Shown here: piece by piece, positions 1 through 64,000 of the stretch | How the letters are laid out: each line of letters opens with the position of its first letter | Position numbering within the stretch: position 1 is the stretch's first letter | Source: an uncultured Gammaproteobacteria bacterium | GTDB lineage: Bacteria; Patescibacteriota; Patescibacteriia; Magasanikbacterales; UBA922 | DNA: 64,000 nucleotides | Reading direction: 5' to 3' | NCBI GenBank assembly: GCA_964433095.1 | Contig: CAYSPW010000001.1 | Coordinates: 4,296 to 68,295, forward strand | The notes under the pieces: model-generated | What the model was told of the DNA's origin: nothing | What the model saw: only the letters and a program-made list of their open reading frames with translations | The model's database searches: none | Made by a program: the position numbers and the translations under genes

Positions 1-186
1 CGAACCGATCCCGGATCAGAAGGGTTTGTCCAAACTTACAGCTATTTGTTACATATTCCAAAACAAAATTACACCTATCGTTTTTACACTTCGGCCGATG
101 ATACACGAGACTTGGAAAAAATCGAGTTTAAATTTGATGAAATAATGAAAACCATTGAATTGCATTAAATTAAAAAATAAATACGA

Positions 187-215
187 TTGACTAATTTTTT
201 AAATTCTGACATAAT
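187..215 (+). promoter_or_regulatory. sigma70-like promoter (TTGACT-N17-CATAAT) upstream of the structured leader
   Basis: TTGACT at 187-192, 17-nt spacer, CATAAT at 210-215. It lies upstream of the leader RNA and the DUF4430 gene. Confidence 0.35.
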
Positions 216-234
216 GCCAATATTATTAAAAAAT

Positions 235-360
235 ATACTAATGCCTGTGGAAGTGAGGTGGGATTCCTTCACTGTGCCGCAACGGTAATGCCATAATGGC
301 TAGTCCGGTCTTCAGGTAATTTACATTTCCCGAGCAGGAAGCCGAGTTAAAAAAAGAGTC
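235..360 (+). ncRNA. structured 5' leader, candidate cobalamin (B12) riboswitch aptamer
   Basis: GGAAGUGAGGUGGGAUUCC resembles the conserved GGAAnnnGGUGnGAAUCC core. CACUGUGCC resembles the GCCACUG-type element. CCCGAGCAGGAAGCC resembles the B12 box GAGCCAGGAGACCUGCC. It is followed by an intrinsic terminator and then a DUF4430 (cobalamin-binding-domain-like) gene. Confidence 0.4.
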
Positions 361-376
361 TTATTCGGTCGCGTGT

Positions 377-402
377 ATCCTGTTTCAGGATGCTTTTTTT
401 TT
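377..402 (+). terminator. intrinsic terminator, putative riboswitch expression platform (attenuator)
   Basis: Stem ATCCTG/CAGGAT with loop TTT, then GC and a 9-T run. It sits between the leader and the ATG at 418. Confidence 0.5.
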
Positions 403-417
403 AATCTTTTGAATTTC

Positions 418-1083
418 ATGTTCAAATTTATTGAGAAAAATATCACATTAGTTCTGATATGGACTTTCTTGTTGTTAATCACCGTTTTGAGCGGATATAC
501 TACCTATGTAAAGTCTGCCGATTTTTCCAAAACCATACATAGTGACTATAAAAGTATAGACTACTCTATACAAAAATATTATTCAAACCGGATTCAAGAG
601 CCAAATATTGATTTTAGTTTAGATGAAAATGAACAATATAAAGCGCGGGGTAATCAAAAAGTATACACTAGTATAGACAAACTGCAAATTATCAATGATG
701 GCACCGCTACCGCGTCCGAGTCATTGGCACCATCTTCCGCTTCAAACTTTGCTAACGCTAACGGTGACCGAACCATAATTTCCGCGACTTTAAAAGTCGC
801 GGATAAAGAATATACGGCTGAATTGACCGATCCGGTAACTGTTTATGAAATGATGGACAAAACGCGCCGGCAGACAGATTTTACTTTTGAGAGCCGAAAT
901 CATGATTATCTGGGTCATTTCATCACCGCCATAAACGGTACTTTGAATGATAAAAAAACGGGGCGCTTTTGGATTTATTATGTTAACGGTGAAAAAGCGC
1001 GTATCGGTATTTCAAATAGAATATTAAAAAATAATGATATAATAGAATGGAAATATGAAAAAGACACAAGCGTTCATTTTTAG
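418..1083 (+). CDS. DUF4430 domain protein (transcobalamin/intrinsic-factor beta-domain-like) with N-terminal TM anchor
   Basis: The C-terminal motif RFWIYYVNGEKARIGISNRILKNNDIIEWKY matches the DUF4430 W-x-Y-x-VNG...GD-x-I-x-W-x-Y signature. The N-terminal segment is hydrophobic. The track ORF starts at 373, but that codon lies inside the terminator hairpin, so the ATG at 418 is more likely. Confidence 0.6.
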   Translation: MFKFIEKNITLVLIWTFLLLITVLSGYTTYVKSADFSKTIHSDYKSIDYSIQKYYSNRIQEPNIDFSLDENEQYKARGNQKVYTSIDKLQIINDGTATASESLAPSSASNFANANGDRTIISATLKVADKEYTAELTDPVTVYEMMDKTRRQTDFTFESRNHDYLGHFITAINGTLNDKKTGRFWIYYVNGEKARIGISNRILKNNDIIEWKYEKDTSVHF

Positions 1084-3562
1084 TTGTTCTTTGGTGCCGA
1101 TCTTATTGGCTTTTTTTTTCACTAACGTGGGTCACGTTAGTGCGGCTGTCACAAGTTCAGCCGATACCGTGGCCACGTCCAGTACAACCGCTCAACCTTT
1201 TACCATCACTTCTACCACGCCTACCGGCATCAAAACTGTTACTGCCTCCACTTCCATTGGTAATTCTTTCTCCACTACTACGTCCGGCACGCTTAATTAT
1301 ACGTTAAACACCCCCCCTTCTTCCAAAGCTACGGTTAAAGCTGAAAAAGGACCGGTGAATTTTCATTTACGCCATCAAGATCGCATCATATATCAGGCCG
1401 ATATTGAAATGAGCAATGTCACCTATTTCGACTCATGTAATAATATTGATTATCACCTAAGCGGCACAAGCACGGTTTTTTCCACTTTGGTGAAAGCAGA
1501 CCAAAAAAGCAGCGCGTTTAAAATTACAAATGCTCAATACGACGCGTTGTTAAACGCTTTTCACGTATCTTGCGTTGATGTCGCCTCTTCATCGGGGGAG
1601 GGTGGACATGAGTCGGCTTGTAATAATTGGAATTATACTGTGGACGGTGAATACCCGAGTATATCCATGGATAAATATGAACTGAGCGGCGGTGAATCGG
1701 TTTACGTTTTTTTTTCCACACCATGGAAGGTAACGGCAAACACCTCTACGGCAGCGGTCGGAGAGCCTGTGCGGTTTACTACTTGGAGATACGACTACGC
1801 AAACACGCGGGATCCTTGGGCAACTGATGGAGGAAATTCAATAGAAATTTCAGTACCAAACCCTAATCCAAGTGGCTGGTGGGATGAAATTATCGCCACC
1901 AGCACTATAATTACTGACACCAATGGACAGGTTGAGTATGCTTTTTCAACGAGCGGTACATATTATGCCAAAATTACCGCCCCTGATTGGTCGAAGTGGA
2001 GTGAAACTATTGCTATTGACATTCTTGACAGGTTCCACGAACCCGCATCTCAATCAGCTTCATCAAGCCAAGACACTATTAATTCTGCCGTATCCGAACA
2101 AAAACAGACTGATTTGGTGCCTGAGGAAACAATCCAGCAGGCGGTGGATGGTATAATTGAATTTTTACGTTCCAAACAAAGCGAGGATGGTGGTATCATT
2201 GACGGCGGTATCAGTGATTGGGCGGCCATTTCTTTTGCCGCGACCGATATCGACCCCGCTGAGGTACGAGGCGATGGCGACAGCCTGGCCGAATACATTG
2301 ACAATTATGAATTTAACCACGATACTGAATTAAATTTATGTGCTAGCTATCCCAGGCACATATTGGCGCTCAGCGCCGCGGACAGGACCATACAAGATCA
2401 AAACATCCAATCTCTTTATGGTAGTATGATTAATCAATGTGTTAAGAGCGGTAAACAATATGGAGAACCGGGCATCGGAGATGATGTTTTTGCCCTCTTA
2501 GCCTTGTCCATGTCGCCGGATGGGTACGCTGATCTTATCAATAATTTGTTGGACAATATCGTACGCGATCAAAGCACTACCGGTGCCTTTACCTGGAACG
2601 GATATCCGGATGCCGATATTACCGGAGCCGCTATAAATGCCTTCGCGCGCTCCCGACAAGCCGGATTCACTTTTGACGAACGAATAATAGATAAAGCCAA
2701 AAACTATCTAAAAAGCACTCAGCTTCCCGACGGTGGATGGGGCTTCGGCCAAAGTTCGGCACTAACCACCTCTTGGGCCGTTATGGGCATAAATTCCATT
2801 AATGAAACACAATCTGAATGGATTCACAGTGAAGGAAAAAATCCTTGGCACGTGCTGGTTGAAAACATCAATGAGGACGGATATTACGAATCAAGCCGGT
2901 CTGAATCTGAAATTGACTGGTTTTCCACAAAGCACGCTATCCCTGCCATGCTTGGTCATGGCTGGCCGATTACTATCTCCAAATCGCGTAGCCATAACAG
3001 TGATGAAAGCGGCAATGATACGAGCAACCGGGAGAACGTGGAAAATAGTTATTTGGAGTCTAAGACTGACAATGAAACCGATCAACAAAATGAAACCGAT
3101 CTAGACCAAAAAAATAGTGAAGACACCGCTGAATCGCCGACTGAAAAACAGCAAAATCCGAAAGCTGGAAAAAAAGATGACAGCAGGCAAGATGATGAAA
3201 AACAGACGACGGACAAAGAAGAGAAGAAAGATAACGAGCAGGAAAATGTATTTAATTCTCCACCGGATAATAGTACGGTGGAAAAAGAATTTACCGGTTT
3301 GGAAAAATTCGGTATCAAAGGACAGGTTTTATCCGATCCGGTTCAGACCGGCGATGACAATCCGGAAATATTAAAACAACCCGAATCGGCCACGGGCGGC
3401 ACTCGGCTACTTGCTAATCAAATGAGTGCCAAATCGTCCGAGCATGCCGGATATTTCGGGAGGATGATAGATTTTTGGCTAAAAAACAGCGAAATAATCT
3501 TTATTACTGACGGAATTTTATTAATTCTATTATCAATTTATTTCTACTATAAAAAAACATAA
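1055..3562 (+). CDS. secreted multidomain surface protein: signal peptide, Thr-rich region, DUF4430-like segment, prenyltransferase/squalene-cyclase-like alpha/alpha-toroid repeats, acidic low-complexity linker, C-terminal TM anchor
   Basis: Signal peptide MKKTQAFIFSCSLVPILLAFFFTNVGHVSAA. NWNYTVDGEYPSISMDKYELSGGESVYVFF is DUF4430-like. Repeated DGG(I/W)...W motifs (DGGIIDGGISDWAAISFAATD, LPDGGWGFGQSSALTTSWAVMG) are typical of the terpene-cyclase/prenyltransferase alpha6/alpha6 toroid. About 230 aa are D/E/K/N/Q-rich. The C-terminal hydrophobic helix is followed by KKT. Confidence 0.55.
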   Translation: MKKTQAFIFSCSLVPILLAFFFTNVGHVSAAVTSSADTVATSSTTAQPFTITSTTPTGIKTVTASTSIGNSFSTTTSGTLNYTLNTPPSSKATVKAEKGPVNFHLRHQDRIIYQADIEMSNVTYFDSCNNIDYHLSGTSTVFSTLVKADQKSSAFKITNAQYDALLNAFHVSCVDVASSSGEGGHESACNNWNYTVDGEYPSISMDKYELSGGESVYVFFSTPWKVTANTSTAAVGEPVRFTTWRYDYANTRDPWATDGGNSIEISVPNPNPSGWWDEIIATSTIITDTNGQVEYAFSTSGTYYAKITAPDWSKWSETIAIDILDRFHEPASQSASSSQDTINSAVSEQKQTDLVPEETIQQAVDGIIEFLRSKQSEDGGIIDGGISDWAAISFAATDIDPAEVRGDGDSLAEYIDNYEFNHDTELNLCASYPRHILALSAADRTIQDQNIQSLYGSMINQCVKSGKQYGEPGIGDDVFALLALSMSPDGYADLINNLLDNIVRDQSTTGAFTWNGYPDADITGAAINAFARSRQAGFTFDERIIDKAKNYLKSTQLPDGGWGFGQSSALTTSWAVMGINSINETQSEWIHSEGKNPWHVLVENINEDGYYESSRSESEIDWFSTKHAIPAMLGHGWPITISKSRSHNSDESGNDTSNRENVENSYLESKTDNETDQQNETDLDQKNSEDTAESPTEKQQNPKAGKKDDSRQDDEKQTTDKEEKKDNEQENVFNSPPDNSTVEKEFTGLEKFGIKGQVLSDPVQTGDDNPEILKQPESATGGTRLLANQMSAKSSEHAGYFGRMIDFWLKNSEIIFITDGILLILLSIYFYYKKT

Positions 3563-3575
3563 ATATATAAATGAT

Positions 3576-4142
3576 ATGAAAAAAAATGCCTTCCAATGGA
3601 CGGTTGTATGCCTGTTGATAATTCTTGGCTTGGTAGCCAGGTTATTGCCGCACGCCCCCAACTTTACCCCGATTGCCGCGATAGCCATATTTAGTGCCAT
3701 TTATTTACCCAAAAAAATCTTTCTAATTGCCCCGATGCTTGTGATGATAATTAGTGACTATCTTATCGGATTTTACAGCTTACCAATTATGGCTTCCGTT
3801 TATTTATGTTTTATTTTAAGTGCTTTTATCGGACTCTTAATTAAAAGATACAAAAATGTTCAATCAATCATCGGCGGCGCTGTCGGTTCCGCGTTTGTAT
3901 TCTATCTGATCACCAACGCGGCTGTTTGGTTTTTTTCAGGACTTTACCCCAATAATTTCTATGGATTAGTTAACAGTTATGTAATGGCTCTTCCTTTCTT
4001 CAAAAATACGCTGGCCGGGGATATATTTTACGTTGTAGTGATGGTTGGAATCATGGAATCGGCTCTGTTTTTGCAACAAAAAAAACCGCACGCGCAGCCA
4101 CGGTTGAAATTACTAACTAATCATCTTACTTCAAGGCTTTAA
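3576..4142 (+). CDS. small polytopic membrane protein (5-6 TM), possible ECF S-component/BtuM-like substrate-capture protein
   Basis: 188 aa and almost entirely hydrophobic helices. It is co-directional with and immediately downstream of the DUF4430/alpha-toroid genes. I recognised no specific family motif; the functional call rests on gene context. Confidence 0.35.
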   Translation: MKKNAFQWTVVCLLIILGLVARLLPHAPNFTPIAAIAIFSAIYLPKKIFLIAPMLVMIISDYLIGFYSLPIMASVYLCFILSAFIGLLIKRYKNVQSIIGGAVGSAFVFYLITNAAVWFFSGLYPNNFYGLVNSYVMALPFFKNTLAGDIFYVVVMVGIMESALFLQQKKPHAQPRLKLLTNHLTSRL

Positions 4143-5748
4143 AAAAAGCCTTGAATAACGGATGTGGCTGTAAGGGTTGGGATTTAAATTCAGGATGGAA
4201 TTGCACGCCGATCATAAAGGGGTGGGTTTTATCTTCCACAATCTCAACCAATTCATTGTCCGGCGAAACACCGGCCAGCAGCAGCCCTTTTTCAGTCATG
4301 ATTTGTCTGTACTCATTGTTAAATTCGTATCGGTGTCTGTGTCTCTCGGATATTTTTTCAGTTTTGTAAGCTCGGAAACTTTTGCTTTTTTTATCCAGCA
4401 GGCATGGATAAGCACCCAAGCGCATGGTTGCTCCATAATTGCCGCTTGCCATGTATTTTTTTTGTTCCTCAATGACATGAATTACCGGATGCATCGTGTC
4501 CGGATTTAATTCTTCGGAATTAGCTCCCTTTAATCCACACGCGTTGCGGGCGAATTCAATTGTTTGAATCTGCATTCCCAGGCAAAGACCTAGATAGGGA
4601 ATTTTATTCAAACGAGCGTATTGCGCCGCCAATATCATGCCTTCGGTGCCGCGCGTGCCAAAACCTCCTGGAATAACCATACCGTCAAGCTGACTCAGCT
4701 CTTTCAGCTTTGTTTTATCTTTTTCATATACTTCCGAATCCAGCCATAAAATCCTCGGCTTTACATTATTGGCCCAGGCCGCATGTTGCAGTGATTCTAT
4801 CACTGATATGTACGTATCGCGGCAAGATTTAAAATTAAAATACTTGCCCACTATCCCGATTACACTCTCTTTTTTTATTTTTTTTATTTTTCGCGATAAA
4901 TCTATCCAATCACTCATGCCGCTTTGCTTACCACGATAACCCAGCGTCTTTAATATCTCGTCGCCTATTTTTTGCCGATGAAAAATTATCGGCACATCAT
5001 AAATTGATTCTACGTTTGGACCTGAAATAATTCTTTTTGCCGGTAAACTGCATACATTGCTGATTGTATTTTTAATATCCTCGCTAACCGGATCTTTAGC
5101 ACGACAAATGATAAAATCAGGTGATATGCCGGCAGAATTTAAAGTTCTGATCGCATATTGAGTGGGCTTGGATTTCTGTTCTCCTAAAAGCGTGGGAGTG
5201 GGCAGATAACTAACCATCACAAAACTGACATCTTTGGGATTTTTCACTTTCATCATCCTGGCCGCTTCCAAAAAAAGCAACAGCTGGTATTCTCCCACCG
5301 TACCGCCATATTCCACTATTACTATTTCCGCTTGGGTTTTTTTTTGGCAAAGTTTAATCCTTCTGATTATTTCTTTGGGAACATCCGGGACCACCTCTAC
5401 ATCCTCGCCGCCGTATTCCAGGTTTCTTTCACGGCGGATCACTTCCTTATAAACTTGTCCGGTGGTGATATAGTTATCGGCCGTGCATGTTTGACCGGTA
5501 AAACGCTCGTAATTACCCAAATCCTGATCCGCCTCTATTCCGTCTTCACCTACAAAAACCTCGCCATGCTCAGCCGGACGAATGGTGCCGGCATCAATAT
5601 TGACATACATGTCACATTTGATATTAGCCACTTTGTGGCCTTTGGCCTGGATTATCTTGCCAATGGACGCTGATGCCACCCCCTTTCCCACAGAAGACAT
5701 TACTCCTCCGATTACGAATATATATTTAGCTTTTTTGCTCATAATCAC
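4126..5748 (-). CDS. pyrG: CTP synthase
   Basis: N-terminal KYIFVIGGVMSSVGKGVASASIG and a C-terminal glutamine amidotransferase domain (GLCLGMQ). Confidence 0.95.
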   Translation of the reverse strand: MIMSKKAKYIFVIGGVMSSVGKGVASASIGKIIQAKGHKVANIKCDMYVNIDAGTIRPAEHGEVFVGEDGIEADQDLGNYERFTGQTCTADNYITTGQVYKEVIRRERNLEYGGEDVEVVPDVPKEIIRRIKLCQKKTQAEIVIVEYGGTVGEYQLLLFLEAARMMKVKNPKDVSFVMVSYLPTPTLLGEQKSKPTQYAIRTLNSAGISPDFIICRAKDPVSEDIKNTISNVCSLPAKRIISGPNVESIYDVPIIFHRQKIGDEILKTLGYRGKQSGMSDWIDLSRKIKKIKKESVIGIVGKYFNFKSCRDTYISVIESLQHAAWANNVKPRILWLDSEVYEKDKTKLKELSQLDGMVIPGGFGTRGTEGMILAAQYARLNKIPYLGLCLGMQIQTIEFARNACGLKGANSEELNPDTMHPVIHVIEEQKKYMASGNYGATMRLGAYPCLLDKKSKSFRAYKTEKISERHRHRYEFNNEYRQIMTEKGLLLAGVSPDNELVEIVEDKTHPFMIGVQFHPEFKSQPLQPHPLFKAFFKALK

Positions 5749-5830
5749 TAATTAAAAAAAACATTTTGTTTGTGTCAAACGCTTGATTTAAAAAATCTAA
5801 AAAAATCTTCCGACAAACGAAAAAAAAATA

Positions 5831-6277
5831 TTATGATTGCTTTACTATAACTTTAACAGCAGCTTCCAAACCATGGCCCAAGGAAACATTGATGGTATAT
5901 TCTCCGCTTTCCTTAATCGGCTTGTCAAGTCTGATCCGTGATGACTTAATATTTAAGCCGTATTCTTTATTTAGCGCTTTGGCTATTTTACCCGCGCTGA
6001 CCGAACCGTAAAGCTTGCCGGCCGGACTTGACTTAGCGTACAAATTTAGCTCGGCGCCATCAATCTTGCCGGCAATTTTTTGTTCTTGCTTGAGCTCCAC
6101 TTCCATTTGTTCCACTTTTTTCTTTTTTTGATTTTTGAACTGTTCCACAATGTTATCAGTCGCCAATTTTGCCAAACCATTGGGTATTAAAAAATTTCTG
6201 GCGTAACCGTCCGCCACCTGCTTGATTTCTCCTTTACTCCCCGTTCCGGGCACGTCTTTGTTTAAAATTACCTTCAT
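5831..6277 (-). CDS. rplI: 50S ribosomal protein L9
   Basis: [36 protein letters not shown] is the L9 signature. Confidence 0.9.
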
Positions 6278-6369
6278 ATGTTTACTATATTAGCATAAAG
6301 CTTGAAAATCATGCAAGATATTGTTAAGATTCATTTAATTTAGACTATATTATTCTTATCTCTATTTCT

Positions 6370-7218
6370 ATGAAATCCGGTATTGTCGTTTTGGTAGGCA
6401 GGTCAAATGTTGGTAAATCCACATTGCTTAATACTTTGGTAGGCACCAAAATAGCGGCCACAAGCGTCAAGCCGCAGATGACTCGCCATACCATCCATGG
6501 TGTAATGAACACGGACAAAGGCCAGGCGGTTTTCGTGGATACGCCGGGAATTTTCAAAGATAAAAAAAATCTTTTAAATGCCAAGTTAACACAAAAAGCG
6601 TTTCAGGCTATTGAAGATATCGACCTGATCGTATATGTTGTTGATCCCACTCGCGATATCGGACCGGAAGAAAGGTCCGCATACGGTATGATACGACATC
6701 TTAAGCTGCCAAAAATACTGGTAATCAACAAAAGCGATCTGCCGGTCGCGCAGAGAAAATATGAAAAAAGCTATTTAGACTGGAGCGATGATTTTGACGC
6801 GGTTTTTAGACTTTCCGCCTTGCGCGCCAGACATATCAAGCCTTTGCAAGATAAAGTAATAGAATTATTGCCGCGTGGCGAGCCGATGTACAGTGAAAAT
6901 CAGTTGACGAATATTGACAATTATTTCTGGGTGTCGGAAATCATTCGTGAAAAAGCCTTTTCCGTGTTTGAAAAAGAAATACCCTATTCCTTATCGGTGG
7001 AGGTTGATAATATTGAAGAAAAAGAAGATATTATGGTTATATCGGCGCGTATTTTAACAGGAGCGGAAAAATACAAAAAAATTGTAATTGGTAGAAAGGG
7101 AAATAAAATTAAAGAAATCGGGAAAATGGCCAGAAAAGAACTTGAACAGGCCTTAAATAAAAAGATATACTTGGAATTGGAAGTGGAAGTGGACAAGCAT
7201 TGGATGGAAAGAATCTAA
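6370..7218 (+). CDS. era: GTPase Era
   Basis: G1 motif GRSNVGKST, DTPG, NKSD, and a C-terminal KH domain. Confidence 0.9.
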   Translation: MKSGIVVLVGRSNVGKSTLLNTLVGTKIAATSVKPQMTRHTIHGVMNTDKGQAVFVDTPGIFKDKKNLLNAKLTQKAFQAIEDIDLIVYVVDPTRDIGPEERSAYGMIRHLKLPKILVINKSDLPVAQRKYEKSYLDWSDDFDAVFRLSALRARHIKPLQDKVIELLPRGEPMYSENQLTNIDNYFWVSEIIREKAFSVFEKEIPYSLSVEVDNIEEKEDIMVISARILTGAEKYKKIVIGRKGNKIKEIGKMARKELEQALNKKIYLELEVEVDKHWMERI

Positions 7219-7221
7219 ATA

Positions 7222-7250
7222 CCCTTTTTTCAATGCAAACAAAAAAAGGG
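7222..7250 (+). terminator. hairpin terminator after era (CCCTTTTTTT...AAAAAAAGGG, then T-rich tail)
   Basis: A perfect 10-bp inverted repeat with a 10-nt loop, followed by TTGTTTGTTTT. It lies between the convergent era and riboflavin kinase genes. Confidence 0.4.
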
Positions 7251-7376
7251 TTGTTTGTTTTAATACCGTCTCAAAAGTAATTATTTAAGCCGAGAACAAT
7301 CATCACTCATAACCGTATTTTTTCGATTCCGCTGATAAAGACTCGCCTCCCAACAGCTTAAATCACATCTCCATAT

Positions 7377-7733
7377 TCAAATAGTAGGATATTTAAGCAC
7401 ATCCCGTACCATCTTTATATCTTGCAGGATTTTTTCCCGCAATTCGTATTTGGAATTAAAACCGCACATTTCACTTACCTTTTGTATCGGTTCAATCTCA
7501 ATATATACACCATAAAAATCCTCATCTAGATAATCAAGCAGGTGTACTTCCACTTTCCACGGTTTATTCCGTATAGCCAACGCGCCTTTGTATTTTTTCT
7601 TGCGCACATCAACCCAAACCGCGTAGACACCGCTGTCCAGATCAACTTTTCTTTTTGGAGTATCCAGATTGGCAGTCAGATATCCTGTTTTAGCGCCGAT
7701 GCCGTCGCCGCGTACTACTATTCCGCTGAACAT
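7377..7733 (-). CDS. riboflavin kinase (stand-alone flavokinase domain)
   Basis: GIVVRGDGIGAKTGYLTANL ... GVYAVWV ... EVHLLDYLDEDFYG resembles the RibF C-terminal kinase domain. There is no FAD synthetase domain. Confidence 0.6.
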   Translation of the reverse strand: MFSGIVVRGDGIGAKTGYLTANLDTPKRKVDLDSGVYAVWVDVRKKKYKGALAIRNKPWKVEVHLLDYLDEDFYGVYIEIEPIQKVSEMCGFNSKYELREKILQDIKMVRDVLKYPTI

Positions 7734-7746
7734 ATTTTTTTTGCAT

Positions 7747-8994
7747 TTATTGTTCTAGTAATTGCGTTGCTTTTTCCAAACCGAAATCACGCACATCAAT
7801 CAACTCTTCGCCCTCGCGCTGTTCAACAAACATTTCTTCCACGATAACGTCCGGAACAATCCCCTCTTCGTCAATTTGCCGATTAAGCGGCGTATACCAC
7901 CTGGCCACGGTTAATTTGATAGCTGATCCGTCAGGCAACTGCTCATAGTCCTGAACCGACCCTTTGCCGTAAGTCTGAACGCCGACAATGGTGGCCAGAC
8001 CATAATCCTGCAAGGCTCCGGCCACAATTTCCGAACCCGAAGCCGTACCTCCATCTACCAATACCACGGTAGGCATATCCGTAAAACGATGATTGCCGGT
8101 GGCAATATATTCGTTGATTGTGCCGTTACTATATATCTCTCTTACGATAGTGCCTGAGTCCACCCATTCGCCAGCCACATCCACGGAAGTTTGCAAAAAG
8201 CCGCCCGGATTGCTTCTCAAATCCAGTATTACACCACGTGGTGCCTGAATAATTATTTCCCGAACCGCGTGATCAAATTCAGTCCAGGTTTCCTCGTTAA
8301 AATGAGTAATGCGCAAGTAAACCAAGTCGGATTCCATTTGATCCCATATTACGGTCGGAATATTGATTGTATCGCGCACTATGGTTATTTGTTCAATTTT
8401 TTCAAAACCGTCGTGAGAAACCGTTAATTGCACCTCGGTACCTTTTTGTCCCCTGATTTTATTCACCGCCTCATCCAAAGTGAGTCCGAAACTATCTTCT
8501 CCATCAATCGCGTAAATCTTATCGCCCGCCTTCAGTCCGGCTTTTTGCGCCGGTGAATCGCGCAACGGCGCGATTACGATTAATTGTTCTTCTTTGATGC
8601 CGATTTCCGCGCCAATGCCTTCAAATTCGCCGGCTAGATCTTTGGCGAATTCTTCCGCTTTGGCCGGAGGCAGATATATCGAATAAGGATCATCCAGTCC
8701 GGCAACCAGGCCTTCAAGCGCGCCATAGTACAAATCCACTTCATTTACCGGTTGGTCAATATATTTTTTATTTATTTGATCCCACACCTGCCAAAACATA
8801 GCAAAATCAAGCTGCTCGCCTGCTCTTTTTTGCGAATAGAAATTAAGTACTTTGGAAATTTTAGATTCGCTTTGCCCGGTCAAAATATTCTGCTCGCTTT
8901 GCCAAGCCAGACCGATAAAAAGACCGAAAGCAAAAGTCAGTACGGCTAAGCTGCCCGGAACTACCACTTTGGTAATTTTTTCCCTAAAACTCAT
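7747..8994 (-). CDS. ctpA: C-terminal processing peptidase (S41, PDZ-containing)
   Basis: N-terminal TM segment, a PDZ segment (GLKAGDKIYAIDGE) and an S41 catalytic domain (TVVLVDGGTASGSEI, YGKGSVQ). Confidence 0.85.
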   Translation of the reverse strand: MSFREKITKVVVPGSLAVLTFAFGLFIGLAWQSEQNILTGQSESKISKVLNFYSQKRAGEQLDFAMFWQVWDQINKKYIDQPVNEVDLYYGALEGLVAGLDDPYSIYLPPAKAEEFAKDLAGEFEGIGAEIGIKEEQLIVIAPLRDSPAQKAGLKAGDKIYAIDGEDSFGLTLDEAVNKIRGQKGTEVQLTVSHDGFEKIEQITIVRDTINIPTVIWDQMESDLVYLRITHFNEETWTEFDHAVREIIIQAPRGVILDLRSNPGGFLQTSVDVAGEWVDSGTIVREIYSNGTINEYIATGNHRFTDMPTVVLVDGGTASGSEIVAGALQDYGLATIVGVQTYGKGSVQDYEQLPDGSAIKLTVARWYTPLNRQIDEEGIVPDVIVEEMFVEQREGEELIDVRDFGLEKATQLLEQ

Positions 8995-8995
8995 A

Positions 8996-10300
8996 TTAAT
9001 TTTTTATCCGTCTAATGTTAGCGCCAATTTTTTTTAAGCGATTGGCCAAGTTCTCATAACCGCGTTCTATTACGTAAATATTACGCAATATAGATTCGCC
9101 TTCTGCCGCAATCATACCGATCAACAAAGCCATCGCCGGCCTGATTCCGTCCGGAGCTATCATTTCACGCCCCTTGAGCTCTGTCGGTCCTTCCACAAAT
9201 ACGCGATGCGGGTCAAGCATGGTTACTTTGGCGCCCAGCTTGACAAATTCCAAAAAATATACTGTCCTGTTTTCATATACCCAGTCATGAATCAAAGTTC
9301 TGCCTTCGGCTTGCGTGGCAATAGGTACGAAAAATGGAATATTGTCTATATTAATGCCCGGAAACGGCATGCCGTGTATTTTATCGGGCAATGCTTGTAA
9401 ATCGGAGGGTATAATTTCAATATCAACAATTTTAAATTTACCATTTTTTGACAATCCATGATTCTTTACTTTGAATCGCTGCCTCATCACCTTTAATTTT
9501 TCCAGTTCCAACTCTAAAAACCGCACTGGACAATTTTTAACAGTCAGCCGTGATTTGGTAGTAATGGCCAACGATAAAAAAGCCATTGCTTCCAGCGGAT
9601 CGGGCATAATATGGTAATAATCAACAGCCAGTAAAGAATTAACCCCGTTTATGATTAAGGTACTGGTGCCGATGCCGGAAATATCAGCGCCGGCCGCGTT
9701 TAAAAAATGACATAAATCCTGTACCATGTAGTTGGCGGAAGCGAATTTAATTACCGATTTACCCGGGGCCAAAACCGCTGCCATCAGCGCGTTTTCCGTG
9801 GGCGTGTCTCCGGCTTCGTACATTACCACTTCGGCCGGTTTTAATTTAAAATTTTTGACTGAATAGTAATCTTTTTTTGATTGTATATCAATGCCGAATT
9901 TCTCCAAAGCCAGCAAATGCGGACGCACGGTTCTCAGACCTAATTTGCAACCACCCGACCTGTATAGTTTGTACTGTTTTTCACGTGCCGCGAGAGCACC
10001 AAGCAGCATCAGCGAAGAGCGCACTTTGGCGCATGCTTGTTTGTCAATTTTATCCAATTCCAACCTGCCCGAGCTATCTATTTGCAGCTGATGATCCTTT
10101 AGCCAATTGTATTTTACTCCGATACTGTTTAATATTTCCAAAATTCGGTTTACCTCTTCAATCATAGGCATGTCCTTGAACAAAACCTTGTTTTTTAGCA
10201 TCACCGAAGCACAGAGTATTGCCACCGCTGAGTTTTTAGCGCTGTTTACTTTAATAGAACCGCTTAATCTACACTGGCCACGTACAATAAATTTTGCCAT
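8996..10300 (-). CDS. murA: UDP-N-acetylglucosamine 1-carboxyvinyltransferase
   Basis: MAKFIVRGQCRLSGSIKVNSAKNSAVAIL, 434 aa with EPSP-synthase-like fold signatures. Confidence 0.9.
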   Translation of the reverse strand: MAKFIVRGQCRLSGSIKVNSAKNSAVAILCASVMLKNKVLFKDMPMIEEVNRILEILNSIGVKYNWLKDHQLQIDSSGRLELDKIDKQACAKVRSSLMLLGALAAREKQYKLYRSGGCKLGLRTVRPHLLALEKFGIDIQSKKDYYSVKNFKLKPAEVVMYEAGDTPTENALMAAVLAPGKSVIKFASANYMVQDLCHFLNAAGADISGIGTSTLIINGVNSLLAVDYYHIMPDPLEAMAFLSLAITTKSRLTVKNCPVRFLELELEKLKVMRQRFKVKNHGLSKNGKFKIVDIEIIPSDLQALPDKIHGMPFPGINIDNIPFFVPIATQAEGRTLIHDWVYENRTVYFLEFVKLGAKVTMLDPHRVFVEGPTELKGREMIAPDGIRPAMALLIGMIAAEGESILRNIYVIERGYENLANRLKKIGANIRRIKN

Positions 10301-10393
10301 ACAAATTGAAAAATTCTTGTAAATACGCTATGATTATACAGTAGAAAATCAAAAAAATCAAATACGCGGGAGTTACATATTTATAAAAAAACT

Positions 10394-11719
10394 ATGACCG
10401 AAAAAAATCGCTTAAACAGGCCAATTAGATTAGTAATTATGTTTTTTCTTATCATTCTTTTTTTAATTATTTCTCCTTTGATTATACTCTACACCATGGG
10501 ATATAGATACAATTTCGACAATAAAGAAATTAAAAAAACCGGAGTAATCAGCATTGATGCCGAACCGGATGATGCCTTGGTTTTCGTAAATAATGAATTA
10601 ATAAAAAAAAGCATGCCCATGAGGCTAACCAATATCCCTCCGGGTACATATAACCTCAGAATTGAAAAAAATGGTTATTGGGACTGGAATAAAGATATTA
10701 CGGTTGAAAGTACGAAAACTACCTATATAAAAGAAATTACACTTTTTAAAAAGTCATTGCCGATAAAAATATTTGAACAAATATCGGATGAAATCTTGTT
10801 CATAATGCCGTCAAATGACGGACGCTACATTGTGATGATTATAAAAGAAAATAGTTTTTATGAAGTTGAACTGGTCAACACCGCTACTCAAAGTCGCAAT
10901 CTGATCATGAGAAAAAGCGCTACCGCTCTGCCGGAAATTTCCTGGTCGCCTTATGATAATCATTTTTTGGCAAAAATAGTTGATGATGATATTAGTGAAA
11001 TTCAACTGGTCAACGCCGAAAATCTGGATATGTCACAAACCTATCATTTTATCAATGCTGAAAACTTGACCTACCAGTGGCAAAAAAACAGTTCCGAACC
11101 AACCATATTCATAAACAGAAACAACACAATATACAAAACCTCGGTGAATTATGAAACCGAAATTGCGTTCACCACTTCAAACATCTGGTATATAGATGAA
11201 AAAAATAATCTGTGGCAGGTAAATAACAACGAAAAAAGTCTCTACCGCGATCAAAATAACACATACAACCTGAATGTTCCGATAGAACAGATAATAGATA
11301 TTAATGACAATAGAGCAATATTAAAATGCCAGTCCGGTCATTTGGTCTTTCGTTTTGACAGCGACCAACCCGACCAAATTGTATTACTGCCCACTGAAAA
11401 TCTTTTTTATAATCAGGGAACCCAAGAATGGATCAATTGGTCGGATTTTGAACTTTGGACCATCTACCGACAAGGTTCTTACGAACTACTAAATCGTACC
11501 AGTGAAAAAATTACGTTGGTACGTCCTTTGGACGAATTCGGCTTACTTGCGATAGCCTCTGAAAATTCTATTCTTGGATTTAATCCCGGCTATTATATTA
11601 CTCACGAATTATTCAGTGGAGAAGCCATAGAGGAAATCACCGCCAATAAACAAACACGTAATATTTACTTTTTGGGCAGTGTCGGCCAAAACCATGGATT
11701 ATTTGGGCTGGGGTATTAA
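10394..11719 (+). CDS. PEGA-domain membrane-anchored protein with a C-terminal beta-rich domain
   Basis: N-terminal TM helix. The PEGA motif is ISIDAEPDDALVFVNNELIKKSMPMRLTNIPPGTYNLRIEKNGYWDW. Confidence 0.65.
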   Translation: MTEKNRLNRPIRLVIMFFLIILFLIISPLIILYTMGYRYNFDNKEIKKTGVISIDAEPDDALVFVNNELIKKSMPMRLTNIPPGTYNLRIEKNGYWDWNKDITVESTKTTYIKEITLFKKSLPIKIFEQISDEILFIMPSNDGRYIVMIIKENSFYEVELVNTATQSRNLIMRKSATALPEISWSPYDNHFLAKIVDDDISEIQLVNAENLDMSQTYHFINAENLTYQWQKNSSEPTIFINRNNTIYKTSVNYETEIAFTTSNIWYIDEKNNLWQVNNNEKSLYRDQNNTYNLNVPIEQIIDINDNRAILKCQSGHLVFRFDSDQPDQIVLLPTENLFYNQGTQEWINWSDFELWTIYRQGSYELLNRTSEKITLVRPLDEFGLLAIASENSILGFNPGYYITHELFSGEAIEEITANKQTRNIYFLGSVGQNHGLFGLGY

Positions 11720-11739
11720 AAAATATATTTTTTTAATTG

Positions 11740-12831
11740 TTACAGCTCCAATAAAGTTTTATCCCCTATTATCATGCGCCGGTTTTCAGCTGACTGCTGC
11801 GGCGCTTTTTTAATATTCACCCCTTTGCCGATTAAGCTGCCGCTGATTTTGATACCGCATTCAATGTGGCAATTCTCTAAAATAATAGAGTCGGTAACGG
11901 AGCAATTAATGACCACAGAACCTTGTCCCACAGTCACGTTGGGACCGACTCGGCAATTTTCCAGCCGACAGTTGGCACCGACTATGGACGGGCCAACAAT
12001 TTTCACATTGGATCCGATATGAGCTCCGGCGCCGATTTGTACTTTCCCCCGCACGCTGCTATTTGCTTCGGCCGACAAATTCTCATTAATTGGTCGGTAT
12101 TGCATGTTTCTAAGCAGCAAACGATTGGCAATCAATAAATCATCGGGCTTGCCCGTGTCCTTCCACCAACCGGTAATTTCATTGTATCCAACCACGTGTC
12201 CGTTTTTTAACAAATGAGAGTGAATACTGGAAATTTCATACTCGCCCCGCTCGCTTTTACTGATTTTTTCATAAACTTGAAAAAATAGTCTGGAGCCGTA
12301 CAAATAAATGCCTGTTACCGCGAAATCATTGGGTGGAACTGTCGGTTTTTCCAAAACATCCACCAATTTGTTATTTTTGTCAAATACCGGCACGCCAAAC
12401 CGCTCCGGATCCTTTACCTTGGAAAGCGCCAACATGCAGTCATGTTCCCCGGCATTGAACTCCTCCACCATGGTTTTAATACTGCCCAAAAAAATATTGT
12501 CGGACAAGTAAAACATAAACGGCTCGTCCTTAATGAATTTTTCCGCTTGTTTGACCACATGTGCTATGCCTTGCGGGCCTCCGACTTGTTCAAAAAAAGT
12601 GATATTGACCCCCCAATACCCTCCGTCGCCGACATATTTCTGTAGCTCGGTTTCACCCGGGTTGGTATTGATGAAAATCTGATTAATTCCGGCTTCCACC
12701 ACTTTTTCAATGGCATGAAATATCATCGGCTTATTGGCAAGCGGCAGCAAATGCTTGTTTATGGTTGTGGTAATGGGATGCAAGCGCGTAGCTCTGCCGC
12801 CTCCGGTTAAAATCGCTTTTCTAATTTTCAT
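11740..12831 (-). CDS. sugar-1-phosphate nucleotidylyltransferase, long form (glucose-1-phosphate thymidylyltransferase-like) with C-terminal left-handed beta-helix
   Basis: N-terminal ILTGGGRATRLHPITTTINKHLLPLANKPMI, and C-terminal hexapeptide repeats. Confidence 0.8.
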   Translation of the reverse strand: MKIRKAILTGGGRATRLHPITTTINKHLLPLANKPMIFHAIEKVVEAGINQIFINTNPGETELQKYVGDGGYWGVNITFFEQVGGPQGIAHVVKQAEKFIKDEPFMFYLSDNIFLGSIKTMVEEFNAGEHDCMLALSKVKDPERFGVPVFDKNNKLVDVLEKPTVPPNDFAVTGIYLYGSRLFFQVYEKISKSERGEYEISSIHSHLLKNGHVVGYNEITGWWKDTGKPDDLLIANRLLLRNMQYRPINENLSAEANSSVRGKVQIGAGAHIGSNVKIVGPSIVGANCRLENCRVGPNVTVGQGSVVINCSVTDSIILENCHIECGIKISGSLIGKGVNIKKAPQQSAENRRMIIGDKTLLEL

Positions 12832-12847
12832 ACGTATTAAAAATTTT

Positions 12848-13969
12848 TTACCATTGAATTAAACCCTTAACCACCACCCGGTGGTAGGCTTTCATTATCG
12901 GATTACCGATCTTGTTAAGTATTGGATTATTCATTTCTTTTTCCTGAAACATTACCACCGCACCGGCTTTTTTAAGCAAATCGCGATCTTTCACTTGCTT
13001 CATTTTCTGAATTTTCTTTCGTTTTTTAAGCCACAATTTCCAATGCGCCGGCCGCAGCCAATATTTGTATACTTGTATTCTTTGCTTTGAATATCCATTT
13101 TTATACGCAAAATACCACAATCCGACTTCCAAAGCCAACCCAATCGGTAATAGGAGCAACAAGGTGGGAATTTTAAAATACATCAGCATAACGGCGTGCC
13201 TGTTTCTCTCCATCCAATAATACTTTTCAATACTGCGAGCAAAACGATATTTATGATAAAAAATGGAATCGCTCACCAATTTTATATCATATCCGGCCGA
13301 ACGCAAGCGAAAAGACAGCTCCATATCTTCATGATACATAAAAAAATCTTTATCCAGGCCGCCCAACTCTTTAATCAAATCAAGCCTGAGCATCATAGCC
13401 GCGCCGCTGGCATAATCAATATCCTTAATTGACGACAACTCCACGCTTTTAAAATCATTGCGATAATCATTGCAAAAACCAAAACCAAGATAGTGAAAAG
13501 TATTGCCGCTGCTGTTGATATAGTCGGTATCGGGATAAAGCAGCATCAGGCTTTGCGCCGCTCCGATGGTTTTATCGCTTTGCATCTGCCGCACCAGCGG
13601 CTCAAGAGCGTTGGAAGATAAAAATCCATCATTATTGTGAAAAAAAGCATAATCAAAATCATTATCCATGGCCCAGCGCAAGCCGCTATTGTTGCCTTTG
13701 GCAAAACCAACATTCTCGGATTGGTTAATCAAGGTGACATGCGGCAATTCTTTGCCTGAAAGAGGCATCACGTTTTCATCAATGTGACGCGCAAAAGAAC
13801 CGAGCTCGGGGTGTGGATTATTGACAATCACCAGCTCCAATCTGTGCTTGGGATAGTCAATCTTTTTTATAGCTGAAACGGCGTCGTCAACGTAGGACTC
13901 CGAATGGTAGTACAAAAGATAGATAATGGCTATTTTAGGATATTTCTCCATAGTATTTATGTCTGCCAC
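12848..13969 (-). CDS. glycosyltransferase family 2
   Basis: GT2 fold with DxD-type motifs (NNDGFL) and a C-terminal membrane-associated extension. Confidence 0.7.
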   Translation of the reverse strand: MADINTMEKYPKIAIIYLLYYHSESYVDDAVSAIKKIDYPKHRLELVIVNNPHPELGSFARHIDENVMPLSGKELPHVTLINQSENVGFAKGNNSGLRWAMDNDFDYAFFHNNDGFLSSNALEPLVRQMQSDKTIGAAQSLMLLYPDTDYINSSGNTFHYLGFGFCNDYRNDFKSVELSSIKDIDYASGAAMMLRLDLIKELGGLDKDFFMYHEDMELSFRLRSAGYDIKLVSDSIFYHKYRFARSIEKYYWMERNRHAVMLMYFKIPTLLLLLPIGLALEVGLWYFAYKNGYSKQRIQVYKYWLRPAHWKLWLKKRKKIQKMKQVKDRDLLKKAGAVVMFQEKEMNNPILNKIGNPIMKAYHRVVVKGLIQW

Positions 13970-14780
13970 GCCACTTCCACAGATATTTCAACCAGCTGTA
14001 TAAATGAATTCTGGCGTTTTTATTACAAAGAAGCGCGCGCGCGATGCCGGGTATGCGCGATGATTCCCTGGCATGCCGATGCTTTATCACTATATCATGC
14101 ACGTAATATACGGGCCAACCTTTTTCCCACATCATTTTGCACCAGTCACAATCTTCCATATAGGCGAAATAACGATCATCAAACCATCCGATATCTTCCA
14201 CCACTTCATGTCTTACTACCAAAGCCGCGCCCAGCAACCAATCAACCGGCCTGGTTACTTGGTGATCAAAATCTTTCATGAGCATCTTGTCGCTTAATTT
14301 TCTCGCCCAATTCCATCTTTTATTCACGCGCAAATGCCTGATTGGTTTTATAAGAATTGACGGCAAGTCAAATCTATAACATGAATACTGCAAACTGCCG
14401 TCGATATTGAGCAACTTCGGTCCGATACAACCGATCTGCGGATTTTTATCCATGAATTTTACAATTTTTTCAATGATGTTTTTCCCGGGCTGTAAAAAAG
14501 TATCGCGATTGAGAGCAAAATAGTAGCGGGCAGGAGTAATTTGAAAACCATAAGTATTTGCTCGACCAAATCCGATATTCGTACCCGGATCAAGATAGCA
14601 CACCATAGGATATTTTTCAAATAAAGCCTGCTTTATGTTGTCGGCATTGCATGAATTATCCACTACCGTCACCCGCAGTTTTAAATTGCTGCCGCGCGTG
14701 TCATTAATAATAGACTCAACCGCGCTGAGAATGTCATTTTTCATCATTAAATTTACCAGCACTATTGTTATATCTTTCAT
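13935..14780 (-). CDS. glycosyltransferase family 2
   Basis: ITIVLVNLMMKNDILSAVESI...VVDNSC, typical GT2 N-terminus. Confidence 0.7.
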   Translation of the reverse strand: MKDITIVLVNLMMKNDILSAVESIINDTRGSNLKLRVTVVDNSCNADNIKQALFEKYPMVCYLDPGTNIGFGRANTYGFQITPARYYFALNRDTFLQPGKNIIEKIVKFMDKNPQIGCIGPKLLNIDGSLQYSCYRFDLPSILIKPIRHLRVNKRWNWARKLSDKMLMKDFDHQVTRPVDWLLGAALVVRHEVVEDIGWFDDRYFAYMEDCDWCKMMWEKGWPVYYVHDIVIKHRHARESSRIPGIARALLCNKNARIHLYSWLKYLWKWRGRHKYYGEIS

Positions 14781-14783
14781 AAA

Positions 14784-15854
14784 TTATTTCCACCAAGTTC
14801 TAATTTCGCGCCACTTTAATATTCTCCTTTTTTTTATAAACAAACGTTTTTTCTTGATTGAATGCCTGTTATCATATAATTCACTTAACGCCTTTAGTGT
14901 TTGTTTGTCAAAAAAAAGGAACCAGATAATTTTCCTTACTTCGTATAGAAAAATCCAAGGAGCGTCAAGCAGTAAATTCTGCCAATACTCGTTTTTATAC
15001 AATGTTGACAAATGATTACGATAGCTGAAATACCTTACCAACGCCGGCTGAGTTAGCTTTTGCCGGCCGATACTTTGTCTATCCGGACCGAATACGCTGC
15101 GGTCGTGATACGCAACCGTATCAAGCAATACAAACGACTTCAAGCCATGTGAGCGCATGCGGAAAGCCAAATCAACATCCTCTTTATAGTTTTGATATGA
15201 CTGATCAAACAAATTGCCATTTTCAAACACCACCTCGTCAACTTTGCTCTTTTTGTAAATGGCCAATGCGCCACTCAGACCAAAAATTTCTATCGCTTTT
15301 TTACTGCGCAACATTCCGATTTGCTTGTTTTTGGATTGATTGGACCACAGCTCGCCTGACAGCCAGTCCACCACTCTCCTGCTTCGATATACTTTCAATC
15401 CCAAACTGTCAATAGTACAAGTAAAAGTATCCAAAAAATTGCTCTTTCGACTATTCTTCACTTGTCTTAAAGCCTGATAATCCCAGACCGACAAGCGTGG
15501 AGCGGCCGCGCTTACATCCGGCCTGTTATCCATAAATTTAACCAAATTTTTAAAACAGTCCGGAGATAAAAAAATATCTTGATTTAAAATCACACAATAT
15601 TTGCTTGTGCTTTTTTTAAACAACTGGTTATGGCCGCCGGAAAAACCAATATTGTCACTATTTTCAAACAATTGATGGTGAACAAATAGTGTATTCAATT
15701 CTCTTTCCATTATTTTGACAGTGTCATCACCGGAATGATTATCCCATATCAACAGCTTCCAATCCTGAAAGCTCTGCCTTCTCAGACTTTCAAAAAGATA
15801 GGGGATATATTTTGCCCCATTGAACGTAACCAAATTGACGCAAAGCTTTGACAT
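14784..15854 (-). CDS. glycosyltransferase family 2
   Basis: KLCVNLVTFNGAKYIPYLFESLRRQSFQDWKLLIWDNHSGDDT, GT2 N-terminal motif. Confidence 0.7.
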   Translation of the reverse strand: MSKLCVNLVTFNGAKYIPYLFESLRRQSFQDWKLLIWDNHSGDDTVKIMERELNTLFVHHQLFENSDNIGFSGGHNQLFKKSTSKYCVILNQDIFLSPDCFKNLVKFMDNRPDVSAAAPRLSVWDYQALRQVKNSRKSNFLDTFTCTIDSLGLKVYRSRRVVDWLSGELWSNQSKNKQIGMLRSKKAIEIFGLSGALAIYKKSKVDEVVFENGNLFDQSYQNYKEDVDLAFRMRSHGLKSFVLLDTVAYHDRSVFGPDRQSIGRQKLTQPALVRYFSYRNHLSTLYKNEYWQNLLLDAPWIFLYEVRKIIWFLFFDKQTLKALSELYDNRHSIKKKRLFIKKRRILKWREIRTWWK

Positions 15855-15855
15855 A

Positions 15856-16710
15856 TCACTTATCGCGCTTTATTAAACTCAGTGCCAAGCCGACCGGCCG
15901 AAACACGGACAGCAAAACCCACTTGTACCACGGATCCCATTTCTTAAAATATTTAATCATACTGGCGGTAAATATTTTTTGTTTCCATAAATTTTTTCTT
16001 TTAGCGAAACTGCGGCCAACATAGTCGCGCGCTGAAATTTCTGGATAATACACCACTTCATACCCCAAAATTCTTGCTTCACGGCATAAATCCACATCTT
16101 CAAACCACAAAAAATACCGCGGATCAAAAGCCCGGCCAAGACGCTTACAAATATCGCTCCTCACCAACATGAAAGCACCGCGCACGCTGTCCACTATTTG
16201 TATTTTATCCGGCGACATTGAGCGCATCAAGTAACCGCGCATGACACGCGGAAACAAATGATGGATCTTTAGAATAAGTAAAATCATTTCCCAGGCCTTG
16301 GGAAATCTTCTTGGCCCGGCTAGATAATTATATCGGCCATTTTGATCCAGCAATTTACATCCGGCTATACCGATGTTGGCGTGATCGTCCATCCAATCAA
16401 GCATTTTTTTTAGGTTGTTTGCCGTCAAATGCGTGTCCGGATTGAGAAAAAGCAAATACTCGCCTTTCGCCCGGTCCAAAGCTTGGTTATTGGCCGCGGC
16501 AAAACCCATGTTTTTTTTATTAATAATCAATTTTACTTGCGGAAAATTATTCTGAATGGTTGCGACCGTTTGATCCTGAGAGCCGTTGTCCACCACAATT
16601 TGTTCAAATTTTATGCCTTGACATGCCAAAAAAACCGAACTGAGCTGTTCCGCTATAAATTGGTCGCTATTCCACGCCACTGTAATCACGCTTAACTTCA
16701 TAGGGTTCAT
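15856..16710 (-). CDS. glycosyltransferase family 2
   Basis: LSVITVAWNSDQFIAEQLSSV...VVDNGSQD, GT2. Confidence 0.75.
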   Translation of the reverse strand: MNPMKLSVITVAWNSDQFIAEQLSSVFLACQGIKFEQIVVDNGSQDQTVATIQNNFPQVKLIINKKNMGFAAANNQALDRAKGEYLLFLNPDTHLTANNLKKMLDWMDDHANIGIAGCKLLDQNGRYNYLAGPRRFPKAWEMILLILKIHHLFPRVMRGYLMRSMSPDKIQIVDSVRGAFMLVRSDICKRLGRAFDPRYFLWFEDVDLCREARILGYEVVYYPEISARDYVGRSFAKRKNLWKQKIFTASMIKYFKKWDPWYKWVLLSVFRPVGLALSLIKRDK

Positions 16711-16750
16711 TTAATGTAGTTTAGATTAAATTTATTTGTAAATCAAGTAC

Positions 16751-16773
16751 AAAAAATTGGCCGTGGAATGGCC
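16751..16773 (-). terminator. intrinsic terminator downstream of the rmlB-rmlD operon
   Basis: On the minus strand, GGCCATTCCACGGCC hairpin followed by AATTTTTT. Confidence 0.4.
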
Positions 16774-16815
16774 GTAAAAAACACCGGTCTCGGATCAGCA
16801 CATATTATCCCGCTC

Positions 16816-17673
16816 TCATGCATCCGAATTATCCGCGTCATTCTTTAAGCGTGAGTATTTTCGCATGACATCTTCCAATGCCAGATGCACTTCGCGCATC
16901 TGAATTCCCAAGCGCCGCAAACTATCCGAACGCAACAGATTATTGGAACGCTTTTTTTTGGCCATCCCCTGCTTAACCAGCTGCGTTTCATCTACCCACT
17001 CGATTTGCAAATCCGAATCAACATATTTTTTGTATAAATCAATAATCTCGCGATGTCGCAACACCCCGGGATTGGTAACATGAAAAATCCCATCGACCCG
17101 CTTTTGCATCAGTTGATAAAACACACCAATCATGTCTTGTATAACTGTAACCGAATTTTCCACGTCCACCACCTTGTCAAAGCCGGCCAGCTTATCAATC
17201 ATATTGGCCTCGCTCGGAATGTGATCAATTGGCATTCTAATGCGTCCGATACCCACTCCGGGCAAGGTGCTTAAAACTAAATCGGCCGCCCATTTGGAAC
17301 GTGAATATACGGCTACTGGATTGGCATAATCGTTCTCGCGCCACTTTTTATCCTCATACGGCGAATCGCCATAAAACACGCAACCGGACCCGATATGAAG
17401 CAGGTATACACCGCGCTGATTACAAGCTTTGGCGATTAACAAGGGCAATATGGTGTTACCTTCAATGGTTTGCATTTGATGCGCTTCGCACCAATCCACG
17501 TTTGGCCTTCCTCTCACTCCGGCGGCGTTTAATACGGCGTCGGGTCGGTATTGATCGATTAGGTCCAGAACATCTTCGCTGCTGTTAATTTTTTTTGCAC
17601 TCAGCTCGGCTTCAGGCCATGATTCGGCACAGCGACGGCCGATGTACCCATTTCCAATAATTAATATTTTCAT
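16816..17673 (-). CDS. rmlD: dTDP-4-dehydrorhamnose reductase-like NAD(P)-dependent epimerase/reductase
   Basis: MKILIIGNGYIGRR Rossmann N-terminus, 285 aa, adjacent to rmlB. Confidence 0.75.
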   Translation of the reverse strand: MKILIIGNGYIGRRCAESWPEAELSAKKINSSEDVLDLIDQYRPDAVLNAAGVRGRPNVDWCEAHQMQTIEGNTILPLLIAKACNQRGVYLLHIGSGCVFYGDSPYEDKKWRENDYANPVAVYSRSKWAADLVLSTLPGVGIGRIRMPIDHIPSEANMIDKLAGFDKVVDVENSVTVIQDMIGVFYQLMQKRVDGIFHVTNPGVLRHREIIDLYKKYVDSDLQIEWVDETQLVKQGMAKKKRSNNLLRSDSLRRLGIQMREVHLALEDVMRKYSRLKNDADNSDA

Positions 17674-17676
17674 AAA

Positions 17677-18720
17677 TCATCTTTCAATATATTGTTTAAC
17701 ATAATAATCTTGATATTGCCCGTTTTTTACTTCTTTTACCCAGTCGGAATTATTCAGATACCAATCCACAGTGCACCTGAGACCGTCATCAAGCTCTACT
17801 GCGGGCTCCCAATCCAATTCATCCGCTATTTTACCATAATCAATTGAATAACGCCGATCATGTCCCGGTCGGTCTTTGACATACTCTATCATGTTTTCAT
17901 CCTTATCCATTAGTTGAATTATTTTTTTAGTCAGCTGCAAATTGCTGATTTCCGAATTTTTTCCGCCTACGCAATAAGTTTCTCCGATCTTGCCTCTATG
18001 AATTATTACATCAACCGCGCGGGAATGATCATCCACGTGTATCCAATCCCTGATCTGCGCTCCGTCTCCGTACACCGGCACTTTCTTATTTTCAGTCAAA
18101 TTGGTTATAAACAAAGGGATGATTTTCTCCGGAAACTGATACGGACCGTAATTGTTGGAGCAATTGGAAATGGTGGCCGGAATTTGATAGGTATGATAAT
18201 ACGCTCGCACCAAGTGATCTGCCGCCGCCTTGGAGGCGGAATAAGGATTGCGCGGATAGTAGGCGGCGCGTTCGTTAAAAGAAGGATCATCCGCGGCCAA
18301 AGCTCCGAACACCTCATCAGTGGATATGTGATGAAATCTTGTTTGATGATACCTGACCGCATCCAGTAGTACTTGTGTTCCGAGCACGTTTGTTAACACA
18401 AACGCGGAACTGTCCATTATGGAGCGATCCACGTGGGTTTCGGCAGCGTAATTTATCACCATATCGGCCTGTTTGACCAAATTAAAAACCAAATCACTAT
18501 CACATATATCACCCTTTATAAATTGGTAGTTGGCGTTATTTTCCACCGATTTCAGATTCTTCAAGTTGGCCGCGTAAGTAAGTTTATCCAAATTCATCAC
18601 CGAGTAGTCGGGGTATTTTTTCATTATGTAGAGTATAAAATTAGAGCCGATGAATCCGGCACCGCCACAAACCAATATTTTCATACAATCATGTGGTATT
18701 AAAAAAAATATCCTACGCAA
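17677..18720 (-). CDS. rmlB: dTDP-glucose 4,6-dehydratase
   Basis: MKILVCGGAGFIGSNF, and the YSASKAAADH catalytic YxxxK. Confidence 0.9.
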   Translation of the reverse strand: MRRIFFLIPHDCMKILVCGGAGFIGSNFILYIMKKYPDYSVMNLDKLTYAANLKNLKSVENNANYQFIKGDICDSDLVFNLVKQADMVINYAAETHVDRSIMDSSAFVLTNVLGTQVLLDAVRYHQTRFHHISTDEVFGALAADDPSFNERAAYYPRNPYSASKAAADHLVRAYYHTYQIPATISNCSNNYGPYQFPEKIIPLFITNLTENKKVPVYGDGAQIRDWIHVDDHSRAVDVIIHRGKIGETYCVGGKNSEISNLQLTKKIIQLMDKDENMIEYVKDRPGHDRRYSIDYGKIADELDWEPAVELDDGLRCTVDWYLNNSDWVKEVKNGQYQDYYVKQYIER

Positions 18721-18768
18721 GACATATTTGAGTATACCAGCATTAATGGCGGCAGTAAAGTAAAAAGC

Positions 18769-19173
18769 TCAAGCCACAATATATTCAAAATCATCGCCAG
18801 AACGCAAACGGCGATTGCTGAACATTACCAACACCGCTTTATCCAGTCCGATGTTTTTGGTGGCCAGCGATACCAATGGTGGAATGTGTAGTACCTGCCT
18901 ACTCGGCCGCACTTTCACCTCCGCCCTTTTTTTGGTTTTTATATGCTCAAATATGGCCAAAACCGATCCTGTTTCAACATAAAGCATTAAATAGGTATCT
19001 CTATGATAATAATTACCGGTCACCACTCCTGGTTCCATCAATAATCTGGAAATATATACTCCGCCCACTTTTACGGTGTTCAAAATCCGCCCGCTTTTTC
19101 TCTCATCCGGAATAAAGTTAAACACCTTAATAAAATGGTGCCTTTTGCTTGTATTTTTTTTATTCGCAGGCAT
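18769..19173 (-). CDS. WxcM/FdtA-like cupin (putative dTDP-4-keto-6-deoxyhexose 3,4-ketoisomerase or epimerase)
   Basis: 134-aa cupin with FIPDERKSGRIL...YYHRDTYLMLYVETGSV. It lies in the operon with rmlB/rmlD. No canonical RmlC is present. Confidence 0.45.
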   Translation of the reverse strand: MPANKKNTSKRHHFIKVFNFIPDERKSGRILNTVKVGGVYISRLLMEPGVVTGNYYHRDTYLMLYVETGSVLAIFEHIKTKKRAEVKVRPSRQVLHIPPLVSLATKNIGLDKAVLVMFSNRRLRSGDDFEYIVA

Positions 19174-19181
19174 ATTTTACA

Positions 19182-20108
19182 TTATTTTAATCGACCAAAT
19201 ACAGCGTCGCCAATATCGGCCAATGGAAATTCATTATGAAACGCTATTTTTTCCGGCAGCGCGTCAAACGCGAAATATTTAAACGCGTTCATTTCAATAT
19301 TGGTTTTAAAATCTTCTGACTTAATGGATGCGAAATAATATGAAACCACATCGGCCGTTTTGGGGTGCTTACCTTTATCAGAGTACACGTGAAACAGCTC
19401 ACCCATCTCGCTTTCCACACCCAACTCTTCCCTGATCTCTCTTTTCAGACAATCTTCCACTGTTTCGTTCATATATAAATGGCCGCCGGGAAAATCCCAA
19501 TGCCCCACATAAGGCGGCTGTATGCGACGCGCCAGTAAAATTTCCTTTTTTTGATTCAATATGACCGCGTTGGTGGCAAATCGCGGATATTGATTTTGCA
19601 CCATGTAACCGTAATTCTTTCCGAAATACTCTTCATAATATCTTCTGCCTGCCGGAATCAACTTGTTGTTTTTCTTCCCATCCAAATAAGCGCTGAAAAT
19701 ATCATTATGGTTAAAACCGAGCGCGTAGCCGAACACTTGTTCGGGCCGAACCCATTTAAACTCGCTTACTTCATCATTAACAGTAAGCCGGCCGCCGATA
19801 GACCGCACTTCGTAAAAAACCTGTACCACAAAAAATCTTGGATCCGGTGGCGGATCCATGGAAGGATCGGCAATAATTCCGGCCAAATTCATTATTTCCA
19901 CGTCCAATCCGGTTTCCTCTTTCACTTCCCTGATCAAAGTATGCTCTATATTGTCGTCTTCCACTTCCACTCGCCCCCCCACCAAAGTCCATCTGCCTTT
20001 AAACGGCTTAACGTCGCGCCTGATTAAAAGAATTTCACCGGACTCATTTAAAATAATTGCGTCCACGCAAGGCACCGGGTGGTGTGATTGTATCAAATAT
20101 TGTTCCAT
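19182..20108 (-). CDS. tandem-duplicated Nudix hydrolase (two Nudix domains in one polypeptide)
   Basis: There are two Nudix boxes: GGRVEVEDDNIEHTLIREVKEETGL and GGHLYMNETVEDCLKREIREELGV. Confidence 0.8.
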   Translation of the reverse strand: MEQYLIQSHHPVPCVDAIILNESGEILLIRRDVKPFKGRWTLVGGRVEVEDDNIEHTLIREVKEETGLDVEIMNLAGIIADPSMDPPPDPRFFVVQVFYEVRSIGGRLTVNDEVSEFKWVRPEQVFGYALGFNHNDIFSAYLDGKKNNKLIPAGRRYYEEYFGKNYGYMVQNQYPRFATNAVILNQKKEILLARRIQPPYVGHWDFPGGHLYMNETVEDCLKREIREELGVESEMGELFHVYSDKGKHPKTADVVSYYFASIKSEDFKTNIEMNAFKYFAFDALPEKIAFHNEFPLADIGDAVFGRLK

Positions 20109-20671
20109 AAAATTTTTAATTTAGAAAAAATGTCTGTTAAGCGCCCATGTGATAATGGTTTGCAGCGCCAGACGTGATTGTTTGTTATCATTTGATCCAG
20201 TTCATGCGGATAACGGAACATCACCTGTATATCCTCGCTATCATCGGACTTCATTTTCACCGCCCGCCTCAATACGCGCCGAGAGTATACGCGCCTTATC
20301 CCGAACGAATCGTTTGCCGACCGCGCTTCACCCAGCTTGATGTATTTTTTTTGCCGAAAAACCAATTTTTTCTTTTAATTCTTGCCCGGACCGTGTCAAA
20401 CACGTGTGGATATTTTTTTTATTCCGCCGCCCGGAAATTAACAACTTCTTCTATTTCCCAGATAGCGATGCGGCAAGACCATAACCAATCTCCCCTCAGG
20501 TAAAACAGAGACCACAATGGACATGTCCTTGGGTTGGCAGTAATAATAATGGTCCGCTTTGTCATCACCAAGCTGATAAGTGTCGTGTCTATACTTCCAC
20601 CAAGGATTTTTATGTATCACTTCCCGGGAAAGAGTGAAATATTTTTGGTCATATTTTTTAAAAAAATCCAT
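20093..20671 (-). pseudogene. frameshifted/decayed Nudix (ADP-ribose pyrophosphatase-like) gene remnant
   Basis: The 77-aa ORF (20438-20671) has an ADPRase-like N-terminus (KNPWWKYRHDTYQL...VVSVLPEGRLVMV) and stops just before the Nudix box. Box-like remnants (FPGGGI, then GQELKEKIGF) continue in two other frames downstream. The 90-aa ORF at 20093-20365 is probably the C-terminal remnant. Confidence 0.45.
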
Positions 20672-20688
20672 AGTGAATTCACTATGGA

Positions 20689-21114
20689 TTATTTGGCATG
20701 AAATTTCTCGGCGACTTGTTCGACCGGTTGATCGCCCGGGTGATTTATTATGCTATGCATATTACCTCCGCCATCGCCGCGCCAGCGCGGTAGTATATGC
20801 ACATGCAGATGCTCAACCACTTGACCGCCGGCCGGTTTTTGATTCCACCCCACGTTATATCCGTCCGGACTCAACTTATCATCAATTAACTTCATGGTCT
20901 TTTTTACCGCGGCGAACAATTCGGCAAACCCTTCGTTCATCTCAAGCGGCGTTGCGGCGTGAACCTTAGGTATAACAACCGTATGGCCTTTGGCACGCGG
21001 ATTAATATCCAAAAAAGCCAAGCTATTTTCATCTTCATAAATTTTATGCGCCGGAATTTCTCCTTGAATAATTTTACAAAATATACAATCCCGCATATTA
21101 AATTTCTTTATCAC
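20689..21114 (-). CDS. HIT-family nucleotide hydrolase
   Basis: Histidine triad VVEHLHVHILPRW. It overlaps the downstream membrane-protein gene by 17 nt. Confidence 0.85.
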   Translation of the reverse strand: MIKKFNMRDCIFCKIIQGEIPAHKIYEDENSLAFLDINPRAKGHTVVIPKVHAATPLEMNEGFAELFAAVKKTMKLIDDKLSPDGYNVGWNQKPAGGQVVEHLHVHILPRWRGDGGGNMHSIINHPGDQPVEQVAEKFHAK

Positions 21115-23341
21115 TAAAGCGCAATATTACATATTCATCAGTATAAAGAGGTTCTACATCCATTATACCATCCTGATACGCACCGTTGTCAATGGCCACA
21201 AAACACTGATCCGCTCCTGTCAAATGAAATGCCCGATTCAGCCCTTGTACCAAATTTCCTTCTGCAATTTCATCATATATCCGCATCCTCTCGGGCTGGG
21301 CGAATTGATAATCCATGGGAAATCCGCCTCCCGCTATTTTTGCGTGGGATTGAGCCTCAATTAACAACAAAAGCCAAGTATCGGCAATAATACAATGATT
21401 GTTGCTGGTGGTGGATATATTTTGTAAAATAATTCGCGCGGCTTGATATTCTTTATCCGACACCACCCTCATGTCAGGCCCCGAGCCATAAGCAATCACC
21501 CCCAGCAAGCTAAAAATAACTACCAATATTATAGTATACACTTTCACTACTACCGGGTTAAGAAACCTGGTTGACAACTTATTAAACGAAGCGCCGACAA
21601 ACGAAAGAAAAAAGATTAAAATGATTAGCGCCAAAACATGATCCAATCTTCTGGTAAATAATCGATCGCCTTCCAGATAAAACCACCCGATAAGATAGGC
21701 CCCAAAACTCATAAAGGCTAAAAAGGTAACAAAAAACCAATACTTGTCGTTTTTTTTTATTACCGCGTTCATCAGCTCTAACAAAAAGCAAAGACAAATA
21801 ATTAGCATAAGCGGAATAACGATCCATCTTATGCCGGTAAAAAAATTTTCTACAAACGCGTAATTCGGAGTATGATTAAAAAAAATATTGCCCATCAATA
21901 TATCATGACTTCTGATGCCGCTGGCATAATACCAGCCGGAAAAAATAGCCAAGGCCTTTTTAGCGGATAATACTAAATCGTACTGTTCCGGCAACCGGCT
22001 AATTTTGGCGCTTAATTCAATAGCAGGAAAAAAAAGCGGCGCTCCCAGAAGCAGAATAATTTTTGCCGGAATCAACAATGCTTTTTTCTTAGCACGGGCA
22101 ATCAAACCATAAACAAACACCACCGGTACGGAAAAGAATAGTAGCAAAAAATGCAAGCTGTATCCGAATAGCATTAAAAAAGTAAATATTGCCGCCGGCA
22201 AGAGCTGGCCGGGCGCCTGATCTTGAAAATACTGAAGCCACAAACACATCACAAACAAAAAAACCACAAAACCCAAGCTTACCGGCAAACTGATCGCTCC
22301 CAAAACTTGAAACGTAAACGGCAACAGGCCGAGCCAGGCCAGCAACAATCCCATGCGCCAATTGCGAAATATCAGGTGGCCGATTCTAAATAAAAACATT
22401 GTTCCAAATACCGACCAAAGCAAAGGCACCAGCCACTTGCTCACGGTCGCTAAATCCAAATTAAAACCACCCGCCACGAGCACGTTCACGGCCCAATAGT
22501 GCGCGTAAGTAAACTTTTGCGGCACGGTAAAAACTTCCGGCAAATCTATTCCGGCCGCTTCCGTCCACCTGGCTTCATGTCCGTGTAAAACCGGCGGATA
22601 ATAATCTCCGTCAAGCAATTTTTCTTCTACAGCCACCATACGCCACACATCCCCTCCCCAAGGCATCTGATGGGATAAAGCCAAATAACTGTGGCATAAT
22701 ATTGACAGCAGTACCAAAAAAAACAAGACAATCTTTATTCGGCTCCTTGAAAAAATCAATATACCGAGTAGAAAAACGAGTATAAAAAAGAATGGCAGAT
22801 AAAACGGAGAAATAACTTGCCAAGGCGACCACAAAACCTGAATGCTACCTGCGGATCCGACAAGTAAGACAAAGGCGATAAACAATAAAATGACAAATAG
22901 CAAACTCACATACCATGATTGATCAAAAATAACCAAACTGCTCGTTAATTGACGAACGGGCTTTTTTTTAAGTCCGACTTTTTTTAAATCGCGGGCATAA
23001 TTAAAAATCAAATAGTTAATTAAAAATGAAAAGCTGTAAGCGGCCACTTGCGTATCGGGGCTGATGCGTGAAAAAGTGATAAATATCGCCGCTGTCAAAG
23101 TCAGGCTTAAAAAAGCGGCAAAAAAAGCAAGCAGCGATCTTTCCCAATATCTTGACCTTACCGCAAACACTAGCAATAAAATACGGTCAAAAAAATATGT
23201 TTGCACCAATAAAAACAGTACCATTATCGCGCCGTTCACAAATATCCGCTCCCAATAATGTAAATTGGAGTATAAAAAAAATATGCTGAGCACAGATAAC
23301 AGCAGAGCCAAGTACTGCTTTTTAAATAATTTATGTTTCAT
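21098..23341 (-). CDS. large polytopic membrane protein (about 14 TM plus C-terminal soluble domain), putative lipid-linked glycosyl/polymer transferase; paralog of 24027..26135
   Basis: 747 aa and mostly TM helices. It shares the loop motif W-G-x-D-x-[WF]-x3-A-x-E (WGGDVWRMVAVEE) with the other large membrane protein (WGYDPFLHRATEI). Confidence 0.45.
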   Translation of the reverse strand: MKHKLFKKQYLALLLSVLSIFFLYSNLHYWERIFVNGAIMVLFLLVQTYFFDRILLLVFAVRSRYWERSLLAFFAAFLSLTLTAAIFITFSRISPDTQVAAYSFSFLINYLIFNYARDLKKVGLKKKPVRQLTSSLVIFDQSWYVSLLFVILLFIAFVLLVGSAGSIQVLWSPWQVISPFYLPFFFILVFLLGILIFSRSRIKIVLFFLVLLSILCHSYLALSHQMPWGGDVWRMVAVEEKLLDGDYYPPVLHGHEARWTEAAGIDLPEVFTVPQKFTYAHYWAVNVLVAGGFNLDLATVSKWLVPLLWSVFGTMFLFRIGHLIFRNWRMGLLLAWLGLLPFTFQVLGAISLPVSLGFVVFLFVMCLWLQYFQDQAPGQLLPAAIFTFLMLFGYSLHFLLLFFSVPVVFVYGLIARAKKKALLIPAKIILLLGAPLFFPAIELSAKISRLPEQYDLVLSAKKALAIFSGWYYASGIRSHDILMGNIFFNHTPNYAFVENFFTGIRWIVIPLMLIICLCFLLELMNAVIKKNDKYWFFVTFLAFMSFGAYLIGWFYLEGDRLFTRRLDHVLALIILIFFLSFVGASFNKLSTRFLNPVVVKVYTIILVVIFSLLGVIAYGSGPDMRVVSDKEYQAARIILQNISTTSNNHCIIADTWLLLLIEAQSHAKIAGGGFPMDYQFAQPERMRIYDEIAEGNLVQGLNRAFHLTGADQCFVAIDNGAYQDGIMDVEPLYTDEYVILRFSDKEI

Positions 23342-23347
23342 GAAAAA

Positions 23348-23971
23348 TTATATACCGTGAGCGAACAAACTCAATACCGCAAAACCAATCGCCAGGCCGA
23401 ACACCCAGGCGGCCGCGGTTAATAATGTGGGGAACTCAAGCAGCAAAGCCAGCAGCGTCAAAAAAACCGCGCTCACTTGTAAAACCATTTTGATTTTTCC
23501 CCATCCGTTTGCCATGCGAATGGTTTTGAAGCGGTAGCCACAAACCAAGGCCGATAATATAAAAGCGATTTCAATAAACAATATGGCTATACCGAGCCAA
23601 AAGTCAAAATATTTAAATACTAAAAGCAGCACCATGGATCCGATCAGCAGCTTATCGGCCAGCGGGTCAATCAGCATGCCGAATTTTGTTACTTTATGCC
23701 TGGTACGAGCCAATGATCCATCAATGGCATCAGTAAATGCGACTAAAAGAAATGCCACTATGCCAAGAGAATAGTTGCCAAATAATATAATAAAAAACAC
23801 AACCGGCGTGGCGAAAATTCTAAATATGGATATTTTGTTCGGGGTTACATTTTGCGGAATGAAGCGCAATACCGTAATATCCATAAAATGATCATGGGGG
23901 TGAATGTCCGCGGCCTTGATGTATTTAAACAATTCTTGATGCTTTTTAACAAAATCCGTAAAAATTTTCAT
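23348..23971 (-). CDS. pgsA: CDP-alcohol phosphatidyltransferase (PgsA-like)
   Basis: DAIDGSLARTRHKVTKFGMLIDPLADKLL matches D-G-x2-A-R-x8-G-x3-D-x3-D. Confidence 0.8.
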   Translation of the reverse strand: MKIFTDFVKKHQELFKYIKAADIHPHDHFMDITVLRFIPQNVTPNKISIFRIFATPVVFFIILFGNYSLGIVAFLLVAFTDAIDGSLARTRHKVTKFGMLIDPLADKLLIGSMVLLLVFKYFDFWLGIAILFIEIAFILSALVCGYRFKTIRMANGWGKIKMVLQVSAVFLTLLALLLEFPTLLTAAAWVFGLAIGFAVLSLFAHGI

Positions 23972-24026
23972 AAATTTTAATTATATTCATCCACTGTGAT
24001 ATAATCAACAAACGAAGATAAAAACT

Positions 24027-26135
24027 ATGTCAATCCGGTTGAAATATACCATAATATACCTGTTTTGCCTAGCGGCTTTAATACTGGGTTTATTTTTTTC
24101 TCTACCGCTGTTGCCGCTGATAGCGCTAATTGCTTTATTGTTGTTAGCGGCCTTCACACTCAACCAAATTGAACTTTTAGCCTTACCGGGTTGGAATATT
24201 CTTTGGAGCTTTGTTATTTTATCCGGCATTATATTTTTGACGCACTCAATTATTTATTTTTTTTACAAAAGCACTCAAATCACAATATTATTATCTGTAT
24301 TGCCGCCCACCGCGCTTGCGTTGTATGTGTTGAAAGACAAAAAAATAAACTTGGTAAAACTACATCAGCTTAAAGCAAAGATAAAAAAAATCTTTTGTCA
24401 GAATATAACTCAAATTTCTAAAACAGACTGGCTTTTTTTGGCTATTTTAGTATTACAGTTGATTCTTTACCTGAAAACAAGGCAAAAAGCCACCTTTGAC
24501 GCTCTCGGATCTCCCTGGCCGCTCTTTGGCCCTCGTTTTTTTGTTTTGTACGCAATCAATACCACCGCCATTGTTTGGTACGCTTTTAAAAGTAAATCCG
24601 AACTGTTATGGCTGATCGCGGCCGTTTTTCAATTTTTACTCTCTTTCAATATTATCACCGCCGTATATCCGCTCGGTTGGGGTTATGATCCTTTTTTGCA
24701 CAGAGCGACCGAAATATATATTCATCAGTTTGGCGCCGCTTTGCCTAAAACCCCTTTCTATATTGGTCAATTCGCCATTGTAAACACTATCGCCCACCTG
24801 ACAGGCTGGGCAATAAAAACAATAGATATTTATCTGGTTCCGATTCTGGCCGGCATTTTACTGCCGCTGAGCGCGTACTTTGGACTACGACACGGCTTGC
24901 GTTTGAAAAAAAACGCGCTCAGGCTGGCCACGCTGGCCATCCTGCTCTATCCGCTCAGTTCTTTTGTGGCTACAACACCGCATAATCTGGCCAATCTTTT
25001 TACTTTGGTAAGCATATTTTTGTCGCTATTGTTGCTTCAAGGCAATAAATACTGGCCATTACCCTCTATTTTTTCCGCCCTGGCAATGGCCACCCACCCA
25101 TTAACCGGAATTTTCTCCGTGGTCATGTTACTGGCTCTCATGGCGCATAATCACGCGAATAAAATCTCCGGAAAAATTTTCATTATATTTCTTTTTACAG
25201 CCTCAAGTGTTATGGTGCCATTTTTTTTCTGGATATATTCACTCGTTGGCGGAATGGAAATTCAATTTTCCTTAAACTCGCAAGCTTTTTTCAATTTGTT
25301 TTCTGAGCCATATTATTTTATCAACCGGCCAGCACATTTTATCTACGATCTGGTTTACGCCTATAGATTCTTTCTGCCAGGCATTTTAATTTCACTGGCT
25401 TTGCTGGTCTTTTTAAAAAAACAATATCGCCATGCAAAAATCATGTACTTTCCCTTGGTTTCGCTTTCTATTATGATCAATATATTAATCATCAACTCAA
25501 TGATTAAATTTGTCAACCTGAACGCTTTTGAGCAGTCACACTATGCCGAACGTCTATTGCATTCCACTCTGTTTTTCATTCTCCCGCTCTCGTCATTGGG
25601 ATTGGTAAGATTAGTAGAGTATACAAAAAAAATAAGTAATTCGCTGTTACTTTTAATTTTGAGCGTCTTGATATTAGCTCTTACCGCCTCTTTTTACTTG
25701 ACTTATCCGCAAAAAAATCCTATCGCCCATTTTCCAGGCTACAACATAACCAAAGCGGATTATTCAGCCGCAAAACTAATAAAAAACCTCAATCGGGAAC
25801 AAAACTATGTGGTGCTATCCAACATCATGACCGCGGCCGCGGCAATAGAAACGTACGGCTTTGAAACATATTTTAACAGCACCCAAGGACCTCTGTTTTA
25901 CTATGCCATTCCCTCGGGCGGACCTTTGGCCGAGCTTTATTCGAATATGCTCTATCACGAACAAAAAAGACAATACATGTACCAGGCGATGGACTTGACA
26001 CAAGCTAAAAAAGCTTACTTTGTGGTAAATTCTTACTGGCATAAAAGTATGGAAATAATTCAAGGCGCCAAACAGACCGCGGATAAATATTGGTCAATTG
26101 ACGATAAAATTTGGATTTTTGAATATAAAAGGTAA
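24027..26135 (+). CDS. large polytopic membrane protein, paralog of 21098..23341
   Basis: 702 aa with many TM helices and a C-terminal soluble domain. It shares the WG-x-D...A-x-E loop motif. Confidence 0.45.
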   Translation: MSIRLKYTIIYLFCLAALILGLFFSLPLLPLIALIALLLLAAFTLNQIELLALPGWNILWSFVILSGIIFLTHSIIYFFYKSTQITILLSVLPPTALALYVLKDKKINLVKLHQLKAKIKKIFCQNITQISKTDWLFLAILVLQLILYLKTRQKATFDALGSPWPLFGPRFFVLYAINTTAIVWYAFKSKSELLWLIAAVFQFLLSFNIITAVYPLGWGYDPFLHRATEIYIHQFGAALPKTPFYIGQFAIVNTIAHLTGWAIKTIDIYLVPILAGILLPLSAYFGLRHGLRLKKNALRLATLAILLYPLSSFVATTPHNLANLFTLVSIFLSLLLLQGNKYWPLPSIFSALAMATHPLTGIFSVVMLLALMAHNHANKISGKIFIIFLFTASSVMVPFFFWIYSLVGGMEIQFSLNSQAFFNLFSEPYYFINRPAHFIYDLVYAYRFFLPGILISLALLVFLKKQYRHAKIMYFPLVSLSIMINILIINSMIKFVNLNAFEQSHYAERLLHSTLFFILPLSSLGLVRLVEYTKKISNSLLLLILSVLILALTASFYLTYPQKNPIAHFPGYNITKADYSAAKLIKNLNREQNYVVLSNIMTAAAAIETYGFETYFNSTQGPLFYYAIPSGGPLAELYSNMLYHEQKRQYMYQAMDLTQAKKAYFVVNSYWHKSMEIIQGAKQTADKYWSIDDKIWIFEYKR

Positions 26136-26157
26136 ATATCTTATTACTGAATATTTT

Positions 26158-27399
26158 TTATCGTCCTCGGTATAATTTTTCCAGCCTGTCCATATACTCT
26201 TTTTGCCCCAAACCTACTAAAAAATCAGCGGTTTTTTTGCTCATGGCTCTCAATTTATCGCTATTTTCCACGCACCATTGCAATTTTTCTTCCAATGATT
26301 TTTGGCTGCCGGCAACAAAAGTAAATCCGTTTTCCCCTACCGTTATAAGTTCGGCGATGCCTTCAATGTCACTGGCTAAAACCGGCTTGTTAAAAGAAAA
26401 ACTTTCAAATATCACTGTCGGTGAATTCTCGTAGCATAAAGAAGGTACTACGGTAATATCTGATTGTTCAAATATTTGGGGTAATTTTTTGCGGTCCACG
26501 CGACCATATATTAGTATTTTACCGCAACCGCGTGCGATTCTTTTTATCTCATTAAGCTGAGAACCGTCACCTACCAAATGCAAGTAGCAATCCTTTTTTG
26601 ACCGCGACACGAAATCGTGAAAACTCTCCACCAGAAAAAGGACGCCTTTGTGCGCTTCAATCTGGCCGAGGTAGAGAAAATTAACCGCGCCGCTTGCCAA
26701 GCATGCTTCTGCTCTGGTCGGATCGGCTTCAAAAGTGATCGGATTCCTGAGCATGACGCGTTTTGATCGCAAAAAAAATTTTCTTTTTTTGTAAAAATCA
26801 AGTAAAAACTGAGATGGTGAAACGACCACATCGGGAGATCCCATCAGCTTTTTCATCAGCCAAGAATAAACCTTAACATGTAATCCCGAGTAACGCCAAT
26901 CCTTTTCATGCCTCTTCAAAATAATGCCGCTCGGCTCTACCAGTTGCACGTCATGTACAGTATGAAAATGCTTCAAATTAAGTTGTCGGATTACCCATGG
27001 GGTAAGAAAACCCAGACCCATGAAATTATGCGTATGCACCACGTCCGGCTTTTCTTTTTCCAAAATACTTTTAATATACTTAGCCGAGCTGAAATGAAAT
27101 ATATCGGCCAAATGCCACATCAGACGGATAAACCAATGATATTGATGCGCTTTTGTATAAAAAAATAAGTTTTTTGGTCTAAATCTGTAGGTAGTCAGTT
27201 TACTGTCCATCTCGCAATAAGAACCGCCGGCAGGCGATGTGGTGATGATTACCACCCGGTGTCCACGCTTTAAAAGGCCTTCCACGGTCTTAGCCACCAC
27301 CTGCTCGGCTCCGCCACGTACGTAAGGAGGATAAAGATTATTAATAATGCATATTTTCATATTACAATCAATTATATGAAAACAGACCCCTTTTTGCAA
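26158..27399 (-). CDS. glycosyltransferase family 4 (GT-B)
   Basis: N-terminal GGAEQVV and C-terminal EGIAELITVGENGF (E-x7-E). Confidence 0.8.
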   Translation of the reverse strand: MQKGVCFHIIDCNMKICIINNLYPPYVRGGAEQVVAKTVEGLLKRGHRVVIITTSPAGGSYCEMDSKLTTYRFRPKNLFFYTKAHQYHWFIRLMWHLADIFHFSSAKYIKSILEKEKPDVVHTHNFMGLGFLTPWVIRQLNLKHFHTVHDVQLVEPSGIILKRHEKDWRYSGLHVKVYSWLMKKLMGSPDVVVSPSQFLLDFYKKRKFFLRSKRVMLRNPITFEADPTRAEACLASGAVNFLYLGQIEAHKGVLFLVESFHDFVSRSKKDCYLHLVGDGSQLNEIKRIARGCGKILIYGRVDRKKLPQIFEQSDITVVPSLCYENSPTVIFESFSFNKPVLASDIEGIAELITVGENGFTFVAGSQKSLEEKLQWCVENSDKLRAMSKKTADFLVGLGQKEYMDRLEKLYRGR

Positions 27400-27514
27400 C
27401 TATTCAGACACAACTTTTTCACTGTTTAACCCCTATCGGCTGTTGAAAGCAATTAGGATATTGTGTAATATATCAAGGCGAGCCAATAATATATATTGAC
27501 GACTAAACTATTTT

Positions 27515-28963
27515 ATGCCCGATATTCCCGAATTAGAAAAAATTCCACCACAGAACATAGAGGCGGAAATGTCTTTGCTTGGTTCAATTTTGCTGGATAA
27601 AGAAGCGATGATTAAAATCGCCGATATGGTGGACCGGAATGATTTTTATCAAAACGCGCACAGCGCCATATTTGAGACCATGGCTGAGCTGTATAACAGA
27701 AATGAAGTGATAGACCTGCTCACCCTTGGCAATAGATTGGAAGAAAAAAAATGCTTGGAAAAAATCGGCGGCCGTAGCTATCTGGTCAAATTATCCAACA
27801 CTACTCCTACCGCCAGCCATATCAAGCACTATGCTGAAATCATCAGACGCAAATCAACTTTGAGAAAATTACTGAAAGCGGCGCAGAATATCTCTGAATT
27901 GGGTCATAAAGAAGATGTTGAAGACGTGGAATCTCTACTTGATCAAGCTCAGCAGTCGCTGTATTCTGTCAGCCAAACTCACCTTAAGCAAACTTTTTCC
28001 CCTATACGCGGGGTACTGAGCGAAGCTTTTGAAAGAATAGATGAACTGCACCGGGAAAAAGGCAAACTGCGCGGCATTCCAACAGGATTTAAGCAGCTGG
28101 ACAATCTGCTGGCCGGCCTACAAAACTCCGACCTGATAATCCTGGCTGCCAGACCATCGGTAGGTAAAACTTCATTTGTGCTGGATATTGCCAGAAACGT
28201 GGCCGTGCGAAGCAAACGGACCGTGGGCTTTTTTTCACTGGAGATGAGCAAAGAACAGCTGGTTGACAGGATGCTTTGTGCCGAGGCCGGCGTGGATCTG
28301 TGGAAAATGCGCACCGGTAATTTGTCCGACAAGCCGGGCAGCTATGATTTTCCCAAAATAGGCCAAGCCATGGGAGTATTATCTGAGGCGCCGGTATTTA
28401 TTGACGATACGCCCGGCAATACAGTGATGCAGATCAGAACCAAAGCGCGGCGTTTGCAAGCAGAACACGATCTCGGCCTAATTGTTATCGACTATATGCA
28501 GTTGATGGAGTCGCACAACAAACGAAATTCAGACAACCGCGTACAAGAGGTGGCTGAAATGAGCCGCAACTTAAAAGGCATAGCCAGAGAATTAAACGTG
28601 CCGGTACTGGCATTGTCGCAATTGTCAAGAGCGGTGGAGCAAAGCAAACCGGCTATCCCCAAGCTTTCCCACCTAAGAGAATCAGGTAGTATAGAACAAG
28701 ACGCGGATGTGGTTATGTTTATCTATCGCAAATCATCCGATAGAAACTACCGCTTGGACGATATTCCTCCGGATGAACGCCATTTAGCGGAAATCCATAT
28801 TGCCAAGCACAGAAACGGCCCCACCGGTCAAGTGAAGCTGTTTTTCGACGAAACAAGGGCCAGTTTCAAAAATCTGGATACCCATTTCGAAAAAGAACCT
28901 CAGTCTCCTTCGGCTTCGCCGCGACCACAACCACAAGCCGAGCCGATTGTGCCCAAATTCTAG
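27515..28963 (+). CDS. dnaB: replicative DNA helicase
   Basis: N-terminal PQNIEAEMSLLGSILLD, Walker A ARPSVGKTSFVL, and a RecA-like C-terminal domain. A C-terminal tail of about 35 aa is Pro/Gln/Ser-rich. Confidence 0.9.
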   Translation: MPDIPELEKIPPQNIEAEMSLLGSILLDKEAMIKIADMVDRNDFYQNAHSAIFETMAELYNRNEVIDLLTLGNRLEEKKCLEKIGGRSYLVKLSNTTPTASHIKHYAEIIRRKSTLRKLLKAAQNISELGHKEDVEDVESLLDQAQQSLYSVSQTHLKQTFSPIRGVLSEAFERIDELHREKGKLRGIPTGFKQLDNLLAGLQNSDLIILAARPSVGKTSFVLDIARNVAVRSKRTVGFFSLEMSKEQLVDRMLCAEAGVDLWKMRTGNLSDKPGSYDFPKIGQAMGVLSEAPVFIDDTPGNTVMQIRTKARRLQAEHDLGLIVIDYMQLMESHNKRNSDNRVQEVAEMSRNLKGIARELNVPVLALSQLSRAVEQSKPAIPKLSHLRESGSIEQDADVVMFIYRKSSDRNYRLDDIPPDERHLAEIHIAKHRNGPTGQVKLFFDETRASFKNLDTHFEKEPQSPSASPRPQPQAEPIVPKF

Positions 28964-29043
28964 CCATTGCTTAATCGGGATAAATAATTTAAAATTATAT
29001 ATATCAAAAAATTAAGTATAATATAGTAATAAATTTTAACATT

Positions 29044-29349
29044 ATGTTCAACAAATTAAAACAATTCAAGAATCTGCGCTCGCAAGCCAAAGATCTGCAA
29101 AGCAAATTGGCCGAGGAATCCATTACCGTTTCCGAGGCCGGCGGCAAGATTAAGCTGACTATGGACGGCAATTTAAAAATAACTGCCTTGGATATTGATC
29201 CGGAAATGCTCGATCCGGACAAAAAAACCAAACTGGAAGACGCGATCAAGCAAGCGCATGAAAACGCCAATAAAAAAATGCAGCGCACCATGGCCATGAA
29301 AATGAAGGAAATGGGCGGCTTACCCGACATCCCAGGCATGACCAGTTGA
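29044..29349 (+). CDS. ybaB: nucleoid-associated protein YbaB/EbfC
   Basis: 101 aa, with KLQ...ITVSEAGGKIKLTMDGNLKITALDID. It is in the conserved ybaB-recR arrangement. Confidence 0.85.
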   Translation: MFNKLKQFKNLRSQAKDLQSKLAEESITVSEAGGKIKLTMDGNLKITALDIDPEMLDPDKKTKLEDAIKQAHENANKKMQRTMAMKMKEMGGLPDIPGMTS

Positions 29350-29960
29350 ACCAACAAATGAGTTATCCTGAACCGGTAAAAAATTTAATCTCCGCTTTTT
29401 CCAAATTACCCTCGGTCGGCAACAGAACGGCCGAGCGTTTTGTGTTTCATTTACTAAAATCCGGAAAAAAAGACGTGGCCGAATTAAGCATGGCTTTGAG
29501 TGACTTAATGAAAAAAATTAAAAGCTGTCCGCAATGCTGGGATTTTTCCGATAAAAGCCCATGTGATTACTGCTCCGACCCCAAACGGGACCAAACAACT
29601 CTTTGCGTGGTTAGCGAGCCACAAGGCGTGCAAGTAATAGAAAAAAGCGGCTCGTATAAAGGGTTATATCATATTTTACGCGGTACGGTTAAAGCCGGAG
29701 ATATTGAAAGTGCCAAGCAATTAAAAATATCCCCATTATTATCTCGAGTGAAACAAAATCAAATTAAAGAAATAATTTTGGCTCTAAATCCGGATATTGA
29801 AGGCGAAACCACCATGATGCTGCTAAAGAAAAAAATTAAAAAAGAAAATCCTGATATTAAGATAACCAGCCCTGTGAGAGGATTGCCTATGGGGGCGGAT
29901 TTGCACTACGCGGACGAAATTACTTTAAGCAGTGCTTTTAAAAACAGAATCGAAAAATAA
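29346..29960 (+). CDS. recR: recombination protein RecR
   Basis: LPSVGNRTAERFVFHLL, a C4 zinc finger (CPQC...CDYC) and a Toprim domain. It overlaps ybaB by 4 nt. Confidence 0.9.
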   Translation: MNQQMSYPEPVKNLISAFSKLPSVGNRTAERFVFHLLKSGKKDVAELSMALSDLMKKIKSCPQCWDFSDKSPCDYCSDPKRDQTTLCVVSEPQGVQVIEKSGSYKGLYHILRGTVKAGDIESAKQLKISPLLSRVKQNQIKEIILALNPDIEGETTMMLLKKKIKKENPDIKITSPVRGLPMGADLHYADEITLSSAFKNRIEK

Positions 29961-30190
29961 ATAGAAAAATTAAATTTAACAAATAAAAAAATCCAAAGGA
30001 AGCAGCCCGGCCCACAAACCTGTCATTTATTCCGTTATCGCCTGTTGACTTTTTCAGCAAAAGAACGCTATTGGTTGAAATATTTAAACGAACCGGCTTT
30101 TACCCGCGCCGCTCCAATTGATTACAATTAGTCCTATACAACACATTAACCGCGTCCACAAATTCTGCATTACTCGTCTCCCCAGCATAA

Positions 30191-30222
30191 AAAAAGATCC
30201 GGTCATTTATACCGGTCTTTTT
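30191..30222 (-). terminator. bidirectional intrinsic terminator (rplU on minus, recR on plus)
   Basis: CCGGT/ACCGG stem with flanking GA/TC. A-run and T-run lie on either side. The rplU stop codon overlaps the T-run. Confidence 0.5.
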
Positions 30223-30537
30223 TTACCTTATAGCTTCAACTTTGACTTTTGTGTAAGGTTGGCGGTGACCTTTCACTCTTTTGTATCTGACTTTTCGCTT
30301 AAATTTCACCACCCGTATTTTCTTATTCCTACCCTCTTGCTCAACCGTGGCCGCGATACTTACTCCGTCCAAATAAGGAGTGCCGATTTTTACTTCTGAC
30401 CCGTCTTCTTTGGCCAGAAGCAACACTTTATCAAATACAACTTCTTTGCCCGCTTCAGCATTCAGTTTTTCAATCTTCAGACTGTCTCCGGCTTTGATTA
30501 GATATTGCTTTCCACCTGTTTCAATAACAGCGTACAT
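30223..30537 (-). CDS. rplU: 50S ribosomal protein L21
   Basis: MYAVIETGGKQYLIKAGDSLKIEKL. The track ORF extends to 30585, but the L21 consensus begins at MYAV. Confidence 0.85.
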   Translation of the reverse strand: MYAVIETGGKQYLIKAGDSLKIEKLNAEAGKEVVFDKVLLLAKEDGSEVKIGTPYLDGVSIAATVEQEGRNKKIRVVKFKRKVRYKRVKGHRQPYTKVKVEAIR

Positions 30538-30660
30538 AATATATTTTTTAGTTAAATATGCTAGAGAAACCGAGCCAATAATCAAATAGGTTTTTTAGGT
30601 GTACCCTATTTTTTAGGCGTAGACTAGTGTATAATATTTTTTATTTTCTGTCAAGCGAAG

Positions 30661-31131
30661 TCATTCTTGTATGATTAACATCCTATCGCCAATTTTTAAA
30701 CCATGCTCTTGTACCCAGCCACTTTTCAGCTCCAAAACCAAATTTGCCTCGGCTCGAGGAAAATATACTGTCAACCGTTCTTCATCGCGGCCCGGTTCTG
30801 GTTTGACATTGGGAGCGATATCCACCACCCGACCGCGATCAAGCCAAATAATGTCAATGGGAAACTCCATCTTTCTCATGACTATTTTATGCCGGGCATG
30901 ATTGAAATATAAAAAAAGCATACCGTCGTATTGTTCAAGACTTTCTCTCTTGCCTAAACCGCGATGCCAGTGGTAGGGAGTTTTTGCCACCAAAACATTC
31001 AAATTCTGATCCTTAAGCCGTATTCGCGCTTCCGGCCAATGTAGCTGCCATAAATTGACGCCGACTACCGATAATACGAAAATGGCAATAATAATTATTT
31101 GAAATTTACTTAATTTTCTTTTGTTTTTCAT
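30661..31131 (-). CDS. DUF192 family protein
   Basis: N-terminal TM helix, plus YDGMLFLYFNHARHKIVMRKMEFPIDIIWLDRGRVVDI typical of DUF192 (COG1430). Confidence 0.65.
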   Translation of the reverse strand: MKNKRKLSKFQIIIIAIFVLSVVGVNLWQLHWPEARIRLKDQNLNVLVAKTPYHWHRGLGKRESLEQYDGMLFLYFNHARHKIVMRKMEFPIDIIWLDRGRVVDIAPNVKPEPGRDEERLTVYFPRAEANLVLELKSGWVQEHGLKIGDRMLIIQE

Positions 31132-32189
31132 TTTGCCGCTTTTTTATCCCTAAATGAAAACCACACTCCGAGCAACAACATCAAAGCCAGTAAAAAAACC
31201 AGGGCTATTAGTTTTTGGCTACTTTGTAAAAACAAAGCGGTAAATCCGAATAAAAAGGAAATTGAATACATCAACAGCACGGCTTGCTTTTGCGTCAAGC
31301 CGGATTCCAATAATTTAAAATGCAAATGCTCTTGATCGCCTAAATAAATCGGCTTGTTTTTTTGCATTCTCCTGATCATGACTCGCGCCACATCCAGCAT
31401 GGGAATACCGATCACCAACAATGTAATGGCGATTTTTCCTCCGGATATGATAGCCAGAGATCCAAGCATAAAACCGGTAAACAATGATCCGCCTTCGCCC
31501 AAAAAAATCTTCGCCGGATGCCAATTCCATACCAAAAAACCCAGACAAGCGGCCGAGAATACAATGGCCAGCATGGCTACTTCCGGCTGATACCACTGGC
31601 TTTGCAAACTTAAAAAAAATATAATCAAAGCGCCGATACTGACGACACCGGCCACCAAACCGTCCAATCCATCCAAAAACTTGGTGGTAAACATTACTCC
31701 GAGCAGCCAGAAAAAAACCAAAATATCAGCCACTATTATCCAATTTCCCAATCCGATTACCGCCAGTTTATAATCAAGCGTAATGGTGCCACCCAAAGGG
31801 TTTGTGATAACGCGCGGTCCGATGCCGAAAACTATTATACTCAGTGCCGCCAGTATCGGAAAAATTATTTGCGCTCTGGCGCACAGTGAATATTTATCAT
31901 CCAAAAAACCGCCGATCATCAAAAACAAACCGCCTATAAATAAACCCAACATCTGAGTACCGGTTATGTCTCGTGCCATAAAATCACTGTAGCAAAGCAA
32001 ATATCCGGACACTATGAAAAAAGATAAAAAAATGGCCAGACCTCCGCCCAATGGAATTTTCTTCTTGTGAATTTTACGCGATTTTGCTTTCGGTTTATCT
32101 ACAACCCCTAATCTCGCCATTACATCTTTTACCAAAGCGGTAAGAAAAAATGAAATAACAAAAGTCAGCAAAAAATAACCGGCAAACAT
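31128..32189 (-). CDS. polyprenyl-phosphate N-acetylhexosamine-1-phosphate transferase (WecA/TagO-type, MraY superfamily)
   Basis: KIHKKKIPLGGGLAIF (WecA-type, not the MraY GTPTMGG). Also FLDDKYSL, TKFLDGLDGLVAG and C-terminal DQEHLHFKLL. Confidence 0.7.
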   Translation of the reverse strand: MFAGYFLLTFVISFFLTALVKDVMARLGVVDKPKAKSRKIHKKKIPLGGGLAIFLSFFIVSGYLLCYSDFMARDITGTQMLGLFIGGLFLMIGGFLDDKYSLCARAQIIFPILAALSIIVFGIGPRVITNPLGGTITLDYKLAVIGLGNWIIVADILVFFWLLGVMFTTKFLDGLDGLVAGVVSIGALIIFFLSLQSQWYQPEVAMLAIVFSAACLGFLVWNWHPAKIFLGEGGSLFTGFMLGSLAIISGGKIAITLLVIGIPMLDVARVMIRRMQKNKPIYLGDQEHLHFKLLESGLTQKQAVLLMYSISFLFGFTALFLQSSQKLIALVFLLALMLLLGVWFSFRDKKAAK

Positions 32190-32201
32190 ATTGATTGTTA
32201 T

Positions 32202-34955
32202 TTAATCCTCGCCTTTATCCACTATAATTTCCAAATTCTCCCCTAAAACTACTTCGTCTTTACGCCTTAGTTTACCAGAGATCAATAGTTCAGCCAATTT
32301 GTTCTCTACATAATCTTGAATGGCGCGACGCATCGGTCTGGCGCCGAATTCCGGATCATATCCCACATCGGCCATTGCATCCAAAGCTTGGGACTTGACT
32401 CTTAGCGTGATCCCCCTCTTTTCCAGATCCTGTTCCACTCTCTTGAGCATTAGCGAAGCAATTTGCCTGATCTCCTGCTTGGTCAATGATTTAAACAACA
32501 CAATGGCGTCAAATCGATTTAAAAATTCAGGCCGGTAATATTGTTTCAATTCAGTACGGATCATCGACTGCCGTATCTGTTCCAAAGGTATTCCTTGCCT
32601 GAGCTGTTCTTGTACAAAATCCGTGCCGGCGTTAGATGTGGCAATAATGATGGTGTTACAAAAATTAATCACCCGACCTACGCTGTCTGTCAGCCTGCCA
32701 TCGTCAAAAACCTGTAAAAACAAATTTAGAATACCGGAATCCGCTTTTTCCAGCTCGTCCAGAAGCAGTAGTGAAAATGGATTTTGCCTTACCGCCTCGG
32801 TCAGCAGGCCAGTACCCTGCCGATTCGGTTCGCCGATCAACCGGTAAATACTTAATTTGTCTTGGTATTCGCTCATGTCCAACCTAATCATCCTCTCTTC
32901 GGAACCAAAATATATTTGGGCAATGGTTTTAGCCAACTCAGTCTTTCCCACTCCGGTAGGCCCAAGAAACAAAAAATTGGCTATCGGCCGATCTTGCGAC
33001 CTCATTTCCGCTCTTGCCCGGCGCAAAGCATTGGCTACCAAGGAAACCGCTTCATGCTGGCCAATAATCCTCTGATGCATTTCCTCTTCCAAGCGGAGTA
33101 ATTTTTCCGATTCGCTTTCGGTAATACTGGTAGTCAGTACTCCGGTCTTGTCGCTGATGACCTTTGCCACGTCATCGGGCTTGACCAAGTGCAATTCTTT
33201 TGATTTAGAGTGTACCATAGCCGCGGTTTCTCTCATCACTTCAATCGCGCTCGCCGGCATATTCTGATCATACATGAATTGATCGGCTAAAACGGCCGCT
33301 TTTTCCAAAGCGTCATAAGTAAAAAATACGTTATTCTTGTATTCGGCATGCGCCACTTTTGATTCCAACACCTGAACGGTCTGATTGACATCCATTTCCT
33401 CTATATCCACCTTGCTGAACGACTTGCCCACTTGAGTATTGACGATATTACGGCTATATCCTTCCACGGTAGTAGTAGCGAACGTTAAAAAATTTCCTCT
33501 GACCAAATACTCAGCTAATGTTTCGGATACATCTAGATTTTCTCCTTGCCCTTGTGCGGTACCAACCAAATCATCAAGGTTATTTATTAGCAAAATGATG
33601 TTGCCGGCGCGCGCCACTTCATTCATAATGCGGATAAGCCTTTCTTGTGCTCCACTGACCGAAGTTCCGGCTAAAAGCGAGGAGTTGGAAAGATATACCA
33701 ATCGCTTGTCTTTGAGGCGCTCCGGCACGTTTTCCTCAACCATCCTTTGCGCGATGCCTTCCATAATACTCATTTTACCCACTCCATGTTCCCCCACTAA
33801 AATTACACTTTGTTGTCCGGCGTCCACTATCCGAAAAATCTCTTCTATTTCTTTATCACGCGCCATGCAAGGATTAAGGCGTCCGTATTTGGCCGATAAA
33901 GTCAAATCCATACTAAAACTGTTCAAGAAGGGAGTAGCCACCGCCGTCATCGCTCTATCCAGACCATGCTTGCTGCGACGCGTGGCCGCTTTTGATAATT
34001 TTATCTTTTGCCTTTTTAATTTTTTTCTGGTTCTGACCCAGCCGACCACATTATTTAATTTCTGTCCGTCAATATTAAAATCATACAAAATTTCCTGAAT
34101 AGCCTCTGACTGCATTACAGCGGCCAGCAACAACTCGCTCAAATCAACCAGTTCCTGCCTGTCCGAATAGGCCATTTCATAAGCATGCAGCAAAACCTGT
34201 TTAACATCTTCGCTTACAATCGGAATAACCGACTTTTCTCCTTTTTTTAAAAGCGCGGCCACTTTTCCTTTTATTGCTTTACTGGAAACCCCCAGCCGCA
34301 CAAAAATACCGACGACCTCTTGCGTGTCTAAAATAGTGTAAAAAAGATGGCTGACCGCGAATCGCACGCTTCTTTCCGACTCGGCAAATATGTAAGCGCG
34401 GTCAAGTAATTGTCGGACCTCCATTGAAAATGTATCTGATATGTCTTTTTTCTTTTTATTGGACAACCGATGAACCTGCGGCCAGGATTCAACTGACAAA
34501 CTGTCCCATTCTACTTTGTCTTGACCGTACGCGCGCGTTTCTACTTCTTCTATTTCCACTCCCATTGCCGAAATCCGGTAAATCATATAACTGAAAGAAA
34601 TGATGGACAGCCAAAAAATCACTCGCCAGCTATCGTCTCCGTTAATCCAGTATGAAACGGTAAAAATTTGTTCCGCCAGCGCAAAACGGTACACGTGCCA
34701 GACGTACAAAAACAAAAAGCCCAATCCGAATACGATCGCGCCAATGACATTGAATTTATCCAATATTTCCCTGCCCCGGCGCAGCCGGACATGATAGCTA
34801 TTGAGTGGCTGTCCCCAATACAAAAATTTTCCTCTTCTGCTCACGCCAAACCCCTTACCCTTACATTGCGGACATTTTTTAAAATTAAGATATCCGGAGC
34901 TGCCGCAAGTGCCGCAGCTTAAGATATTAAATTGTTCTTTTTTTTCAAACAACAT
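32202..34955 (-). CDS. membrane-anchored Hsp100/Clp-family double AAA+ ATPase with N-terminal zinc ribbon and degenerate D1 nucleotide-binding site
   Basis: N-terminal CGTCG...CPQCKGKG zinc ribbon. Two TM helices at about residues 68-90 and 104-126. Clp-N-like repeats. D1 Walker A is GEHGVGKMS at 33771-33794 and D1 Walker B is ILLINNLDD at about 33570-33593; both are non-canonical. D2 is canonical: GPTGVGKTELAK and LLLDELEKA. No obvious M-domain coiled coil or IGF loop. Confidence 0.8.
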   Translation of the reverse strand: MLFEKKEQFNILSCGTCGSSGYLNFKKCPQCKGKGFGVSRRGKFLYWGQPLNSYHVRLRRGREILDKFNVIGAIVFGLGFLFLYVWHVYRFALAEQIFTVSYWINGDDSWRVIFWLSIISFSYMIYRISAMGVEIEEVETRAYGQDKVEWDSLSVESWPQVHRLSNKKKKDISDTFSMEVRQLLDRAYIFAESERSVRFAVSHLFYTILDTQEVVGIFVRLGVSSKAIKGKVAALLKKGEKSVIPIVSEDVKQVLLHAYEMAYSDRQELVDLSELLLAAVMQSEAIQEILYDFNIDGQKLNNVVGWVRTRKKLKRQKIKLSKAATRRSKHGLDRAMTAVATPFLNSFSMDLTLSAKYGRLNPCMARDKEIEEIFRIVDAGQQSVILVGEHGVGKMSIMEGIAQRMVEENVPERLKDKRLVYLSNSSLLAGTSVSGAQERLIRIMNEVARAGNIILLINNLDDLVGTAQGQGENLDVSETLAEYLVRGNFLTFATTTVEGYSRNIVNTQVGKSFSKVDIEEMDVNQTVQVLESKVAHAEYKNNVFFTYDALEKAAVLADQFMYDQNMPASAIEVMRETAAMVHSKSKELHLVKPDDVAKVISDKTGVLTTSITESESEKLLRLEEEMHQRIIGQHEAVSLVANALRRARAEMRSQDRPIANFLFLGPTGVGKTELAKTIAQIYFGSEERMIRLDMSEYQDKLSIYRLIGEPNRQGTGLLTEAVRQNPFSLLLLDELEKADSGILNLFLQVFDDGRLTDSVGRVINFCNTIIIATSNAGTDFVQEQLRQGIPLEQIRQSMIRTELKQYYRPEFLNRFDAIVLFKSLTKQEIRQIASLMLKRVEQDLEKRGITLRVKSQALDAMADVGYDPEFGARPMRRAIQDYVENKLAELLISGKLRRKDEVVLGENLEIIVDKGED

Positions 34956-34961
34956 AATAGG

Positions 34962-35324
34962 TTAGGATAAACCGAAAAAAGCAATGGCTAGCATCATAAC
35001 AACAACAATCGGGAAAACCAACCAGATTAACAACAATGCCAGTATAAAAATCAACACAAAAAACAAGGCTATTGATCTGCCGACAACATTGACTAAGCGC
35101 ATAAAAATACTAATCAGTCTGCCCTGCCAATCATATTGGCCGAACATGGGCACGGCTATATTTTTCAGCCACAAGCCGGGAGCCAAATAGCCATTGGCCG
35201 TAGATAGGATACCAATGCAAAATCCTCCCGCTTTTTTTACTCCGCCGGAAAACCACCATAAAGGAAAGTATAATATATCAAGTAAAAATTCCAATGCCAA
35301 TCTTTGCACTAAAATTACCCACAT
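34962..35324 (-). CDS. small membrane protein (3-4 TM), unknown function
   Basis: 120-aa hydrophobic ORF, 6 nt upstream of the membrane Clp-like gene. Confidence 0.4.
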   Translation of the reverse strand: MWVILVQRLALEFLLDILYFPLWWFSGGVKKAGGFCIGILSTANGYLAPGLWLKNIAVPMFGQYDWQGRLISIFMRLVNVVGRSIALFFVLIFILALLLIWLVFPIVVVMMLAIAFFGLS

Positions 35325-35372
35325 AAAATGTTGTTTAATACTTGACTAAATTATATCATATAGTCAAAAAAA

Positions 35373-35386
35373 CCCCTAGTCAGGGG
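35373..35386 (-). terminator. intrinsic terminator after ftsL (minus strand)
   Basis: On the minus strand, CCCCTGACTAGGGG hairpin followed by TTTTTTT. An inverted repeat TTGACTA...TAGTCAA lies just downstream. Confidence 0.4.
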
Positions 35387-35411
35387 TTTGTTTTACAAAA
35401 ATTAATTTTTC

Positions 35412-35756
35412 TTATCTGCGGGCCACTTCTGTGCCTGCCGGCAATATGAAATGCATATTTTCCGCTTCTACCATGCCTATTTGCGCCAACCGACTTTGAA
35501 TACTGTCCATTGATCGATACTTGGCAATCTCCACTTCCAGTTGCCTGGTATCCTGTTCTAAGGCTATTTTTTTTTCTTCCAAATCACTGATTTCAAAACC
35601 TTTGGTGGATACCGAACTGATTTTAGCCAAAAACAAAACACTCACCACCACCAGAAAAAAAGATAATATTAATCTGAAAGTTTTGCCTAAAAACCATTGC
35701 TTGGACGCTATTTTGCGCTCTCTTAAAGTTTGATTTTTATTTGTATATTTATTCAT
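35412..35756 (-). CDS. ftsL: cell division protein FtsL/DivIC-like (septum formation initiator)
   Basis: 114 aa with a single TM plus coiled coil. It sits directly downstream of mraZ-rsmH, as in dcw clusters. Confidence 0.55.
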   Translation of the reverse strand: MNKYTNKNQTLRERKIASKQWFLGKTFRLILSFFLVVVSVLFLAKISSVSTKGFEISDLEEKKIALEQDTRQLEVEIAKYRSMDSIQSRLAQIGMVEAENMHFILPAGTEVARR

Positions 35757-35791
35757 ATTTTTCCAACTGGTATTTTTTATGCCAAAAATTT

Positions 35792-36706
35792 TTATTCTTT
35801 TTTTTCCGCCACTCTAAGCTTGGCTGATCTGGCGCGCGGATTTTGCTTGATTTCCGATAAGGAAGCGGTAACCGGTTTTTTTGTAATAATTTTTAAATCA
35901 TCAACGCTGGCTTTAAAAAAATGCTTCACTATCCGATCTTCCAAAGAATGAAATGAAATTACCGCCAACCTGGCTTCCGGCTCAAGCAACATCCGCGCTT
36001 GAACCAAAGCCCGCTCCAATATCTCCAGTTCGTTATTTACCGCAATTCTTAAAGCTTGAAAAGTGCGTGTAGCCGGGTGGATCTTGCCCACCCAGGGCAC
36101 GTCCTTATTGATTTTCAGCTTATTTCGATAGACCTGCAATATGATACGCGCCAAATCACCGGTGCGACTGATAGGTTTGTTTTTCCTCTCTCGTGTTATT
36201 GCTTTGGCGATCTCCGTGCTTAATTTTTCTTCTCCGTATACGCGCAATATTTGCTCCAGCTCTTCTTCGGATTCTTGATTGATAATTTCCGTCACGGTGG
36301 GTGATTTATCAAAAGCACCGTTAGCACAATATCGCATATCAAGCGGTTCGTCTTTTTTAAAGCTGAAGCCCCTTCCCCTTTCCGCAAACTGCGGACTTGA
36401 CCAGCCCAAATCCATTAATATTCCATGCACCGGCTGAAACCCGGTATTTTCAATAATCTCGTTTAAATTAACAAAATTATCTCTTACCAATACTACTCTA
36501 TCTTTGTATTGATACAAAAACCGCTTCGCCCTTAAAATTGATTCCGGATCAGCGTCTATGCCAAGCAATATTCCATTGGGAGCGCTAGCCTGTAACATGG
36601 CTTGGGCATGCCCGCCGTCTCCCACCGTACAGTCCACAATATTATCGCCCGATTTTATGTCCAACAGTTCCACTACCTCTTTTAGTAATACTGGTTTATG
36701 CTTCAT
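35792..36706 (-). CDS. rsmH: 16S rRNA (cytosine1402-N4)-methyltransferase
   Basis: MKHKPVLLKEVVELL...IVDCTVGDGGHAQAML. Confidence 0.9.
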   Translation of the reverse strand: MKHKPVLLKEVVELLDIKSGDNIVDCTVGDGGHAQAMLQASAPNGILLGIDADPESILRAKRFLYQYKDRVVLVRDNFVNLNEIIENTGFQPVHGILMDLGWSSPQFAERGRGFSFKKDEPLDMRYCANGAFDKSPTVTEIINQESEEELEQILRVYGEEKLSTEIAKAITRERKNKPISRTGDLARIILQVYRNKLKINKDVPWVGKIHPATRTFQALRIAVNNELEILERALVQARMLLEPEARLAVISFHSLEDRIVKHFFKASVDDLKIITKKPVTASLSEIKQNPRARSAKLRVAEKKE

Positions 36707-36720
36707 ACGCCAATCTTTTT

Positions 36721-37149
36721 TTATACCCCCAATTCAGCCATCTGCTCGGCGATTTTATTGCTTTCTTTTTCTGTTTTCTTTTTGTAATCAATCCACTTTT
36801 CCTGATCCCATATTTCCAATCGATTGTACAGTCCGGCCACTACCACCCCTTTATTTAGATCAGCAAAATTACGCAAATAATCGGGCAATATTACTCTTCC
36901 CTGCTTGTCCAAATCTACATCCATGGCTCCGGCCAGCATCAGACGGGCAAACGCTCTCGCGTTAGCTTGAGAAAAAGGCAGTTGAGCCAGCTTGTCGGCC
37001 AATTGTTTCCATTCTTGGGCAGTATAGAAAAAAAGACAATTATCCAACCCCTTGGTCACCACCGCTCCTTTTGTCAACTTTGCTCTAAACTTTTTAGGAA
37101 TAGCCAGCCGCCCTTTTTCGTCTAAATTATGTGAATACTCACCGATGAA
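36721..37149 (-). CDS. mraZ: transcriptional regulator MraZ
   Basis: MFIGEYSHNLDEKGRLAIPKKFR, with two MraZ repeats. The track ORF extends to 37179. Confidence 0.85.
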   Translation of the reverse strand, partial: FIGEYSHNLDEKGRLAIPKKFRAKLTKGAVVTKGLDNCLFFYTAQEWKQLADKLAQLPFSQANARAFARLMLAGAMDVDLDKQGRVILPDYLRNFADLNKGVVVAGLYNRLEIWDQEKWIDYKKKTEKESNKIAEQMAELGV

Positions 37150-37224
37150 CATAAAATTAATTGATAAATAGATAGACAAGCATTGTTACCTATTTTTTAA
37201 GACGAAGCCAAATAACTGGAAATT

Positions 37225-37260
37225 CCCCACTTTTCCCCACCTGTTTCCATTATATTCCAC
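37225..37260 (-). promoter_or_regulatory. MraZ-box-like direct repeats (GTGGGG-N4-GTGGGG, GTGGAA 14 nt upstream) with an adjacent TATAAT
   Basis: On the minus strand: GTGGAA (37255-37260), TATAAT (37249-37254), and GTGGGG at 37235-37240 and 37225-37230. The two GTGGGG repeats are 10 nt apart centre to centre. The repeats lie about 75-110 nt upstream of the mraZ ATG. Confidence 0.35.
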
Positions 37261-37381
37261 CCATATCCTTTTTGCAACCCCATTTATCCCCAACAAAATG
37301 AACGAAATATCCGCTATTGACAATTTGGCAAAAATACTGTAAAAAAACCATAGATCTTTACCAGCAAGCAAGGAGATTTTT

Positions 37382-38014
37382 ATGAACAAACCCGGACTAC
37401 TTCCATTACCTGAAAACTACATTATAATGATGGAACGTCTCAAGGGCATGAACATATTTGGCATGTTCATTGACAAATCCATCATCTTGGACGATCTGGT
37501 CAGGTTGTCCTGGCAGATAAAACTCCGCCATCCCCAAACCGCCATAAAAAGATTGGAAAACCTGGTGATGAGCAACCTGAGCTGTATTTATACTTTCAAT
37601 CAACCGGGATTGGTCTCAAGTGAAGGAAAAAGCTTTCCTTCCTACAAGTACCCGAAAATGGAGATAGAACGCTTGGCTTTGGGAACGCAGTCGCCAGAAG
37701 CCGTAAAAGACGTGGTTGGTGATAAATACTGCCGCGTGAATATTAATAAGCTTAGCTTGCAGTTGGGTTGTCGCGTGGGCAAGCCTACCACGTATGCCCT
37801 GCTGTTCGGCATTCTACTCGCGGCATGCGATTTGGCTGACGAAATCAAGGTTATCCAGAAGGGTAATCATGCCTGGGTGATGTATAAATTATTCGGGGTC
37901 AGCAGCTGGCATGTTGCCGATCCGTCAATAAAGGCTAGAGGTTTTTTGGAAAAGGATAATATAAATAAATACAAAAAAAATGCGGCCGCGGCCGATTTCG
38001 TTCTTTCCCTTTAA
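37382..38014 (+). CDS. transglutaminase-like / papain-like Cys-His-Asp fold protein (putative cysteine protease or deamidase)
   Basis: LGCRVGKPTTYALLFGILLAACDL...KGNHAWVMYKLFGVSSWHVADPS. Spacing is C-x33-H-x14-D, with the NHAW motif typical of the transglutaminase-like core. A strong SD AAGGAG lies 6 nt upstream of the ATG. GC is about 45%, against a 40% background. Confidence 0.4.
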   Translation: MNKPGLLPLPENYIIMMERLKGMNIFGMFIDKSIILDDLVRLSWQIKLRHPQTAIKRLENLVMSNLSCIYTFNQPGLVSSEGKSFPSYKYPKMEIERLALGTQSPEAVKDVVGDKYCRVNINKLSLQLGCRVGKPTTYALLFGILLAACDLADEIKVIQKGNHAWVMYKLFGVSSWHVADPSIKARGFLEKDNINKYKKNAAAADFVLSL

Positions 38015-38115
38015 ACCGAACACGTCGTCTTCCAGCAGAAAAGACGGCGTTTTTTATTTGTCTAGCTAAACCCGGTGGGCGAACCTTGGGAATATCATCG
38101 CCAAAAAAAGAATTT

Positions 38116-39375
38116 TTATTTATTTTTTGTACCGATCTTTCTCAGCTTTCTCTGGTAATTAATAGCAAAACGATGTGCTTCGTCTCTCACACTAATCAAA
38201 ATTTGCTTGTTTTGATCCACCCATCTGACAAAATCTCCTTTACCGCTTCCCAGCACAACATCATTGCGCTTGCGCGTCGGACCTTTGGTTATTCCCACCA
38301 CCGGCGTTTCTACGCCGTATTGTAGCAAAACTTTTTTCGCCCGGTTTACTTGCGCTTTGCCGCCATCCACCAAAACCAAAGCCGGCGGCTTCCACTCCCG
38401 ATGCCGGAATCTTCTCACAAGCACCTCCTCCAAGCAATCCACGTCGCTTTGCCCTTGCACCGTCTTTATCTTGAACCGACGGTACTGTGATTTGAGCGGT
38501 TCGCCATGACTGAAAACCACCATGGAGCCCACCTTGCCGGACGAGCCCAAATTGGAGATATCGTAACCTTCTATTCTGGTACCATAAATCGATTCATTAT
38601 CTTGTGTGAATTCAGCGAAAAAATCTCTGTTCAAAATAGCGATATCATGAATCCGCCGCAAAGCGTTAATCTGATTTCTCAATCTGCCCGCTTCTTCAAA
38701 ATTCAACTGATCAGCCTTGCTTTTCATCTTATTTTGCAATTCCGTTATCAATCTTTTTTTATTGCCTTTTAAGAACATTACCAGAGGCCGTATCACTTTT
38801 GTCTTGTATTCAGCCGGTGATATCTCACCAACACACACACCCAGACATTGACCCATTTCATAATACAAACAAGGACGGCGTCTACCCGGACGGCAGACGG
38901 AAATATTAAACAAGCGTGAGAGTATTTTCATGGCCGCCTTGGTATTAAGTCCGGGATAAGGGCCGAAAATATGCGAATATTTCTTCAGCTGCGATTTGCT
39001 CAACCGCCGCAGCTCATGCTCCCGTATAAAAAAAACTTGCGGATAATTATCTTTGGAAATGACAATATAATTCCAGCTTTTATCATCCTTGCCCAGTACG
39101 TTGTATTTAGGCTGGTATTTTTTAATATAATCGGCCTCTTTTATCACCGCTTCCAATACCGAATCGGTTTCCAGATAATCCACTCGTTCAACTCTGTCCA
39201 GCATCTCTTCAATCGGACGGGACGAACGCTGACCGTAAAAATAGCTGCGCAGTCGTGATTTTAAAGAGGTGGCTTTTCCTACGTAAATAATTTTGCCAGT
39301 TTTATCGTAAAACAAATAAATTCCGGGGTCATTCGTGGCTTGGAAAATTTTTTCTTGTATTTTTTTCATATTCAT
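38116..39375 (-). CDS. uvrC: excinuclease ABC subunit C, short form lacking the C-terminal (HhH)2 domain
   Basis: GIY-YIG N-terminus (GIYLFYDKTGKIIYVGKATSLKSRL), a Cys-rich region, and a C-terminal RNase-H-like endonuclease motif DEAHRFAI. At 419 aa it is shorter than the typical roughly 600 aa. Confidence 0.8.
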   Translation of the reverse strand: MNMKKIQEKIFQATNDPGIYLFYDKTGKIIYVGKATSLKSRLRSYFYGQRSSRPIEEMLDRVERVDYLETDSVLEAVIKEADYIKKYQPKYNVLGKDDKSWNYIVISKDNYPQVFFIREHELRRLSKSQLKKYSHIFGPYPGLNTKAAMKILSRLFNISVCRPGRRRPCLYYEMGQCLGVCVGEISPAEYKTKVIRPLVMFLKGNKKRLITELQNKMKSKADQLNFEEAGRLRNQINALRRIHDIAILNRDFFAEFTQDNESIYGTRIEGYDISNLGSSGKVGSMVVFSHGEPLKSQYRRFKIKTVQGQSDVDCLEEVLVRRFRHREWKPPALVLVDGGKAQVNRAKKVLLQYGVETPVVGITKGPTRKRNDVVLGSGKGDFVRWVDQNKQILISVRDEAHRFAINYQRKLRKIGTKNK

Positions 39376-39500
39376 ATTAATATGTTATACTTTTTCAGAT
39401 TTTTTCTCAATCTATTCGTTCGCTTATTGACAAAATGTAGAATATTTAATATAACCAAAAAAGTTATTTTTAACGTTCTTTTCATGACGGAGGATAAAGA

Positions 39501-40652
39501 GTGGCCAACAAAATCCAAACTATCAAATACAGGCGTACTGAGCAGGATGAATTCACGGATCTGCCGGTAGTGGTGGTTCCGGATACCCGAGGAAAAGCGG
39601 TAATGGATGAAAACAGAGATTTCTATTACTATCACTTCAAGACCGAACAGTGGATAAAGGTGAGGCATGGCATTTACCATCTATACCGGGCTTTGTCTTA
39701 CATGCTGCTTGGGTATATCTATATGGAAATGCCCGCATTGGAGAAAATAATTAAACAGTGCGAACAAGCGCATTTGGGCCAAATGTTCATCAACAAGTGC
39801 CTGCCCACGAATAATCACTTGAACATGTACACACTACTTTGCTCCATGGCCGAAAGAATGAGCAAAGCCATTGACGAAAACAAACAACGGGCATGCCTGC
39901 AGCTCGCCTACTGCACCGTAAACCGACTTAGAGACTCAAAGGGAAGATTGAACAACGGGGTACTGCAATGCCGCACGGCCACGGCCAAACGCCGACTGGA
40001 AGACCGGCTCGGGACTATCGCTCAAATTCAACCCAAAATCCTCTATATTCACCAACGCATTCGGAGTATCTTGACCAATTTGGAACAGTTGCTGGTGGAA
40101 TCACGCCAGCGGCTGAAAAACTCTTATGAACAGGCTTGTCTGGCAGATAAATGGGACAAACAAAACGCGCGGTACCACTCGATCAAGCAGTCAATTGAGA
40201 TTACCAAGGATAATATATCAAGGCTCAACATCAAACCTTTTACCAAAACAAGAGCCAGACTTCTCAAGGAAAGCGACCAAGCTCTCGCGGCCATGGAGAC
40301 GGACACAACTGATCAGTTTGGTCAAATCGTGAGCAAGATGGTCAACAGCTTACGCTTAATGATTTGCCGCGGGCAAATGGAATACTCCATGATCAACCTC
40401 GGACTGGCGATCAAAAAGCCGGTTTTAATGGACGAGGATCTGCTTTTAGTGGTACAAGATCAACTGCGGCAGGCACTGGACGTCATCACCAGCGTCAATG
40501 AACAGGGTTTTGAACAGCCGGTGTGCACCGACGCTGCCGACGCCCTGATCCAAGCCGTGGATGAACTGGACTTTATAAGCTGCTATCCTCCTGATCGGAG
40601 GCGGATAAAAAAGGCTAAAGCATTACTTGATAAAGCGATCGGGATGCTTTAG
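39501..40652 (+). CDS. hypothetical alpha-helical protein, compositionally atypical (GC about 47%)
   Basis: 383 aa with a GTG start preceded by GGAGG. It is rich in Q/R/L/C with CTG/CAG codon usage unlike neighbouring genes. I recognised no family motif. Confidence 0.45.
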   Translation: MANKIQTIKYRRTEQDEFTDLPVVVVPDTRGKAVMDENRDFYYYHFKTEQWIKVRHGIYHLYRALSYMLLGYIYMEMPALEKIIKQCEQAHLGQMFINKCLPTNNHLNMYTLLCSMAERMSKAIDENKQRACLQLAYCTVNRLRDSKGRLNNGVLQCRTATAKRRLEDRLGTIAQIQPKILYIHQRIRSILTNLEQLLVESRQRLKNSYEQACLADKWDKQNARYHSIKQSIEITKDNISRLNIKPFTKTRARLLKESDQALAAMETDTTDQFGQIVSKMVNSLRLMICRGQMEYSMINLGLAIKKPVLMDEDLLLVVQDQLRQALDVITSVNEQGFEQPVCTDAADALIQAVDELDFISCYPPDRRRIKKAKALLDKAIGML

Positions 40653-40691
40653 TCGACAAACCCGAATCGATGTCATATCGGTTCGGTTTTT

Positions 40692-43262
40692 TTATTTTCT
40701 CTTTATGTATCTTTTTAAATATTTACCCGTATGACTATGGCCGTACAAAGACACTTGTTCGGGTGTGCCGACCACAACCACCTCGCCCCCTTTATCCCCC
40801 CCTTCCGGACCAAGATCAATAATCCAATCCGCGCATTTAATTACATCCAAATTATGCTCTATTACCATCACGGTGTTGCCCTTGCCCACCAAATCCTGTA
40901 AAACAAAAATCAATTTTCTGACATCGTCATAATGCAGTCCGGTAGTCGGTTCGTCCAATAAAAATAGAGTTTTGGTGGTACTTTTTTTGGCCAGTTGCTT
41001 GCTCAGCTTGATTCTTTGCGCCTCCCCGCCCGATAAAGTCTTGGCCGATTGACCCAAAGTCAGATAATCCAATCCCACCCGGCTAAGCATGGATAACTTA
41101 TCATGGATGAAAGGAATATCGGTAAAAAACTCCTTGGCTTCGGCCACGGTCATTTCCAATACGTCGGCGATATTCTTGCCGTTGTAGTGAACCTGCAGAG
41201 TTTCATTGTTAAATCTTCTACCGCCGCAAACGTCGCATACTATTTCCACGCTTGGCAAAAAATGCATTTCAATTTCCAACACCCCCCTACCTTCGCAGTT
41301 TTCACATCTGCCCATGGGGCGGTTGAAGCTGAAACGACCGGGCTTATAGCCTCTGATTCTGGCTTCTGGAGTGGCCGCGAAAATTTCCCTAATGCCCGTG
41401 TATGCACCGGTATATGTAGCCGGATTACTGCGCGGACTGCGGCCGATCGGACTTTGATCAATCTTAATGATTTTATCTAAATAATCCAGATTCAAAATTT
41501 GTTTATGCTTTCCCACTCGCTTATTAACATGATGCAACTTATTTGCCGCTGCTCGATAAAGAATATCATGCATCAGAGTGGATTTTCCCGATCCGGACAC
41601 TCCGGTCAAACAAACAAAACGCCGCAACGGAATACAAACGTCAATATTTTTTAAATTATGTTCAGACGCCCCCTTAATACTCAATTTGGGCGAGGAGTCA
41701 TCAACTTTTCTGCTCTTGTCCGGCAGTTTAATAGATTTCTCCCCGCGCAAATATTCTCCGGTCAATGATTTGGACGGACTACCGATAATTTCACACTCCG
41801 TATTTGCCTTTTTCATCTCATGATTTGCACTATACGCGGTTTTATTAAGTAGTAACTCCAACGGGCCGGAATACACTATCTTTCCGCCATGTTCTCCCGC
41901 TCCCGGTCCAATGTCCACGATCCAATCGCTCATCAAAATGGTATCCTCATCATGCTCCACCGTAATTATGGTATTGCCTTTATCGCACAATTCACGCAAT
42001 GTATTTACCAACTGATCGTTGTCCTTTTGGTGCAGACCAATGGTAGGTTCGTCAAGTACATACATCGCGCCTACCAGCTGCTGACCCACCTGCGAAGCCA
42101 GCCTGATTCTTTGCGCCTCGCCTCCGGACAAACTGCCGGCCATGCGGTTTAAGCTCAAATAATGCAGGCCGACGTTCAGCATGAATTGCAGCCTGTTATG
42201 AATTTCTTTCATGGCAGCACCGACAATCTCTTTTTGTTTTTGGTCCAATTCTTTGTCCAATTTTTTAAAAAAATCAGCTGCCCGGTCTATGGACATGGCG
42301 GTCAGCTGCCAGATATTTTTCCGGCCCACTTTAACACTAATGGCATTTTGATTCAATCTCTTTCCCCGGCATTTAGGACAAGGCTCTTCCGAGAATAATT
42401 CTTTGGTTCCCAGTCCGGTACAGTAGTCGCAATAACCATAAGGACTGTTGAAGCTGAAAAGTCTGGGTTCAATTTCCGGAAAACTGAATCCGTCTTTGGG
42501 GCAAGAATATTGAGTACTGTAAATTTCTTCTTGCTTATCCGAAAAAATTATCGTGCACAATCCATTTGACAAATCCACCGCCGTTTCCACAGCTTCGGCC
42601 AGCCTGTCCTCAGTCAAATCTGACGCGGGGATTTTATCTATTACAATATCAATATCATGTTTTTTGTTTTTACTCAGCAACAATCTTTGCTTTAAATTTT
42701 TCAACTTTCCGTCAATCCTGACCTCGGCGAAGCCTGAATTATACATATCATAAAGCATCTGATAATACTCTCCTTTACGACCTCTCACAACCGGCGATAA
42801 AATACTTAACTCGCCCTTTTTATCCTTTTTTAAATTACTTAAAATACGATCTTTTATTTGATCGGTGGTCATCTTTTCTATCTTGGCGCCGCATAACGGA
42901 CAATACGGCTGACCGATCCTGGCATACAATACCCTCAAATAATCATAGATCTCGGTCAAGGTGGCCACGGTGGAACGCGGATTAGCGCTGTGCGCCCGCT
43001 GATCAATGGAAATGGCGGGCGACAATCCGTCAATCTCATCCACGTCAGGCTTACTCATTCCACCCAAAAACTGCCTGGCATAAGCGGACAGGCTTTCAAT
43101 ATATCTTCTTTGTCCTTCGGCAAAAATGGTATCAAAAGCCAAAGAAGACTTTCCCGAACCGGACAAACCGGTAAAAACTATCATCTTGTTTCGGGGCAGT
43201 TCCAAACTGAGATTTTTCAGATTATGCTCCCTTGCCCCTTTTATTTTTATCTTATCTTCCAT
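40692..43262 (-). CDS. uvrA: excinuclease ABC subunit A
   Basis: Two ABC ATPase modules (GLSGSGKSSLAF, GVSGSGKSTLM), zinc-finger cysteines and LSGGEAQRI signature motifs. Confidence 0.9.
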   Translation of the reverse strand: MEDKIKIKGAREHNLKNLSLELPRNKMIVFTGLSGSGKSSLAFDTIFAEGQRRYIESLSAYARQFLGGMSKPDVDEIDGLSPAISIDQRAHSANPRSTVATLTEIYDYLRVLYARIGQPYCPLCGAKIEKMTTDQIKDRILSNLKKDKKGELSILSPVVRGRKGEYYQMLYDMYNSGFAEVRIDGKLKNLKQRLLLSKNKKHDIDIVIDKIPASDLTEDRLAEAVETAVDLSNGLCTIIFSDKQEEIYSTQYSCPKDGFSFPEIEPRLFSFNSPYGYCDYCTGLGTKELFSEEPCPKCRGKRLNQNAISVKVGRKNIWQLTAMSIDRAADFFKKLDKELDQKQKEIVGAAMKEIHNRLQFMLNVGLHYLSLNRMAGSLSGGEAQRIRLASQVGQQLVGAMYVLDEPTIGLHQKDNDQLVNTLRELCDKGNTIITVEHDEDTILMSDWIVDIGPGAGEHGGKIVYSGPLELLLNKTAYSANHEMKKANTECEIIGSPSKSLTGEYLRGEKSIKLPDKSRKVDDSSPKLSIKGASEHNLKNIDVCIPLRRFVCLTGVSGSGKSTLMHDILYRAAANKLHHVNKRVGKHKQILNLDYLDKIIKIDQSPIGRSPRSNPATYTGAYTGIREIFAATPEARIRGYKPGRFSFNRPMGRCENCEGRGVLEIEMHFLPSVEIVCDVCGGRRFNNETLQVHYNGKNIADVLEMTVAEAKEFFTDIPFIHDKLSMLSRVGLDYLTLGQSAKTLSGGEAQRIKLSKQLAKKSTTKTLFLLDEPTTGLHYDDVRKLIFVLQDLVGKGNTVMVIEHNLDVIKCADWIIDLGPEGGDKGGEVVVVGTPEQVSLYGHSHTGKYLKRYIKRK

Positions 43263-43355
43263 ACATTAAACTACAAAAAGCCCCAAATACGGGGATTTTA
43301 TACTATTTATTGACTACAAAAGAGCCAAAGGAAAGTATAGCCGCTTTTAAGGTAT

Positions 43356-43384
43356 TTGTCAACAAAAACCGGATGGTATATAAT
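43356..43384 (+). promoter_or_regulatory. sigma70-like promoter (TTGTCA-N17-TATAAT) for the lipoprotein gene
   Basis: TTGTCA at 43356-43361, a 17-nt spacer and TATAAT at 43379-43384, 45 nt upstream of the ATG at 43429. Confidence 0.35.
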
Positions 43385-43428
43385 ATTATAACAAACTAAA
43401 TTTAATTAGTTCTTAACCCCAATTTCTT

Positions 43429-43956
43429 ATGAAAAAATTCATCGCATTCACGGGAGGGATCGCACTGTTTTTCCTTGTGGCCGGAGCCGGTTGCGCGGAT
43501 CAGTCGGCACCTGAGGCGGAAAATATTTTTGAATCCAAGCCTGCCGCCAATGAATCGGGTATTACCATGACCGATTCCGAAGGGCAGCCGGTGGAAGGAA
43601 TTGAAGTTGAAATCAATAACCAGGATGGGGAACAAGCCTCCGGCGACAACCGGCCATTATCCGTTTCCGAAGTTACCGAAGACGAATTTGCTCTTAAAGC
43701 CGAATTAATGGATGAAGGTAGTGTAAAATTAATGTGGCAAACTCCGGAAGAATTAAAGGGGGAAAATATAAGAATCTATCGCGGACCGACACCCACACCG
43801 GCACCTCCGTTAAATTTCTGGGTAAATCCCGGAATGAACGCAACCGAGTACATCTGGGCCGATCTGGAACCGAGACCCGAATATTTCAGATTATGCGTTT
43901 TTGAAGATGACGAATGCCAAATTTTCTCTGAAAGCGTGCAAATTGAAGTACGATAA
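43429..43956 (+). CDS. secreted/lipoprotein-like small protein, acidic
   Basis: Signal peptide MKKFIAFTGGIALFFLVAGAGC with Cys at the cleavage-site region, followed by an acidic domain. Confidence 0.5.
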   Translation: MKKFIAFTGGIALFFLVAGAGCADQSAPEAENIFESKPAANESGITMTDSEGQPVEGIEVEINNQDGEQASGDNRPLSVSEVTEDEFALKAELMDEGSVKLMWQTPEELKGENIRIYRGPTPTPAPPLNFWVNPGMNATEYIWADLEPRPEYFRLCVFEDDECQIFSESVQIEVR

Positions 43957-43974
43957 ATAATAGGCAACAAAAAA

Positions 43975-44652
43975 CTAAAAAACCGCTCTACTATGATACA
44001 AGAGCGGTTTTAATTTTGCCGGCAACAAATCAGCTCCCGGCCGAGTCAGTTCCATTTGACAAAAACCTTTTAAACGCGCCAACATCTCTCTCAAGCCGAG
44101 CCCCCACAACTTGTCGCTTAATTGCAAATCTTCCGAATCGGCCGGATAACCATGGGTTCTGATTCCTTGCGCCTCGCAAAAATATATGATTCTGGGCAGG
44201 TGAAACTTTTGCGAAACTGCGATCACATAATTAAAACGATAAATATCGGCGGCGCGCGCGCAGCTGGCATATGTATTGTATCCGTGCGGATCTTGCAATA
44301 TATCCCGCTCAACCGTTCCCAAAGACAAAGCATACCGCCTCATCGGATCAATTTCATTTACCGCCACGTTGCCGTCGTCTCCGGTCATCATTATTTTATC
44401 CACCTTGCCCATTTTATACAACTCCACCGCGCGTCGCACGCGTTCGGCGGTCATTTCGGACAAAGTGCCGTCCTCATATGCTCCCCCGGCAAATACCAAT
44501 GCCACCGGCGCCGGATCCAAAGATTGTGGAGAAATATAAATATCTTGGACAAAACTCATAATATGAACATTGGCATAAACAAAAAGTCCAATGCCGAATA
44601 ACGCCAGGCTGACGGATGATATATATACTGTTTTCAAAATCGAGGCCAACAC
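43975..44652 (-). CDS. DUF218 (SanA/YdcF-like) domain protein
   Basis: N-terminal TM, then VFAGGAYEDG...IMMTGDDGNVAVNEIDPMRRYALSLG, typical of DUF218. Confidence 0.65.
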   Translation of the reverse strand: MLASILKTVYISSVSLALFGIGLFVYANVHIMSFVQDIYISPQSLDPAPVALVFAGGAYEDGTLSEMTAERVRRAVELYKMGKVDKIMMTGDDGNVAVNEIDPMRRYALSLGTVERDILQDPHGYNTYASCARAADIYRFNYVIAVSQKFHLPRIIYFCEAQGIRTHGYPADSEDLQLSDKLWGLGLREMLARLKGFCQMELTRPGADLLPAKLKPLLYHSRAVF

Positions 44653-44684
44653 AAAAATTATTTATATGGTTATTTTACCATTTT

Positions 44685-46772
44685 TCAGCCTTTTTTAGAA
44701 GTTTTATTTTTTGATGATTGCATTTTTTTTAACCGCGCGATTTCATCACGCAAAATGGCGGCCAGTTCAAACTCCAGATTCTCAGCCGCCTGCTTCATTT
44801 TTAATAGTTTGTCGTGGATGATTTGTCCAACCGGACGCTCGTCTCCGATCAAATCAAGTTCAAGAACTTCCCTGCCCTGGCGTTGATTAAATCCGGCTTT
44901 GGCTTTTTCCGCCGTTATGCCGAACTCTTGCAAAATATTGCGGATATTTTTTTTAATGGTCCGCGGAGTAATACCATGTTTTTGATTGTATTTAAGCTGC
45001 AACCGGCGCCTGCGACCGGTCTCGTCAATCGCTTTTTTGAGCGAACCGGTAATATTATCAGCGTAAAGCACCACCCTTCCGTTGACATTTCTCGCCGCTC
45101 TTCCAATGGTCTGAATCAAGCTGGTTTCGGAACGCAAAAAACCCTCTTTGTCCGCGTCCAGTATGGCCACCAGCGAAACCTCGGGAATATCCAATCCTTC
45201 CCTTAACAGATTAACCCCCACAATCACGTCAATCTTCCCCGCTCGCAAGTCATTTATAATCTGAATTCTTTCCAAAGTCTTAATATCGGAGTGAAGATAC
45301 TCCACTTTAATTTTTTTATTTAATAAATAATCACTTAGATCTTCGGCCATTTTTTTCGTCAAAGTGGTGACTAATGCTCGCTCGCCTTTTTTAACCTGTT
45401 CATTGATGCGCCGCAACAAATCATCCACTTGTGAATAATTCTTCTCTTTTCTTTCAGTTACCGGCCGCACAATTACCTCGGGGTCAACCAATCCGGTAGG
45501 ACGCACGATCTGTTCAACCACCCGATCACTGGTCTTTATTTCATAATCTGCCGGCGTGGCCGATACGAATACCATCTCACCAACTTTGCGTTCAAATTCT
45601 TCAAACTTCAGTGGACGATTATCACGCGCGCTCGGCAGCCTAAAACCATGTTCAACCAGAGTGTCTTTTCTGGCTTTGTCACCATTATACATTCCCCTGA
45701 TTTGCGGCACGGTCACATGCGACTCGTCTATGACAGTCAAAAAAGAACTGTCTAAATTTTTTTCCTCGGCCTTGTCCGCCCCTTTGGCACCGCGTAAAAA
45801 ATAATCAAACAGGGTGAATGGCGGTTCTCCCGGCACCCGCCCGTCAAAATGGCGCGAATAATTTTCAATGCCGCTGCAATATCCAATATTTTTTATCATT
45901 TCCAAGTCATGCTTTACCCGGCGCTTCAATCTCTCATACTCAAGCACCTTGCCTTTTTTTTTGAAATAGTCCAATTGCTCTTTTAATTCACGCTTGACGC
46001 TTTCAAAAGCTTTTTTACGTAAAGATCCGCTCACCACATAATGCTTGGCCGGAAAAATCCAAATATCTTGCTGGTCACACAACACTTTTCTGGTTACCGA
46101 ATCTATTTTTTCTATCAAGTCTATCTTTTGGCTGATCTCAAAGCGGTATATTTTTTCCTCATTTACCGGCATGATCTCAAATACTTGTCCGCGCATGCGA
46201 AAAGTGCCGCGCTCCAAGTCGGCGGTGGTGCGCTCAAACCGCATCTCAACCAACTTTTCCATCATGCCCCGCCTGTCCAATTTTTGTCCCTTTTCCAAGT
46301 GCAGCACAAACTGCTCATACTCATCCGGAGAGCCCAGCCCGTAGATGGCGGAAACCGAAGCCACTATTATAACATCACGTCGACTCAACAAAGCCTGGGT
46401 GCAGGCGTGACGCAATCTGTCTATTTCATCATTGATCTGAGCCTCTTTCTCAATATATGTATCCGTACCGGGCATATACGCTTCCGGCTGGTAATAATCG
46501 TAATAGCTGACGAAATACTCAACCGCATTGTCAGGAAAAAATTCTCTAAACTCATTGCACAGCTGCGCGGCCAAAGTTTTGTTGTGCGCGATTACCAAAG
46601 TGGGAATCTGCAGGTTCTCGATCACGTTGGCTATGGTAAAAGTTTTTCCCGATCCGGTCACCCCGAGCAAAGTTTGTCGTTCCATATCGGTGGTAAAGCC
46701 GTTTGTTAGCCGCTCTATCGCTTTCGGCTGATCGCCCGCCGGCTTGTATTTGGATTTAATCTTGAATTTCAT
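44685..46772 (-). CDS. uvrB: excinuclease ABC subunit B
   Basis: [15 protein letters not shown] Walker A, helicase motifs and a C-terminal UVR domain. Confidence 0.9.
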
Positions 46773-46859
46773 TTTTAACTAAATAAAGTTAAATTGGCAT
46801 TAAAAAATATATCATGCTATTAACAAGGAAGCAAACGCAAAGACCTAACGCGGTTATCC

Positions 46860-48000
46860 ACAGGCTGCTCTTTACAACATTTTCAGCACATGATATTATT
46901 CCTTTTGCCGCTACAAAAGATTGGTGCAACAGATCTCGGCGCTCGCGCCGAAATCACAGTTGAGAAAATTTCTTGCTCCACTGGCGCCACTGATGTAGAC
47001 GGTCGAAGGATGAGTGTAATCGGTACCAAGGCTCCGGCCAAAGTACTGACAAGTCCTCCGAACTCTTTATTGCCCAAGTTCACGCAAAGTTCAGCGTCCG
47101 AAACAACCACCTCGGACAACCGCAACTGCGGCCGGACTTCACACTGAACAAAGGCTAAGCTTCCGCGTCTGTTTTGTCATGGCCCCGGTCATGTCGGAAC
47201 CTATAGCGGAAATGCTGTCAAGCCGGCCTCACTGTCAAAGGTGAGAAAGGCTTAACCATCAAAATCATGGTAACGAAGATGTCGGCTTTCGGGCTGAGTC
47301 TTCATCCCAAAACATGTCGATTGTCGTGCCGCGATGTCGGACGCTCGAACTCTTAGAAGTTCGCAAACCTCCCCGACAGACTAAGCCTCCCAGCGAGGTT
47401 GACGGTACGATCGGCAAAAAAGGGACGACTTACTTGTTTGATGGACAGCAAGAGTTCAAACGGGTTTGCGCACGCTCATCTGCACAAAAGGATGAATGCG
47501 TGTTGACTTCCGTGTCAGGGCCGAAAAACCTTGGAACGGATAACCAAATCCCAGAGCCAAATGTGTGTTCGTCGCGATTATCAGCGGTCCGGTCGAAAGA
47601 TTGGGCCACAGACTCGCGCAGTTCACACCAGCTCGTGGAATAGCGCCCAGTTGAAATACACAAAGCGCCGACCACAAGCAATTGTTACAAGCGTGGTAAC
47701 GATCTCTTCGGAGAATGTTACCGGCCCCAATCCGCTTTGCGGTACGGCTAAGCTTGCTGGCGGTCCTCGGATCGTCCAGATATATTGTCGCGCCGGTGTT
47801 CAAACACAGGTAGGCAATATTGTTTGCAAGGCTCAAAAAAGAGGATAGAACACGCTCATCCTTCTTTTTTTTACGACAAATCATTATTGACGGTCCGATC
47901 GGAATTCGTTATCATATTTGCTATGGATACTATGCCGACTGCCAGCCAGTCGCGGGGAACCAACTTTCTTTCTTCGTCCAAACTCGGAAAAACCAACATC
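46860..48000 (+). ncRNA. candidate large structured ncRNA of unassigned class (strand tentative)
   Basis: 1.2 kb with no ORF above noise. GC about 52%, against a 40% background, and all six frames are open. Plus-strand hairpins: 47695-47722 (UUCG tetraloop), 47586-47607 (GAAA tetraloop), 47346-47363, CGGCG/CGCCG near 46940 and GUCCGA/UCGGAC near 47100. Internal repeats: TTGACGGTNCGATCGG (47409, 47887) and GGCTAAGCTT (47153, 47746). Confidence 0.3.
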
Positions 48001-48016
48001 GGTTTTTTGTTCATAC

Positions 48017-48048
48017 AAAAAACCCACACCAATATAAAGTGAGTGGGG
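48017..48048 (-). terminator. intrinsic terminator after the beta-CASP ribonuclease gene
   Basis: On the minus strand, CCCAC...GTGGG stem followed by TTTTTT, 55 nt downstream of the stop at 48106. Confidence 0.35.
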
Positions 48049-48105
48049 CGACAAAAAGAAAAAAGAAGGAGGCCCAAGCATAGTATCCTTTTTTTATTTT
48101 TCCGA

Positions 48106-49455
48106 CTAAATCTCAACCGTTTCGCCATACTCAGGTACAAACGCCTGAATATGCGTATCTTGCTTGATTTTATGAGCCAGCTCAGTTACCGCGTTCGGTT
48201 CACCATGAACGCAATAAACTTTTTGCGGCAGACCGGGACCGCTCGCGATCCAATCCAGCATTTTCATTTGATCACCGTGAGCCGACAAGGCACCGATAGC
48301 CCGCACCGTGCAATTTACTTCTACGGTTTCGCCGAATATTTCCACCTTTTCCGCGCCTTCATAAAGCCGGCGTCCCAGAGTGCCGCTCGCTTGGTAGCCG
48401 ACGATGATTAAAGTGGATCTCGGATCGGGCAGATAACGGATGGCATGATGCAATATGCGTCCGCCATTCATCATGCCGGCGCCCGCTATTACAATTTTCG
48501 GTCCTTTAATATTGTTAATCTTTTTGGATTCTTCCACCGTAGCGGTCATTTTTAAATTGGGAAAATCAAAAAAGTCATCCCCGGCATCATGCAAGCACAG
48601 GGCGTCTCTGTCATAATAGCCGGGATATTTTTTATATACCTTGGTTGCCTCTATTGCCAAAGGACTATCTAAATATATCGGAATCCGCGGCAGAGTTTTG
48701 TCATGTTCGCTCAAAAAATTCAGTTCATAAAGTAATTCTTGCGTACGTTCCAAAGAGAAGGCCGGTATCATGATGGTGCCCCTTCGTTGCACTCCTTCTG
48801 TGATCAAATTCAAAATTATTGATCGACGGGTATCCACGTCTTCATGCAAGCGATCGCCGTAAGTAGACTCGCTCACTACCGCGTCAACTGTGCCTAAATT
48901 CTGCGTCTCTTTTAAAATTGGTACATTTTCATTGCCAATGTCGCCGGAAAATGCCATTAATTTGCCATCAGCCTCCAATTCAATGAAGGCGGAGCCAAAA
49001 ACATGACCGGCGTCTTTCCACACAACTTCTACGCCCGACAATCGCAATGATTGGTTATATTTTACCGGCACGCAATTTTTCACCGCAATTTCAATATCAT
49101 TTTGATCAAATAATATCGGACTTTGGTACCTTCTGTTATTTTCCACCATTATATTATACGCGTCCCGCCAAAACAATCGTGAAAACTCACAGCTGGCTTC
49201 GGTCATATACACTTTCCCTTTGAAGCCTTGCTTGAATAATTTGGGCACGCGCCCGATATGGTCCAAATGCGCGTGTGTAACCAACACAAAATCTAGCTCC
49301 GAAGGGTCGAAAGGGAAAGGTTCGTGATTTCTACCTTCATTGTAATTGGAACCTTGAAACATGCCGCAGTCAACCAAAAAAAGGTTTCTTTTTGTCTGTA
49401 CCAGATGGCATGAGCCGGTTACCTCACGCGCCGCTCCAAAAAAACTGATTTTCAT
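48106..49455 (-). CDS. MBL-fold beta-CASP family ribonuclease (COG1236-like, RNA-metabolising metallo-beta-lactamase)
   Basis: LVTHAHLDHIGRVP (HxHxDH) plus beta-CASP and C-terminal motifs, 449 aa. Confidence 0.75.
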   Translation of the reverse strand: MKISFFGAAREVTGSCHLVQTKRNLFLVDCGMFQGSNYNEGRNHEPFPFDPSELDFVLVTHAHLDHIGRVPKLFKQGFKGKVYMTEASCEFSRLFWRDAYNIMVENNRRYQSPILFDQNDIEIAVKNCVPVKYNQSLRLSGVEVVWKDAGHVFGSAFIELEADGKLMAFSGDIGNENVPILKETQNLGTVDAVVSESTYGDRLHEDVDTRRSIILNLITEGVQRRGTIMIPAFSLERTQELLYELNFLSEHDKTLPRIPIYLDSPLAIEATKVYKKYPGYYDRDALCLHDAGDDFFDFPNLKMTATVEESKKINNIKGPKIVIAGAGMMNGGRILHHAIRYLPDPRSTLIIVGYQASGTLGRRLYEGAEKVEIFGETVEVNCTVRAIGALSAHGDQMKMLDWIASGPGLPQKVYCVHGEPNAVTELAHKIKQDTHIQAFVPEYGETVEI

Positions 49456-49542
49456 AGTGAAAATATTAAATACTCATTTGCTTCAGTATAGCACAAATTG
49501 AGAGTTAAAGTCTGTGTACAAAACCGCTTGGCTTTGGTATAA

Positions 49543-50235
49543 TTGATCCGTTGCTTTATGCGCAAAAAAATTAAATATATTGAAATACAAGAGCCACCGA
49601 TTGAAGAATTAAAAAAGCAAAAATCCTGCTTAAAAAGGACTTGTTTATCGGGCTGTGGGTGTTTTTTTGTATTAATATTGATTTTTTTGCTGCTTTTAAA
49701 ATTAGGCACCGGCGGCGGCGAACGCCAGCTCAAGCAAATACCGGACTATTTCCCCGCATCAATACCTGTTTATGACTCGGATTCAATAACCAAAATTACT
49801 TTTGTTTCCGGCAAAAACAGAGGAAAAATACTGGAAGCCGCCGCGTTCTTGCCCAAACTGACACTCTCCCCGCTTTTATTGGCTTTGGATCAATACGACA
49901 TTGTGCCAATCAGCGAGCGAAAAATACAAGGAGTCAAAGGATTTACTTGGGATAATTTCGTCAAATTGATGAAAGAACCGATGGTGGATAAAAATGGTAT
50001 GATTGAGATTGAATGGCGCAACCTGGCCGCTCAGCCGGATTTTGTGGCCAAGTATTATGCAACCAAATTGGAAAATTCCGGTTACAGCGTGAATCTGGTG
50101 GTAACAAGCAAAAGCAGACGCGTTTTAAATTTTTCCAAAAACGACCATTCCGGCCGCCTGACCATACACGACGATCCATCAACCGGCGGAACCGACATGG
50201 CGACACTAAATATATCACTACCATTAAACAATTAA
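49543..50235 (+). CDS. membrane-anchored hypothetical protein translationally coupled to corA
   Basis: N-terminal basic segment, then a TM helix (CGCFFVLILIFLLLLKL) and a soluble domain. Its stop is 2 nt before the corA ATG. A more likely start is the ATG about 15 nt in (MRKKIKY). A TGTACA-N17-TATAAT promoter-like element lies immediately upstream. Confidence 0.45.
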   Translation: MIRCFMRKKIKYIEIQEPPIEELKKQKSCLKRTCLSGCGCFFVLILIFLLLLKLGTGGGERQLKQIPDYFPASIPVYDSDSITKITFVSGKNRGKILEAAAFLPKLTLSPLLLALDQYDIVPISERKIQGVKGFTWDNFVKLMKEPMVDKNGMIEIEWRNLAAQPDFVAKYYATKLENSGYSVNLVVTSKSRRVLNFSKNDHSGRLTIHDDPSTGGTDMATLNISLPLNN

Positions 50236-50237
50236 CT

Positions 50238-51158
50238 ATGCCTGTTAAAATAATAAAACAAAAAAAATTAACTTGGGTGAATATTGATCATCTGGACCAA
50301 AAAGCGGTTAATTATTTGGACAATAATTTCAACTTTCATCATTTGGATTTTGAAGACATTCGCGGCGAAAGTCAGACACCGAAGATTGACGTTTATAAAA
50401 ACTACTTGTTTATCGTGCTGCAATTTCCGCACTGGCATGCTCGAACCAATACGGTCATCCCGGTGGAAATTGATATTTTCGTGGGCGATAATTTTTTAAT
50501 AACCGTGCAGCATACCAAAACCAAAGAAATAAAAAATTTTTTTTATCGCTGCATGAAAAATAAAAAAGTGAAAGCCGATTGGATGAGTCAAAGCTCGGGC
50601 TATCTGCTTTACCAGCTGATAGAATCGTTATTCAGAAACACGCGGCCGATTCTAGAAAATATCGGCAAAAAAATAAATGAATTGGAGCAGGACATCTTCA
50701 CCAAGGAACAAGAAGCCAAAACCATCAAGCTGCTCGCCACGCACAGAAGAAACGTATTAAACTTCAGGCGCATTCTTGATCCGCAAAGATATTTAATCTC
50801 CAGCCTGACGCATACCAGAAAAAATTTTCTGGATGAAAGCTTGAGTATATACTTTGATGACATAGATGACTATTTAAGCAAGCTGTGGTCAATCGTGGAA
50901 AACTACAAAGATACGGTAAACGGACTGCACGTAACCGTGGAATCGCTAATCAACCAAAGAACCAATAAAGTAATAAGTGCCTTGACCGTAATCTCTGTTT
51001 CGCTGCTGCCGCTAACCTTGCTCTCCGGCATCTATGGAATGAATATATCCAAGCTGCCGTTCAGCCAAAATCCTTTCTGGGTGTGGATGATGTTTTTAGG
51101 CCTTGCTTCCATCATAATGATATTGATAGTGATAATGAGAAAAAAACGTTGGCTGTAG
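50238..51158 (+). CDS. corA: magnesium/cobalt transporter CorA
   Basis: The C-terminal two TM helices carry the YGMN motif (IYGMNISKLPF). The track ORF 50013..51158 includes an upstream extension that overlaps the previous gene. Confidence 0.8.
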   Translation: MPVKIIKQKKLTWVNIDHLDQKAVNYLDNNFNFHHLDFEDIRGESQTPKIDVYKNYLFIVLQFPHWHARTNTVIPVEIDIFVGDNFLITVQHTKTKEIKNFFYRCMKNKKVKADWMSQSSGYLLYQLIESLFRNTRPILENIGKKINELEQDIFTKEQEAKTIKLLATHRRNVLNFRRILDPQRYLISSLTHTRKNFLDESLSIYFDDIDDYLSKLWSIVENYKDTVNGLHVTVESLINQRTNKVISALTVISVSLLPLTLLSGIYGMNISKLPFSQNPFWVWMMFLGLASIIMILIVIMRKKRWL

Positions 51159-51181
51159 AAAAAATTAAAAAATAAAAAAAC

Positions 51182-52795
51182 ATGATTCGCCGTCTGATTG
51201 GCAACCAAAGCAAAACCATTACCGGCGCGGCCATTATTATTGGCGCCGCTTCTTTTATTAGCCGACTGATGGGCGTAGTGCGTGATCGTATTTTCGCCCA
51301 CCAATTCGGAGCCGGCGAATTGCTTGATACCTACTATGCCGCCTTTAGAGTACCTGATTTGGTATATAATCTGCTCATTATCGGCGCCCTTTCGGCCGGC
51401 TTTATCCCGGTTTTTACCAAAGTCTATCTTAAAGATAAAAAACAAGCCTGGGAACTGACCGCAAACATCATTAATATTTTAGGCTTAGCCCTAGTGGTGA
51501 TCTGCGGCGTGCTGTTCATCTTCACGCCGCAGATCATGAAAATAATTGTGCCCGGCTTCACTGACAAACAAATGGAGATGACCGTGCTTTTGACCAGGAT
51601 CATGTTTTTAAGTCCACTGCTGCTTGGACTAAGCAGCGTGGTAAGCGGCGTGCTGCAATCACTTAAATCTTTTTTTGTCTATTCTCTGACCCCGATAATG
51701 TACAATTTTGGCATCATATTCGGCGCCTTGGCCTTAGTGCCTTTTTTCGGCATCAGCGGACTGGCCATGGGAGTAGTAATCGGAGCGTTGCTGCATTTGA
51801 TTATACAATTACCTACCTTTTTTCATTATGGCTTCAGGTATAGACCACGGCTTAATCTCAAAGACAAGCGAGTGAAAGAAATAATCCGACTGATGATACC
51901 GCGTACAATGGGACTCGCCGCACATCAAATTAACTGGATAGTCATTACCATGCTGGCGTCCACGCTGGCGGCCGGTTCAATCGCGGTCTTTAACTATGCC
52001 AACAACCTGCAGCATTTTCCGGTGGGTATAATCGGCATATCCTTTGCCTTGGCATCATTTCCGACTCTATCCAAACTCGCCGCCCAAGGCAACATTGATG
52101 TTATGCGCGACCAGATAAGCAACGCGGTCAAACAAATAATATTTTTTATCATTCCGATCTCGGTTCTCTTCATTTTGCTCAGAGCACAGATAGTACGCAT
52201 AATCCTCGGTACCGGACAATTTGACTGGCAAGATACGATTTTGACCATGAATACTTTGGCCTTCTTCGCTCTGTCTTTGTTCGCTCAATGCATTACCCCC
52301 CTGCTGGCGCGCGTCTTCTACGCGTTGCATGATACATGGACGCCTTTTCTGGTCGGTCTGGGCACGGCCGTGGTCAATATATTTTTGAGTCTTTATCTGA
52401 AAGAAATATTGGGGGTAATTGGGCTGGCCTTCGCTTTTTCCATTGCCATGACCGTACAGATGTCCCTACTGTGGGTACTATTGCGAAGCAAGCTGAAAAC
52501 CTTGAACGAGCTTTCATTAATTCAGTCGGCGTATAAAATAAGTGTAGCGGCGATAATCATGGCACTGGTAGTGCAATTATTAAAAGCTCCACTCGCTTCT
52601 GTGGTTGACATGAACCGTTTTTGGGGTATATTAACCCAGGGTTTCATCGCCGGCACGGTCGGAATGCTGGTTTACGCCGGCATTTGTTATTTGCTTAAAC
52701 TGGAAGAAATCAAGCATTTGCTCGGTAGCATGAAGAAAAGGTGGCTGAAAATCAAGCACGTGCAAGGAGAAATCGGAAAGGCGGACGAAATCTAA
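51182..52795 (+). CDS. murJ: lipid II flippase MurJ (MviN)
   Basis: 537 aa with 14 TM. The N-terminus is AIIIGAASFISRLMGVVRDRIFAHQFGAGELLDTYYAAFRVPD. Confidence 0.85.
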   Translation: MIRRLIGNQSKTITGAAIIIGAASFISRLMGVVRDRIFAHQFGAGELLDTYYAAFRVPDLVYNLLIIGALSAGFIPVFTKVYLKDKKQAWELTANIINILGLALVVICGVLFIFTPQIMKIIVPGFTDKQMEMTVLLTRIMFLSPLLLGLSSVVSGVLQSLKSFFVYSLTPIMYNFGIIFGALALVPFFGISGLAMGVVIGALLHLIIQLPTFFHYGFRYRPRLNLKDKRVKEIIRLMIPRTMGLAAHQINWIVITMLASTLAAGSIAVFNYANNLQHFPVGIIGISFALASFPTLSKLAAQGNIDVMRDQISNAVKQIIFFIIPISVLFILLRAQIVRIILGTGQFDWQDTILTMNTLAFFALSLFAQCITPLLARVFYALHDTWTPFLVGLGTAVVNIFLSLYLKEILGVIGLAFAFSIAMTVQMSLLWVLLRSKLKTLNELSLIQSAYKISVAAIIMALVVQLLKAPLASVVDMNRFWGILTQGFIAGTVGMLVYAGICYLLKLEEIKHLLGSMKKRWLKIKHVQGEIGKADEI

Positions 52796-52844
52796 ATAAA
52801 AAAAACATTAACAAATTAAAAAAGTCCCAACAAAAATAAAAAAT

Positions 52845-54626
52845 GTGATTAAAAACTTCTGCATCATCGCACACATAGATCATGGCAAATCCACCTTGGC
52901 GGATCGTTTTTTGGAATTGACCGAAACCGTGGATAAAAGAAAGATGAAAGCGCAGCTGCTGGATCAAATGGAACTGGAGCAAGAAAGAGGAATAACCATC
53001 AAGCTTCAGCCCGTCAGAATGAAATATAAAAATCACACATTAAATCTGATCGACACGCCCGGCCACGTTGACTTCACTTACGAAGTATCACGATCATTGG
53101 CCGCGGTGGAAGGTGTGGTGCTACTGGTTGACGCTACTCAGGGAGTACAGGCGCAAACTATCGGCAATCTTTATTTGGCCATTGAACAAAATTTAACCAT
53201 TATTCCGGTGCTGAATAAAATTGACCTGCCCAATGCGGATATAGAAAAAACAAACGCGGAAATTGTTCATTTACTGGGATGCGAAAAAGAAGAAATACTT
53301 ACTTGTTCTGCCAAAACCGGACAGGGGGTGGAGACTGTTCTTGATAGCGTGGTGAAAGAAATTCCTTCGCCGCGGCCGCACGCGGGCAAAAAAACCAGGG
53401 CTTTGATCTTTGATTCTTTTTACGATGACTACCGCGGCGTAGTGGCATCGGTACGCTTGATAGACGGAGGCTTAAATAAAAAAGAACAAATACTTTTTAT
53501 GAAAAGCAAAGCCAGAGCTGAAATATTGGATCTGGGCAGCTATACTCCGGCCATGCAACCGGAAGCGGAACTGGAAAACGGACAAATCGGATTCGTGGTC
53601 ACCGGTCTTAAAGATCTGGAACAAGTGCGCGTGGGCGATACCATTACTTTGCAAAAAAATCCGGCAGAATCCGCTCTACCGGGCTACAAAGAGGTCAAGC
53701 CGATGGTCTTCGCCGGAATCTTTCCAAAAGAAGGCGATGATTACTCGGCTCTGCGCGACGCCATAGACAGACTCAAGTTAAGCGATTCGGCTTTGTATTA
53801 CGAGCCGGAGCAATCAAAAGCGCTGGGCTTTGGTTTTCGCTGCGGATTTTTAGGCATGCTGCATCTGGATATTTTTCAAGAACGCCTGAAAAGAGAATTC
53901 GGTCTGTACATTATAGCGACGGTGCCGTCGGTAGCTTACCGGATTCAACTAACCAACTCTGATAAGATTACGGTTAAAAGTCCGCAAGACCTGCCTGAGG
54001 TGCAAAAAATTGACTACATTGAGGAACCATTCATGAACGTTGACATCATTACGCCCCAGGAATATATCGGAAACGTAATGAGCCTGACAACCGAAAGAAA
54101 AGGCAAATATTCCAATACCGAATATTTAAGCGCCGGTTCGGATTTGCGTGTATTGCTGCATTTTGAGATGCCGCTGTCTTCGCTGATAACTGATTTTTAT
54201 GATAAACTAAAAACCGTAACCAGCGGTTATGCTTCTTTGAATTATGAATTTAAAAACTACCAAAAAGCGGATGTGGTAAAAATGGATATATTGATCGCCG
54301 ATGAGCCGGTGGAAGCTCTGGCCGGTTTGGTGTGGCGGGACGAAGCCTTTAGGATCGGCAAAAAGATTGTTCAATCTCTGAAAAAAACTCTGCCCAGACA
54401 ACAATTCGTGATAAAAATACAAGCGGCCGTCGGTGGCAAAATAATCGCGGCCGAAAGATTGAGCGCGCTTAGAAAAGATGTGACTGCCAAACTCTATGGC
54501 GGAGACGTATCCAGAAAAAGAAAACTGCTGGAAAAGCAAAAAAAGGGCAAGAAAAAAATGCTCTCCAGAGGCAAAGGAAAAGTGGACATACCGACCGAAG
54601 CGTATCTGGCTATATTAAAACGCTAA
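52845..54626 (+). CDS. lepA: elongation factor 4 (LepA)
   Basis: IKNFCIIAHIDHGKSTLADR G-domain plus the LepA C-terminal domain, 593 aa. Confidence 0.95.
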   Translation: MIKNFCIIAHIDHGKSTLADRFLELTETVDKRKMKAQLLDQMELEQERGITIKLQPVRMKYKNHTLNLIDTPGHVDFTYEVSRSLAAVEGVVLLVDATQGVQAQTIGNLYLAIEQNLTIIPVLNKIDLPNADIEKTNAEIVHLLGCEKEEILTCSAKTGQGVETVLDSVVKEIPSPRPHAGKKTRALIFDSFYDDYRGVVASVRLIDGGLNKKEQILFMKSKARAEILDLGSYTPAMQPEAELENGQIGFVVTGLKDLEQVRVGDTITLQKNPAESALPGYKEVKPMVFAGIFPKEGDDYSALRDAIDRLKLSDSALYYEPEQSKALGFGFRCGFLGMLHLDIFQERLKREFGLYIIATVPSVAYRIQLTNSDKITVKSPQDLPEVQKIDYIEEPFMNVDIITPQEYIGNVMSLTTERKGKYSNTEYLSAGSDLRVLLHFEMPLSSLITDFYDKLKTVTSGYASLNYEFKNYQKADVVKMDILIADEPVEALAGLVWRDEAFRIGKKIVQSLKKTLPRQQFVIKIQAAVGGKIIAAERLSALRKDVTAKLYGGDVSRKRKLLEKQKKGKKKMLSRGKGKVDIPTEAYLAILKR

Positions 54627-54641
54627 TTAAGACAAAAAATT

Positions 54642-54737
54642 ATGAAACAAAAAAAATACAAGCTGATTTGGACCATTATCAGCATATTGGCCGTGCTGGG
54701 AATGATATTTTTTACCATTATGCCCGCTTTTTACTAG
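54642..54737 (+). CDS. putative 31-aa single-TM small protein
   Basis: ATG at 54642. MKQKKYKLIWTIISILAVLGMIFFTIMPAFY, then a stop. It sits between lepA and the next membrane gene and is below the ORF-track size cutoff. Confidence 0.2.
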   Translation: MKQKKYKLIWTIISILAVLGMIFFTIMPAFY

Positions 54738-54744
54738 TAAAAAT

Positions 54745-55164
54745 ATGGACATTAAAAAATTTCTTTCTTCATCCTACCACATTCTCAGCCCGCATCACCA
54801 CTACCAGATGACCGTAATATTTCTATTCGTGTTCGGCTTTTTCCTCATTTTCCCTTTTTTTCGCTTGGTTCAGATATATAATTTGGATATACAAATCTGG
54901 CAGTGGTATTTTTTCTTGCCCTGGGCCGTATTTTATTCCTTCTACTGCCTTTATCAACGCGCCAAAATCAGCCGACCTGAAATGCGGAATCCGCTAAAAA
55001 GACCGATCATTCACTGGACATTACTGGGAATCGCGGTGATTCTGGTGCATTCGCAGCCGGTGGATATCAATAACATTTACGCGTTGGATTTGGGCTTTAC
55101 CATTTTCACGATTTTTTTGGCAGACTCTTATTGGGATTTCAAAAAAATTAATTTGCTTAAGTGA
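54745..55164 (+). CDS. hypothetical membrane protein (4 TM)
   Basis: 139-aa hydrophobic protein, 4-nt overlap with recJ. Confidence 0.4.
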   Translation: MDIKKFLSSSYHILSPHHHYQMTVIFLFVFGFFLIFPFFRLVQIYNLDIQIWQWYFFLPWAVFYSFYCLYQRAKISRPEMRNPLKRPIIHWTLLGIAVILVHSQPVDINNIYALDLGFTIFTIFLADSYWDFKKINLLK

Positions 55165-56924
55165 GTATGGATAGAATTTGGAAACTACGCCCCGAACCCC
55201 CCAAAAAATTTTTTGAACAATTTCCCGAACTGCCTAAAACCGTGGCAGCACTTCTTTATCACAGAAATATTCGCACGCAAAAAAAAATAGATGAATTTCT
55301 AAATCCCGACTACACCCAAGACGTGCATGACCCATATCTGTTCAAAGACATGAAAAAGGCGGTCGCGAGAATTTTTCATGCCTTGGATCAAAAAGAAAAA
55401 ATAGTGGTGCATGGCGATTATGATGCCGACGGCGTGTCGGCAGCGGTGATATTGGTATCTGCTTTACATGCCCTGGGATGTAATGATGTCGAGGTTTTTT
55501 TACCGCACCGTGAAACGGACGGTTACGGATTGAATAAAAATACCATTCAAACCCTTTCGCGGACAAAAACGGACCTGATTATTACCTGTGACTGCGGAAT
55601 CAGCAACTATGAAGAAATAACATTGGCGCGGCAATTGGGAATGGATGTTATCGTCACCGACCACCATGATCTGCCCGAAACTTTACCGCCCGCTCTGGCT
55701 ATTATTCATCCCAAAAACAAAAAAGATGATTATCCGGATAAAAATCTGGCCGGCGGAGCGGTGGCCTTTAAATTGGTACAGGGTTTGCTAAAAAAATATA
55801 CCAAAAAAAATGACGAATTTCCCAATGGCGAAAGCGTGGAAGCGTTTGAGAAATGGCTGCTGGACATGGTGGCAATCGCTTCGGTGGCTGACATGGTACC
55901 CTTGATCGGAGAATCCCGTACCCTTACCAAATACGGATTGATAGTGCTGAACAAGACAAAAAGAACGGGGTTGCAAAAGCTGTTGCTGGAAGCGAGATTG
56001 ATGAACGAAGACGGCAGCAAGAAATACGAGCTTGACGCCGACAAAATCGGCTTTCAAATTGCGCCGCGCATTAACGCGGCCGGAAGAATTGATCATGCCA
56101 ACGTGGCCTATCGTCTCCTTATCACCGATAATCCGACGGAAGCGGTTGATCTCGCCTATCAACTGGATCAAAATAACCAAGAAAGGCAAAAAACCACCGA
56201 TGAATTACTGAAAAAAGCAATAAAACTGGCACAAGCTGAAGCTGATTCCCCGATCTTATTCATTCTTGGACAAGGTTGGCCTACCGGCTTGATCGGCTTG
56301 ATAGCCAGCCGATTGAAAGAAAAATTTTACAAGCCCAGCCTGGTAATGTCGCAAAATCAGAATGAAATAGTGGGATCGGGACGCTCGGTAGAGGGGTTTA
56401 ATATCATTAAGGCCATGCAAACCATGCCCGAATGCTTCAGTAAATTCGGCGGACACCCTATGGCCTGTGGATTCACTTTGGCGACCGAAATTAAAAAGTT
56501 CAAGCAACAATTACTTGAACAATACAACCTGCAAACCCGAGGCCATTCATTGCTGCCTATTTTGAATATTGACGCTGAGATTGATCTTGACCAAGTAAAT
56601 TGGGAACTCCATGATATATTGGACAAATTCAAGCCTTTTGGCAAAGATAATGAAAAACCTAGATATCTGGCCAAAAACCTTACCATAAATAACTTTGAAG
56701 CGGTGGGCAAAGAGGCCAAACATATGCGCGTTATGGTTACGCATAATTCCCCCAGAATCAGAAAAACCATCGGCTGGCGCCTGTGCGATGATAACAGTTC
56801 AGGTCCCAACTGGTGCAAGGAATTGAAAATCGGCGATAAAATTGATATGGTATTTGAAATTGATATCAATGAATGGAATGGCAATCGCGAGCTGCAATTA
56901 ACAATCATTGACATTAAAAAATAA
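55161..56924 (+). CDS. recJ: single-stranded-DNA-specific exonuclease RecJ
   Basis: DHH motifs (VHGDYDADGVSAAVIL, DHHD), a DHHA1 domain and a C-terminal OB fold. Confidence 0.85.
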   Translation: MSMDRIWKLRPEPPKKFFEQFPELPKTVAALLYHRNIRTQKKIDEFLNPDYTQDVHDPYLFKDMKKAVARIFHALDQKEKIVVHGDYDADGVSAAVILVSALHALGCNDVEVFLPHRETDGYGLNKNTIQTLSRTKTDLIITCDCGISNYEEITLARQLGMDVIVTDHHDLPETLPPALAIIHPKNKKDDYPDKNLAGGAVAFKLVQGLLKKYTKKNDEFPNGESVEAFEKWLLDMVAIASVADMVPLIGESRTLTKYGLIVLNKTKRTGLQKLLLEARLMNEDGSKKYELDADKIGFQIAPRINAAGRIDHANVAYRLLITDNPTEAVDLAYQLDQNNQERQKTTDELLKKAIKLAQAEADSPILFILGQGWPTGLIGLIASRLKEKFYKPSLVMSQNQNEIVGSGRSVEGFNIIKAMQTMPECFSKFGGHPMACGFTLATEIKKFKQQLLEQYNLQTRGHSLLPILNIDAEIDLDQVNWELHDILDKFKPFGKDNEKPRYLAKNLTINNFEAVGKEAKHMRVMVTHNSPRIRKTIGWRLCDDNSSGPNWCKELKIGDKIDMVFEIDINEWNGNRELQLTIIDIKK

Positions 56925-56928
56925 AAAC

Positions 56929-57333
56929 ATGCAAAAAAAATTGACCATCTTCTCTGACGGCGGCGCCAGAGGCAACCCCGGGCCGGCGGCCATCGGCGTG
57001 ATAATTAAAGACGAAAACGATAAAATTGTGGCTCGTTTCGGCGAATATCTGGGTGAACAGACAAATAATTACGCTGAATACATGGCCTTGATAAGCGGAT
57101 TGGAAGCCGCCTTGGATATGCGGACACAAGAAGTGATTTGCTATGTGGATTCCAAATTGGTGGCCGAACAGCTTAATCAACGCTGGAAAGTGAAAGAACC
57201 GACTTTGCAAAAATTATTTGTCAAGGCATACAATTTAATGCAAAAATTTAAGTCGGTTAAAATTTTCCACACTTATAGAGAAAAAAATAAAGAAGCCGAT
57301 CAACTGGTTAATAAAGTGCTTGATCAGCACTAA
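56929..57333 (+). CDS. rnhA: ribonuclease HI
   Basis: IFSDGGARGNPGPAAIGV...NNYAEYMALISGLEAAL. The ATG at 56929 is 4 nt after the recJ stop. Confidence 0.8.
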   Translation: MQKKLTIFSDGGARGNPGPAAIGVIIKDENDKIVARFGEYLGEQTNNYAEYMALISGLEAALDMRTQEVICYVDSKLVAEQLNQRWKVKEPTLQKLFVKAYNLMQKFKSVKIFHTYREKNKEADQLVNKVLDQH

Positions 57334-58430
57334 ATCTCATCCGCCAGTTCAGACATGATTTTTTTTGCTTTGCGGCTTAATTTTTTGGGTACATCCACGA
57401 TCACTTTCACATACTGGTCTCCCCGGCCGCTTCTGTTCAATCTGGGCACGCCCAAATTTTTTAATTTGAATTGTCGATGCGATTGAGTTCCGGCCGGAAT
57501 TACCAGCTTTTTTTTGCCGTCAAGAGTGTCAATCTTGATTTTGTCCCCCAATGAGGCTTGCGTAAAAGAAATATGCTCTTCGGTATAAATATCAAAACCT
57601 TCTCGCTTCATTATTTCCGCCGGATTTACACGCACACGAACATAAAGATCTCCGGGCTCGCCTTGAGAGCCTATACTCTCGCCTTTTCCCACCAATCTTA
57701 TAGCTTCGCCATCGTCAATTCCGGCCGGTATCTTCACATTATATACGGATTCACTCTTCACTCGGCCGTCGCCGCCGCAATGCCGGCAGTGGGTCTCGGG
57801 TATTTCCCCCTGGCCGGCGCATTCCGGGCAAACGGAAACAGACTGCATGGCACCCAAAATTGTCTGCTGCATTTGTCTTACTTGACCTTTGCCGCCGCAG
57901 ACAGAACAAGTTTTTACCTTTGAACCCGGTTCTACGCCTGATCCGGAACATACGTCGCAATTGTTATATTTCATTAATCTGACCTCTTTTTCCACGCCGA
58001 ATACCGCTTCCCTAAAATCAATCGTCACGTCAACTTGAATATCGTTGCCGCGCGGAACCCGACGTCTGCTGCGACCGCCGAAACCGAATATATCGCCGAA
58101 GATGTCGCCCAGGTCTATCCCCCCGAAATTAAAATTCATATTTTGAAATCCGCCGGCACCGCCTCGGGCAGCGCGCATGAAATCATCCCAGTTCATGCCG
58201 CCACCAAAACCGCCTTGCTGATCAAAGGTGGAACCGAACTGATCATACTGCCTGCGTTTTTCCTCGTTGCCGAGCACCTGGAAAGCTTCGTTCACTCGCT
58301 TAAACTTTTCCTCGTCTCCGCCGGGCTTGTCCGGATGATATTTGTGCGCCAGCTTGCGAAAAGCTCTCTTTATTTCATCGGCACTGGCGTCCTTATCCAT
58401 CTCTAAAATTTTGTAATAGTCTTTTGACAT
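57330..58430 (-). CDS. dnaJ: chaperone DnaJ
   Basis: J domain with HPD (KYHPDK), a G/F region and four CxxCxGxG zinc-finger repeats. Confidence 0.9.
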   Translation of the reverse strand: MSKDYYKILEMDKDASADEIKRAFRKLAHKYHPDKPGGDEEKFKRVNEAFQVLGNEEKRRQYDQFGSTFDQQGGFGGGMNWDDFMRAARGGAGGFQNMNFNFGGIDLGDIFGDIFGFGGRSRRRVPRGNDIQVDVTIDFREAVFGVEKEVRLMKYNNCDVCSGSGVEPGSKVKTCSVCGGKGQVRQMQQTILGAMQSVSVCPECAGQGEIPETHCRHCGGDGRVKSESVYNVKIPAGIDDGEAIRLVGKGESIGSQGEPGDLYVRVRVNPAEIMKREGFDIYTEEHISFTQASLGDKIKIDTLDGKKKLVIPAGTQSHRQFKLKNLGVPRLNRSGRGDQYVKVIVDVPKKLSRKAKKIMSELADEI

Positions 58431-58455
58431 AAACCAAAAAAGTATAATGGCTATT

Positions 58456-58767
58456 TTACTTTTTACCCCGTTTAAGTTCTAAACCGGCCTCTGCTCGCTC
58501 CATTTTAATCTGTTCCATTATTTGATTGTGTCTGCGCTTGTGTTCCTCACTTATCGCCACTTGCCGGTTATACGGACTACCGTCATTGGGTTGCCATTGC
58601 CTCTCTCCCTTTTCTTTTATGCAATCTATCAGATCTTTTTTTAGTTCTTCATCGCTTAAATCCGGATTCAAAGCAAGATGGCAAAGCGGACAATAACCGT
58701 GCGATATTTTATCGCTGCTATTTTCTTGAAGGGCGATCCGTCCGCAATTGAGGCATACTATTTTCAT
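58456..58767 (-). CDS. small zinc-ribbon protein (CxxC...CxxC) between dnaK and dnaJ
   Basis: MKIVCLNCGRIALQ...GYCPLCHLAL, and a basic C-terminus. It is unusual inside the heat-shock operon. Confidence 0.45.
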   Translation of the reverse strand: MKIVCLNCGRIALQENSSDKISHGYCPLCHLALNPDLSDEELKKDLIDCIKEKGERQWQPNDGSPYNRQVAISEEHKRRHNQIMEQIKMERAEAGLELKRGKK

Positions 58768-58777
58768 ATTGCTTTTG

Positions 58778-58818
58778 ATTAAAAAAGAAACCGGCCTCCG
58801 TTCAAAGGAGGCGGTTTT
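58778..58818 (-). terminator. intrinsic terminator downstream of dnaK
   Basis: On the minus strand, AAACCGCCTCC...GGAGGCCGGTTT hairpin followed by CTTTTTT. The plus strand also shows a T-run, so it is bidirectional. Confidence 0.5.
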
Positions 58819-58825
58819 TAATTAT

Positions 58826-60778
58826 TTATTCTTGCTTATCTTCATCTTTTTTGTCTTCTTCTTCCACCACTTCGCCCTCCACGGTTTCACCTTCTTTGTT
58901 CTGATCCGACGTTTCTTCATTCTGTCGCGGCGGTTGATTTTTTTGTTTGGATGCCTCCTGTTGATATAACTTCATGCCTACCGCCTGCGCCGCCCGCGAC
59001 AATTCCTCGGATGCTTTTTTTATCTGTTCAGTATCATCACCGTCTTTGAGCTGCTTAAGCTTGTCCAACGCTTGATTTACTTTGTTTTTTTCTTCATCGC
59101 TCACCGAAACTTTTTTTTCTGCCACCTCTTTAATCATTTTTTCGGTGGTGTATACCATTGTATCTGCCGTATTTTTAACGTCAATCGATTCTCTTTTCTT
59201 CTTATCGTCCTCCGCATGACTTTCCGCGTCTTTTTTCATTTTCTCAATCTCTTCTTCAGATAATCCGCTTGAAGCTTCAATTCTGATTGATTGTTCTTTG
59301 CCGGTGGCTTTATCTTTGGCCGACACATTTAAAATGCCGTTGGCGTCAATATCAAACTTCACTTCAATCTGCGGCACGCCGCGAGGAGCCGGAGGAATTC
59401 CGTCCAGCATGAATCTACCCAAAGTCTTGTTGTCCGTCGCCATTTGCCTTTCACCTTGCAGTACATGAATTTCCACGGTCGGCTGATTATCCGCGGCAGT
59501 GGAAAAAACTTGTGTCTTACTGGTCGGAATAGTGGTGTTCTTTTCTATCAGCTTAGTCATAACCGAACCCAAAGTTTCCAATCCCAAAGAAAGCGGGGTT
59601 ACGTCAAGCAGCAGAATGTCTTTTCCCAAGTCTCCCTGAAACTGTCCGGCCTGAATAGCAGCGCCGATCGCTACCACTTCATCCGGATTGACGCTCACAT
59701 TTGGTTTTTTGCCGAAAAATTCTTCCGCCTTTTTTTGTACCAAAGGCATTCTGGTCATTCCGCCGACCAAAATAACCTCATCAATATCTTCTTTTTTGAA
59801 ACCGGAATCGGCAATCGCTTTCTTGACCGGTTCCATGGTCTTGTCAACCAATTCTCCAACCAACTCTTCCAGTTTGGCGCGACTCAGCTTTAAATTCAAA
59901 TGTTTTGGTCCATCGGGGGTAGAAGTAATAAAAGGCTCGTTAATTTCGGACTCAGGCGTGCTTGAGAGCTCTATTTTGGCCTTCTCGGCCGTGTCTTTTA
60001 CTCTTTGGAGTGACAATGGGTCTGAAGCCAAATCAACGCCCTCGATCTTCTTAAATTCTTCAATTATCCAATCAATAATCTTTTTATCAAAATCATCTCC
60101 GCCCAGATGCGTATCGCCGTTAGTGGCTTTCACTTCCACGGTTGACTGGTCGCCATCATGAGAAATATCCAGCACCGAAACGTCGAATGTACCCCCGCCC
60201 AAATCATATACTACGATTTGTTGGTCGTCTTTTTTATCAAAGCCATAAGCGAAAGCCGCCGCCGTCGGTTCGTTGATGATTCTTTTCACTTTTAAACCGG
60301 CTATTTCTCCGGCTGCCTTGGTGGCCTGACGCTGTGAGTCGTCAAAATAAGCGGGCACCGTAATTACCGCCTCTTCTATTTTTTCCCCAATCTTTTCTTC
60401 GGCATCCGCTTTTAATTTCTGCAGTACCATGGCTGAGATCTCGGGCAAGGTATATTCTTTATCGCCCATCTTCACCTTGATCCGATCACCGTCGGCAATA
60501 ATCTCGTAAGGCACGTGTCTTTTCACGTCCCGCACTTCCGGATCGCTGAACCGACGTCCGATCAAACGCTTGATGGAATGCAAAGTATTGTTCGGGTTGG
60601 TGACAGCTTGACGCTTGGCCAACTGCCCGACAAGTCTTTCGCCGCTTTTGGATACGGCCACCACCGACGGAGTGGTTCTGTTGCCCTGCTTGTTCTCCAA
60701 TACTTTGGGCTGACCGCCCTCAATAACGGCCATGCATGAATTGGTGGTTCCCAAATCTATTCCCAGTATTTTCCCCAT
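58826..60778 (-). CDS. dnaK: chaperone DnaK (Hsp70)
   Basis: [23 protein letters not shown], and an acidic C-terminus. Confidence 0.95.
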
Positions 60779-60869
60779 AATTTTTATTTAATTAGTTTAA
60801 TTATTTTTTCACTGACCGGCCGGTCGATTGTACAGACCGACAAGCCGGATCTGAAAAAAAACAATATTT

Positions 60870-61310
60870 TTATTCACCGGATTTTTTAACAACTTTGACG
60901 TTCACTTTTCTCACCTTGCTAGGCTCGGCTTTGGGGCACTTAATTCTCAACACGCCGTCCTCGAACTCAGCCTTTACATCATCCTCGTTTACCGCCGCTG
61001 GCAACGCCACCTGCCTGTAAAAAGAGCCGCTTCTCATTTCTTTTCTGTAGTAATTTTTATCGTCTACTTCGTGCTCCTTTTTGGTTTGGCCCTGCACCGT
61101 GAGCACTCCTTTTTCCACGCTCACGTCAACATCTTCGGGCTTGACTCCGGCGAGCGGAGTTTCCACCACCACGTTATTCTTGTCCTCGTATACGTCCATG
61201 GCCGGCACAAAACCGCGTCCGGCCTTATTGAAGGCTGACGGCAAGCGATTAACCATCGCTTCCATCTCTTCAAAAGGGTCCCAATTTGGCGACCATCTGA
61301 TTAGTGACAT
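60870..61310 (-). CDS. Hsp20/alpha-crystallin small heat-shock protein
   Basis: Alpha-crystallin domain (VDVSVEKGVLTVQGQ...GVLRIKCPK). A strong SD GGAGG lies upstream. GC is about 48%. Confidence 0.85.
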   Translation of the reverse strand: MSLIRWSPNWDPFEEMEAMVNRLPSAFNKAGRGFVPAMDVYEDKNNVVVETPLAGVKPEDVDVSVEKGVLTVQGQTKKEHEVDDKNYYRKEMRSGSFYRQVALPAAVNEDDVKAEFEDGVLRIKCPKAEPSKVRKVNVKVVKKSGE

Positions 61311-61429
61311 AATTTTTCCTCCGCCGACAGCCCGTTGCTTGAACTGCTGCCGGTTAATAATTTTTATTACTTATTATTTTACAATTACCGATATTTAATT
61401 ATTTGCATTCAACAAATTGATTATCTTTT

Positions 61430-61918
61430 TTAGTCTTCAGAAGAATTTACCACCACTTTAGCCGGCTTGATTACTTTTTCATGATGCGTATATCCGGCTT
61501 CCAGTTCTTTTGTGATTATATCATCCTCATACTCGCTTTTCTTTTCTCTGCTCAAGGCTTCGTGCTTTTGCGGATCAAATTGCTTTCCCACCGTTTCAAT
61601 CTCTTTTATGCCATGGCTTTGCAAAACCGACCAAAACTGCTTCATAATGAACGCAACCCCCTGCTTCCAGGCATTGTCTTTGCCGCTCTCTGCCGAAAAA
61701 AAAGCTTTCTTGAAGTTATCATAGACCGGTAAAAATTCTTCCAATATCTGCCGTTCGCTGATTCTGGCGCATTCACTCTGCTTGGCTGCCGTTTGCTTTA
61801 ATAAATTCTGATAATCGGCTACCGCGCGCTGCCAGCCGCTACGGTATTCCTCCAGCTCTTTTAATATCTTTTCTTGTTTTGTCGCCATGCTCTTTTTGCC
61901 TTGCTTTTGTTTTTTCAT
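61430..61918 (-). CDS. grpE: nucleotide exchange factor GrpE
   Basis: A coiled-coil N-terminal half and a beta-sheet C-terminal half (LEAGYTHHEKVIKPAKVVV). Confidence 0.85.
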   Translation of the reverse strand: MKKQKQGKKSMATKQEKILKELEEYRSGWQRAVADYQNLLKQTAAKQSECARISERQILEEFLPVYDNFKKAFFSAESGKDNAWKQGVAFIMKQFWSVLQSHGIKEIETVGKQFDPQKHEALSREKKSEYEDDIITKELEAGYTHHEKVIKPAKVVVNSSED

Positions 61919-61924
61919 AATTAT

Positions 61925-62278
61925 TTATTCTTCCATTTTATTTACCAAGGTCATTATCTCGCCGTAGTGTTTCTTGATGATTTCTGGTTGCCTGAAATTA
62001 GACGCGAATTCGGCCAAAGCATCGCAGACCCTGATAATATCCTGCTTGCTCGGTTTAGAGAAATTTCCTCCGATTTCTTCAAATTTATGTTTGACGATCA
62101 TTTCGGCATTTAAATTCTTCAACTTTTGCAATTCCCGATTGTCTTTAATTTCCCCGTATTCTCGCAGCTTTTGAAATATCTCGTCGTGTGCGTGAGCAAA
62201 GCATTTAATTACGGCGTCTCTCACCTTTGCAGGCGTGATCTTCTTATTTGTATCAACGCCATATATGATTTGATCCAT
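61925..62278 (-). CDS. hypothetical protein inserted between hrcA and grpE
   Basis: 117-aa hydrophilic helical ORF. I recognised no motif. Confidence 0.4.
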   Translation of the reverse strand: MDQIIYGVDTNKKITPAKVRDAVIKCFAHAHDEIFQKLREYGEIKDNRELQKLKNLNAEMIVKHKFEEIGGNFSKPSKQDIIRVCDALAEFASNFRQPEIIKKHYGEIMTLVNKMEE

Positions 62279-62293
62279 ATGCCATTTTATATT

Positions 62294-63001
62294 TTATCCT
62301 TCGGCCTGTGATTTGGCCGAATTGGAATTAACATATTCAATAATTGATAAATTTTTTTTGTAGTCCATTCTGATCGGTCCGAGCAAGGCCAGTACGGTTC
62401 TTGCTTCCAGTTTGGACGCGATCAACGCGCAAGCCTTACCGAACGGATTGTCTTTTCCGATAAAAACGCATGGCCTAAACAAACGCAACTCTCCGATCAC
62501 CGCCTGGGCTTTGTGTTCAAATTGATCGAAAATGGCGGAAAAATTAACCACGCGGTTGTAATCTTTGAATTCCGGCTGATTGAAAAGCGCGCTAAAACCC
62601 GTGTAGTAAACAAAGTTATTCTCCAGCACTATGGCCGCGTTGTCGCATTGCTCTGAAACGTATTTTGCCAAACGCTTAAAAAATTCCCGCCCTTCTTGCC
62701 CGCTGTTTTCCTTCAACATGATCCGGTCTATCTTGCCGGCCACTGATTTTTGCGGTGAACCGACAGTTATCAAATGATCCACATAATAGCGGTAGCCGGT
62801 TTCAGTGGGCATTCTGCCGGCTGAGGTGTGCGGATGAGTAAGCCAGCCGACCGATTCCATTTCGCGCATGTCGTTTCTTAAGGTAGCGCCACTCACCCCG
62901 AGACCGCCTTTTTCGGCCAACAACTTAGAGCCAACCGGTTCAGCAGTCTCAATATATTTCTCCACTATTAATTTAAGAAGTTTTTCTTGGCGCTTCCACA
63001 T
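62294..63001 (-). CDS. hrcA: heat-inducible transcription repressor HrcA
   Basis: Winged-helix N-terminus (EPVGSKLLAEKGGLGVSGATLRNDMREMESVGWL). The ATG at 63001 is preferred because the CIRCE element lies inside the longer TTG-initiated track ORF. Confidence 0.85.
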   Translation of the reverse strand: MWKRQEKLLKLIVEKYIETAEPVGSKLLAEKGGLGVSGATLRNDMREMESVGWLTHPHTSAGRMPTETGYRYYVDHLITVGSPQKSVAGKIDRIMLKENSGQEGREFFKRLAKYVSEQCDNAAIVLENNFVYYTGFSALFNQPEFKDYNRVVNFSAIFDQFEHKAQAVIGELRLFRPCVFIGKDNPFGKACALIASKLEARTVLALLGPIRMDYKKNLSIIEYVNSNSAKSQAEG

Positions 63002-63003
63002 AA

Positions 63004-63030
63004 TTAGCACTCTTATACTCTGAGTGATAA
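63004..63030 (-). promoter_or_regulatory. CIRCE operator (HrcA binding site)
   Basis: TTAGCACTC-N9-GAGTGATAA has one mismatch to the TTAGCACTC-N9-GAGTGCTAA consensus. It lies immediately upstream of the hrcA ATG. Confidence 0.6.
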
Positions 63031-63131
63031 TATACCATCCACTAAGATCCTTGTCAACACTTATCCACAACCAATGCCTGCGCCGCTATTTTAAAAAGGA
63101 GTAAACCGCTTTATTCAAGCCTTTTTTTAGA

Positions 63132-63725
63132 TTATTTCTCGGCCGCCCGCTTGTATTCTTGAATAGCGCCGATTTCGGACAATAGCACGTTTTCCACGTA
63201 TATGCCGCGCGAATAAAAAATTCTCTCCAATTCGTTCTTTAGTTCGGTTTCCACGGTGTCGCGCAAAGGCCCGATAATTTCCGCCTGATCAAACCGGCTC
63301 ATTACCATTCTGATTCTGCTTCTTACTGTCGGCCGAATAATCTTGGCTACAAAATCTTCGCCGATAGTCTGCCAAATTGACGGAATCTGATGCACGTCCA
63401 ATCGAAGCAGAATCGTACCCTCCACGCCGATTCTCTTGCCGTCTTGTGTAACGGCGGCAATCGGTATGTCGCCCATCGCTTTTTCATTTTCCAAAGTGAA
63501 ATTTCGTGAAATGCTGTATTCCAGAGTTTGCGTGTTAAAAAGTTTGGCTTTTTGCCAAAAAGGTATTTTAAAATGCAACCCCGGTGTTAATACTTTTTTC
63601 AACACTCCCCGACCTAAATCATATACACAGGCCACATATCCGGGGGGCACATAGATAAAAAATCCTTTCAATACATCCTCCATTACGAATGAATACATTA
63701 ATTTATCCAACGATTCTGAACTCAT
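63132..63725 (-). CDS. SPFH/Band-7 (prohibitin/stomatin/HflK-C-like) domain protein
   Basis: The SPFH core runs from GVLKKVLTPGLHFKIPFWQKAKLFNTQTLEY through IRMVMSRFDQAEIIGPLRDTV. No N-terminal TM lies within this ORF. Confidence 0.7.
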   Translation of the reverse strand: MSSESLDKLMYSFVMEDVLKGFFIYVPPGYVACVYDLGRGVLKKVLTPGLHFKIPFWQKAKLFNTQTLEYSISRNFTLENEKAMGDIPIAAVTQDGKRIGVEGTILLRLDVHQIPSIWQTIGEDFVAKIIRPTVRSRIRMVMSRFDQAEIIGPLRDTVETELKNELERIFYSRGIYVENVLLSEIGAIQEYKRAAEK

Positions 63726-63742
63726 ATATCTTTGTTAGTTTG

Positions 63743-63994
63743 TTAATTATTTTTTTGTGCTTTTGCCATGGATTTTTTTTCAGCCCTGGAAAATATCACT
63801 TTGCTTAAGTTAGAAATAATAGCGGAAAAAAACAATGAAGTCAAGATGAACAAAGCTTTAACCAAAGGCAGCCACCACAATATCACAAACACGGCCAAAG
63901 GGAAAAGTATAAAATATGCCAAGTCAGCCTTGGTCAGGCCGTATTTGCGCTTGCGGTAATTTAAATAAATTTCCGCAAACAACCATAATGACAC
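63743..63994 (-). CDS. small two-TM membrane protein upstream of the SPFH gene (possibly truncated by the window edge)
   Basis: Hydrophobic 83-aa ORF. It may extend beyond position 64000. Confidence 0.35.
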   Translation of the reverse strand: MSLWLFAEIYLNYRKRKYGLTKADLAYFILFPLAVFVILWWLPLVKALFILTSLFFSAIISNLSKVIFSRAEKKSMAKAQKNN

Positions 63995-64000
63995 TATACC

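Follow-up and report, generated by a model that had tools for sequence, protein, structure and literature searches.

ECF-CbrT of Lactobacillus delbrueckii is encoded in the cluster nrdJ-cbrS-cbrT-pduO (PMC5997447) and, like BtuM, handles cobinamide too (PMC5997447; PMC6072759). In transcobalamins, DUF4430 makes up the C-terminal domain (PMC4350170), and bacterial SLBB domains of the transcobalamin-like kind that are fused to toroids, together with a paralogous second SLBB gene, are predicted B12 scavengers (PMC1796856), the binding proteins having already been predicted by Burroughs et al. (2007). In L. sakei, experiments have connected haem uptake with an operon that has a similar alpha/beta split: its transcobalamin beta-like and its alpha-like (prenyltransferase-fold) parts are distinct proteins, encoded together with an S-component and an ECF module (bioRxiv 10.1101/864751).

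At the position of cbrS, L. intestinalis and L. plantarum encode a DUF4430 protein, and in the Lactobacillales a DUF4430 gene likewise separates nrdJ from the cbrT orthologue. The Lactobacillus cbrS gene, which adjoins cbrT, turns out to code for a DUF4430 protein. The locus described here is therefore an analogue of cbrS-cbrT, but with an S-component from a different family, DUF6580. It is a single operon within the window (the 64-kb stretch of DNA that was analysed), and comparison across loci, on which the B12 reading rests, supports riboswitch-controlled vitamin B12 capture and uptake as its quite probable function. All the parts that an earlier note had described were found at or near the places it gave, and its reading of them as a corrinoid (B12) scavenging module is supported, the tests it had proposed having come out favourably or nearly so. 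The operon and its coding features are as follows:

187-4142, + strand: operon with promoter-like site, cobalamin riboswitch, intrinsic terminator, then three genes
418-1083, + strand: gene 1, 221 aa, Pfam DUF4430 (PF14478)
1055-3562, + strand: gene 2, 835 aa, overlapping gene 1 by 29 nt
Gene 2, residues 1-31: signal peptide
Gene 2, residues 35-100: Thr/Ser-rich linker
1355-1714, + strand: gene 2, residues ~101-220, divergent DUF4430-like domain (DUF4430 profile)
1724-2026, + strand: gene 2, residues ~224-324, beta-sandwich
2123-2956, + strand: gene 2, residues ~357-634, (alpha/alpha)6 toroid (squalene-hopene cyclase homology)
Gene 2, residues ~640-810, + strand: acidic linker by composition (38 D/E against 22 K/R; ~170 aa)
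3485-3541, + strand: gene 2, residues 811-829, C-terminal transmembrane anchor (hydropathy)
3576-4142, + strand: gene 3, 188 aa, Pfam DUF6580 (E 3.4e-46)

By its Pfam match (E 5.7e-16; 59.2 bits, the cut-off being 23.8), the domain at the C-terminus of gene 1's product is a DUF4430, or transcobalamin-beta-like (SLBB), domain, which clearly bears out the earlier assignment. Hydropathy and Pfam place an N-terminal hydrophobic anchor at about residues 4-27 and the DUF4430 domain at 141-215, with some 110 aa of linker between them; an N-terminal hydrophobic segment is also present in 46 of the 48 small DUF4430 partners. The protein is the counterpart of Lactobacillus CbrS and matches the DUF4430 protein in the Lactobacillales cbrS position by BLASTP (E 5e-7). 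Its most likely start is the ATG at 418. The GTG at 373, with which the listed reading frame begins and which had been taken as the start, falls within the terminator, and the public protein collection holds the 221-aa form.

The gene 2 product, whose AlphaFold model has a pLDDT of 90.4, had been described as a toroid with an internal DUF4430-like segment. The segment is detected weakly: the Pfam matches to DUF4430 (0.0021) and SQHop_cyclase_C (1.6e-4) both lie under the Pfam cut-offs, while hhalign against the DUF4430 profile covers the whole domain with E 2.9e-4, and many homologues have precomputed PF14478 matches. The toroid gives a profile match to squalene-hopene cyclase (E 3.8e-17). Its proposed identity with the transcobalamin alpha-domain fold holds as a match of fold; in sequence and structure its nearest relatives are class II terpene cyclases, and its likeness to proteins of the transcobalamin family is confined to the fold. 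The acidic linker and the C-terminal anchor are both present, the former being some 170 and not 230 residues long.

Gene 2 might then be a surface enzyme or adhesin, terpene-cyclase-like or alpha-2-macroglobulin-like, and not a corrinoid binder, with only genes 1 and 3 serving B12 uptake. Besides the toroid's kinship with class II terpene cyclases, squalene-hopene cyclase among them, one homologue bears the NCBI name 'terpene cyclase/mutase family protein', and the whole-chain matches that Foldseek ranks best, alpha-2-macroglobulin, complement and TEP proteins, pair a toroid with beta-sandwich domains. Moreover, the toroid gene is absent from 65 of the 80 DUF6580 loci compared, each from a different species, and would thus be dispensable for the core function. 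We nevertheless hold this alternative to be unlikely. A secreted, membrane-tethered protein is ill suited to act as an enzyme on isoprenoid diphosphates; gene 2 has a single toroid, some 280 residues long, lacks a CGEQ thioester motif in its sequence, and shows (N/G)DD as the conserved motif in place of an intact DxDD; and it carries the DUF4430-like domain. In the 15 loci that have it, the toroid gene always has the riboswitch on one side and DUF6580 on the other. Riboswitches also control independent toroid-DUF4430 fusions: the distant toroid-then-DUF4430 proteins P0223 and P0226 stand behind RF01689-like and RF00174 riboswitches, and P0223 also adjoins BtuR and NrdJ. A role in corrinoid binding remains the preferred reading of gene 2.

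The 188-aa membrane protein, which the earlier note had counted in the module, does not belong to an unrelated family. It is a DUF6580 protein with six transmembrane helices; its structural model adopts the fold of ECF S-components, BtuM, a B12 transporter, being the best structural match, and the protein's sole PDB sequence match is CbrT. The family aligns with a CbrT orthologue by hhalign (E 7.6e-5), and a P-x-P-N-x-x-P motif is common to both. Modelling and homology make gene 3 a candidate corrinoid transporter. Against this, the cobalt-ligating cysteine of BtuM has no conserved counterpart in DUF6580. His26 is invariant in a 37-sequence DUF6580 alignment, yet is Tyr in P0286, a protein in which DUF6580, one more transmembrane helix and DUF4430 are naturally fused, so it is not family-wide. 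That fusion and the hydrophobic N-termini of the small DUF4430 partners speak for a physical coupling of DUF4430 with DUF6580.

A DUF4430 gene lies directly upstream of DUF6580 on the same strand in 51 of the 80 loci, and about 39 have a cobalamin riboswitch. A class II (adenosylcobalamin-dependent type) ribonucleotide reductase occurs in 22 of them, NrdR in 11, a corrinoid adenosyltransferase in 18 (BtuR/CobO in 12, PduO-type in 6) and a TonB-dependent receptor in 17. Among the 14 loci of Bacteroidota, Ignavibacteria and other diderm phyla, 12 have strong RF00174 riboswitches (44-113 bits) and 11 a TonB-dependent receptor; in two loci, L031 and L040, the RF00174 riboswitch directly precedes DUF6580. 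This conserved linkage of DUF6580 and DUF4430 to cobalamin riboswitches of three Rfam families, NrdJ, adenosyltransferases and BtuB-like receptors is the strongest support for the B12 reading, and one that the earlier note had not anticipated. The comparison across 80 species points to DUF6580, an unstudied family, as a widespread B12 importer, an assignment that seems to be new.

The same comparison bears on whether the module imports something other than cobalamin, be it another tetrapyrrole (haem, for example) or incomplete corrinoids alone (cobinamide, for example), its transcobalamin-like proteins being general tetrapyrrole catchers. The haem-linked operon of L. sakei and the cobinamide handled by ECF-CbrT and BtuM would agree with this. 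We consider it quite unlikely, however: the operon carries a cobalamin-class riboswitch, as do relatives in many phyla, the recurrent neighbours are B12-specific, and none of the recurrent neighbour families with representatives scanned against Pfam is haem-related. Vitamin B12 thus remains the favoured substrate.

The leader that precedes the genes contains the following features:

187-215, + strand: sigma-70-type promoter-like site (TTGACT, 17-nt spacer with TG, CATAAT)
225-344, + strand: cobalamin riboswitch aptamer, AdoCbl class (RF01482-like; covariance-model match)
238-321, + strand: conserved core of the aptamer, RF01482-like
302-313, + strand: AGUCCGGUCUUC, J6/3 'B12 box' equivalent and counterpart of the conserved core element AAGUCAGGUCUUU (Rfam alignment)
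327-340, + strand: P13-like hairpin UUCC-CGAGCA-GGAA (RNA fold and relatives)
332-385, + strand: predicted antiterminator, GAGCAGGA (332-339) pairing with UCCUGUUU (378-385)
375-402, + strand: intrinsic terminator GUAUCCUG-UUU-CAGGAUGC plus U9 (stem and U-tract)

The promoter-like site matches the consensus at 10 of 12 positions, is the top site in 1-4400 and ends about 10 nt 5' of the aptamer, a position consistent with a promoter role. It is suggestive, and not significant alone: 1-4400 holds 19 such sites against 10.8 expected from shuffles, about twice as many.

The aptamer matches Rfam RF01482 from end to end (49.2 bits, E 3.5e-8 in a 421-nt search) and is missing from a gathering-threshold scan of the whole window because its score lies 0.8 bit below the gathering score of 50. 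Orthologous leaders before the same operon at six loci (L002, L003, L004, L009, L036, L056) score 51.4-56.4 bits and pass, and their cores are nearly identical to that of the window. A custom covariance model built from these seven leaders gives 81.6 bits on the window's own leader, a match by construction, and has no second match in the 64 kb. A covariance model of the core has 36 matches in 81 sources, nearly all on the same strand just 5' of the DUF4430-DUF6580 pair; across 36 related sequences, 88.2% of cells are paired, against 34-48% in slid controls, and the covariation score is 0.505 against at most 0.12. Compensatory changes support the predicted helices. Of the strings by which the leader had earlier been recognized, GGUGGGAUUCC lies at 257-267, CACUG at 270-274 and CCCGAGCAGGAAGCC at 329-343. 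The last, taken then for a B12 box, is not one.

CCCGAGCAGG forms a hairpin that is conserved as part of the expression platform. Related leaders keep its loop CGAGCA (331-336) almost without change, and their stems covary (UCC/GGA, UCU/AGA, CUUC/GAAG); a YCC-CGAGCA-GGR element is also found in L001, L002, L004, L008, L019, L020, L033, L036, L055 and L066. The attenuator proposed before the first gene is confirmed as an 8-bp stem (375-393) followed by nine T (394-402), 15 nt 5' of the ATG. Terminator-like sites are not enriched in the region (4 against 4.6 expected from shuffles), and this one is meaningful because of its position and conservation in related loci, not because of the pattern itself: of the 12 closest orthologous leaders examined, 11 have a hairpin with U-tract between aptamer and start codon. 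A leader that merely resembles a riboswitch, having decayed or lost its function, with the operon constitutive or otherwise regulated, is very improbable, for although the aptamer scores just below threshold, the fold of 216-420 is no more stable than shuffles (z -1.13) and terminator-like patterns are at chance frequency, it matches the model over its full length, has a core nearly identical to six passing orthologues and helices backed by compensatory changes, and keeps aptamer, CGAGCA hairpin and terminator in the order conserved before the same genes in relatives.

We propose a model in which the cofactor itself would switch off a corrinoid capture-and-import operon. In the model, transcription would start near 215-225 and the leader would fold as an AdoCbl-class riboswitch. 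Without ligand, the conserved element GAGCAGGA would pair with UCCUGUUU, the 5' arm and loop of the downstream hairpin, to form an antiterminator that lets RNA polymerase read through. This structure, which encloses a small hairpin (341-369), is the minimum-energy fold of 322-385 (-13.9 kcal/mol), when the terminator 3' arm is not yet made, and lies 2.7 kcal/mol above the terminator fold for 322-402. In relatives, too, the terminator 5' arm shows complementarity to the CGAGCAG element (it reads CUGCUCG in L008, L002 and L033). With ligand bound, the aptamer would keep GAGCAGGA in the P13 hairpin, and the terminator would form and stop transcription before gene 1.

The three products would work in the envelope of a bacterium that lacks an outer membrane. 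The gene 1 DUF4430 domain would be held by its N-terminal anchor, and gene 2 would present its own DUF4430-like domain and toroid between flexible Thr/Ser-rich and acidic linkers, tethered by its C-terminal anchor. Both would bind corrinoid outside the cell, probably with transcobalamin-like geometry, the corrin sandwiched between beta-grasp domain and toroid, and hand it to gene 3, an S-component-type protein that may carry it across the membrane by the ECF toppling mechanism, either unaided, in the way suggested for BtuM, or together with an ECF module whose genes lie elsewhere. We infer in this way the identity and selectivity of the ligand as well as the direction and energisation of transport.

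The 64-kb window holds no gene for an ECF ATPase or EcfT, and none for NrdJ or any other B12-dependent enzyme, which counts against the model. The earlier premise of a reduced-genome auxotroph is plausible, since the nearest homologues are from Patescibacteria, mostly Candidatus Magasanikbacteria. The operon ends between convergent genes:

4126-5748, - strand: neighbouring CTP synthase gene, convergent with gene 3
4130-4155, no strand assigned: perfect 11-bp hairpin at the operon end

The hairpin, which lies between gene 3 and the CTP synthase gene and has no U-tract on the + strand, reaches -18.2 kcal/mol with a z-score of -7.7.

The operon at positions 187-4142 of the window (forward strand), read in the earlier note from sequence alone as a B12-scavenging module, most probably encodes a system for the capture and import of corrinoids that is repressed by B12. 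The promoter-like site, the leader and three closely packed genes are all present, and that interpretation is supported once several of its details are corrected. The elements are:

187-215, forward strand: promoter-like site, TTGACT-17-CATAAT, recognized as a sequence pattern
Between the promoter-like site and gene 1, forward strand: leader of about 190 nt
418-1083, forward strand: gene 1, DUF4430 protein of 221 aa
1055-3562, forward strand: gene 2, DUF4430-like/toroid protein of 835 aa, overlapping gene 1 by 29 nt
3576-4142, forward strand: gene 3, DUF6580 membrane protein of 188 aa, beginning 13 nt after gene 2

Compared with all Rfam families, positions 225-344 matched RF01482, the AdoCbl riboswitch, over the whole model (49.2 bits, E 3.5e-8). 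The covariance model therefore bears out the riboswitch-like character of the leader with a full-length match, at a score that lies below the curated gathering score of 50; because of this shortfall of 0.8 bit, the aptamer escaped a scan of positions 1-64000 at gathering score, and an E-value scan was required to see it. The former scan returned no Rfam family, hence neither a tRNA nor any other known RNA gene. Six orthologous leaders, placed before the same three-gene operon in other genomes, scored above the threshold with RF01482 (51.4-56.4 bits). The aptamer core (238-321) is near-identical in the window and in these six leaders, and the P2, P3 and P6 helices carry compensatory substitutions among the orthologous leaders, with double changes at 12 of the 22 pairs (seven sequences). 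A covariance model of our own, built from the seven cores, found a single site in the window and 35 further sites in 80 related loci that encode DUF6580 proteins. In an alignment of 36 sequences, itself fitted to the covariance model, 88.2% of the cells were paired, against 34-48% with slid partners, and the covariation score was 0.505, against 0.12 or less in the slid controls.

The Rfam RF01482 alignment places the B12-box equivalent at 302-313 (AGUCCGGUCUUC). The segment CCCGAGCAGGAAGCC, previously taken as B12-box-like, forms instead a hairpin with stem 327-330/337-340 and loop CGAGCA, and in the relatives this loop is almost invariant while its stem covaries. A kissing-loop partner is expected in this riboswitch class; a pairing partner of the CGAGCA loop, sought within the aptamer, was not identified. 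The leader shares with RF01482 (clan CL00101) the full-model match, the conserved core and a peripheral hairpin tied to the expression platform, and differs from it in its score just under the curated threshold and in an outer helix shortened by mismatches. Sequence comparison supports the leader as a candidate cobalamin riboswitch of the AdoCbl class, with a predicted response to corrinoid.

In the window, and likewise in its relatives, the aptamer is followed by a terminator and then by the operon. The terminator, of the standard intrinsic type, consists of the hairpin 375-393 and nine U. The segment GAGCAGGA (332-339) is able to pair with UCCUGUUU (378-385), and this pairing is the minimum-energy fold before the 3' arm of the terminator is transcribed; with that arm present, the terminator fold is the more stable by only 2.7 kcal/mol. 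The 5' arm or the loop of the terminator is likewise complementary to the CGAGCAG element in the relatives. We infer that the leader works as an OFF switch: upon ligand binding the CGAGCA hairpin would stay docked, the antiterminator would be blocked and transcription would stop. In many related leaders (from loci L020, L038, L046, L036, L004, L033 and L001) the terminator U-tract ends 2-8 nt upstream of the start codon, and in the first three the 3' arm of the hairpin holds GGAG or GAGG; therefore, one hairpin could block both transcription and ribosome binding. The terminator hairpin of the window, located about 28 nt from the ATG, is too distant to block ribosome binding.

The product of gene 3 belongs to DUF6580 (PF20221, E 3.4e-46), its sole Pfam match, and has the six-helix fold of S-components. 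No Pfam match assigns it to the recognized S-component families (e.g. PF12822 or PF07155); a DUF6580 relative, P0262, matches PF07155 below threshold. Against the whole PDB the only sequence match was CbrT, a B12-specific S-component (E 0.014 with the single sequence, 4.8e-4 with the family profile), and hhalign of DUF6580 with a CbrT orthologue gave E 7.6e-5, the motif P-x-P-N-x-x-P being common to both. CbrT belongs to another Pfam family, PF12822 (ECF_trnsprt). DUF6580 is likely to import corrinoid. BtuM of Thiobacillus denitrificans, an S-component-like protein, is able to import B12 without an ECF module (PMC6072759; PDB 6FFV, 8OVV), and Cys80 in its loop 3 is an essential cobalt ligand (PMC6072759). 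DUF6580 is not BtuM under another name: HMMER found no BtuM chain at E 10 or better, also when the query was a proteobacterial member; the DUF6580 alignment has no conserved Cys, and thus no conserved counterpart of the cobalt-ligating Cys80; and BtuM lacks a DUF4430 partner. His26 of the PHAPNF motif was considered as a cobalt ligand and discarded, since Tyr occupies that place in P0286, a protein in which DUF6580 and DUF4430 are fused. Candidate residues for ligand binding in DUF6580 are R22, H26, N29, N114 and Y124.

In L. delbrueckii, ECF-CbrT takes up both cobalamin and cobinamide, and its gene is part of an nrdJ-cbrS-cbrT-pduO cluster (PMC5997447; PDB 6FNP). CbrT orthologues (60% identity) were found on Lactobacillales plasmids, where the gene placed between nrdJ, or an adenosyltransferase gene, and cbrT is annotated as DUF4430 (Pfam E 1e-18 to 3e-19). 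Judging from these orthologous clusters, CbrS, which to our knowledge has never been characterized, would be a DUF4430 protein. As the gene at the cbrS position is DUF4430, genes 1 and 3 would reproduce the cbrS-cbrT pairing, the S-component being drawn from another family that is distantly related to CbrT. In both arrangements the gene for a small membrane-anchored DUF4430 protein lies just upstream of one for an S-component-type protein with six helices and about 180 aa: in the window, gene 3 follows the co-directional genes 1 and 2, and DUF4430 is directly upstream in 51 of the 80 loci. Class II ribonucleotide reductase and adenosyltransferase neighbours, as in the CbrT cluster, are common to many DUF6580 loci. 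The two arrangements differ in that: (i) the families are distinct, PF12822 and PF20221, with marginal similarity (E 5e-4 to 8e-5); (ii) CbrT uses a shared ECF module, whereas no ECF module was seen near the DUF6580 genes of the 80 loci, and (iii) the window operon adds the large toroid protein and the riboswitch, and lacks nrdJ and pduO.

The comparison across loci was made by a scan with one genome per species, and the neighbours were counted by clustering and Pfam.

Genes accompanying DUF6580 in the 80 loci
DUF4430 gene directly upstream, same direction: 51/80
Toroid protein: 15/80
Class II ribonucleotide reductase (with TSCPD domain): 22/80
NrdR: 11/80
BtuR/CobO adenosyltransferase: 12/80
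PduO-type adenosyltransferase: 6/80
TonB-dependent receptor: 17/80

Three layouts were observed repeatedly. The first, that of the window, has riboswitch, DUF4430, DUF4430-toroid and DUF6580 (about 15 loci, Patescibacteria); the second has NrdR, NrdJ, (BtuR), riboswitch, DUF4430, DUF6580 and (PduO); and the third, from Bacteroidota, Ignavibacteria, Omnitrophota and Proteobacteria, has riboswitch, TonB-dependent receptor and DUF6580. In 27 loci our covariance model detected an aptamer of cobalamin type with E < 0.01, and seven more gave weaker matches at the expected position. An Rfam scan of 14 loci from diderm phyla that gave no confident match to this model (a TonB-dependent receptor is encoded in 11) revealed classical RF00174 riboswitches in 12 (44-113 bits), in two cases immediately before DUF6580.

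Several loci carry two cobalamin riboswitches, one before the DUF4430/DUF6580 genes and the second just past DUF6580 or PduO (L038, 5434-5531 and 7128-7214; L040, 5713-5865 and 6517-6668; L031, 5727-5865 and 6486-6625; L017, listed with them, has one at 7139-7232); the B12 genes would therefore be split into separately controlled units. In L041, labelled Candidatus Nanoarchaeia, positions 2137-6498 hold an NrdR-NrdJ-DUF4430-DUF6580 cluster as in Patescibacteria, which suggests either mis-binning or gene transfer. A DUF5074 protein stands, in loci of Bacteroidota, between the TonB-dependent receptor and DUF6580 (five loci in the clustering; 4774-5862 in L076) and may be another surface B12-handling protein.

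A search for ABC ATPase genes near DUF6580 in the 80 loci gave two unrelated ABC-like ORFs, neither resembling EcfA. Taking into account that: (i) ATPase genes are not adjacent to DUF6580; (ii) the family occurs in phyla mostly devoid of ECF modules, and (iii) the fold is BtuM-like, we favour a DUF6580 protein that works alone and not with an ECF module.

In the product of gene 1 a long linker joins an N-terminal hydrophobic anchor to a DUF4430 domain at the C terminus (PF14478, residues 141-215, E 5.7e-16, 59.2 bits against a gathering cut-off of 23.8). Transcobalamins end in a DUF4430 domain, which is of the beta-grasp (SLBB) type (PMC4350170; PMC1796856). A single-sequence search of the PDB with gene 1 gave a chance match only, and NCBIfam was uninformative for all three operon proteins. 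An N-terminal hydrophobic segment is present in 46 of 48 small DUF4430 partners. In the 337-aa P0286 a single chain combines DUF6580, a seventh (extra) transmembrane helix and DUF4430, and its topology fits an outward-facing DUF4430 domain. That the DUF4430 domains bind corrinoid outside the cell is, in our estimation, fairly probable.

The product of gene 2 opens with a signal peptide and a linker rich in Thr and Ser; a divergent DUF4430-like domain, a beta-sandwich and an (alpha/alpha)6 toroid follow in that order, and an acidic linker of about 170 aa then leads to a C-terminal transmembrane anchor. Its DUF4430-like domain scores under the Pfam cut-off (0.0021, 18.9 bits against 23.8) and aligns by hhalign with a profile of 16 small DUF4430 proteins at E 2.9e-4 (probability 40%, 73 columns); several gene 2 homologues have precomputed PF14478 matches. 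The AlphaFold model of residues 95-655 (pLDDT 90.4) shows this domain as beta-rich with one helix. The toroid, which had been likened to the alpha domain of transcobalamin, does superpose its (alpha/alpha)6 fold on that domain; the likeness is real as a fold but not specific, because by sequence its kin are the squalene-hopene cyclases (profile E 3.8e-17). None of the operon proteins matched PF01122 (Cobalamin_bind) at E 0.1 or better, and the toroid profile found no transcobalamin, intrinsic factor or haptocorrin chain in the PDB at E 10 or better.

Three features separate the gene 2 toroid from the cyclases. Its motif GIGDDVF (family consensus INDDVF) lacks the first Asp of the cyclase DxDD, positional equivalence being presumed; the model contains a single toroid in contrast to the two-domain architecture of class II terpene cyclases; and signal peptide and C-terminal anchor indicate an extracellular location, whereas the cyclases are cytoplasmic or at the membrane face. 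Foldseek ranked alpha-2-macroglobulin/complement proteins first, which suggested a thioester (CGEQ) protein; CGEQ is absent, and the resemblance is therefore ascribed to the combination of beta-sandwich and toroid. Only tentatively, and at somewhat less than even odds, do we suggest that the corrinoid is held in transcobalamin-like manner between the DUF4430 domain and the toroid.

Compared with transcobalamin, intrinsic factor and haptocorrin, gene 2 has the reverse domain order (DUF4430, beta-sandwich, toroid), and a further DUF4430 protein has a gene of its own; furthermore, the window proteins are membrane-tethered, have no Pfam Cobalamin_bind match and a toroid nearer to terpene cyclases, and their binding is predicted. 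Two distant proteins with the transcobalamin order, toroid then DUF4430, both lie behind cobalamin riboswitches (RF00174, 37.8 bits; RF01689, 36.3 bits against a threshold of 36.5), and one of them adjoins BtuR and NrdJ. Directly downstream of them no transporter was found; the genes there (L081, 7770-8342; L083, 3862-4335) encode small Ig-like proteins with signal peptide and C-terminal anchor, a recurrent uncharacterized partner of these riboswitch-controlled proteins. The database entry P0217 (468 aa, on a single 2.7-kb contig) joins an N-terminal B12-binding_2 region (PF02607) to a C-terminal toroid half, linker and anchor. If genuine, such a Rosetta-stone fusion would connect the toroid strikingly with B12; it was set aside as probably an assembly or gene-calling chimera. 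P0302 (372 aa), an apparent C-terminal end of a toroid protein joined to DUF6580, is probably a frameshift or a gene-calling merge.

There are precedents for the binding proteins as well as for the cbrS-cbrT logic. Burroughs, Balaji, Iyer and Aravind (2007) described a bacterial transcobalamin-like SLBB clade with SLBB proteins, secreted or at the surface, that carry a fused toroid on their N- or C-terminal side, operons encoding a further, paralogous SLBB protein, a presence in bacteria that do not produce B12, and, in Gram-positive bacteria, linkage to CbiO/CbiQ-type (ECF module) genes, and proposed a role in B12 scavenging (PMC1796856). Genes 1 and 2 fit that description; the window operon differs in its DUF6580 partner, the lack of an adjacent ATPase, the Patescibacteria-type host and the identified riboswitch. 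Haem uptake is the function assigned to Lsa1836-1840, an ECF-like system of Lactobacillus sakei (bioRxiv 10.1101/864751). There too, the extracellular transcobalamin beta-like and alpha-like (prenyltransferase-fold) proteins are separate chains, encoded together with an S-component; that system has its own ECF module and is tied to haem, whereas the window operon stands under a cobalamin riboswitch. BtuG and BtuH of Bacteroides (PMC8941943, PMC10404256) are surface B12-binding lipoproteins that follow the same logic, with surface-tethered high-affinity binders feeding a membrane transporter from riboswitch-controlled uptake loci; their folds (beta-propeller, DUF4465) are unrelated and they act at the outer membrane with BtuB as partner.

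The binding-protein half was thus predicted from sequence in 2007, and hence the gain is an extension and sharpening, not a new kind of system. What is new is a widespread, riboswitch-linked candidate for B12 transport, DUF6580, together with the probable identity of CbrS as DUF4430 and the presence of the complete module in Patescibacteria. The literature search found no paper mentioning DUF6580 and none combining Patescibacteria, cobalamin and riboswitch. The carriers of B12 across the cytoplasmic membrane of many B12-dependent bacteria were considered an open problem by Rodionov et al. 2019 (PMC6593275), and, according to Rempel et al. 2018 (PMC6072759), only about one in two B12 auxotrophs has BtuCDF. 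The comparative data make DUF6580, a family of about 6,700 clusters/representatives at 50% identity, a concrete and testable candidate for this step, and suggest a role for the DUF4430 partner CbrS of the known transporter CbrT. We give even weight to a wider proposal, that DUF6580 is a third, hitherto unrecognized S-component-type cobalamin transporter family, widespread from Patescibacteria to Bacteroidota/Proteobacteria, and fed in monoderm-type cells by tethered transcobalamin-like binders (DUF4430 alone or with toroid).

ECF-type systems are usually said to need no extracytoplasmic substrate-binding proteins; if the proposal holds, DUF6580 would be an S-component fed by such proteins. Likewise, the set of DUF4430 and toroid would represent, in bacteria, the animal B12 carriers divided between two genes, and a bacterial model for how these are built. 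Patescibacteria rely on other cells for most cofactors, and the operon would provide one of the few cofactor uptake routes that can be named for them.

The closest homologues of all three proteins are from Patescibacteria, chiefly Candidatus Magasanikbacteria. Motif searches and Pfam on the large ORFs detected neither ECF module genes nor B12-dependent enzymes in the 64-kb window, and because no such enzyme is encoded there, the need of the organism for B12 is assumed. The remaining window is housekeeping in nature (ribosomal protein L9, Era-like GTPase, S41 protease, UvrA, UvrB, DnaK, LepA, RecJ, MurJ, DnaB and a ClpB-like ATPase). Amid these otherwise well-annotatable genes stand two large ORFs without a Pfam family at E 1e-5 or better, 21098-23341 (reverse strand, 747 aa) and 24027-26135 (forward strand, 702 aa). 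The operon is closed by a strong hairpin (4130-4155, z -7.7) where gene 3 meets a convergent CTP synthase gene. Gene 3 and the CTP synthase ORF overlap by 17 nt in the 4126-4155 region, where no U-tract is found on the forward strand, and the perfect 11-bp hairpin, covering the stop codons of both, is possibly a bidirectional terminator.

Follow-up and report, generated by a model that had tools for sequence, protein, structure and literature searches.

A membrane-tethered Hsp100 variant of Patescibacteria with a single predicted active ring and a conserved, probable small membrane partner

Introduction

The locus considered here raises the question of what a Clp/Hsp100-like ATPase would do at the membrane when one of its two rings looks catalytically dead, and when its gene follows those of the dcw cluster. 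The window, that is, the whole stretch of 64,000 nucleotides that was analysed, carries on its minus strand a full-length, intact ORF (32202-34955) encoding 917 amino acids; all features of the locus given below are on the same strand. An earlier note had described the product as a membrane-anchored unfoldase standing where ftsI would be. The features listed in that note are all present in the 917-residue protein. Their functional interpretation is reconsidered below.

Results

A predicted Hsp100 variant of Patescibacteria

The whole gene (32202..34955) was assigned to a membrane-tethered Clp/Hsp100-like ATPase from the ORF, from Pfam and NCBIfam searches and from sequence and fold matches in the PDB. 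The Pfam search places it in the two-ring Clp/Hsp100 family, with AAA_2 (4.5e-49, residues 656-818) and ClpB_D2-small (6.2e-26), and AAA_lid_9 is found after D1. Class-1 Clp/Hsp100 proteins are recognized by two AAA+ modules in tandem, of which the second is AAA_2 and has ClpB_D2-small after it, and this arrangement is present here; a full set of Walker A/B motifs, arginine fingers and aromatic pore loops 1 in both rings, another mark of this class, is missing. The protein can be aligned to ClpB and ClpC structures in sequence and in fold. The ClpA model TIGR02639 spans residues 177-902 in a single stretch, ClpB scores highest by sequence both in NCBIfam (top profile TIGR03346, 556 bits) and in the PDB, and ClpC gives sequence matches of about 440 bits as well as the best Foldseek matches (TM about 0.8 over the AAA core). 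AlphaFold models the protein confidently, with a mean pLDDT of 81.9. Scores are under every NCBIfam equivalog cut-off, for ClpB (TIGR03346, 556 vs 1232.1) and for ClpA (TIGR02639, 475.5 vs 993; NF008263, 344.5 vs 1350).

More than 100 orthologues were found at 54-64% identity. The protein begins with MLFEK, and this N-terminus is conserved among them. Among the matches listed, at least 150 clusters at 50% identity all contain relatives of the ATPase, every named cluster comes from Patescibacteria, and the database names are generic ones of Clp or AAA ATPases only. This is a real gene, widely conserved across the ultra-small Patescibacteria (CPR). Judging from its sequence, the product appears to be an undescribed, Patescibacteria-specific and membrane-tethered Hsp100 variant, independent of ClpP and DnaK, whose function we infer below. 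Its architecture very probably comprises a zinc ribbon, a membrane hairpin, a tether, a Clp_N-like domain, D1 and D2.

The N-terminal region

A C4 zinc ribbon and a beta-hairpin occupy residues 12-47 (34815..34922), as indicated by alignment and by AlphaFold strands over the same residues (pLDDT about 89-91). The two CxxC knuckles, CxxCxGxG-like, consist of C14/C17 and C28/C31 and are kept in 30/36 aligned orthologues; across the family the consensus reads CxxCxGxG plus CxxCxGM. The ribbon anticipated in the earlier note is thus borne out. A conserved motif, FLYWGEPLT.YH, sits on the beta-hairpin that follows it. The best Pfam matches to the ribbon are sub-threshold (DnaJ_CXXCXGXG, ranking first, E=0.0016; Anti-TRAP, E=0.0047). 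Assignment of residues 14-35 to the DnaJ-type zinc finger PF00684 was rejected (19.1 bits vs a cut-off of 32.7), the similarity being a resemblance only.

Two transmembrane (TM) helices are predicted next, at residues 67-89 (34689..34757; hydropathy 2.15, AlphaFold helix 53-90) and 111-131 (34563..34625; hydropathy, charge pattern and AlphaFold helix 111-131), with a short outside loop of 21 residues between them (34626-34688). Both AlphaFold helices have a pLDDT of about 90, and the mean Kyte-Doolittle value of TM1 is 1.6-1.9 across the family. The K+R/D+E counts are 13/4 before TM1 and 1/3 in the loop, the averages in close relatives being 11.2/3.6 and 1.6/2.6. This charge pattern of the flanks and loop argues for an N-in, C-in hairpin with both flanks cytoplasmic. 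Hydropathy, charge bias and AlphaFold agree on this predicted topology, and the two TM helices that had been proposed as a membrane anchor withstand the check.

After TM2, a poorly conserved tether of about 40 residues (34443-34562) leads to a putative, diverged Clp_N-like domain of eight helices (residues 172-292, 34080..34442), recognized from the TIGR02639 match, which starts at residue 177, and from AlphaFold. The evidence for the Clp-N repeats of the earlier note is mixed. PF02861 is precomputed both for P0001, which is identical to the query, and for every orthologue, and two relatives (P0128 and P0171) score above the Pfam cut-off for Clp_N; however, the signal is weak here, residues 171-340 scanned alone giving no Pfam match.

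D1, a predicted pseudo-ATPase

The motifs of both rings were mapped by residue-by-residue HMMER alignment to T. thermophilus ClpB (1qvr) and S. aureus ClpC (6em8), and family conservation was also considered. The D1 module (33156..33920) keeps its fold and the lysine of GxxGxGK. In its Walker A motif, GEHGVGKM (33771-33794; the coordinates of the D1 motifs were checked by translation), a methionine replaces the threonine, as it does in 110/120 close relatives. At the Walker B position (ILLINNLDD, 33570-33596), N458-N459 fall on the canonical Asp-Glu in both alignments, and D461-D462 align with the His-Thr of D-E-L-H-T. D462, a nearly invariant aspartate, therefore stands for the threonine of that motif, just past Walker B, and some residual chemistry in D1 is conceivable. 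A canonical Walker B is found in 0/120 close relatives, and its Asp-Glu survives in 4% of 134 diverse representatives. Both arginine fingers are lost, with KS for RR in the alignment (VGKSFSKV, 33408-33431), and the pore loop (AGTSVSGAQ, 33645-33671) reads SVSG instead of KYRG, a valine taking the place of the tyrosine.

From these alignments D1 would be a pseudo-ATPase in which every residue needed for hydrolysis is lost and the pore tyrosine is gone. GEHGVGKM and INNLDD, already singled out in the earlier note as non-canonical, are present as claimed. The proposal that D1 is hydrolysis-dead comes out stronger than it was put, the arginine fingers and the pore tyrosine being lost as well and degenerate motifs recurring in hundreds of orthologues. 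This recurrence also rules out a sequence error as the origin of the substitutions, which are family traits: the check for close orthologues with canonical GK[TS] and DE leaves the reading of D1 unrefuted. Nor would D1 be decaying, since it is under purifying selection, with a mean pairwise identity among close relatives of 65% vs 80% for D2.

D2 and the missing docking elements

D2 (32205..33155) is predicted to be an active ATPase from the HMMER alignment and family conservation. Its Walker A (GPTGVGKT, 32940-32963), Walker B (LLLLDELE, 32748-32771), sensor-1 (ATSNAG, 32625-32642), Arg finger (EFLNRFD, 32508-32528) and sensor-2 (GARPMRR, 32325-32345) are intact and nearly invariant in aligned orthologues, and they are conserved in the 134 diverse representatives too. 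By these motifs the ATPase site appears complete. The description of D2 as canonical is accordingly right for the nucleotide site, but not for the pore loop. The shortened, non-aromatic loop IGEPNRQGTGLLTE (32796-32837) contains GEPNRQGTG, which in the HMMER alignment is 4 residues shorter than GAPPGYVGYEEGG, GYVG being deleted. An aromatic residue is found in either pore loop in 0/120 close relatives, and aromatic pore loop 1 is missing in 83-90% of the 134 diverse representatives. The canonical aromatic D2 loop, GAPPG[YF]xG, is kept in about 10% of these representatives, which suggests that the ancestor probably threaded substrates. It is also conceivable that the polar loop of D2 keeps some capacity to translocate an extended chain.

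In ClpB/Hsp104, a coiled-coil M-domain in the D1 small domain is the docking site of DnaK/Hsp70, and the short M-domain of ClpC serves MecA-type adaptors. Both are absent from the HMMER alignments, query residues 582-591 bridging ClpB residues 393-521 and residues 588-591 bridging ClpC residues 409-471; an inserted coiled coil is not seen in the AlphaFold model. The ClpP-docking loop is missing too, in the query and in all aligned orthologues. Seven residues are deleted at the site (32586-32627) where S. aureus ClpC carries 'fagfggs', and a scan of the whole protein for [ILVMA]G[FLM] finds a single occurrence, inside TM1, and none in D2. The absence of an M-domain and of an IGF/LGF loop, suspected from the letters alone, is thereby confirmed. 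With no ClpP-docking loop the ATPase would be unable to feed ClpP, and with no M-domain it would not be a DnaK-coupled disaggregase of the ClpB type. There is good reason to regard it as a D2-only motor, independent of ClpP and DnaK.

Gene neighbourhood

The genes are arranged in the order MraZ, RsmH, FtsL-like, 120-aa TM protein, ATPase, GT4 transferase and DUF192. The first three are mraZ (36721-37179; MraZ, 3.3e-43), rsmH (35792-36706; MraW methylase, 2.2e-101) and an ftsL-like gene (35412-35756), for which FtsL models remain sub-threshold (35.6 bits vs a cut-off of 55). Apart from this sub-threshold call, the order given in the earlier note down to the WecA-type transferase is as described. 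The placing of the ATPase in the position of ftsI, with a tie to the dcw cluster, turns out to be lineage-specific. The position after mraZ-rsmH-(ftsL) is fixed in Magasanikbacteria, and the ATPase lies near that cluster in Uhrbacteria, but in Parcubacteria Gr01, in Kerfeldbacteria and in further lineages the ATPase gene does not adjoin the dcw genes. Upstream genes in other lineages are TGT, CLIPPER or ATP-synthase genes; L21, RecR and DnaB are also among the neighbours of ATPase loci, which makes for a housekeeping neighbourhood. Furthermore, a terminator-like hairpin matching the consensus (AAACCCCTGACTAGGGGTTT then a T-run, 35370..35389) separates the ftsL-like gene from the small gene that follows. 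A similar hairpin occurs at most 160 nt upstream of this small gene in 48/78 related loci vs 1/76 control windows. These hairpins hint, indirectly, that the ATPase may not be co-transcribed with mraZ-rsmH-ftsL.

The constant neighbour of the ATPase is this gene for a membrane protein of about 120 residues, and not the dcw cluster. In the window it encodes 120 aa (34962..35324; synteny and AlphaFold), with a stop 6 nt before the ATG of the ATPase. AlphaFold models the protein as a long two-helix hairpin (pLDDT 93), whose tip loop, P-M-[FY]-G-Q-x-D-W-Q-G-R, is invariant. It has no Pfam, NCBIfam or PADLOC match, and its homologues, in at least 1017 clusters, are all named 'hypothetical'. A homologue is directly upstream of the ATPase in 80/80 Magasanikbacteria genomes and at loci L001, L003, L005-L009, L091 and L092. 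The adjacency extends to Parcubacteria, Uhrbacteria, Kerfeldbacteria and other distant lineages (most of those sampled); as an exception, the gene upstream of one distant member of the ATPase family (P0262, locus L090) is unrelated. It is likely, on these sequence comparisons, that the small helical-hairpin protein is the invariant partner of the ATPase.

Downstream, a GT4 polyprenyl-phosphate sugar-1-phosphate transferase of the WecA/MraY superfamily (31128..32189; PF00953, 2.7e-27) starts 12 nt past the ATPase stop. It scores under both NCBIfam model cut-offs (104.6 bits for WecA, 47.9 bits for MraY) and is kept downstream in Magasanikbacteria and at loci L006 and L009. The tight small-ATPase-GT4-DUF192 block closes with the gene of a DUF192 protein (30661..31131; PF02643, 1.9e-25, and synteny), which carries a membrane anchor at its N-terminus; this gene and the GT4 stop share 4 nt. 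GT4 and DUF192 are usually found downstream of the ATPase, yet they are not its neighbours in every lineage. In one protein from one MAG contig (P0127), lying in the same conserved neighbourhood, the C-terminus of the ATPase is cleanly fused to GT4 at GT4 residue 17, the first TM helix of GT4 being skipped.

Discussion

Possible functions

Several functions may be envisaged. A classical hexameric unfoldase or extractase, threading membrane or envelope proteins through a central pore for quality control, in the manner of Msp1 or of an FtsH lacking its protease, and tied to the dcw cluster or divisome in the place of ftsI, would agree with the Hsp100 fold, with the intact D2 site and with the fixed position after mraZ-rsmH-ftsL in Magasanikbacteria. 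An anchor N-terminal to Clp_N would also turn the substrate-entry face to the membrane, and some distant members keep GAPPG[YF]xG in D2. However, mutation of the pore-loop tyrosine inactivates ClpB, ClpX and Hsp104, whereas in the query and its 120 close relatives pore loop 1 lacks an aromatic or hydrophobic residue in both rings. This casts doubt on classical threading and weakens the name of unfoldase given in the earlier note; with a short Gly/Gln/Thr loop replacing the D2 GYVG, the ATPase is most likely no processive polypeptide-threading unfoldase. As to the division cluster, dcw adjacency is missing in other lineages, the terminator-like hairpin comes after ftsL, and the Pfam search gives no similarity to a penicillin-binding protein that would make the ATPase a substitute for FtsI. 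On balance a threading enzyme of this kind seems unlikely. The envelope role that had been suggested loses its route through the divisome but is still plausible through GT4, often conserved downstream.

Better-known activities fare much worse. A disaggregase partnering the DnaK system would find a hrcA-grpE-dnaK-dnaJ operon in the same window (57330-63070), ClpB is the best match by NCBIfam and PDB sequence score, and it also does without a ClpP loop. Yet the DnaK-coupling M-domain is wholly absent along with the pore tyrosines, the ClpB model reaches 556 vs a cut-off of 1232, and a membrane anchor with a dedicated membrane partner is ill-suited to bulk cytosolic aggregates; such a function is very improbable. 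Slightly less credible still is the database annotation, an ordinary 'ATP-dependent Clp protease ATP-binding subunit ClpC/ClpA' supplying substrates to ClpP. It agrees with the source names, with best fold matches that are ClpC-ClpP complexes and with a ClpP encoded nearby in the genome of a distant relative, but it is at odds with the deleted docking loop (no [LIV]-G-[FL] outside TM1), with scores far under the ClpA and ClpC-related equivalog cut-offs, and with a dead D1, lost pore loops and no short ClpC-type M-domain. The loss of many catalytic residues from D1 and of the pore loops could finally evoke a locus without function, be it a paralogue in decay, an artefact of sequencing or assembly, or an ORF wrongly called. 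Conservation contradicts this, and it is the least probable of all: the gene is full length, independent samples show the same substitutions in hundreds of orthologues, D1 keeps its 65% mean pairwise identity, synteny holds throughout the 80 genomes and the fold is confidently modelled. Two other candidates were rejected. An FtsH-type membrane protease would require a peptidase domain, and neither M41 nor any other was found with Pfam and NCBIfam. PADLOC matches to the anti-phage ClpB-like ATPases DolB of Dodola (residues 568-776) and PDC-M37B (residues 520-784), of about 108-111 bits, cover only D2 and part of the D1 lid; the partner genes are unmatched and the neighbourhood is a housekeeping one, not a defence island.

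The dead ring, the missing protease loop, the missing pore tyrosines and the constant small partner together point to an activity that is probably not classical unfolding. The best explanation overall, with a probability of roughly 0.45, is that the protein would be a membrane-tethered, D2-only Hsp100 remodeller of a dedicated membrane complex, as sequence and synteny suggest. From established Hsp100 knowledge, D1 would form a static ring, possibly nucleotide-binding, that aids assembly, and D2 would be the sole motor. The ATPase might then be an ATP-driven, low-grip remodeller or switch, acting on that complex from the cytoplasmic side of the membrane. In Magasanikbacteria, synteny would make two co-operonic products, the WecA/MraY-type transferase and DUF192, its probable clients or co-workers, which would suggest a role where a lipid-linked envelope glycan is initiated. 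A non-threading remodeller linked both to the small partner and to GT4 is a tentative form of this explanation. It is tempting to go further and to imagine that the hairpin protein and the pore-loop-less, D2-only ring form a two-protein machine, a non-unfolding switch and Torsin-like counterpart controlling the glycosyltransferase that initiates the envelope glycan, although this is a long shot. If true, this machine would steer the envelope growth or division of ultra-small cells through GT4. With the GT4 fusion, the ATPase would then be anchored in the membrane at its two ends, implying an assembly geometry unlike that of any known Hsp100.

Comparison with known systems

With ClpC and ClpE of Firmicutes and Actinobacteria, the ATPase shares the two-ring Hsp100 fold, a putative Clp_N-type N-domain and, as D2, an AAA_2 module followed by D2-small. 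ClpE carries a C4 zinc finger at its N-terminus, a resemblance that extends to ClpX, and the C4 motif of the ATPase is likewise at its extreme N-terminus. Unlike ClpC/ClpE, the ATPase has a membrane hairpin after the zinc ribbon and a dead D1, and lacks the short M-domain, the ClpP-docking loop and the pore tyrosines of D1 and D2. ClpB/Hsp104 is similar in having no ClpP loop and nearly identical D2 ATPase motifs; the ATPase differs from it in its inactive D1, its membrane tether, a score of less than half the equivalog cut-off, and the absence of the roughly 125-residue coiled-coil M-domain and of the pore tyrosines.

As in FtsH and Msp1/ATAD1, an N-terminal membrane anchor would put the AAA+ ring at the cytoplasmic face, but those proteins belong to another AAA clade and have a single ring with strongly aromatic pore loops, FtsH also having an M41 protease domain, all of which the ATPase lacks. 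FtsH and ClpCP control committed envelope-synthesis enzymes (LpxC and MurAA, respectively). Torsins have a single, lumenal ring and no arginine finger of their own, LAP1 or LULL1 supplying it; by contrast, the ATPase is two-ringed and predicted to be cytoplasmic, with Arg finger and sensor-2 still present in its D2. These eukaryotic AAA+ proteins of the ER and nuclear envelope, the subject of reviews (PMC5425593, PMC7175109), have no aromatic pore loops and are considered to act with small membrane partners and not by threading. Torsins and the ATPase are thus both membrane-associated relatives of the Clp D2 clade without aromatic pore loops, a likeness to be taken as an analogy and not as evidence of direct descent. 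Finally, the D2 of NSF and the D1 of PEX1/PEX6 and of p97 offer examples of one ring serving as a structural platform for assembly, which may bind nucleotide, while the other hydrolyses ATP. These proteins are of the classic AAA clade, soluble, and with aromatic pore loops in the active ring, in which they differ from the ATPase. Since its D1 retains GxxGxGK and the fold but has lost the catalytic residues, this ring may likewise act as a non-catalytic platform.

Sequence motifs of the ATPase

The minus-strand ORF 32202..34955 encodes a 917-aa Clp/Hsp100-like protein, hereafter the ATPase, with two AAA+ ring modules, D1 and D2. Its Pfam matches are AAA_2 (4.5e-49), ClpB_D2-small (6.2e-26), AAA_lid_9 and a second, weaker AAA module. 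The NCBIfam ClpA model covers residues 177-902 and the ClpB model aligns in two pieces, with scores all far below the equivalog cut-offs (475 vs 993 for ClpA, 556 vs 1232 for ClpB). The Clp_N signal is weak in the sequence itself; its assignment is backed by the ClpA profile, by precomputed Pfam matches, by relatives above the cut-off and by a predicted eight-helix fold. An opposite-strand ORF inside the gene (33439-34098) is unsupported and was treated as spurious. The features that an earlier note had listed for this protein, including a membrane anchor and a pseudo-ATPase D1, were all recovered by ORF translation, Pfam, NCBIfam and HMMER searches and inspection of hydrophobic helices and cysteines.

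Motifs were placed residue by residue using HMMER alignments to Thermus thermophilus ClpB (1qvr) and Staphylococcus aureus ClpC (6em8). In D1, the canonical Walker A GEPGVGKT is replaced by GEHGVGKM, and the Walker B region ILFIDELH by ILLINNLD, so that Asp-Glu becomes Asn-Asn. The D1 pore loop, AGAKYRGE in ClpB and AGTKYRGE in ClpC, reads AGTSVSGA, with Val in place of Tyr, and QVGKSFS stands at the position of the arginine fingers (canonical ALERRFQ). A nearly invariant Asp, D462 (window 33570-33572), occupies the Thr position of D-E-L-H-T after the D1 Walker B and may be a structural or relocated acidic residue. D461-D462 are unlikely to form the Walker B acidic pair because the alignment and the end of the predicted strand at I457 put them on the H-T of DELHT.

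D2 had been described as canonical. This is correct for the ATPase site, where Walker A (GPTGVGKT, identical to the canonical motif), Walker B (LLLLDELE, canonical hhhhDE), sensor-1 (TSN), the Arg finger (FLNRFD) and sensor-2 (GARPMRR) are intact, but not for the pore loop, where GYVG is deleted and the canonical GAPpgyvGYEEGG becomes GEP....NRQGTG. According to the same alignments, the protein possesses neither the M-domain of ClpB (residues 393-521) nor the shorter one of ClpC (409-471). A 7-residue deletion falls exactly at the ClpP-docking loop of ClpC, and the only [ILVMA]G[FLM] tripeptide lies within TM1, the first transmembrane helix.

An Hsp100 ring without the Walker A Thr, the Walker B Asp-Glu and the Arg fingers does not hydrolyse ATP; coupling to ClpP needs a [LIV]G[FL] loop, and coupling to DnaK needs the M-domain. 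Since D1 has lost all three of these catalytic elements, it would be a structural ring, which may still bind nucleotide. Coupling to ClpP or to DnaK would not be expected, because the [LIV]G[FL] loop and the M-domain are absent.

N-terminal region and predicted structure

Two zinc-type knuckles (C14/C17 and C28/C31) near the N-terminus are followed by hydrophobic helices at residues 67-89 (TM1) and 111-131. The best Pfam matches of the ribbon, DnaJ_CXXCXGXG and Anti-TRAP, are both sub-threshold, and the N-terminal 175 residues, searched as a single sequence, gave no match at E<=0.001. The four cysteines are lost in 6 of 36 aligned orthologues, so the zinc ribbon is dispensable in some lineages. 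Before TM1, close relatives average 11.2 K+R vs 3.6 D+E, and in the inter-helix loop 1.6 vs 2.6. From this charge distribution a hairpin of N-in/C-in topology is predicted, so that the zinc ribbon, like the entire ATPase, would be cytoplasmic.

The AlphaFold2 model, built on a 36-sequence alignment, has a mean pLDDT of 81.9. Short strands at residues 12-47 form the ribbon and a β-hairpin with the conserved FLYWGEPLT.YH motif. Helices at residues 53-90 and 111-131, a low-confidence tether around residues 141-150, eight helices at residues 172-292 and a long helix at residues 297-326 are then predicted, together with two AAA modules and no inserted coiled coil. Foldseek comparison with the PDB retrieves ClpC and ClpB chains with TM ~0.8 over the AAA core.

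Conservation of the family

In a search of 5.8 billion proteins, full-length relatives with 54-64% identity numbered more than 100. Most carry the label Magasanikbacteria or Patescibacteria, and the annotation of every one goes no further than 'AAA family ATPase' or 'ATP-dependent Clp protease ATP-binding subunit'. Among 1.84 billion 50%-identity representatives, a profile search found at least 150 cluster representatives at >=620 bits. Those listed are nearly all 840-940 aa long, and those named belong to Parcubacteria, Uhrbacteria, Kerfeldbacteria and the 'Patescibacteria group'. In one member, P0197 (1191 aa, from a JGI/ENA contig), the C-terminus bears another AAA_2-type module, the third, and another D2-small domain, the second; this is either a single Clp-like protein of three modules or the product of two genes joined together.

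For motif tabulation 270 sequences were aligned, and frequencies were compared between 120 close relatives and 134 diverse full-length representatives. The D1 Walker B Asp-Glu occurs in none of the 120 close relatives and in 4% of the diverse set. A D1 Walker A ending in GK[TS] is found in 2/120 close relatives, Met being present in 110, and in 43% of the diverse set. Sequencing error in D1 is contradicted by these orthologues carrying the same substitutions, and the degenerate motifs are traits of the family. No close relative has an aromatic residue in the pore loop of D1 or of D2. Among the diverse representatives, 10% have one in D1 and 17% in D2, where the canonical aromatic loop also occurs in 10% (0/120 in the close set). 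Both sets preserve the D2 Walker A and B, sensor-1, Arg finger and sensor-2. One or more N-terminal hydrophobic segments are present in 119/120 close and 132/134 diverse sequences, and two CxxC pairs in 83/120 and 79/134. Mean pairwise identity for D1 vs D2 is 65% vs 80% in the close set and 35% vs 56% in the diverse set. Such values clearly point to purifying selection on D1, though it is less conserved than D2.

Gene order and the small membrane partner

In the window, the minus-strand order is mraZ, rsmH, an ftsL-like gene, a gene for a 120-aa membrane protein (34962..35324, the small partner), the ATPase gene, GT4 (31128..32189), DUF192 (30661..31131) and L21, and it is identical in two orthologous contigs. 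GT4 denotes a polyprenyl-phosphate sugar-1-phosphate transferase of the WecA/MraY superfamily. The ftsL-like gene is separated by 87 nt from the small partner gene, which lies 6 nt from that of the ATPase; 12 nt then precede GT4, and GT4 and DUF192 overlap by 4 nt. Among 30 further ORFs of the window that were scanned with Pfam, none matched ClpP, ClpX, FtsI or a Mur ligase.

A motif scan, with one genome per species, found the small partner encoded in 316 genomes. The best 80 of these are all Magasanikbacteria-like, and in each of them (80/80) the small partner gene is followed by that of the ATPase on the same strand, with mraZ-rsmH-(ftsL) upstream wherever the flank extends that far. Elsewhere the upstream genes differ: TGT and CLIPPER in Parcubacteria, in Kerfeldbacteria and at locus L092, ATP synthase at L009 and, further upstream at L091, a tig-clpP pair (L091:1025-1627) about 4.5 kb from a distant family member. 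The small partner gene directly precedes that of the ATPase at L005-L009, L091 and L092, though not at L090. Downstream, GT4, DUF192 and L21 are all found at L006 and L009, and DUF192 with L21 at L007 and L092.

Between the ftsL-like and small partner genes, the minus strand has a hairpin that resembles an intrinsic terminator, with a T-run (35370-35389). Of 78 Magasanikbacteria loci (L010-L089), 48 have a comparable hairpin no more than 160 nt upstream of the small partner gene, vs 1/76 control windows, which suggests that mraZ-rsmH-ftsL forms a transcription unit of its own. From the synteny survey and these hairpin counts, the stable unit is the small protein plus the ATPase, often with GT4 and DUF192. 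Adjacency to the dcw cluster, in which the earlier note had placed the ATPase at the ftsI position, is lineage-specific and may not involve co-transcription; a functional tie to that cluster therefore loses ground.

At the Kerfeldbacteria locus L008, a canonical 857-aa Clp ATPase (L008:10333-12906) is encoded two genes downstream of the membrane-anchored one. Together with the tig-clpP pair of L091, this shows that the membrane-anchored ATPase coexists with ordinary Clp components and is not their replacement. The Magasanikbacteria-type mraZ-rsmH-ftsL-small-ATPase locus also occurs in many ENA MAGs titled 'uncultured Gammaproteobacteria bacterium' (L012, L013, L017, L019 and others), titles that seem to be placeholders wrongly attached to CPR genomes.

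The small partner has no match in Pfam, NCBIfam or PADLOC, and its homologues form at least 1017 clusters, each named 'hypothetical'. P21, W23, W24, G28, W52, N55, P59, M60, G62, Q63, D65, G68, S72, R76, R83 and P105 are invariant. AlphaFold predicts a hairpin of two ~50-residue helices (pLDDT 93), with an invariant loop at the tip and the hydrophobic ends (1-25 and 84-118) lying together. From the charge distribution, the tip would face the cytoplasm. Foldseek against the PDB returned non-significant helical hairpins only (PspA/Vipp1, BAR, AcrA; all E>2).

As for GT4, its identification as the MraY of the organism is unsupported (47.9 bits vs a cut-off of 192 for the MraY model). In the family member P0127 (1231 aa; L092:4001-7696) the ATPase is fused in frame to GT4, in the usual small-ATPase...DUF192-L21 neighbourhood. 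By BLAST, the ATPase part ends at residue 900 and GT4 resumes at residue 903 with its own residue 17, so that its first 16 residues, the first TM helix, are omitted and the junction leads straight to the basic loop. The fusion, carried by one MAG contig only, looks genuine because simple read-through would have kept these 16 residues. It may be a Rosetta-stone indication that the ATPase and GT4 are physically linked; the alternative is an assembly artefact.

Other genes of the window

A minus-strand heat-shock operon (57330-63070) comprises hrcA (62294-63070), grpE (61430-61918), dnaK (58826-60778) and dnaJ (57330-58430), with a Band_7/SPFH gene (63132-63725) upstream. A surface-glycan locus (11740-18720, minus), of the GT2/rhamnose type, encodes a sugar nucleotidyltransferase, four GT2 glycosyltransferases, an RmlD-like reductase and an NDP-sugar 4,6-dehydratase (GDP_Man_Dehyd and Epimerase model matches). 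MurA-like (8996-10300), CtpB-like S41 protease (7747-8994) and MurJ (51182-52795) genes are also present. No Pfam model matches three large ORFs at E<=1e-5: 1055-3562 (plus, 835 aa), 21098-23341 (minus, 747 aa) and 24027-26135 (plus, 702 aa). Large Pfam-unmatched genes occupy the corresponding positions in L001 and L003. Between mraZ and uvrA, uvrC (38116-39375) is flanked by plus-strand ORFs of 210 aa (37382-38014) and 383 aa (39501-40652), both also Pfam-unmatched. No tRNA genes were found across the 64-kb window.

Possible function of the ATPase

Module conservation, domain architecture, motif states and signals of topology are shown by the analysis, and the function is inferred from them. 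Threading in ClpB, ClpX, ClpA and Hsp104 needs pore-loop tyrosines. With D2 as its probable sole motor and a Gly/Gln/Thr loop in the D2 pore, the ATPase would be unlikely to carry out processive unfolding. It may rather be an ATP-driven remodeller or switch acting on a membrane complex built round the small hairpin protein, and in this lineage GT4, the initiating transferase, and DUF192 would be connected with that complex. A probability of about 0.4-0.45 is given to this reading.

The main rival, protein extraction at the membrane as the earlier note had proposed, here by threading, is somewhat less likely. Its main argument is that GAPPG[YF]xG is retained in D2 of about 10% of representatives, which suggests that the family had a threading ancestor. 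However, the Gly/Gln/Thr pore loop of D2 and the lack of aromatic residues in both rings of the 120 close relatives argue against it. What probability these two readings leave goes to annotation-type readings of the protein. A role in defence was rejected, PADLOC giving only generic DolB and PDC-M37B matches, which span D2 and the lid of D1 next to it.

Significance and comparison with known systems

No published description of this membrane-tethered family was found in a literature search of incomplete coverage. For CPR bacteria, whose envelope and division machinery is poorly understood, the analysis points out an unannotated membrane module of two genes that occurs throughout the lineage and has a probable link to the initiating step of a lipid-linked envelope glycan pathway. 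The name 'ATP-dependent Clp protease ATP-binding subunit ClpC' is probably wrong for thousands of database entries that carry it. The case, which rests wholly on computation, is of relevance to AAA+ and CPR specialists.

In the textbook view, Hsp100/Clp motors are soluble unfoldases that grip with tyrosines. The ATPase is placed in their superfamily by its fold and by D2, but it differs from ClpB in having no M-domain, from ClpA/C/E/X in having no ClpP loop, from all of these in scoring below their cut-offs, and from Hsp100 proteins in general in having no aromatic pore loops. It shares an N-terminal zinc motif with ClpE and ClpX, membrane anchoring with FtsH and Msp1, and one inert ring with NSF and PEX1/6. 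A large, old and well conserved Hsp100 branch that is anchored in the membrane, works with one ring and has lost pore tyrosines, ClpP loop and M-domain would widen the known roles of the fold. Finally, the ATPase resembles Torsins, membrane-associated Clp-D2 relatives without pore aromatics that depend on small membrane partners and whose mechanism is still debated; it would also supply a bacterial model for such non-threading Clp-D2 relatives.

Follow-up and report, generated by a model that had tools for sequence, protein, structure and literature searches.

The region between positions 46905 and 47873 of the + strand of the 64,000-nucleotide stretch of DNA analysed here (the window) is probably a stand-alone gene for a highly structured non-coding RNA (ncRNA) of ~970 nt, judged from its sequence and predicted folding, and specific to a small Magasanikbacteria-like CPR clade. 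We name this candidate RNA A. It lies in the gap between uvrB and a beta-CASP gene (46773-48105, 1333 nt), which is the largest ORF-poor stretch of the window; the organism is Magasanikbacteria-like and belongs to the CPR bacteria. The uvrB gene (44685..46772, - strand), encoding a 695 aa protein with the Pfam domains UvrB, UvrB_inter, Helicase_C and UVR, is divergent from RNA A. On the other side, a beta-CASP/metallo-beta-lactamase RNase-type gene (48106..49455, - strand; 449 aa; Pfam Beta-Casp, Lactamase_B and RMMBL) is convergent with RNA A and with a second + strand unit present in the same gap, RNA B (47926-48096). Together, uvrA, uvrB, the beta-CASP RNase gene, corA and murJ are the neighbours of the gap in the window. 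An earlier interpretation made without database searches (the sequence-only reading) had described this stretch as the largest non-coding one of the window and as enriched in GC. Both statements hold: the GC content of the gap is 0.476, compared with a window-wide value of 0.425 and with 0.30-0.42 in the remaining gaps, so that it is the sole GC-enriched one, and the maximum of 0.51-0.53, reached at 47000-47800, agrees with the value of about 52% given there. The same reading had treated the stretch as one unit of 1.2 kb, and this had to be revised; the results described below point instead to the ~970-nt RNA A and an independent RNA B of ~170 nt.

The coding potential of the gap was analyzed in several ways. 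The codon usage of the genome, which gives a clear signal in the true frame of uvrB and is present in both flanking genes, was absent from all six frames of the gap when scored by log-likelihood. Searches of ten gap ORFs against Pfam and NCBIfam yielded nothing at E <= 1 beyond noise. As had been noticed before, frames stay open for 60-140 codons; several of them contain ORFs of 80-142 aa, and the longest (142 aa, 47456-47884, - strand) is listed in the protein collection, with its exact sequence, as predicted protein P0121. These features are what would favor the view that the region is protein-coding, either through this - strand ORF or through small + strand peptides. That view is nevertheless very improbable. 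No frame carries the codon usage of the genome, and a phmmer search of 1.84 billion (1.84e9) representatives with the 142-aa ORF returned the self-match only. Moreover, the counterpart of the region in the nearest genome available (L097, see below) has stop-free stretches that are too short for a 142-aa ORF, and the gene caller gives a single 45-aa gene there. Likewise, hand translation from the GGAUGAG start that is shared by the two RNAs produced peptides that are unrelated between the two species. A degraded coding sequence, proposed earlier as one of the findings that would overturn a structured RNA, was looked for as well: tblastn of every ORF of at least 60 aa from the same gap in relatives against the region gave no match below E 0.01. 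Together with the codon usage, Pfam/NCBIfam and phmmer results, this led us to reject a degraded CDS, and the claim that the stretch is non-coding stands.

RNA A is predicted to fold much more stably than its composition would explain. The + strand of 46900-47880 has a minimum free energy (MFE) of -370.9 kcal/mol and a z-score of -7.5, versus -4.45 for the - strand and -0.7 and -1.36 for two coding controls of equal length (20 shuffles for each full-length z-score). In agreement with this, all nine 200-nt windows with starts at 46900-47700 had negative z-scores on the + strand (-0.3 to -4.8), whereas those in flanking coding sequence were scattered about 0. The L097 counterpart gave a z-score of -9.5, with -4.3 for its opposite strand. 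Folding beyond composition and biased toward one strand, as is characteristic of a structured ncRNA gene, was therefore found for both RNAs, and the earlier description of a strongly structured + strand is borne out. A second line of evidence comes from the loops. Stable tetraloops (GNRA or UNCG) account for four of the nine tetraloops in the MFE structure of RNA A and for none of the seven on the reverse strand; for RNA A and its counterpart taken together the figures are 7/14 on the + strand and 0/11 in the reverse complements, the chance rate being ~5% by our own estimate. Unpaired positions are rich in A (44% in RNA A and 59% in the L097 counterpart). The five hairpins named in the sequence-only reading are present at 46936-46951, 47096-47117, 47346-47363, 47586-47607 (GAAA loop) and 47695-47722 (UUCG loop). 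Its description of the region as hairpin-dense needs correction, since perfect Watson-Crick hairpins with a stem of at least 6 bp are no commoner than chance (3, versus 1.7 +/- 1.6 in shuffles and a median of 3 in tiles of the window). The structure signal thus resides in overall thermodynamic stability and in loop types, and not in the number of perfect stems.

The 5' end of RNA A was placed on the basis of a promoter-like site and a conserved start sequence, UUGCCGCUA. The site (46871..46899, + strand) reads TTTACA-17 nt-TG-n-TATTAT, a candidate extended -10 promoter matching 10/12 consensus positions and containing the TG. It aligns with the corresponding site of the L097 counterpart (CACAG..-35..TGATA..; 69% identity over 55 nt), and the alignment continues into the first 9 nt that the two RNAs share. 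RNA A would accordingly be transcribed from its own sigma-70-type promoter, divergently from uvrB. Its 3' end was placed within a U8 tract, as part of a putative terminator module (47841..47872, + strand) composed of the 3' strand of a helix that we name P-b (47841-47846), the 3' strand of the closing helix P-a (47852-47864) and the U8 itself (47865-47872). The same order is found at the 3' end in L097 (AAGAGG..CAUGUCCAUCCC-U8). A scan for consensus terminators did not call the RNA A 3' end, because the alternative local stem available there, formed by 47840-47846 and 47858-47865, would enclose a loop of 11 nt. We propose that closing helix P-a and the U tract after it serve RNA A as an intrinsic terminator, comparable to the 10-bp stem followed by U7 of RNA B.

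The predicted structure of RNA A is organized around its ends. A 5' domain (46907..47003), which contains the 46936-46951 hairpin, would be closed by helix P1, formed by 46907-46915 with 46994-47003 at pair probabilities of 0.83-1.0; in RNA coordinates, nt 3-11 pair with nt ~90-99, and this pairing is predicted in both orthologues. Next follows the 5' strand of P-a, GAAGGAUGAGUGU (47005..47017), which would form 13 bp with 47852-47864, the last 13 nt before U8 (p 0.90-1.0). A hairpin with a UCCG loop, P-h (47020..47049; p 0.82-1.0), separates it from 47053..47058, which is predicted to pair with 47841-47846 (p 0.94-1.0) and thereby to form another long-range helix, P-b, that would stack beside P-a. 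With P1, P-a and P-b in place, the ~830-nt body, predicted to consist of ~18 hairpins joined by A-rich linkers, would be held between helices that bury the termini. Within the body, MFE folding predicts a three-way junction (47462..47551, + strand) made up of two hairpins, one of which, H1, spans 47470-47503. The stem sequences of H1, UCAUCUG and GAUGAAU, are identical in the L097 RNA, and its strands duplicate those of P-a (repeats D1 and D12). The MFE structure also contains the 9-bp hairpin with its GAAA tetraloop (47586..47607) and the hairpin capped by a UUCG tetraloop, with a 2x2 internal loop in its stem (47695..47722); the coordinates of both were confirmed.

Several repeat-based interpretations of the region were considered and rejected. 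No repeat of more than 14 nt from the region occurs elsewhere in the window, which rules out a REP/MITE-like element, and Tandem Repeats Finder gave just a 15-nt A-rich run, the direct repeats being short and irregular, so that a tandem guide-RNA array (TIGR/CRISPR-like) was discarded. Short repeats spaced 480-590 nt apart had raised the idea of an internal tandem duplication of ~485 nt; the two halves, however, align with a score of 30, versus 25 +/- 3.7 for shuffles. A degenerate tRNA or T-loop array was likewise dismissed, because the AGUUCA copies in the window form no T-arms and ARAGORN and Rfam are empty. AGUUCA itself is enriched in the region (9 observed versus 1 expected), and the sequence GCUCGRGUUCAAUUC is common to loci L041, L005 and L055. 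Searches by blastn against phage and plasmid records, carried out with a phage or plasmid origin in mind, gave zero matches.

Evidence from outside the window comes from the comparison with L097. In this genome (GCA_014729395.1), whose beta-CASP and UvrB proteins are 71% and 79% identical to those of the window, a counterpart of ~870 nt is present at L097:7085-7955 (- strand) with the same gene order and orientation. The two RNAs have in common the promoter, the first 9 nt, the predicted 5'-domain helix and the predicted 13-bp closing helix, which in both connects a segment at nt ~100-150 with the 3' end, immediately ahead of U8. The arrangement P1, P-a, hairpin, P-b was predicted independently in each of them with p ~1: in L097 a hairpin occupies the equivalent position at 166-201, and the P-b equivalent is formed by 205-213 with 840-848, using G.U pairs. 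For P-a, 87% of cells are paired across the two sequences and there are four compensatory pairs; slid controls gave 0-1, and 42/500 shuffles reached four. A hand comparison of P1 with its L097 equivalent (2-12 with 135-145) shows one compensatory pair, C-G to G-C, and two G-C/G.U changes. The covariation of RNA A is thin, as it comes from two sequences and comprises one 13-bp helix and one P1 pair. Collinear chains of 7-mers and 8-mers shared by the two RNAs lie ~3.8-3.9 sd above shuffles.

The interiors of the two RNAs are unalignable. Their base-pair-probability profiles conserve 17.0 pairs, versus 15.1, 26.7 and 16.7 for rotated controls, and a MAFFT alignment analyzed with RNAalifold is meaningless because it contains 2 sequences only. 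GC content and sequence differ greatly between the two RNAs, and the end architecture is alike. Since neutral sequence is expected to be saturated at this distance and both RNAs nevertheless have z-scores of -7.5 or below, we infer that selection is still acting on the folding of RNA A. Its body would then be one whose sequence evolves fast and whose foldedness is kept.

To see how widely RNA A is distributed, homologues were sought by beta-CASP scans of genome and metagenome contigs and by searches of 5.8 billion proteins, and ten contigs were inspected. Among the loci covered by these searches, RNA A and RNA B occur in L097 alone. At L109, the syntenic locus that comes next in proximity (UvrB 74% identical), the gap has unrelated RNAs in it, and across relatives its length ranges from 7 nt up to ~1980 nt and its content consists of RNAs or proteins that are unrelated. 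RNA A is consequently dispensable at the family level, as other relatives hold unrelated content at the same site. This variability is also an argument for regarding the region as non-functional DNA, either a decaying lost or foreign gene or a spacer of fast turnover, in which GC content and hairpins are incidental; that the interior cannot be aligned with the sole counterpart and that perfect hairpins occur at chance frequency would fit as well. We consider this explanation unlikely. It does not account for a promoter, a start of 9 nt and closing helices that are shared even though the neighbouring proteins are only 71-79% identical, for z-scores of -7.5 or below in both copies when coding controls are near -1, or for stable tetraloops whose enrichment is confined to one strand; and codon usage, tblastn, Pfam/NCBIfam and phmmer revealed no protein trace. 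CPR genomes are, in addition, very compact, which makes it unlikely that 1 kb of junk was retained in two lineages. If RNA A turned out not to be expressed, on the other hand, the region would be a mere variable spacer of little interest.

The second unit of the gap bears on whether RNA A is a gene on its own. RNA B (47926..48096, + strand) is a separate, ~170-nt candidate structured small RNA whose closing stem of 10 bp, formed by 47926-47935 and 48078-48087, is followed by U7. It has a z-score of -7.1 and is preceded by its own promoter-like site, TTGACG-17 nt-TATCAT (47887..47915, + strand), which matches 10/12 consensus positions. In comparison with L097:6884-7055(-), 11/32 consensus pairs are compensatory at a mean column identity of 78%; its covariance model matched the window and L097 only, and no Rfam match was obtained at E <= 10. 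The position of RNA B directly after RNA A on the same strand raises the alternative that the region is transcribed as a composite or cis-acting unit and not as one trans-acting RNA. Such a unit might be a long structured leader on the same transcript as RNA B, several small RNAs in a cluster, or a convergent transcript that reads through antisense to the beta-CASP gene. In line with this, the 3' end of RNA A is no textbook terminator, the strands of H1 could exchange partners with those of the closing helix, and a 16-nt repeat, TTGACGGT[AC]CGATCGG, occurs both in the interior of RNA A (47399) and at the start of the RNA B promoter region (47887). We nonetheless regard a composite unit as unlikely. 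RNA B has a promoter-like site and a self-contained, covarying closing stem of its own; when the stretch between their two promoters was scanned for promoters and terminators, no additional + strand promoter came up, and the sequence of RNA A contains no internal U-tract terminator. In both species, a helix is predicted to connect nt ~100 with the very 3' terminus, which fits a single folding unit.

The Rfam comparison proposed in the sequence-only reading was carried out with Rfam 15 (4227 families) and gave zero matches, either at gathering thresholds over the 64-kb window or at E <= 10 over 46600-48300. The L097 counterpart did not match either, apart from one 14-bit, chance-level line for group-II-D1D4-3 (E 7.2). 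ARAGORN called neither a tRNA nor a tmRNA in the 64-kb window, and did call a tmRNA in locus L007. These results agree with the earlier failure to match RNase P, tmRNA or group II introns by eye, and they speak against two of its suggestions: a resemblance to the group I intron R element, as Intron_gpI has no match at E <= 10, and membership of the OLE/GOLLD/ROOL (or HEARO) class, for which covariance models are empty and the genomic context is wrong. Taken individually, ROOL (RF03087) and GOLLD (RF01998) were both rejected by their covariance models and by the lack of neighbouring tRNA genes and of a prophage or phage context; OLE (RF01071) by the absence of a model match, the CPR host and unrelated flanking genes; and HEARO, the IscB omega RNA (RF02033), by a negative model and the absence of an adjacent IscB/HNH-type gene. 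Similarly, RNase P RNA (RF00010/RF00011) is excluded by a P4-core model that is negative even at E <= 10, tmRNA by ARAGORN and Rfam, and group I/II introns by models negative at E <= 10 and by the lack of a host gene, reverse transcriptase or intron-encoded protein. The size class of 0.9-1 kb and the ornate, hairpin-rich appearance do recall GOLLD, ROOL and OLE, and CPR RNAs are often divergent; one could therefore suppose that RNA A is a highly diverged member of one of these families, or of RNase P RNA, tmRNA or group I/II introns, and was missed by the models. There is little chance that this is so, given that all 4227 families are negative at E <= 10 for the window and for the L097 RNA alike, that ARAGORN is negative, and that tRNA/phage context, OLE-associated genes, an intron host and an intron-encoded protein are all lacking. 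A novel, lineage-specific RNA is the sole surviving reading of those that had been put forward.

With its ends buried as predicted, RNA A may be compact and resistant to exonucleases and may act in trans, for instance as a scaffold or binding platform. A more far-reaching, and for now doubtful, possibility is that it is the first example of a new kind of ornate, giant RNA (~0.9-1 kb) confined to an ultra-small CPR (Magasanikbacteria) clade, in which the termini are clamped by P1 and the closing helix, the latter doubling as terminator, and which forms a three-dimensional or multimeric particle like those of GOLLD, ROOL or OLE. If so, an RNA that takes up ~0.1% of a genome of ~1 Mb (size estimated) would imply an important function. 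CPR/Patescibacteria live as episymbionts and their genomes are minimal, and a ~1-kb RNA retained in such a genome would indicate a function worth its cost. The two orthologues, diverged in GC content and sequence yet alike in end architecture, form a natural pair for structural work. A literature search found no reported large ncRNA in CPR/Patescibacteria. Besides rRNA, very few bacterial ncRNAs exceed 600 nt, and OLE, GOLLD and ROOL are each structurally remarkable with their function still open (PMC12286853).

Like RNA A, GOLLD and ROOL are large (~0.6-0.8 kb), rich in hairpins, GNRA loops and A-rich linkers, and they are stand-alone transcription units, as is predicted for RNA A, and were discovered through long GC-rich intergenic regions. 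They usually occur close to tRNA genes or within the prophages of Firmicutes, Fusobacteria and Actinobacteria (PMC5737381, PMC12286853). The context of RNA A is different, with no tRNA in 64 kb and with uvrB and a beta-CASP RNase gene as neighbours in a CPR genome. In addition, the cores of GOLLD and ROOL are conserved across many species, whereas RNA A could be recognised in two genomes only, with an interior that lacks sequence conservation. OLE resembles RNA A as an ornate ncRNA (~600 nt) of a restricted bacterial lineage; it is confined to extremophilic or anaerobic Firmicutes and linked with oapA/B/C genes, and its sequence, unlike that of RNA A, is highly conserved. Both RNase P RNA and OLE have a conserved tertiary core, while the interior of RNA A is unalignable with that of L097.

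As to its 3' end, RNA A resembles intrinsic (Rho-independent) terminators in its predicted G+C-containing helix followed directly by 8 U; those terminators are local hairpins, however, and the helix strands of RNA A lie ~835 nt apart. The U tract comes directly after the closing stem in RNA B and would do so in RNA A as well. Buried, paired termini are a common design in long-lived RNAs: P1 of RNase P RNA, the closing stem of 6S RNA and SRP RNA all bury their termini by pairing 5' with 3' regions, as is predicted for RNA A. The latter is 2.5 to 5 times longer than these three RNAs and matches none of their models, and the way in which its ends would be paired differs from theirs, in that the 5' end of RNA A would close a small P1 domain of its own and the partner of the 3' end would be a segment located ~100 nt downstream.

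To judge from its sequence, the window comes from the chromosome of a CPR/Patescibacteria bacterium near Candidatus Magasanikbacteria, a placement based on the best relatives of the flanking beta-CASP protein and UvrB, which are found in Magasanikbacteria MAGs. The gap between uvrB (44685-46772, minus strand) and the beta-CASP gene (48106-49455, minus strand) lies among housekeeping genes (uvrA, DUF218, uvrB, the beta-CASP RNase gene, corA and murJ). No other gap in the window is as long (1333 nt), and none of the others is enriched in GC: its GC fraction is 0.476, the window's 0.425 and that of the other gaps 0.30-0.42. GC reaches an internal maximum of 0.51-0.53, and the largest ORF has 142 aa. 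Elsewhere in the window, a 230-aa ORF (49543-50235) and the 381-aa CorA ORF (50013-51158), both on the plus strand, overlap by about 220 nt. CorA of relatives is 306-325 aa long, so that of the window probably starts further downstream than listed. An apparent 528-nt gap at 7219-7746 (minus strand) was ruled out as an RNA candidate: it is mostly occupied by a ~118-aa minus-strand ORF (starting MFSGIVVRGDG...), which falls below the 120-aa threshold of the ORF listing.

The sequence-only reading had described a single structured unit of ~1.2 kb. The structured non-coding stretch stands, but in place of one unit we infer two plus-strand transcription units. The candidate RNA A (46905-47873) would be delimited by a promoter-like site at 46871-46899 (TTTACA, 17 nt, TG-n-TATTAT with extended -10; 10/12) and a U8 tract at 47865-47872, all on the plus strand. 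A second promoter-like site (47887-47915, plus strand; TTGACG, 17 nt, TATCAT) precedes RNA B, a separate structured RNA of ~170 nt (47926-48096, plus strand) closed by a 10-bp stem that precedes U7. RNA B has a folding z of -7.1, and 11 of its 32 consensus pairs, four of them in the closing stem, are changed on both sides in L097:6884-7055(-), at the syntenic locus (L097) of the relative GCA_014729395.1. It has no Rfam match, and its covariance model matches in the window and L097 only. RNA B is convincing as a small structured RNA. Its SD-like AAGAAGGAGG (48063-48072) is partly paired with a CU-rich segment upstream.

One rival explanation is a protein-coding region. The codon-usage log-likelihood, trained on 31 long window ORFs, was steadily positive for uvrB and the beta-CASP gene in their true frames; no frame was consistently positive across 46800-48100. 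Ten ORFs of the region gave nothing above noise against Pfam and NCBIfam, the 142-aa ORF had no match but itself in 1.84 billion cluster representatives, and no ORF from the corresponding gaps of relatives resembled the window region. The region of RNA A is non-coding. Another alternative is a very diverged member of a known RNA family. The Rfam search proposed in the sequence-only reading, run with cmscan, matched no family: the whole window gave no match to Rfam 15 at gathering thresholds, and at E <= 10 the region gave chance-level lines alone (<= 21 bits). RNA A is absent from Rfam. ARAGORN found neither tRNA nor tmRNA; no tandem repeats were present in the region, no copies of it elsewhere in the window, and no phage or plasmid similarity was found.

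All five hairpins reported previously lie at the coordinates given for them. Contrary to the earlier description of the region as hairpin-dense, perfect hairpins are no commoner than chance (3 observed versus 1.7 +/- 1.6). The plus strand of 46900-47880 folds at -370.9 kcal/mol (z -7.5), versus z -4.45 for the reverse strand and -0.7 and -1.36 for coding segments of the same length. All nine 200-nt plus-strand windows starting at 46900-47700 had negative z (-0.3 to -4.8), while z scattered about zero in flanking coding sequence. In these predicted folds, the excess folding of the RNA A region is strand-specific.

The lineage is sparsely sampled: the source contig aside, the nearest beta-CASP and UvrB are 71% and 79% identical, respectively, and both belong to GCA_014729395.1. 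Gene order at L097 is that of the window. Its casp-uvrB gap (1983 nt) contains, in the window's orientation, an additional ~180-nt unit ending in a hairpin, a promoter alignable with that of RNA A, a hairpin-rich RNA of ~870 nt with the same first nine bases as RNA A (UUGCCGCUA) and U8 at its end, RNA B, and an odd tRNA. The latter (6365-6436, minus strand), which adjoins the beta-CASP gene, barely passes the Rfam tRNA model (29.9 bits; threshold 29). It carries a G3:U70 pair, its anticodon loop is oversized, and it was not called by ARAGORN; the window has no counterpart.

In independent partition-function folds, the ends of the ~870-nt RNA and of RNA A are arranged alike, with pair probabilities close to 1. 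Helix P1 closes the 5' domain (46907-46915 with 46994-47003; L097 2-12 with 135-145). P-a starts after a further one to three nucleotides and pairs with the final 13 nt before the U tract (47005-47017 with 47852-47864; L097 149-162 with 849-861). A hairpin follows the P-a 5' strand (47020-47049; L097 166-201), and then P-b, whose partner lies immediately 5' of the P-a 3' strand (47053-47058 with 47841-47846; L097 205-213 with 840-848). In a hand-registered alignment of the two P-a sequences, 87% of cells were paired, with seven pairs invariant and four changed on both sides. When the partner strand was slid, the paired fraction was 31-58% of cells and the number of compensatory pairs 0-1; 42 of 500 column shuffles equalled the observed compensatory-pair count. 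In P1, compared by hand, one pair is compensatory and two switch between G-C and G.U. The stem sequences of the body hairpin H1 (47470-47503) are identical in both RNAs and are copies of the P-a strands, both of which are thus duplicated in the window and L097 (repeats D1 and D12; window segments 47006-47017, 47470-47480, 47488-47503 and 47850-47863). The four segments may admit two alternative pairings, which could represent an intermediate in folding, a switch, or strands swapped between molecules.

BLAST alignment of RNA A with L097 was confined to the promoter and 5' end. Collinear chains of exact matches exceeded those in shuffles (7-mers, 15 versus 9.0 +/- 1.6; 8-mers, 9 versus 4.1 +/- 1.2). 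The L097 RNA is a positional orthologue of RNA A, with promoter, 5' end and closing helices conserved; the remaining interior could not be aligned by sequence or pairing profile. The absence of a conserved interior speaks against a rigid core of the catalytic type. The orthologue folds with z -9.5 (opposite strand -4.3). In the two RNAs together, 7 of 14 MFE tetraloops are GNRA or UNCG, versus 0 of 11 on the reverse complements, and A makes up 44% (window) and 59% (L097) of unpaired positions. Both orthologues have strongly negative z, although at a protein identity of 71-79% we would expect saturation of neutral sites; this argues for selection on foldedness.

Variable the site certainly is. 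In other Magasanikbacteria the casp-uvrB gap ranges from 7 to about 1600 nt: it is almost empty at L006 and L050, holds protein genes at L102/L104, L046 and L004, and at five loci contains unrelated RNAs between promoter-like and terminator-like sites. Given this unrelated or missing content, RNA A and RNA B are clade-specific. The GC-enriched RNAs of the five casp-uvrB (or casp-DUF218) gaps (L041:7351-8266, L005:7354-8377, L055:3294-4054, L003:7354-8788 and L109:4139-5250, all minus strand) differ and share their orientation; those of L041, L005, L055 and L003, which were scanned, had no Rfam match. A T-loop-like GCUCGRGUUCAAUUC is common to L041, L005 and L055, and the L109 gap has two paralogous units in tandem, whose hairpins are of the form CCUCCUCUUUCCACC...GGAGG. 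The site resembles a hot spot of putative small RNA genes. In another relative, whose beta-CASP is 67% identical, the gap protein (L102:6458-7315 and L104:1539-2345; 268-285 aa) has internal ~17-aa repeats, no Pfam match and a length that differs between the two samples.

Short motifs recur in the region. The 16-nt TTGACGGT[A/C]CGATCGG occurs twice in the window (15/16 identical; about 0.01 expected by chance, by our estimate), within RNA A (47399-47414) and as the -35 region of the RNA B promoter (47887-47902). There is a looser third copy at 47577-47598, and every copy holds the palindrome CGAUCG or CCGAUCGG. AGUUCA is enriched strand-specifically in RNA A and the relatives' syntenic RNAs, with 9 copies against an expectation of 1.0 and a single copy on the reverse strand. 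Five GUUCA sites lie in the window, at 47078, 47089, 47454, 47621 and 47798; the window copies form no T-arms.

The candidate RNA A is best read as a large structured ncRNA of the plus strand that stands alone and is lineage-specific, with transcript ends predicted from sequence signals. By analogy with RNA B, it would terminate at the long-range closing helix followed by U8; burial of both ends may confer stability, and the RNA would act in trans. Less likely alternatives are a variable spacer without function and a cis-acting or composite transcript, which would either be tied to the neighboring RNA B or run antisense to the beta-CASP gene. We found no literature report of large structured ncRNAs in CPR bacteria. 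As a stand-alone RNA, the candidate RNA A would be of the same kind as the large bacterial structured ncRNAs of unknown function, but outside all their families.
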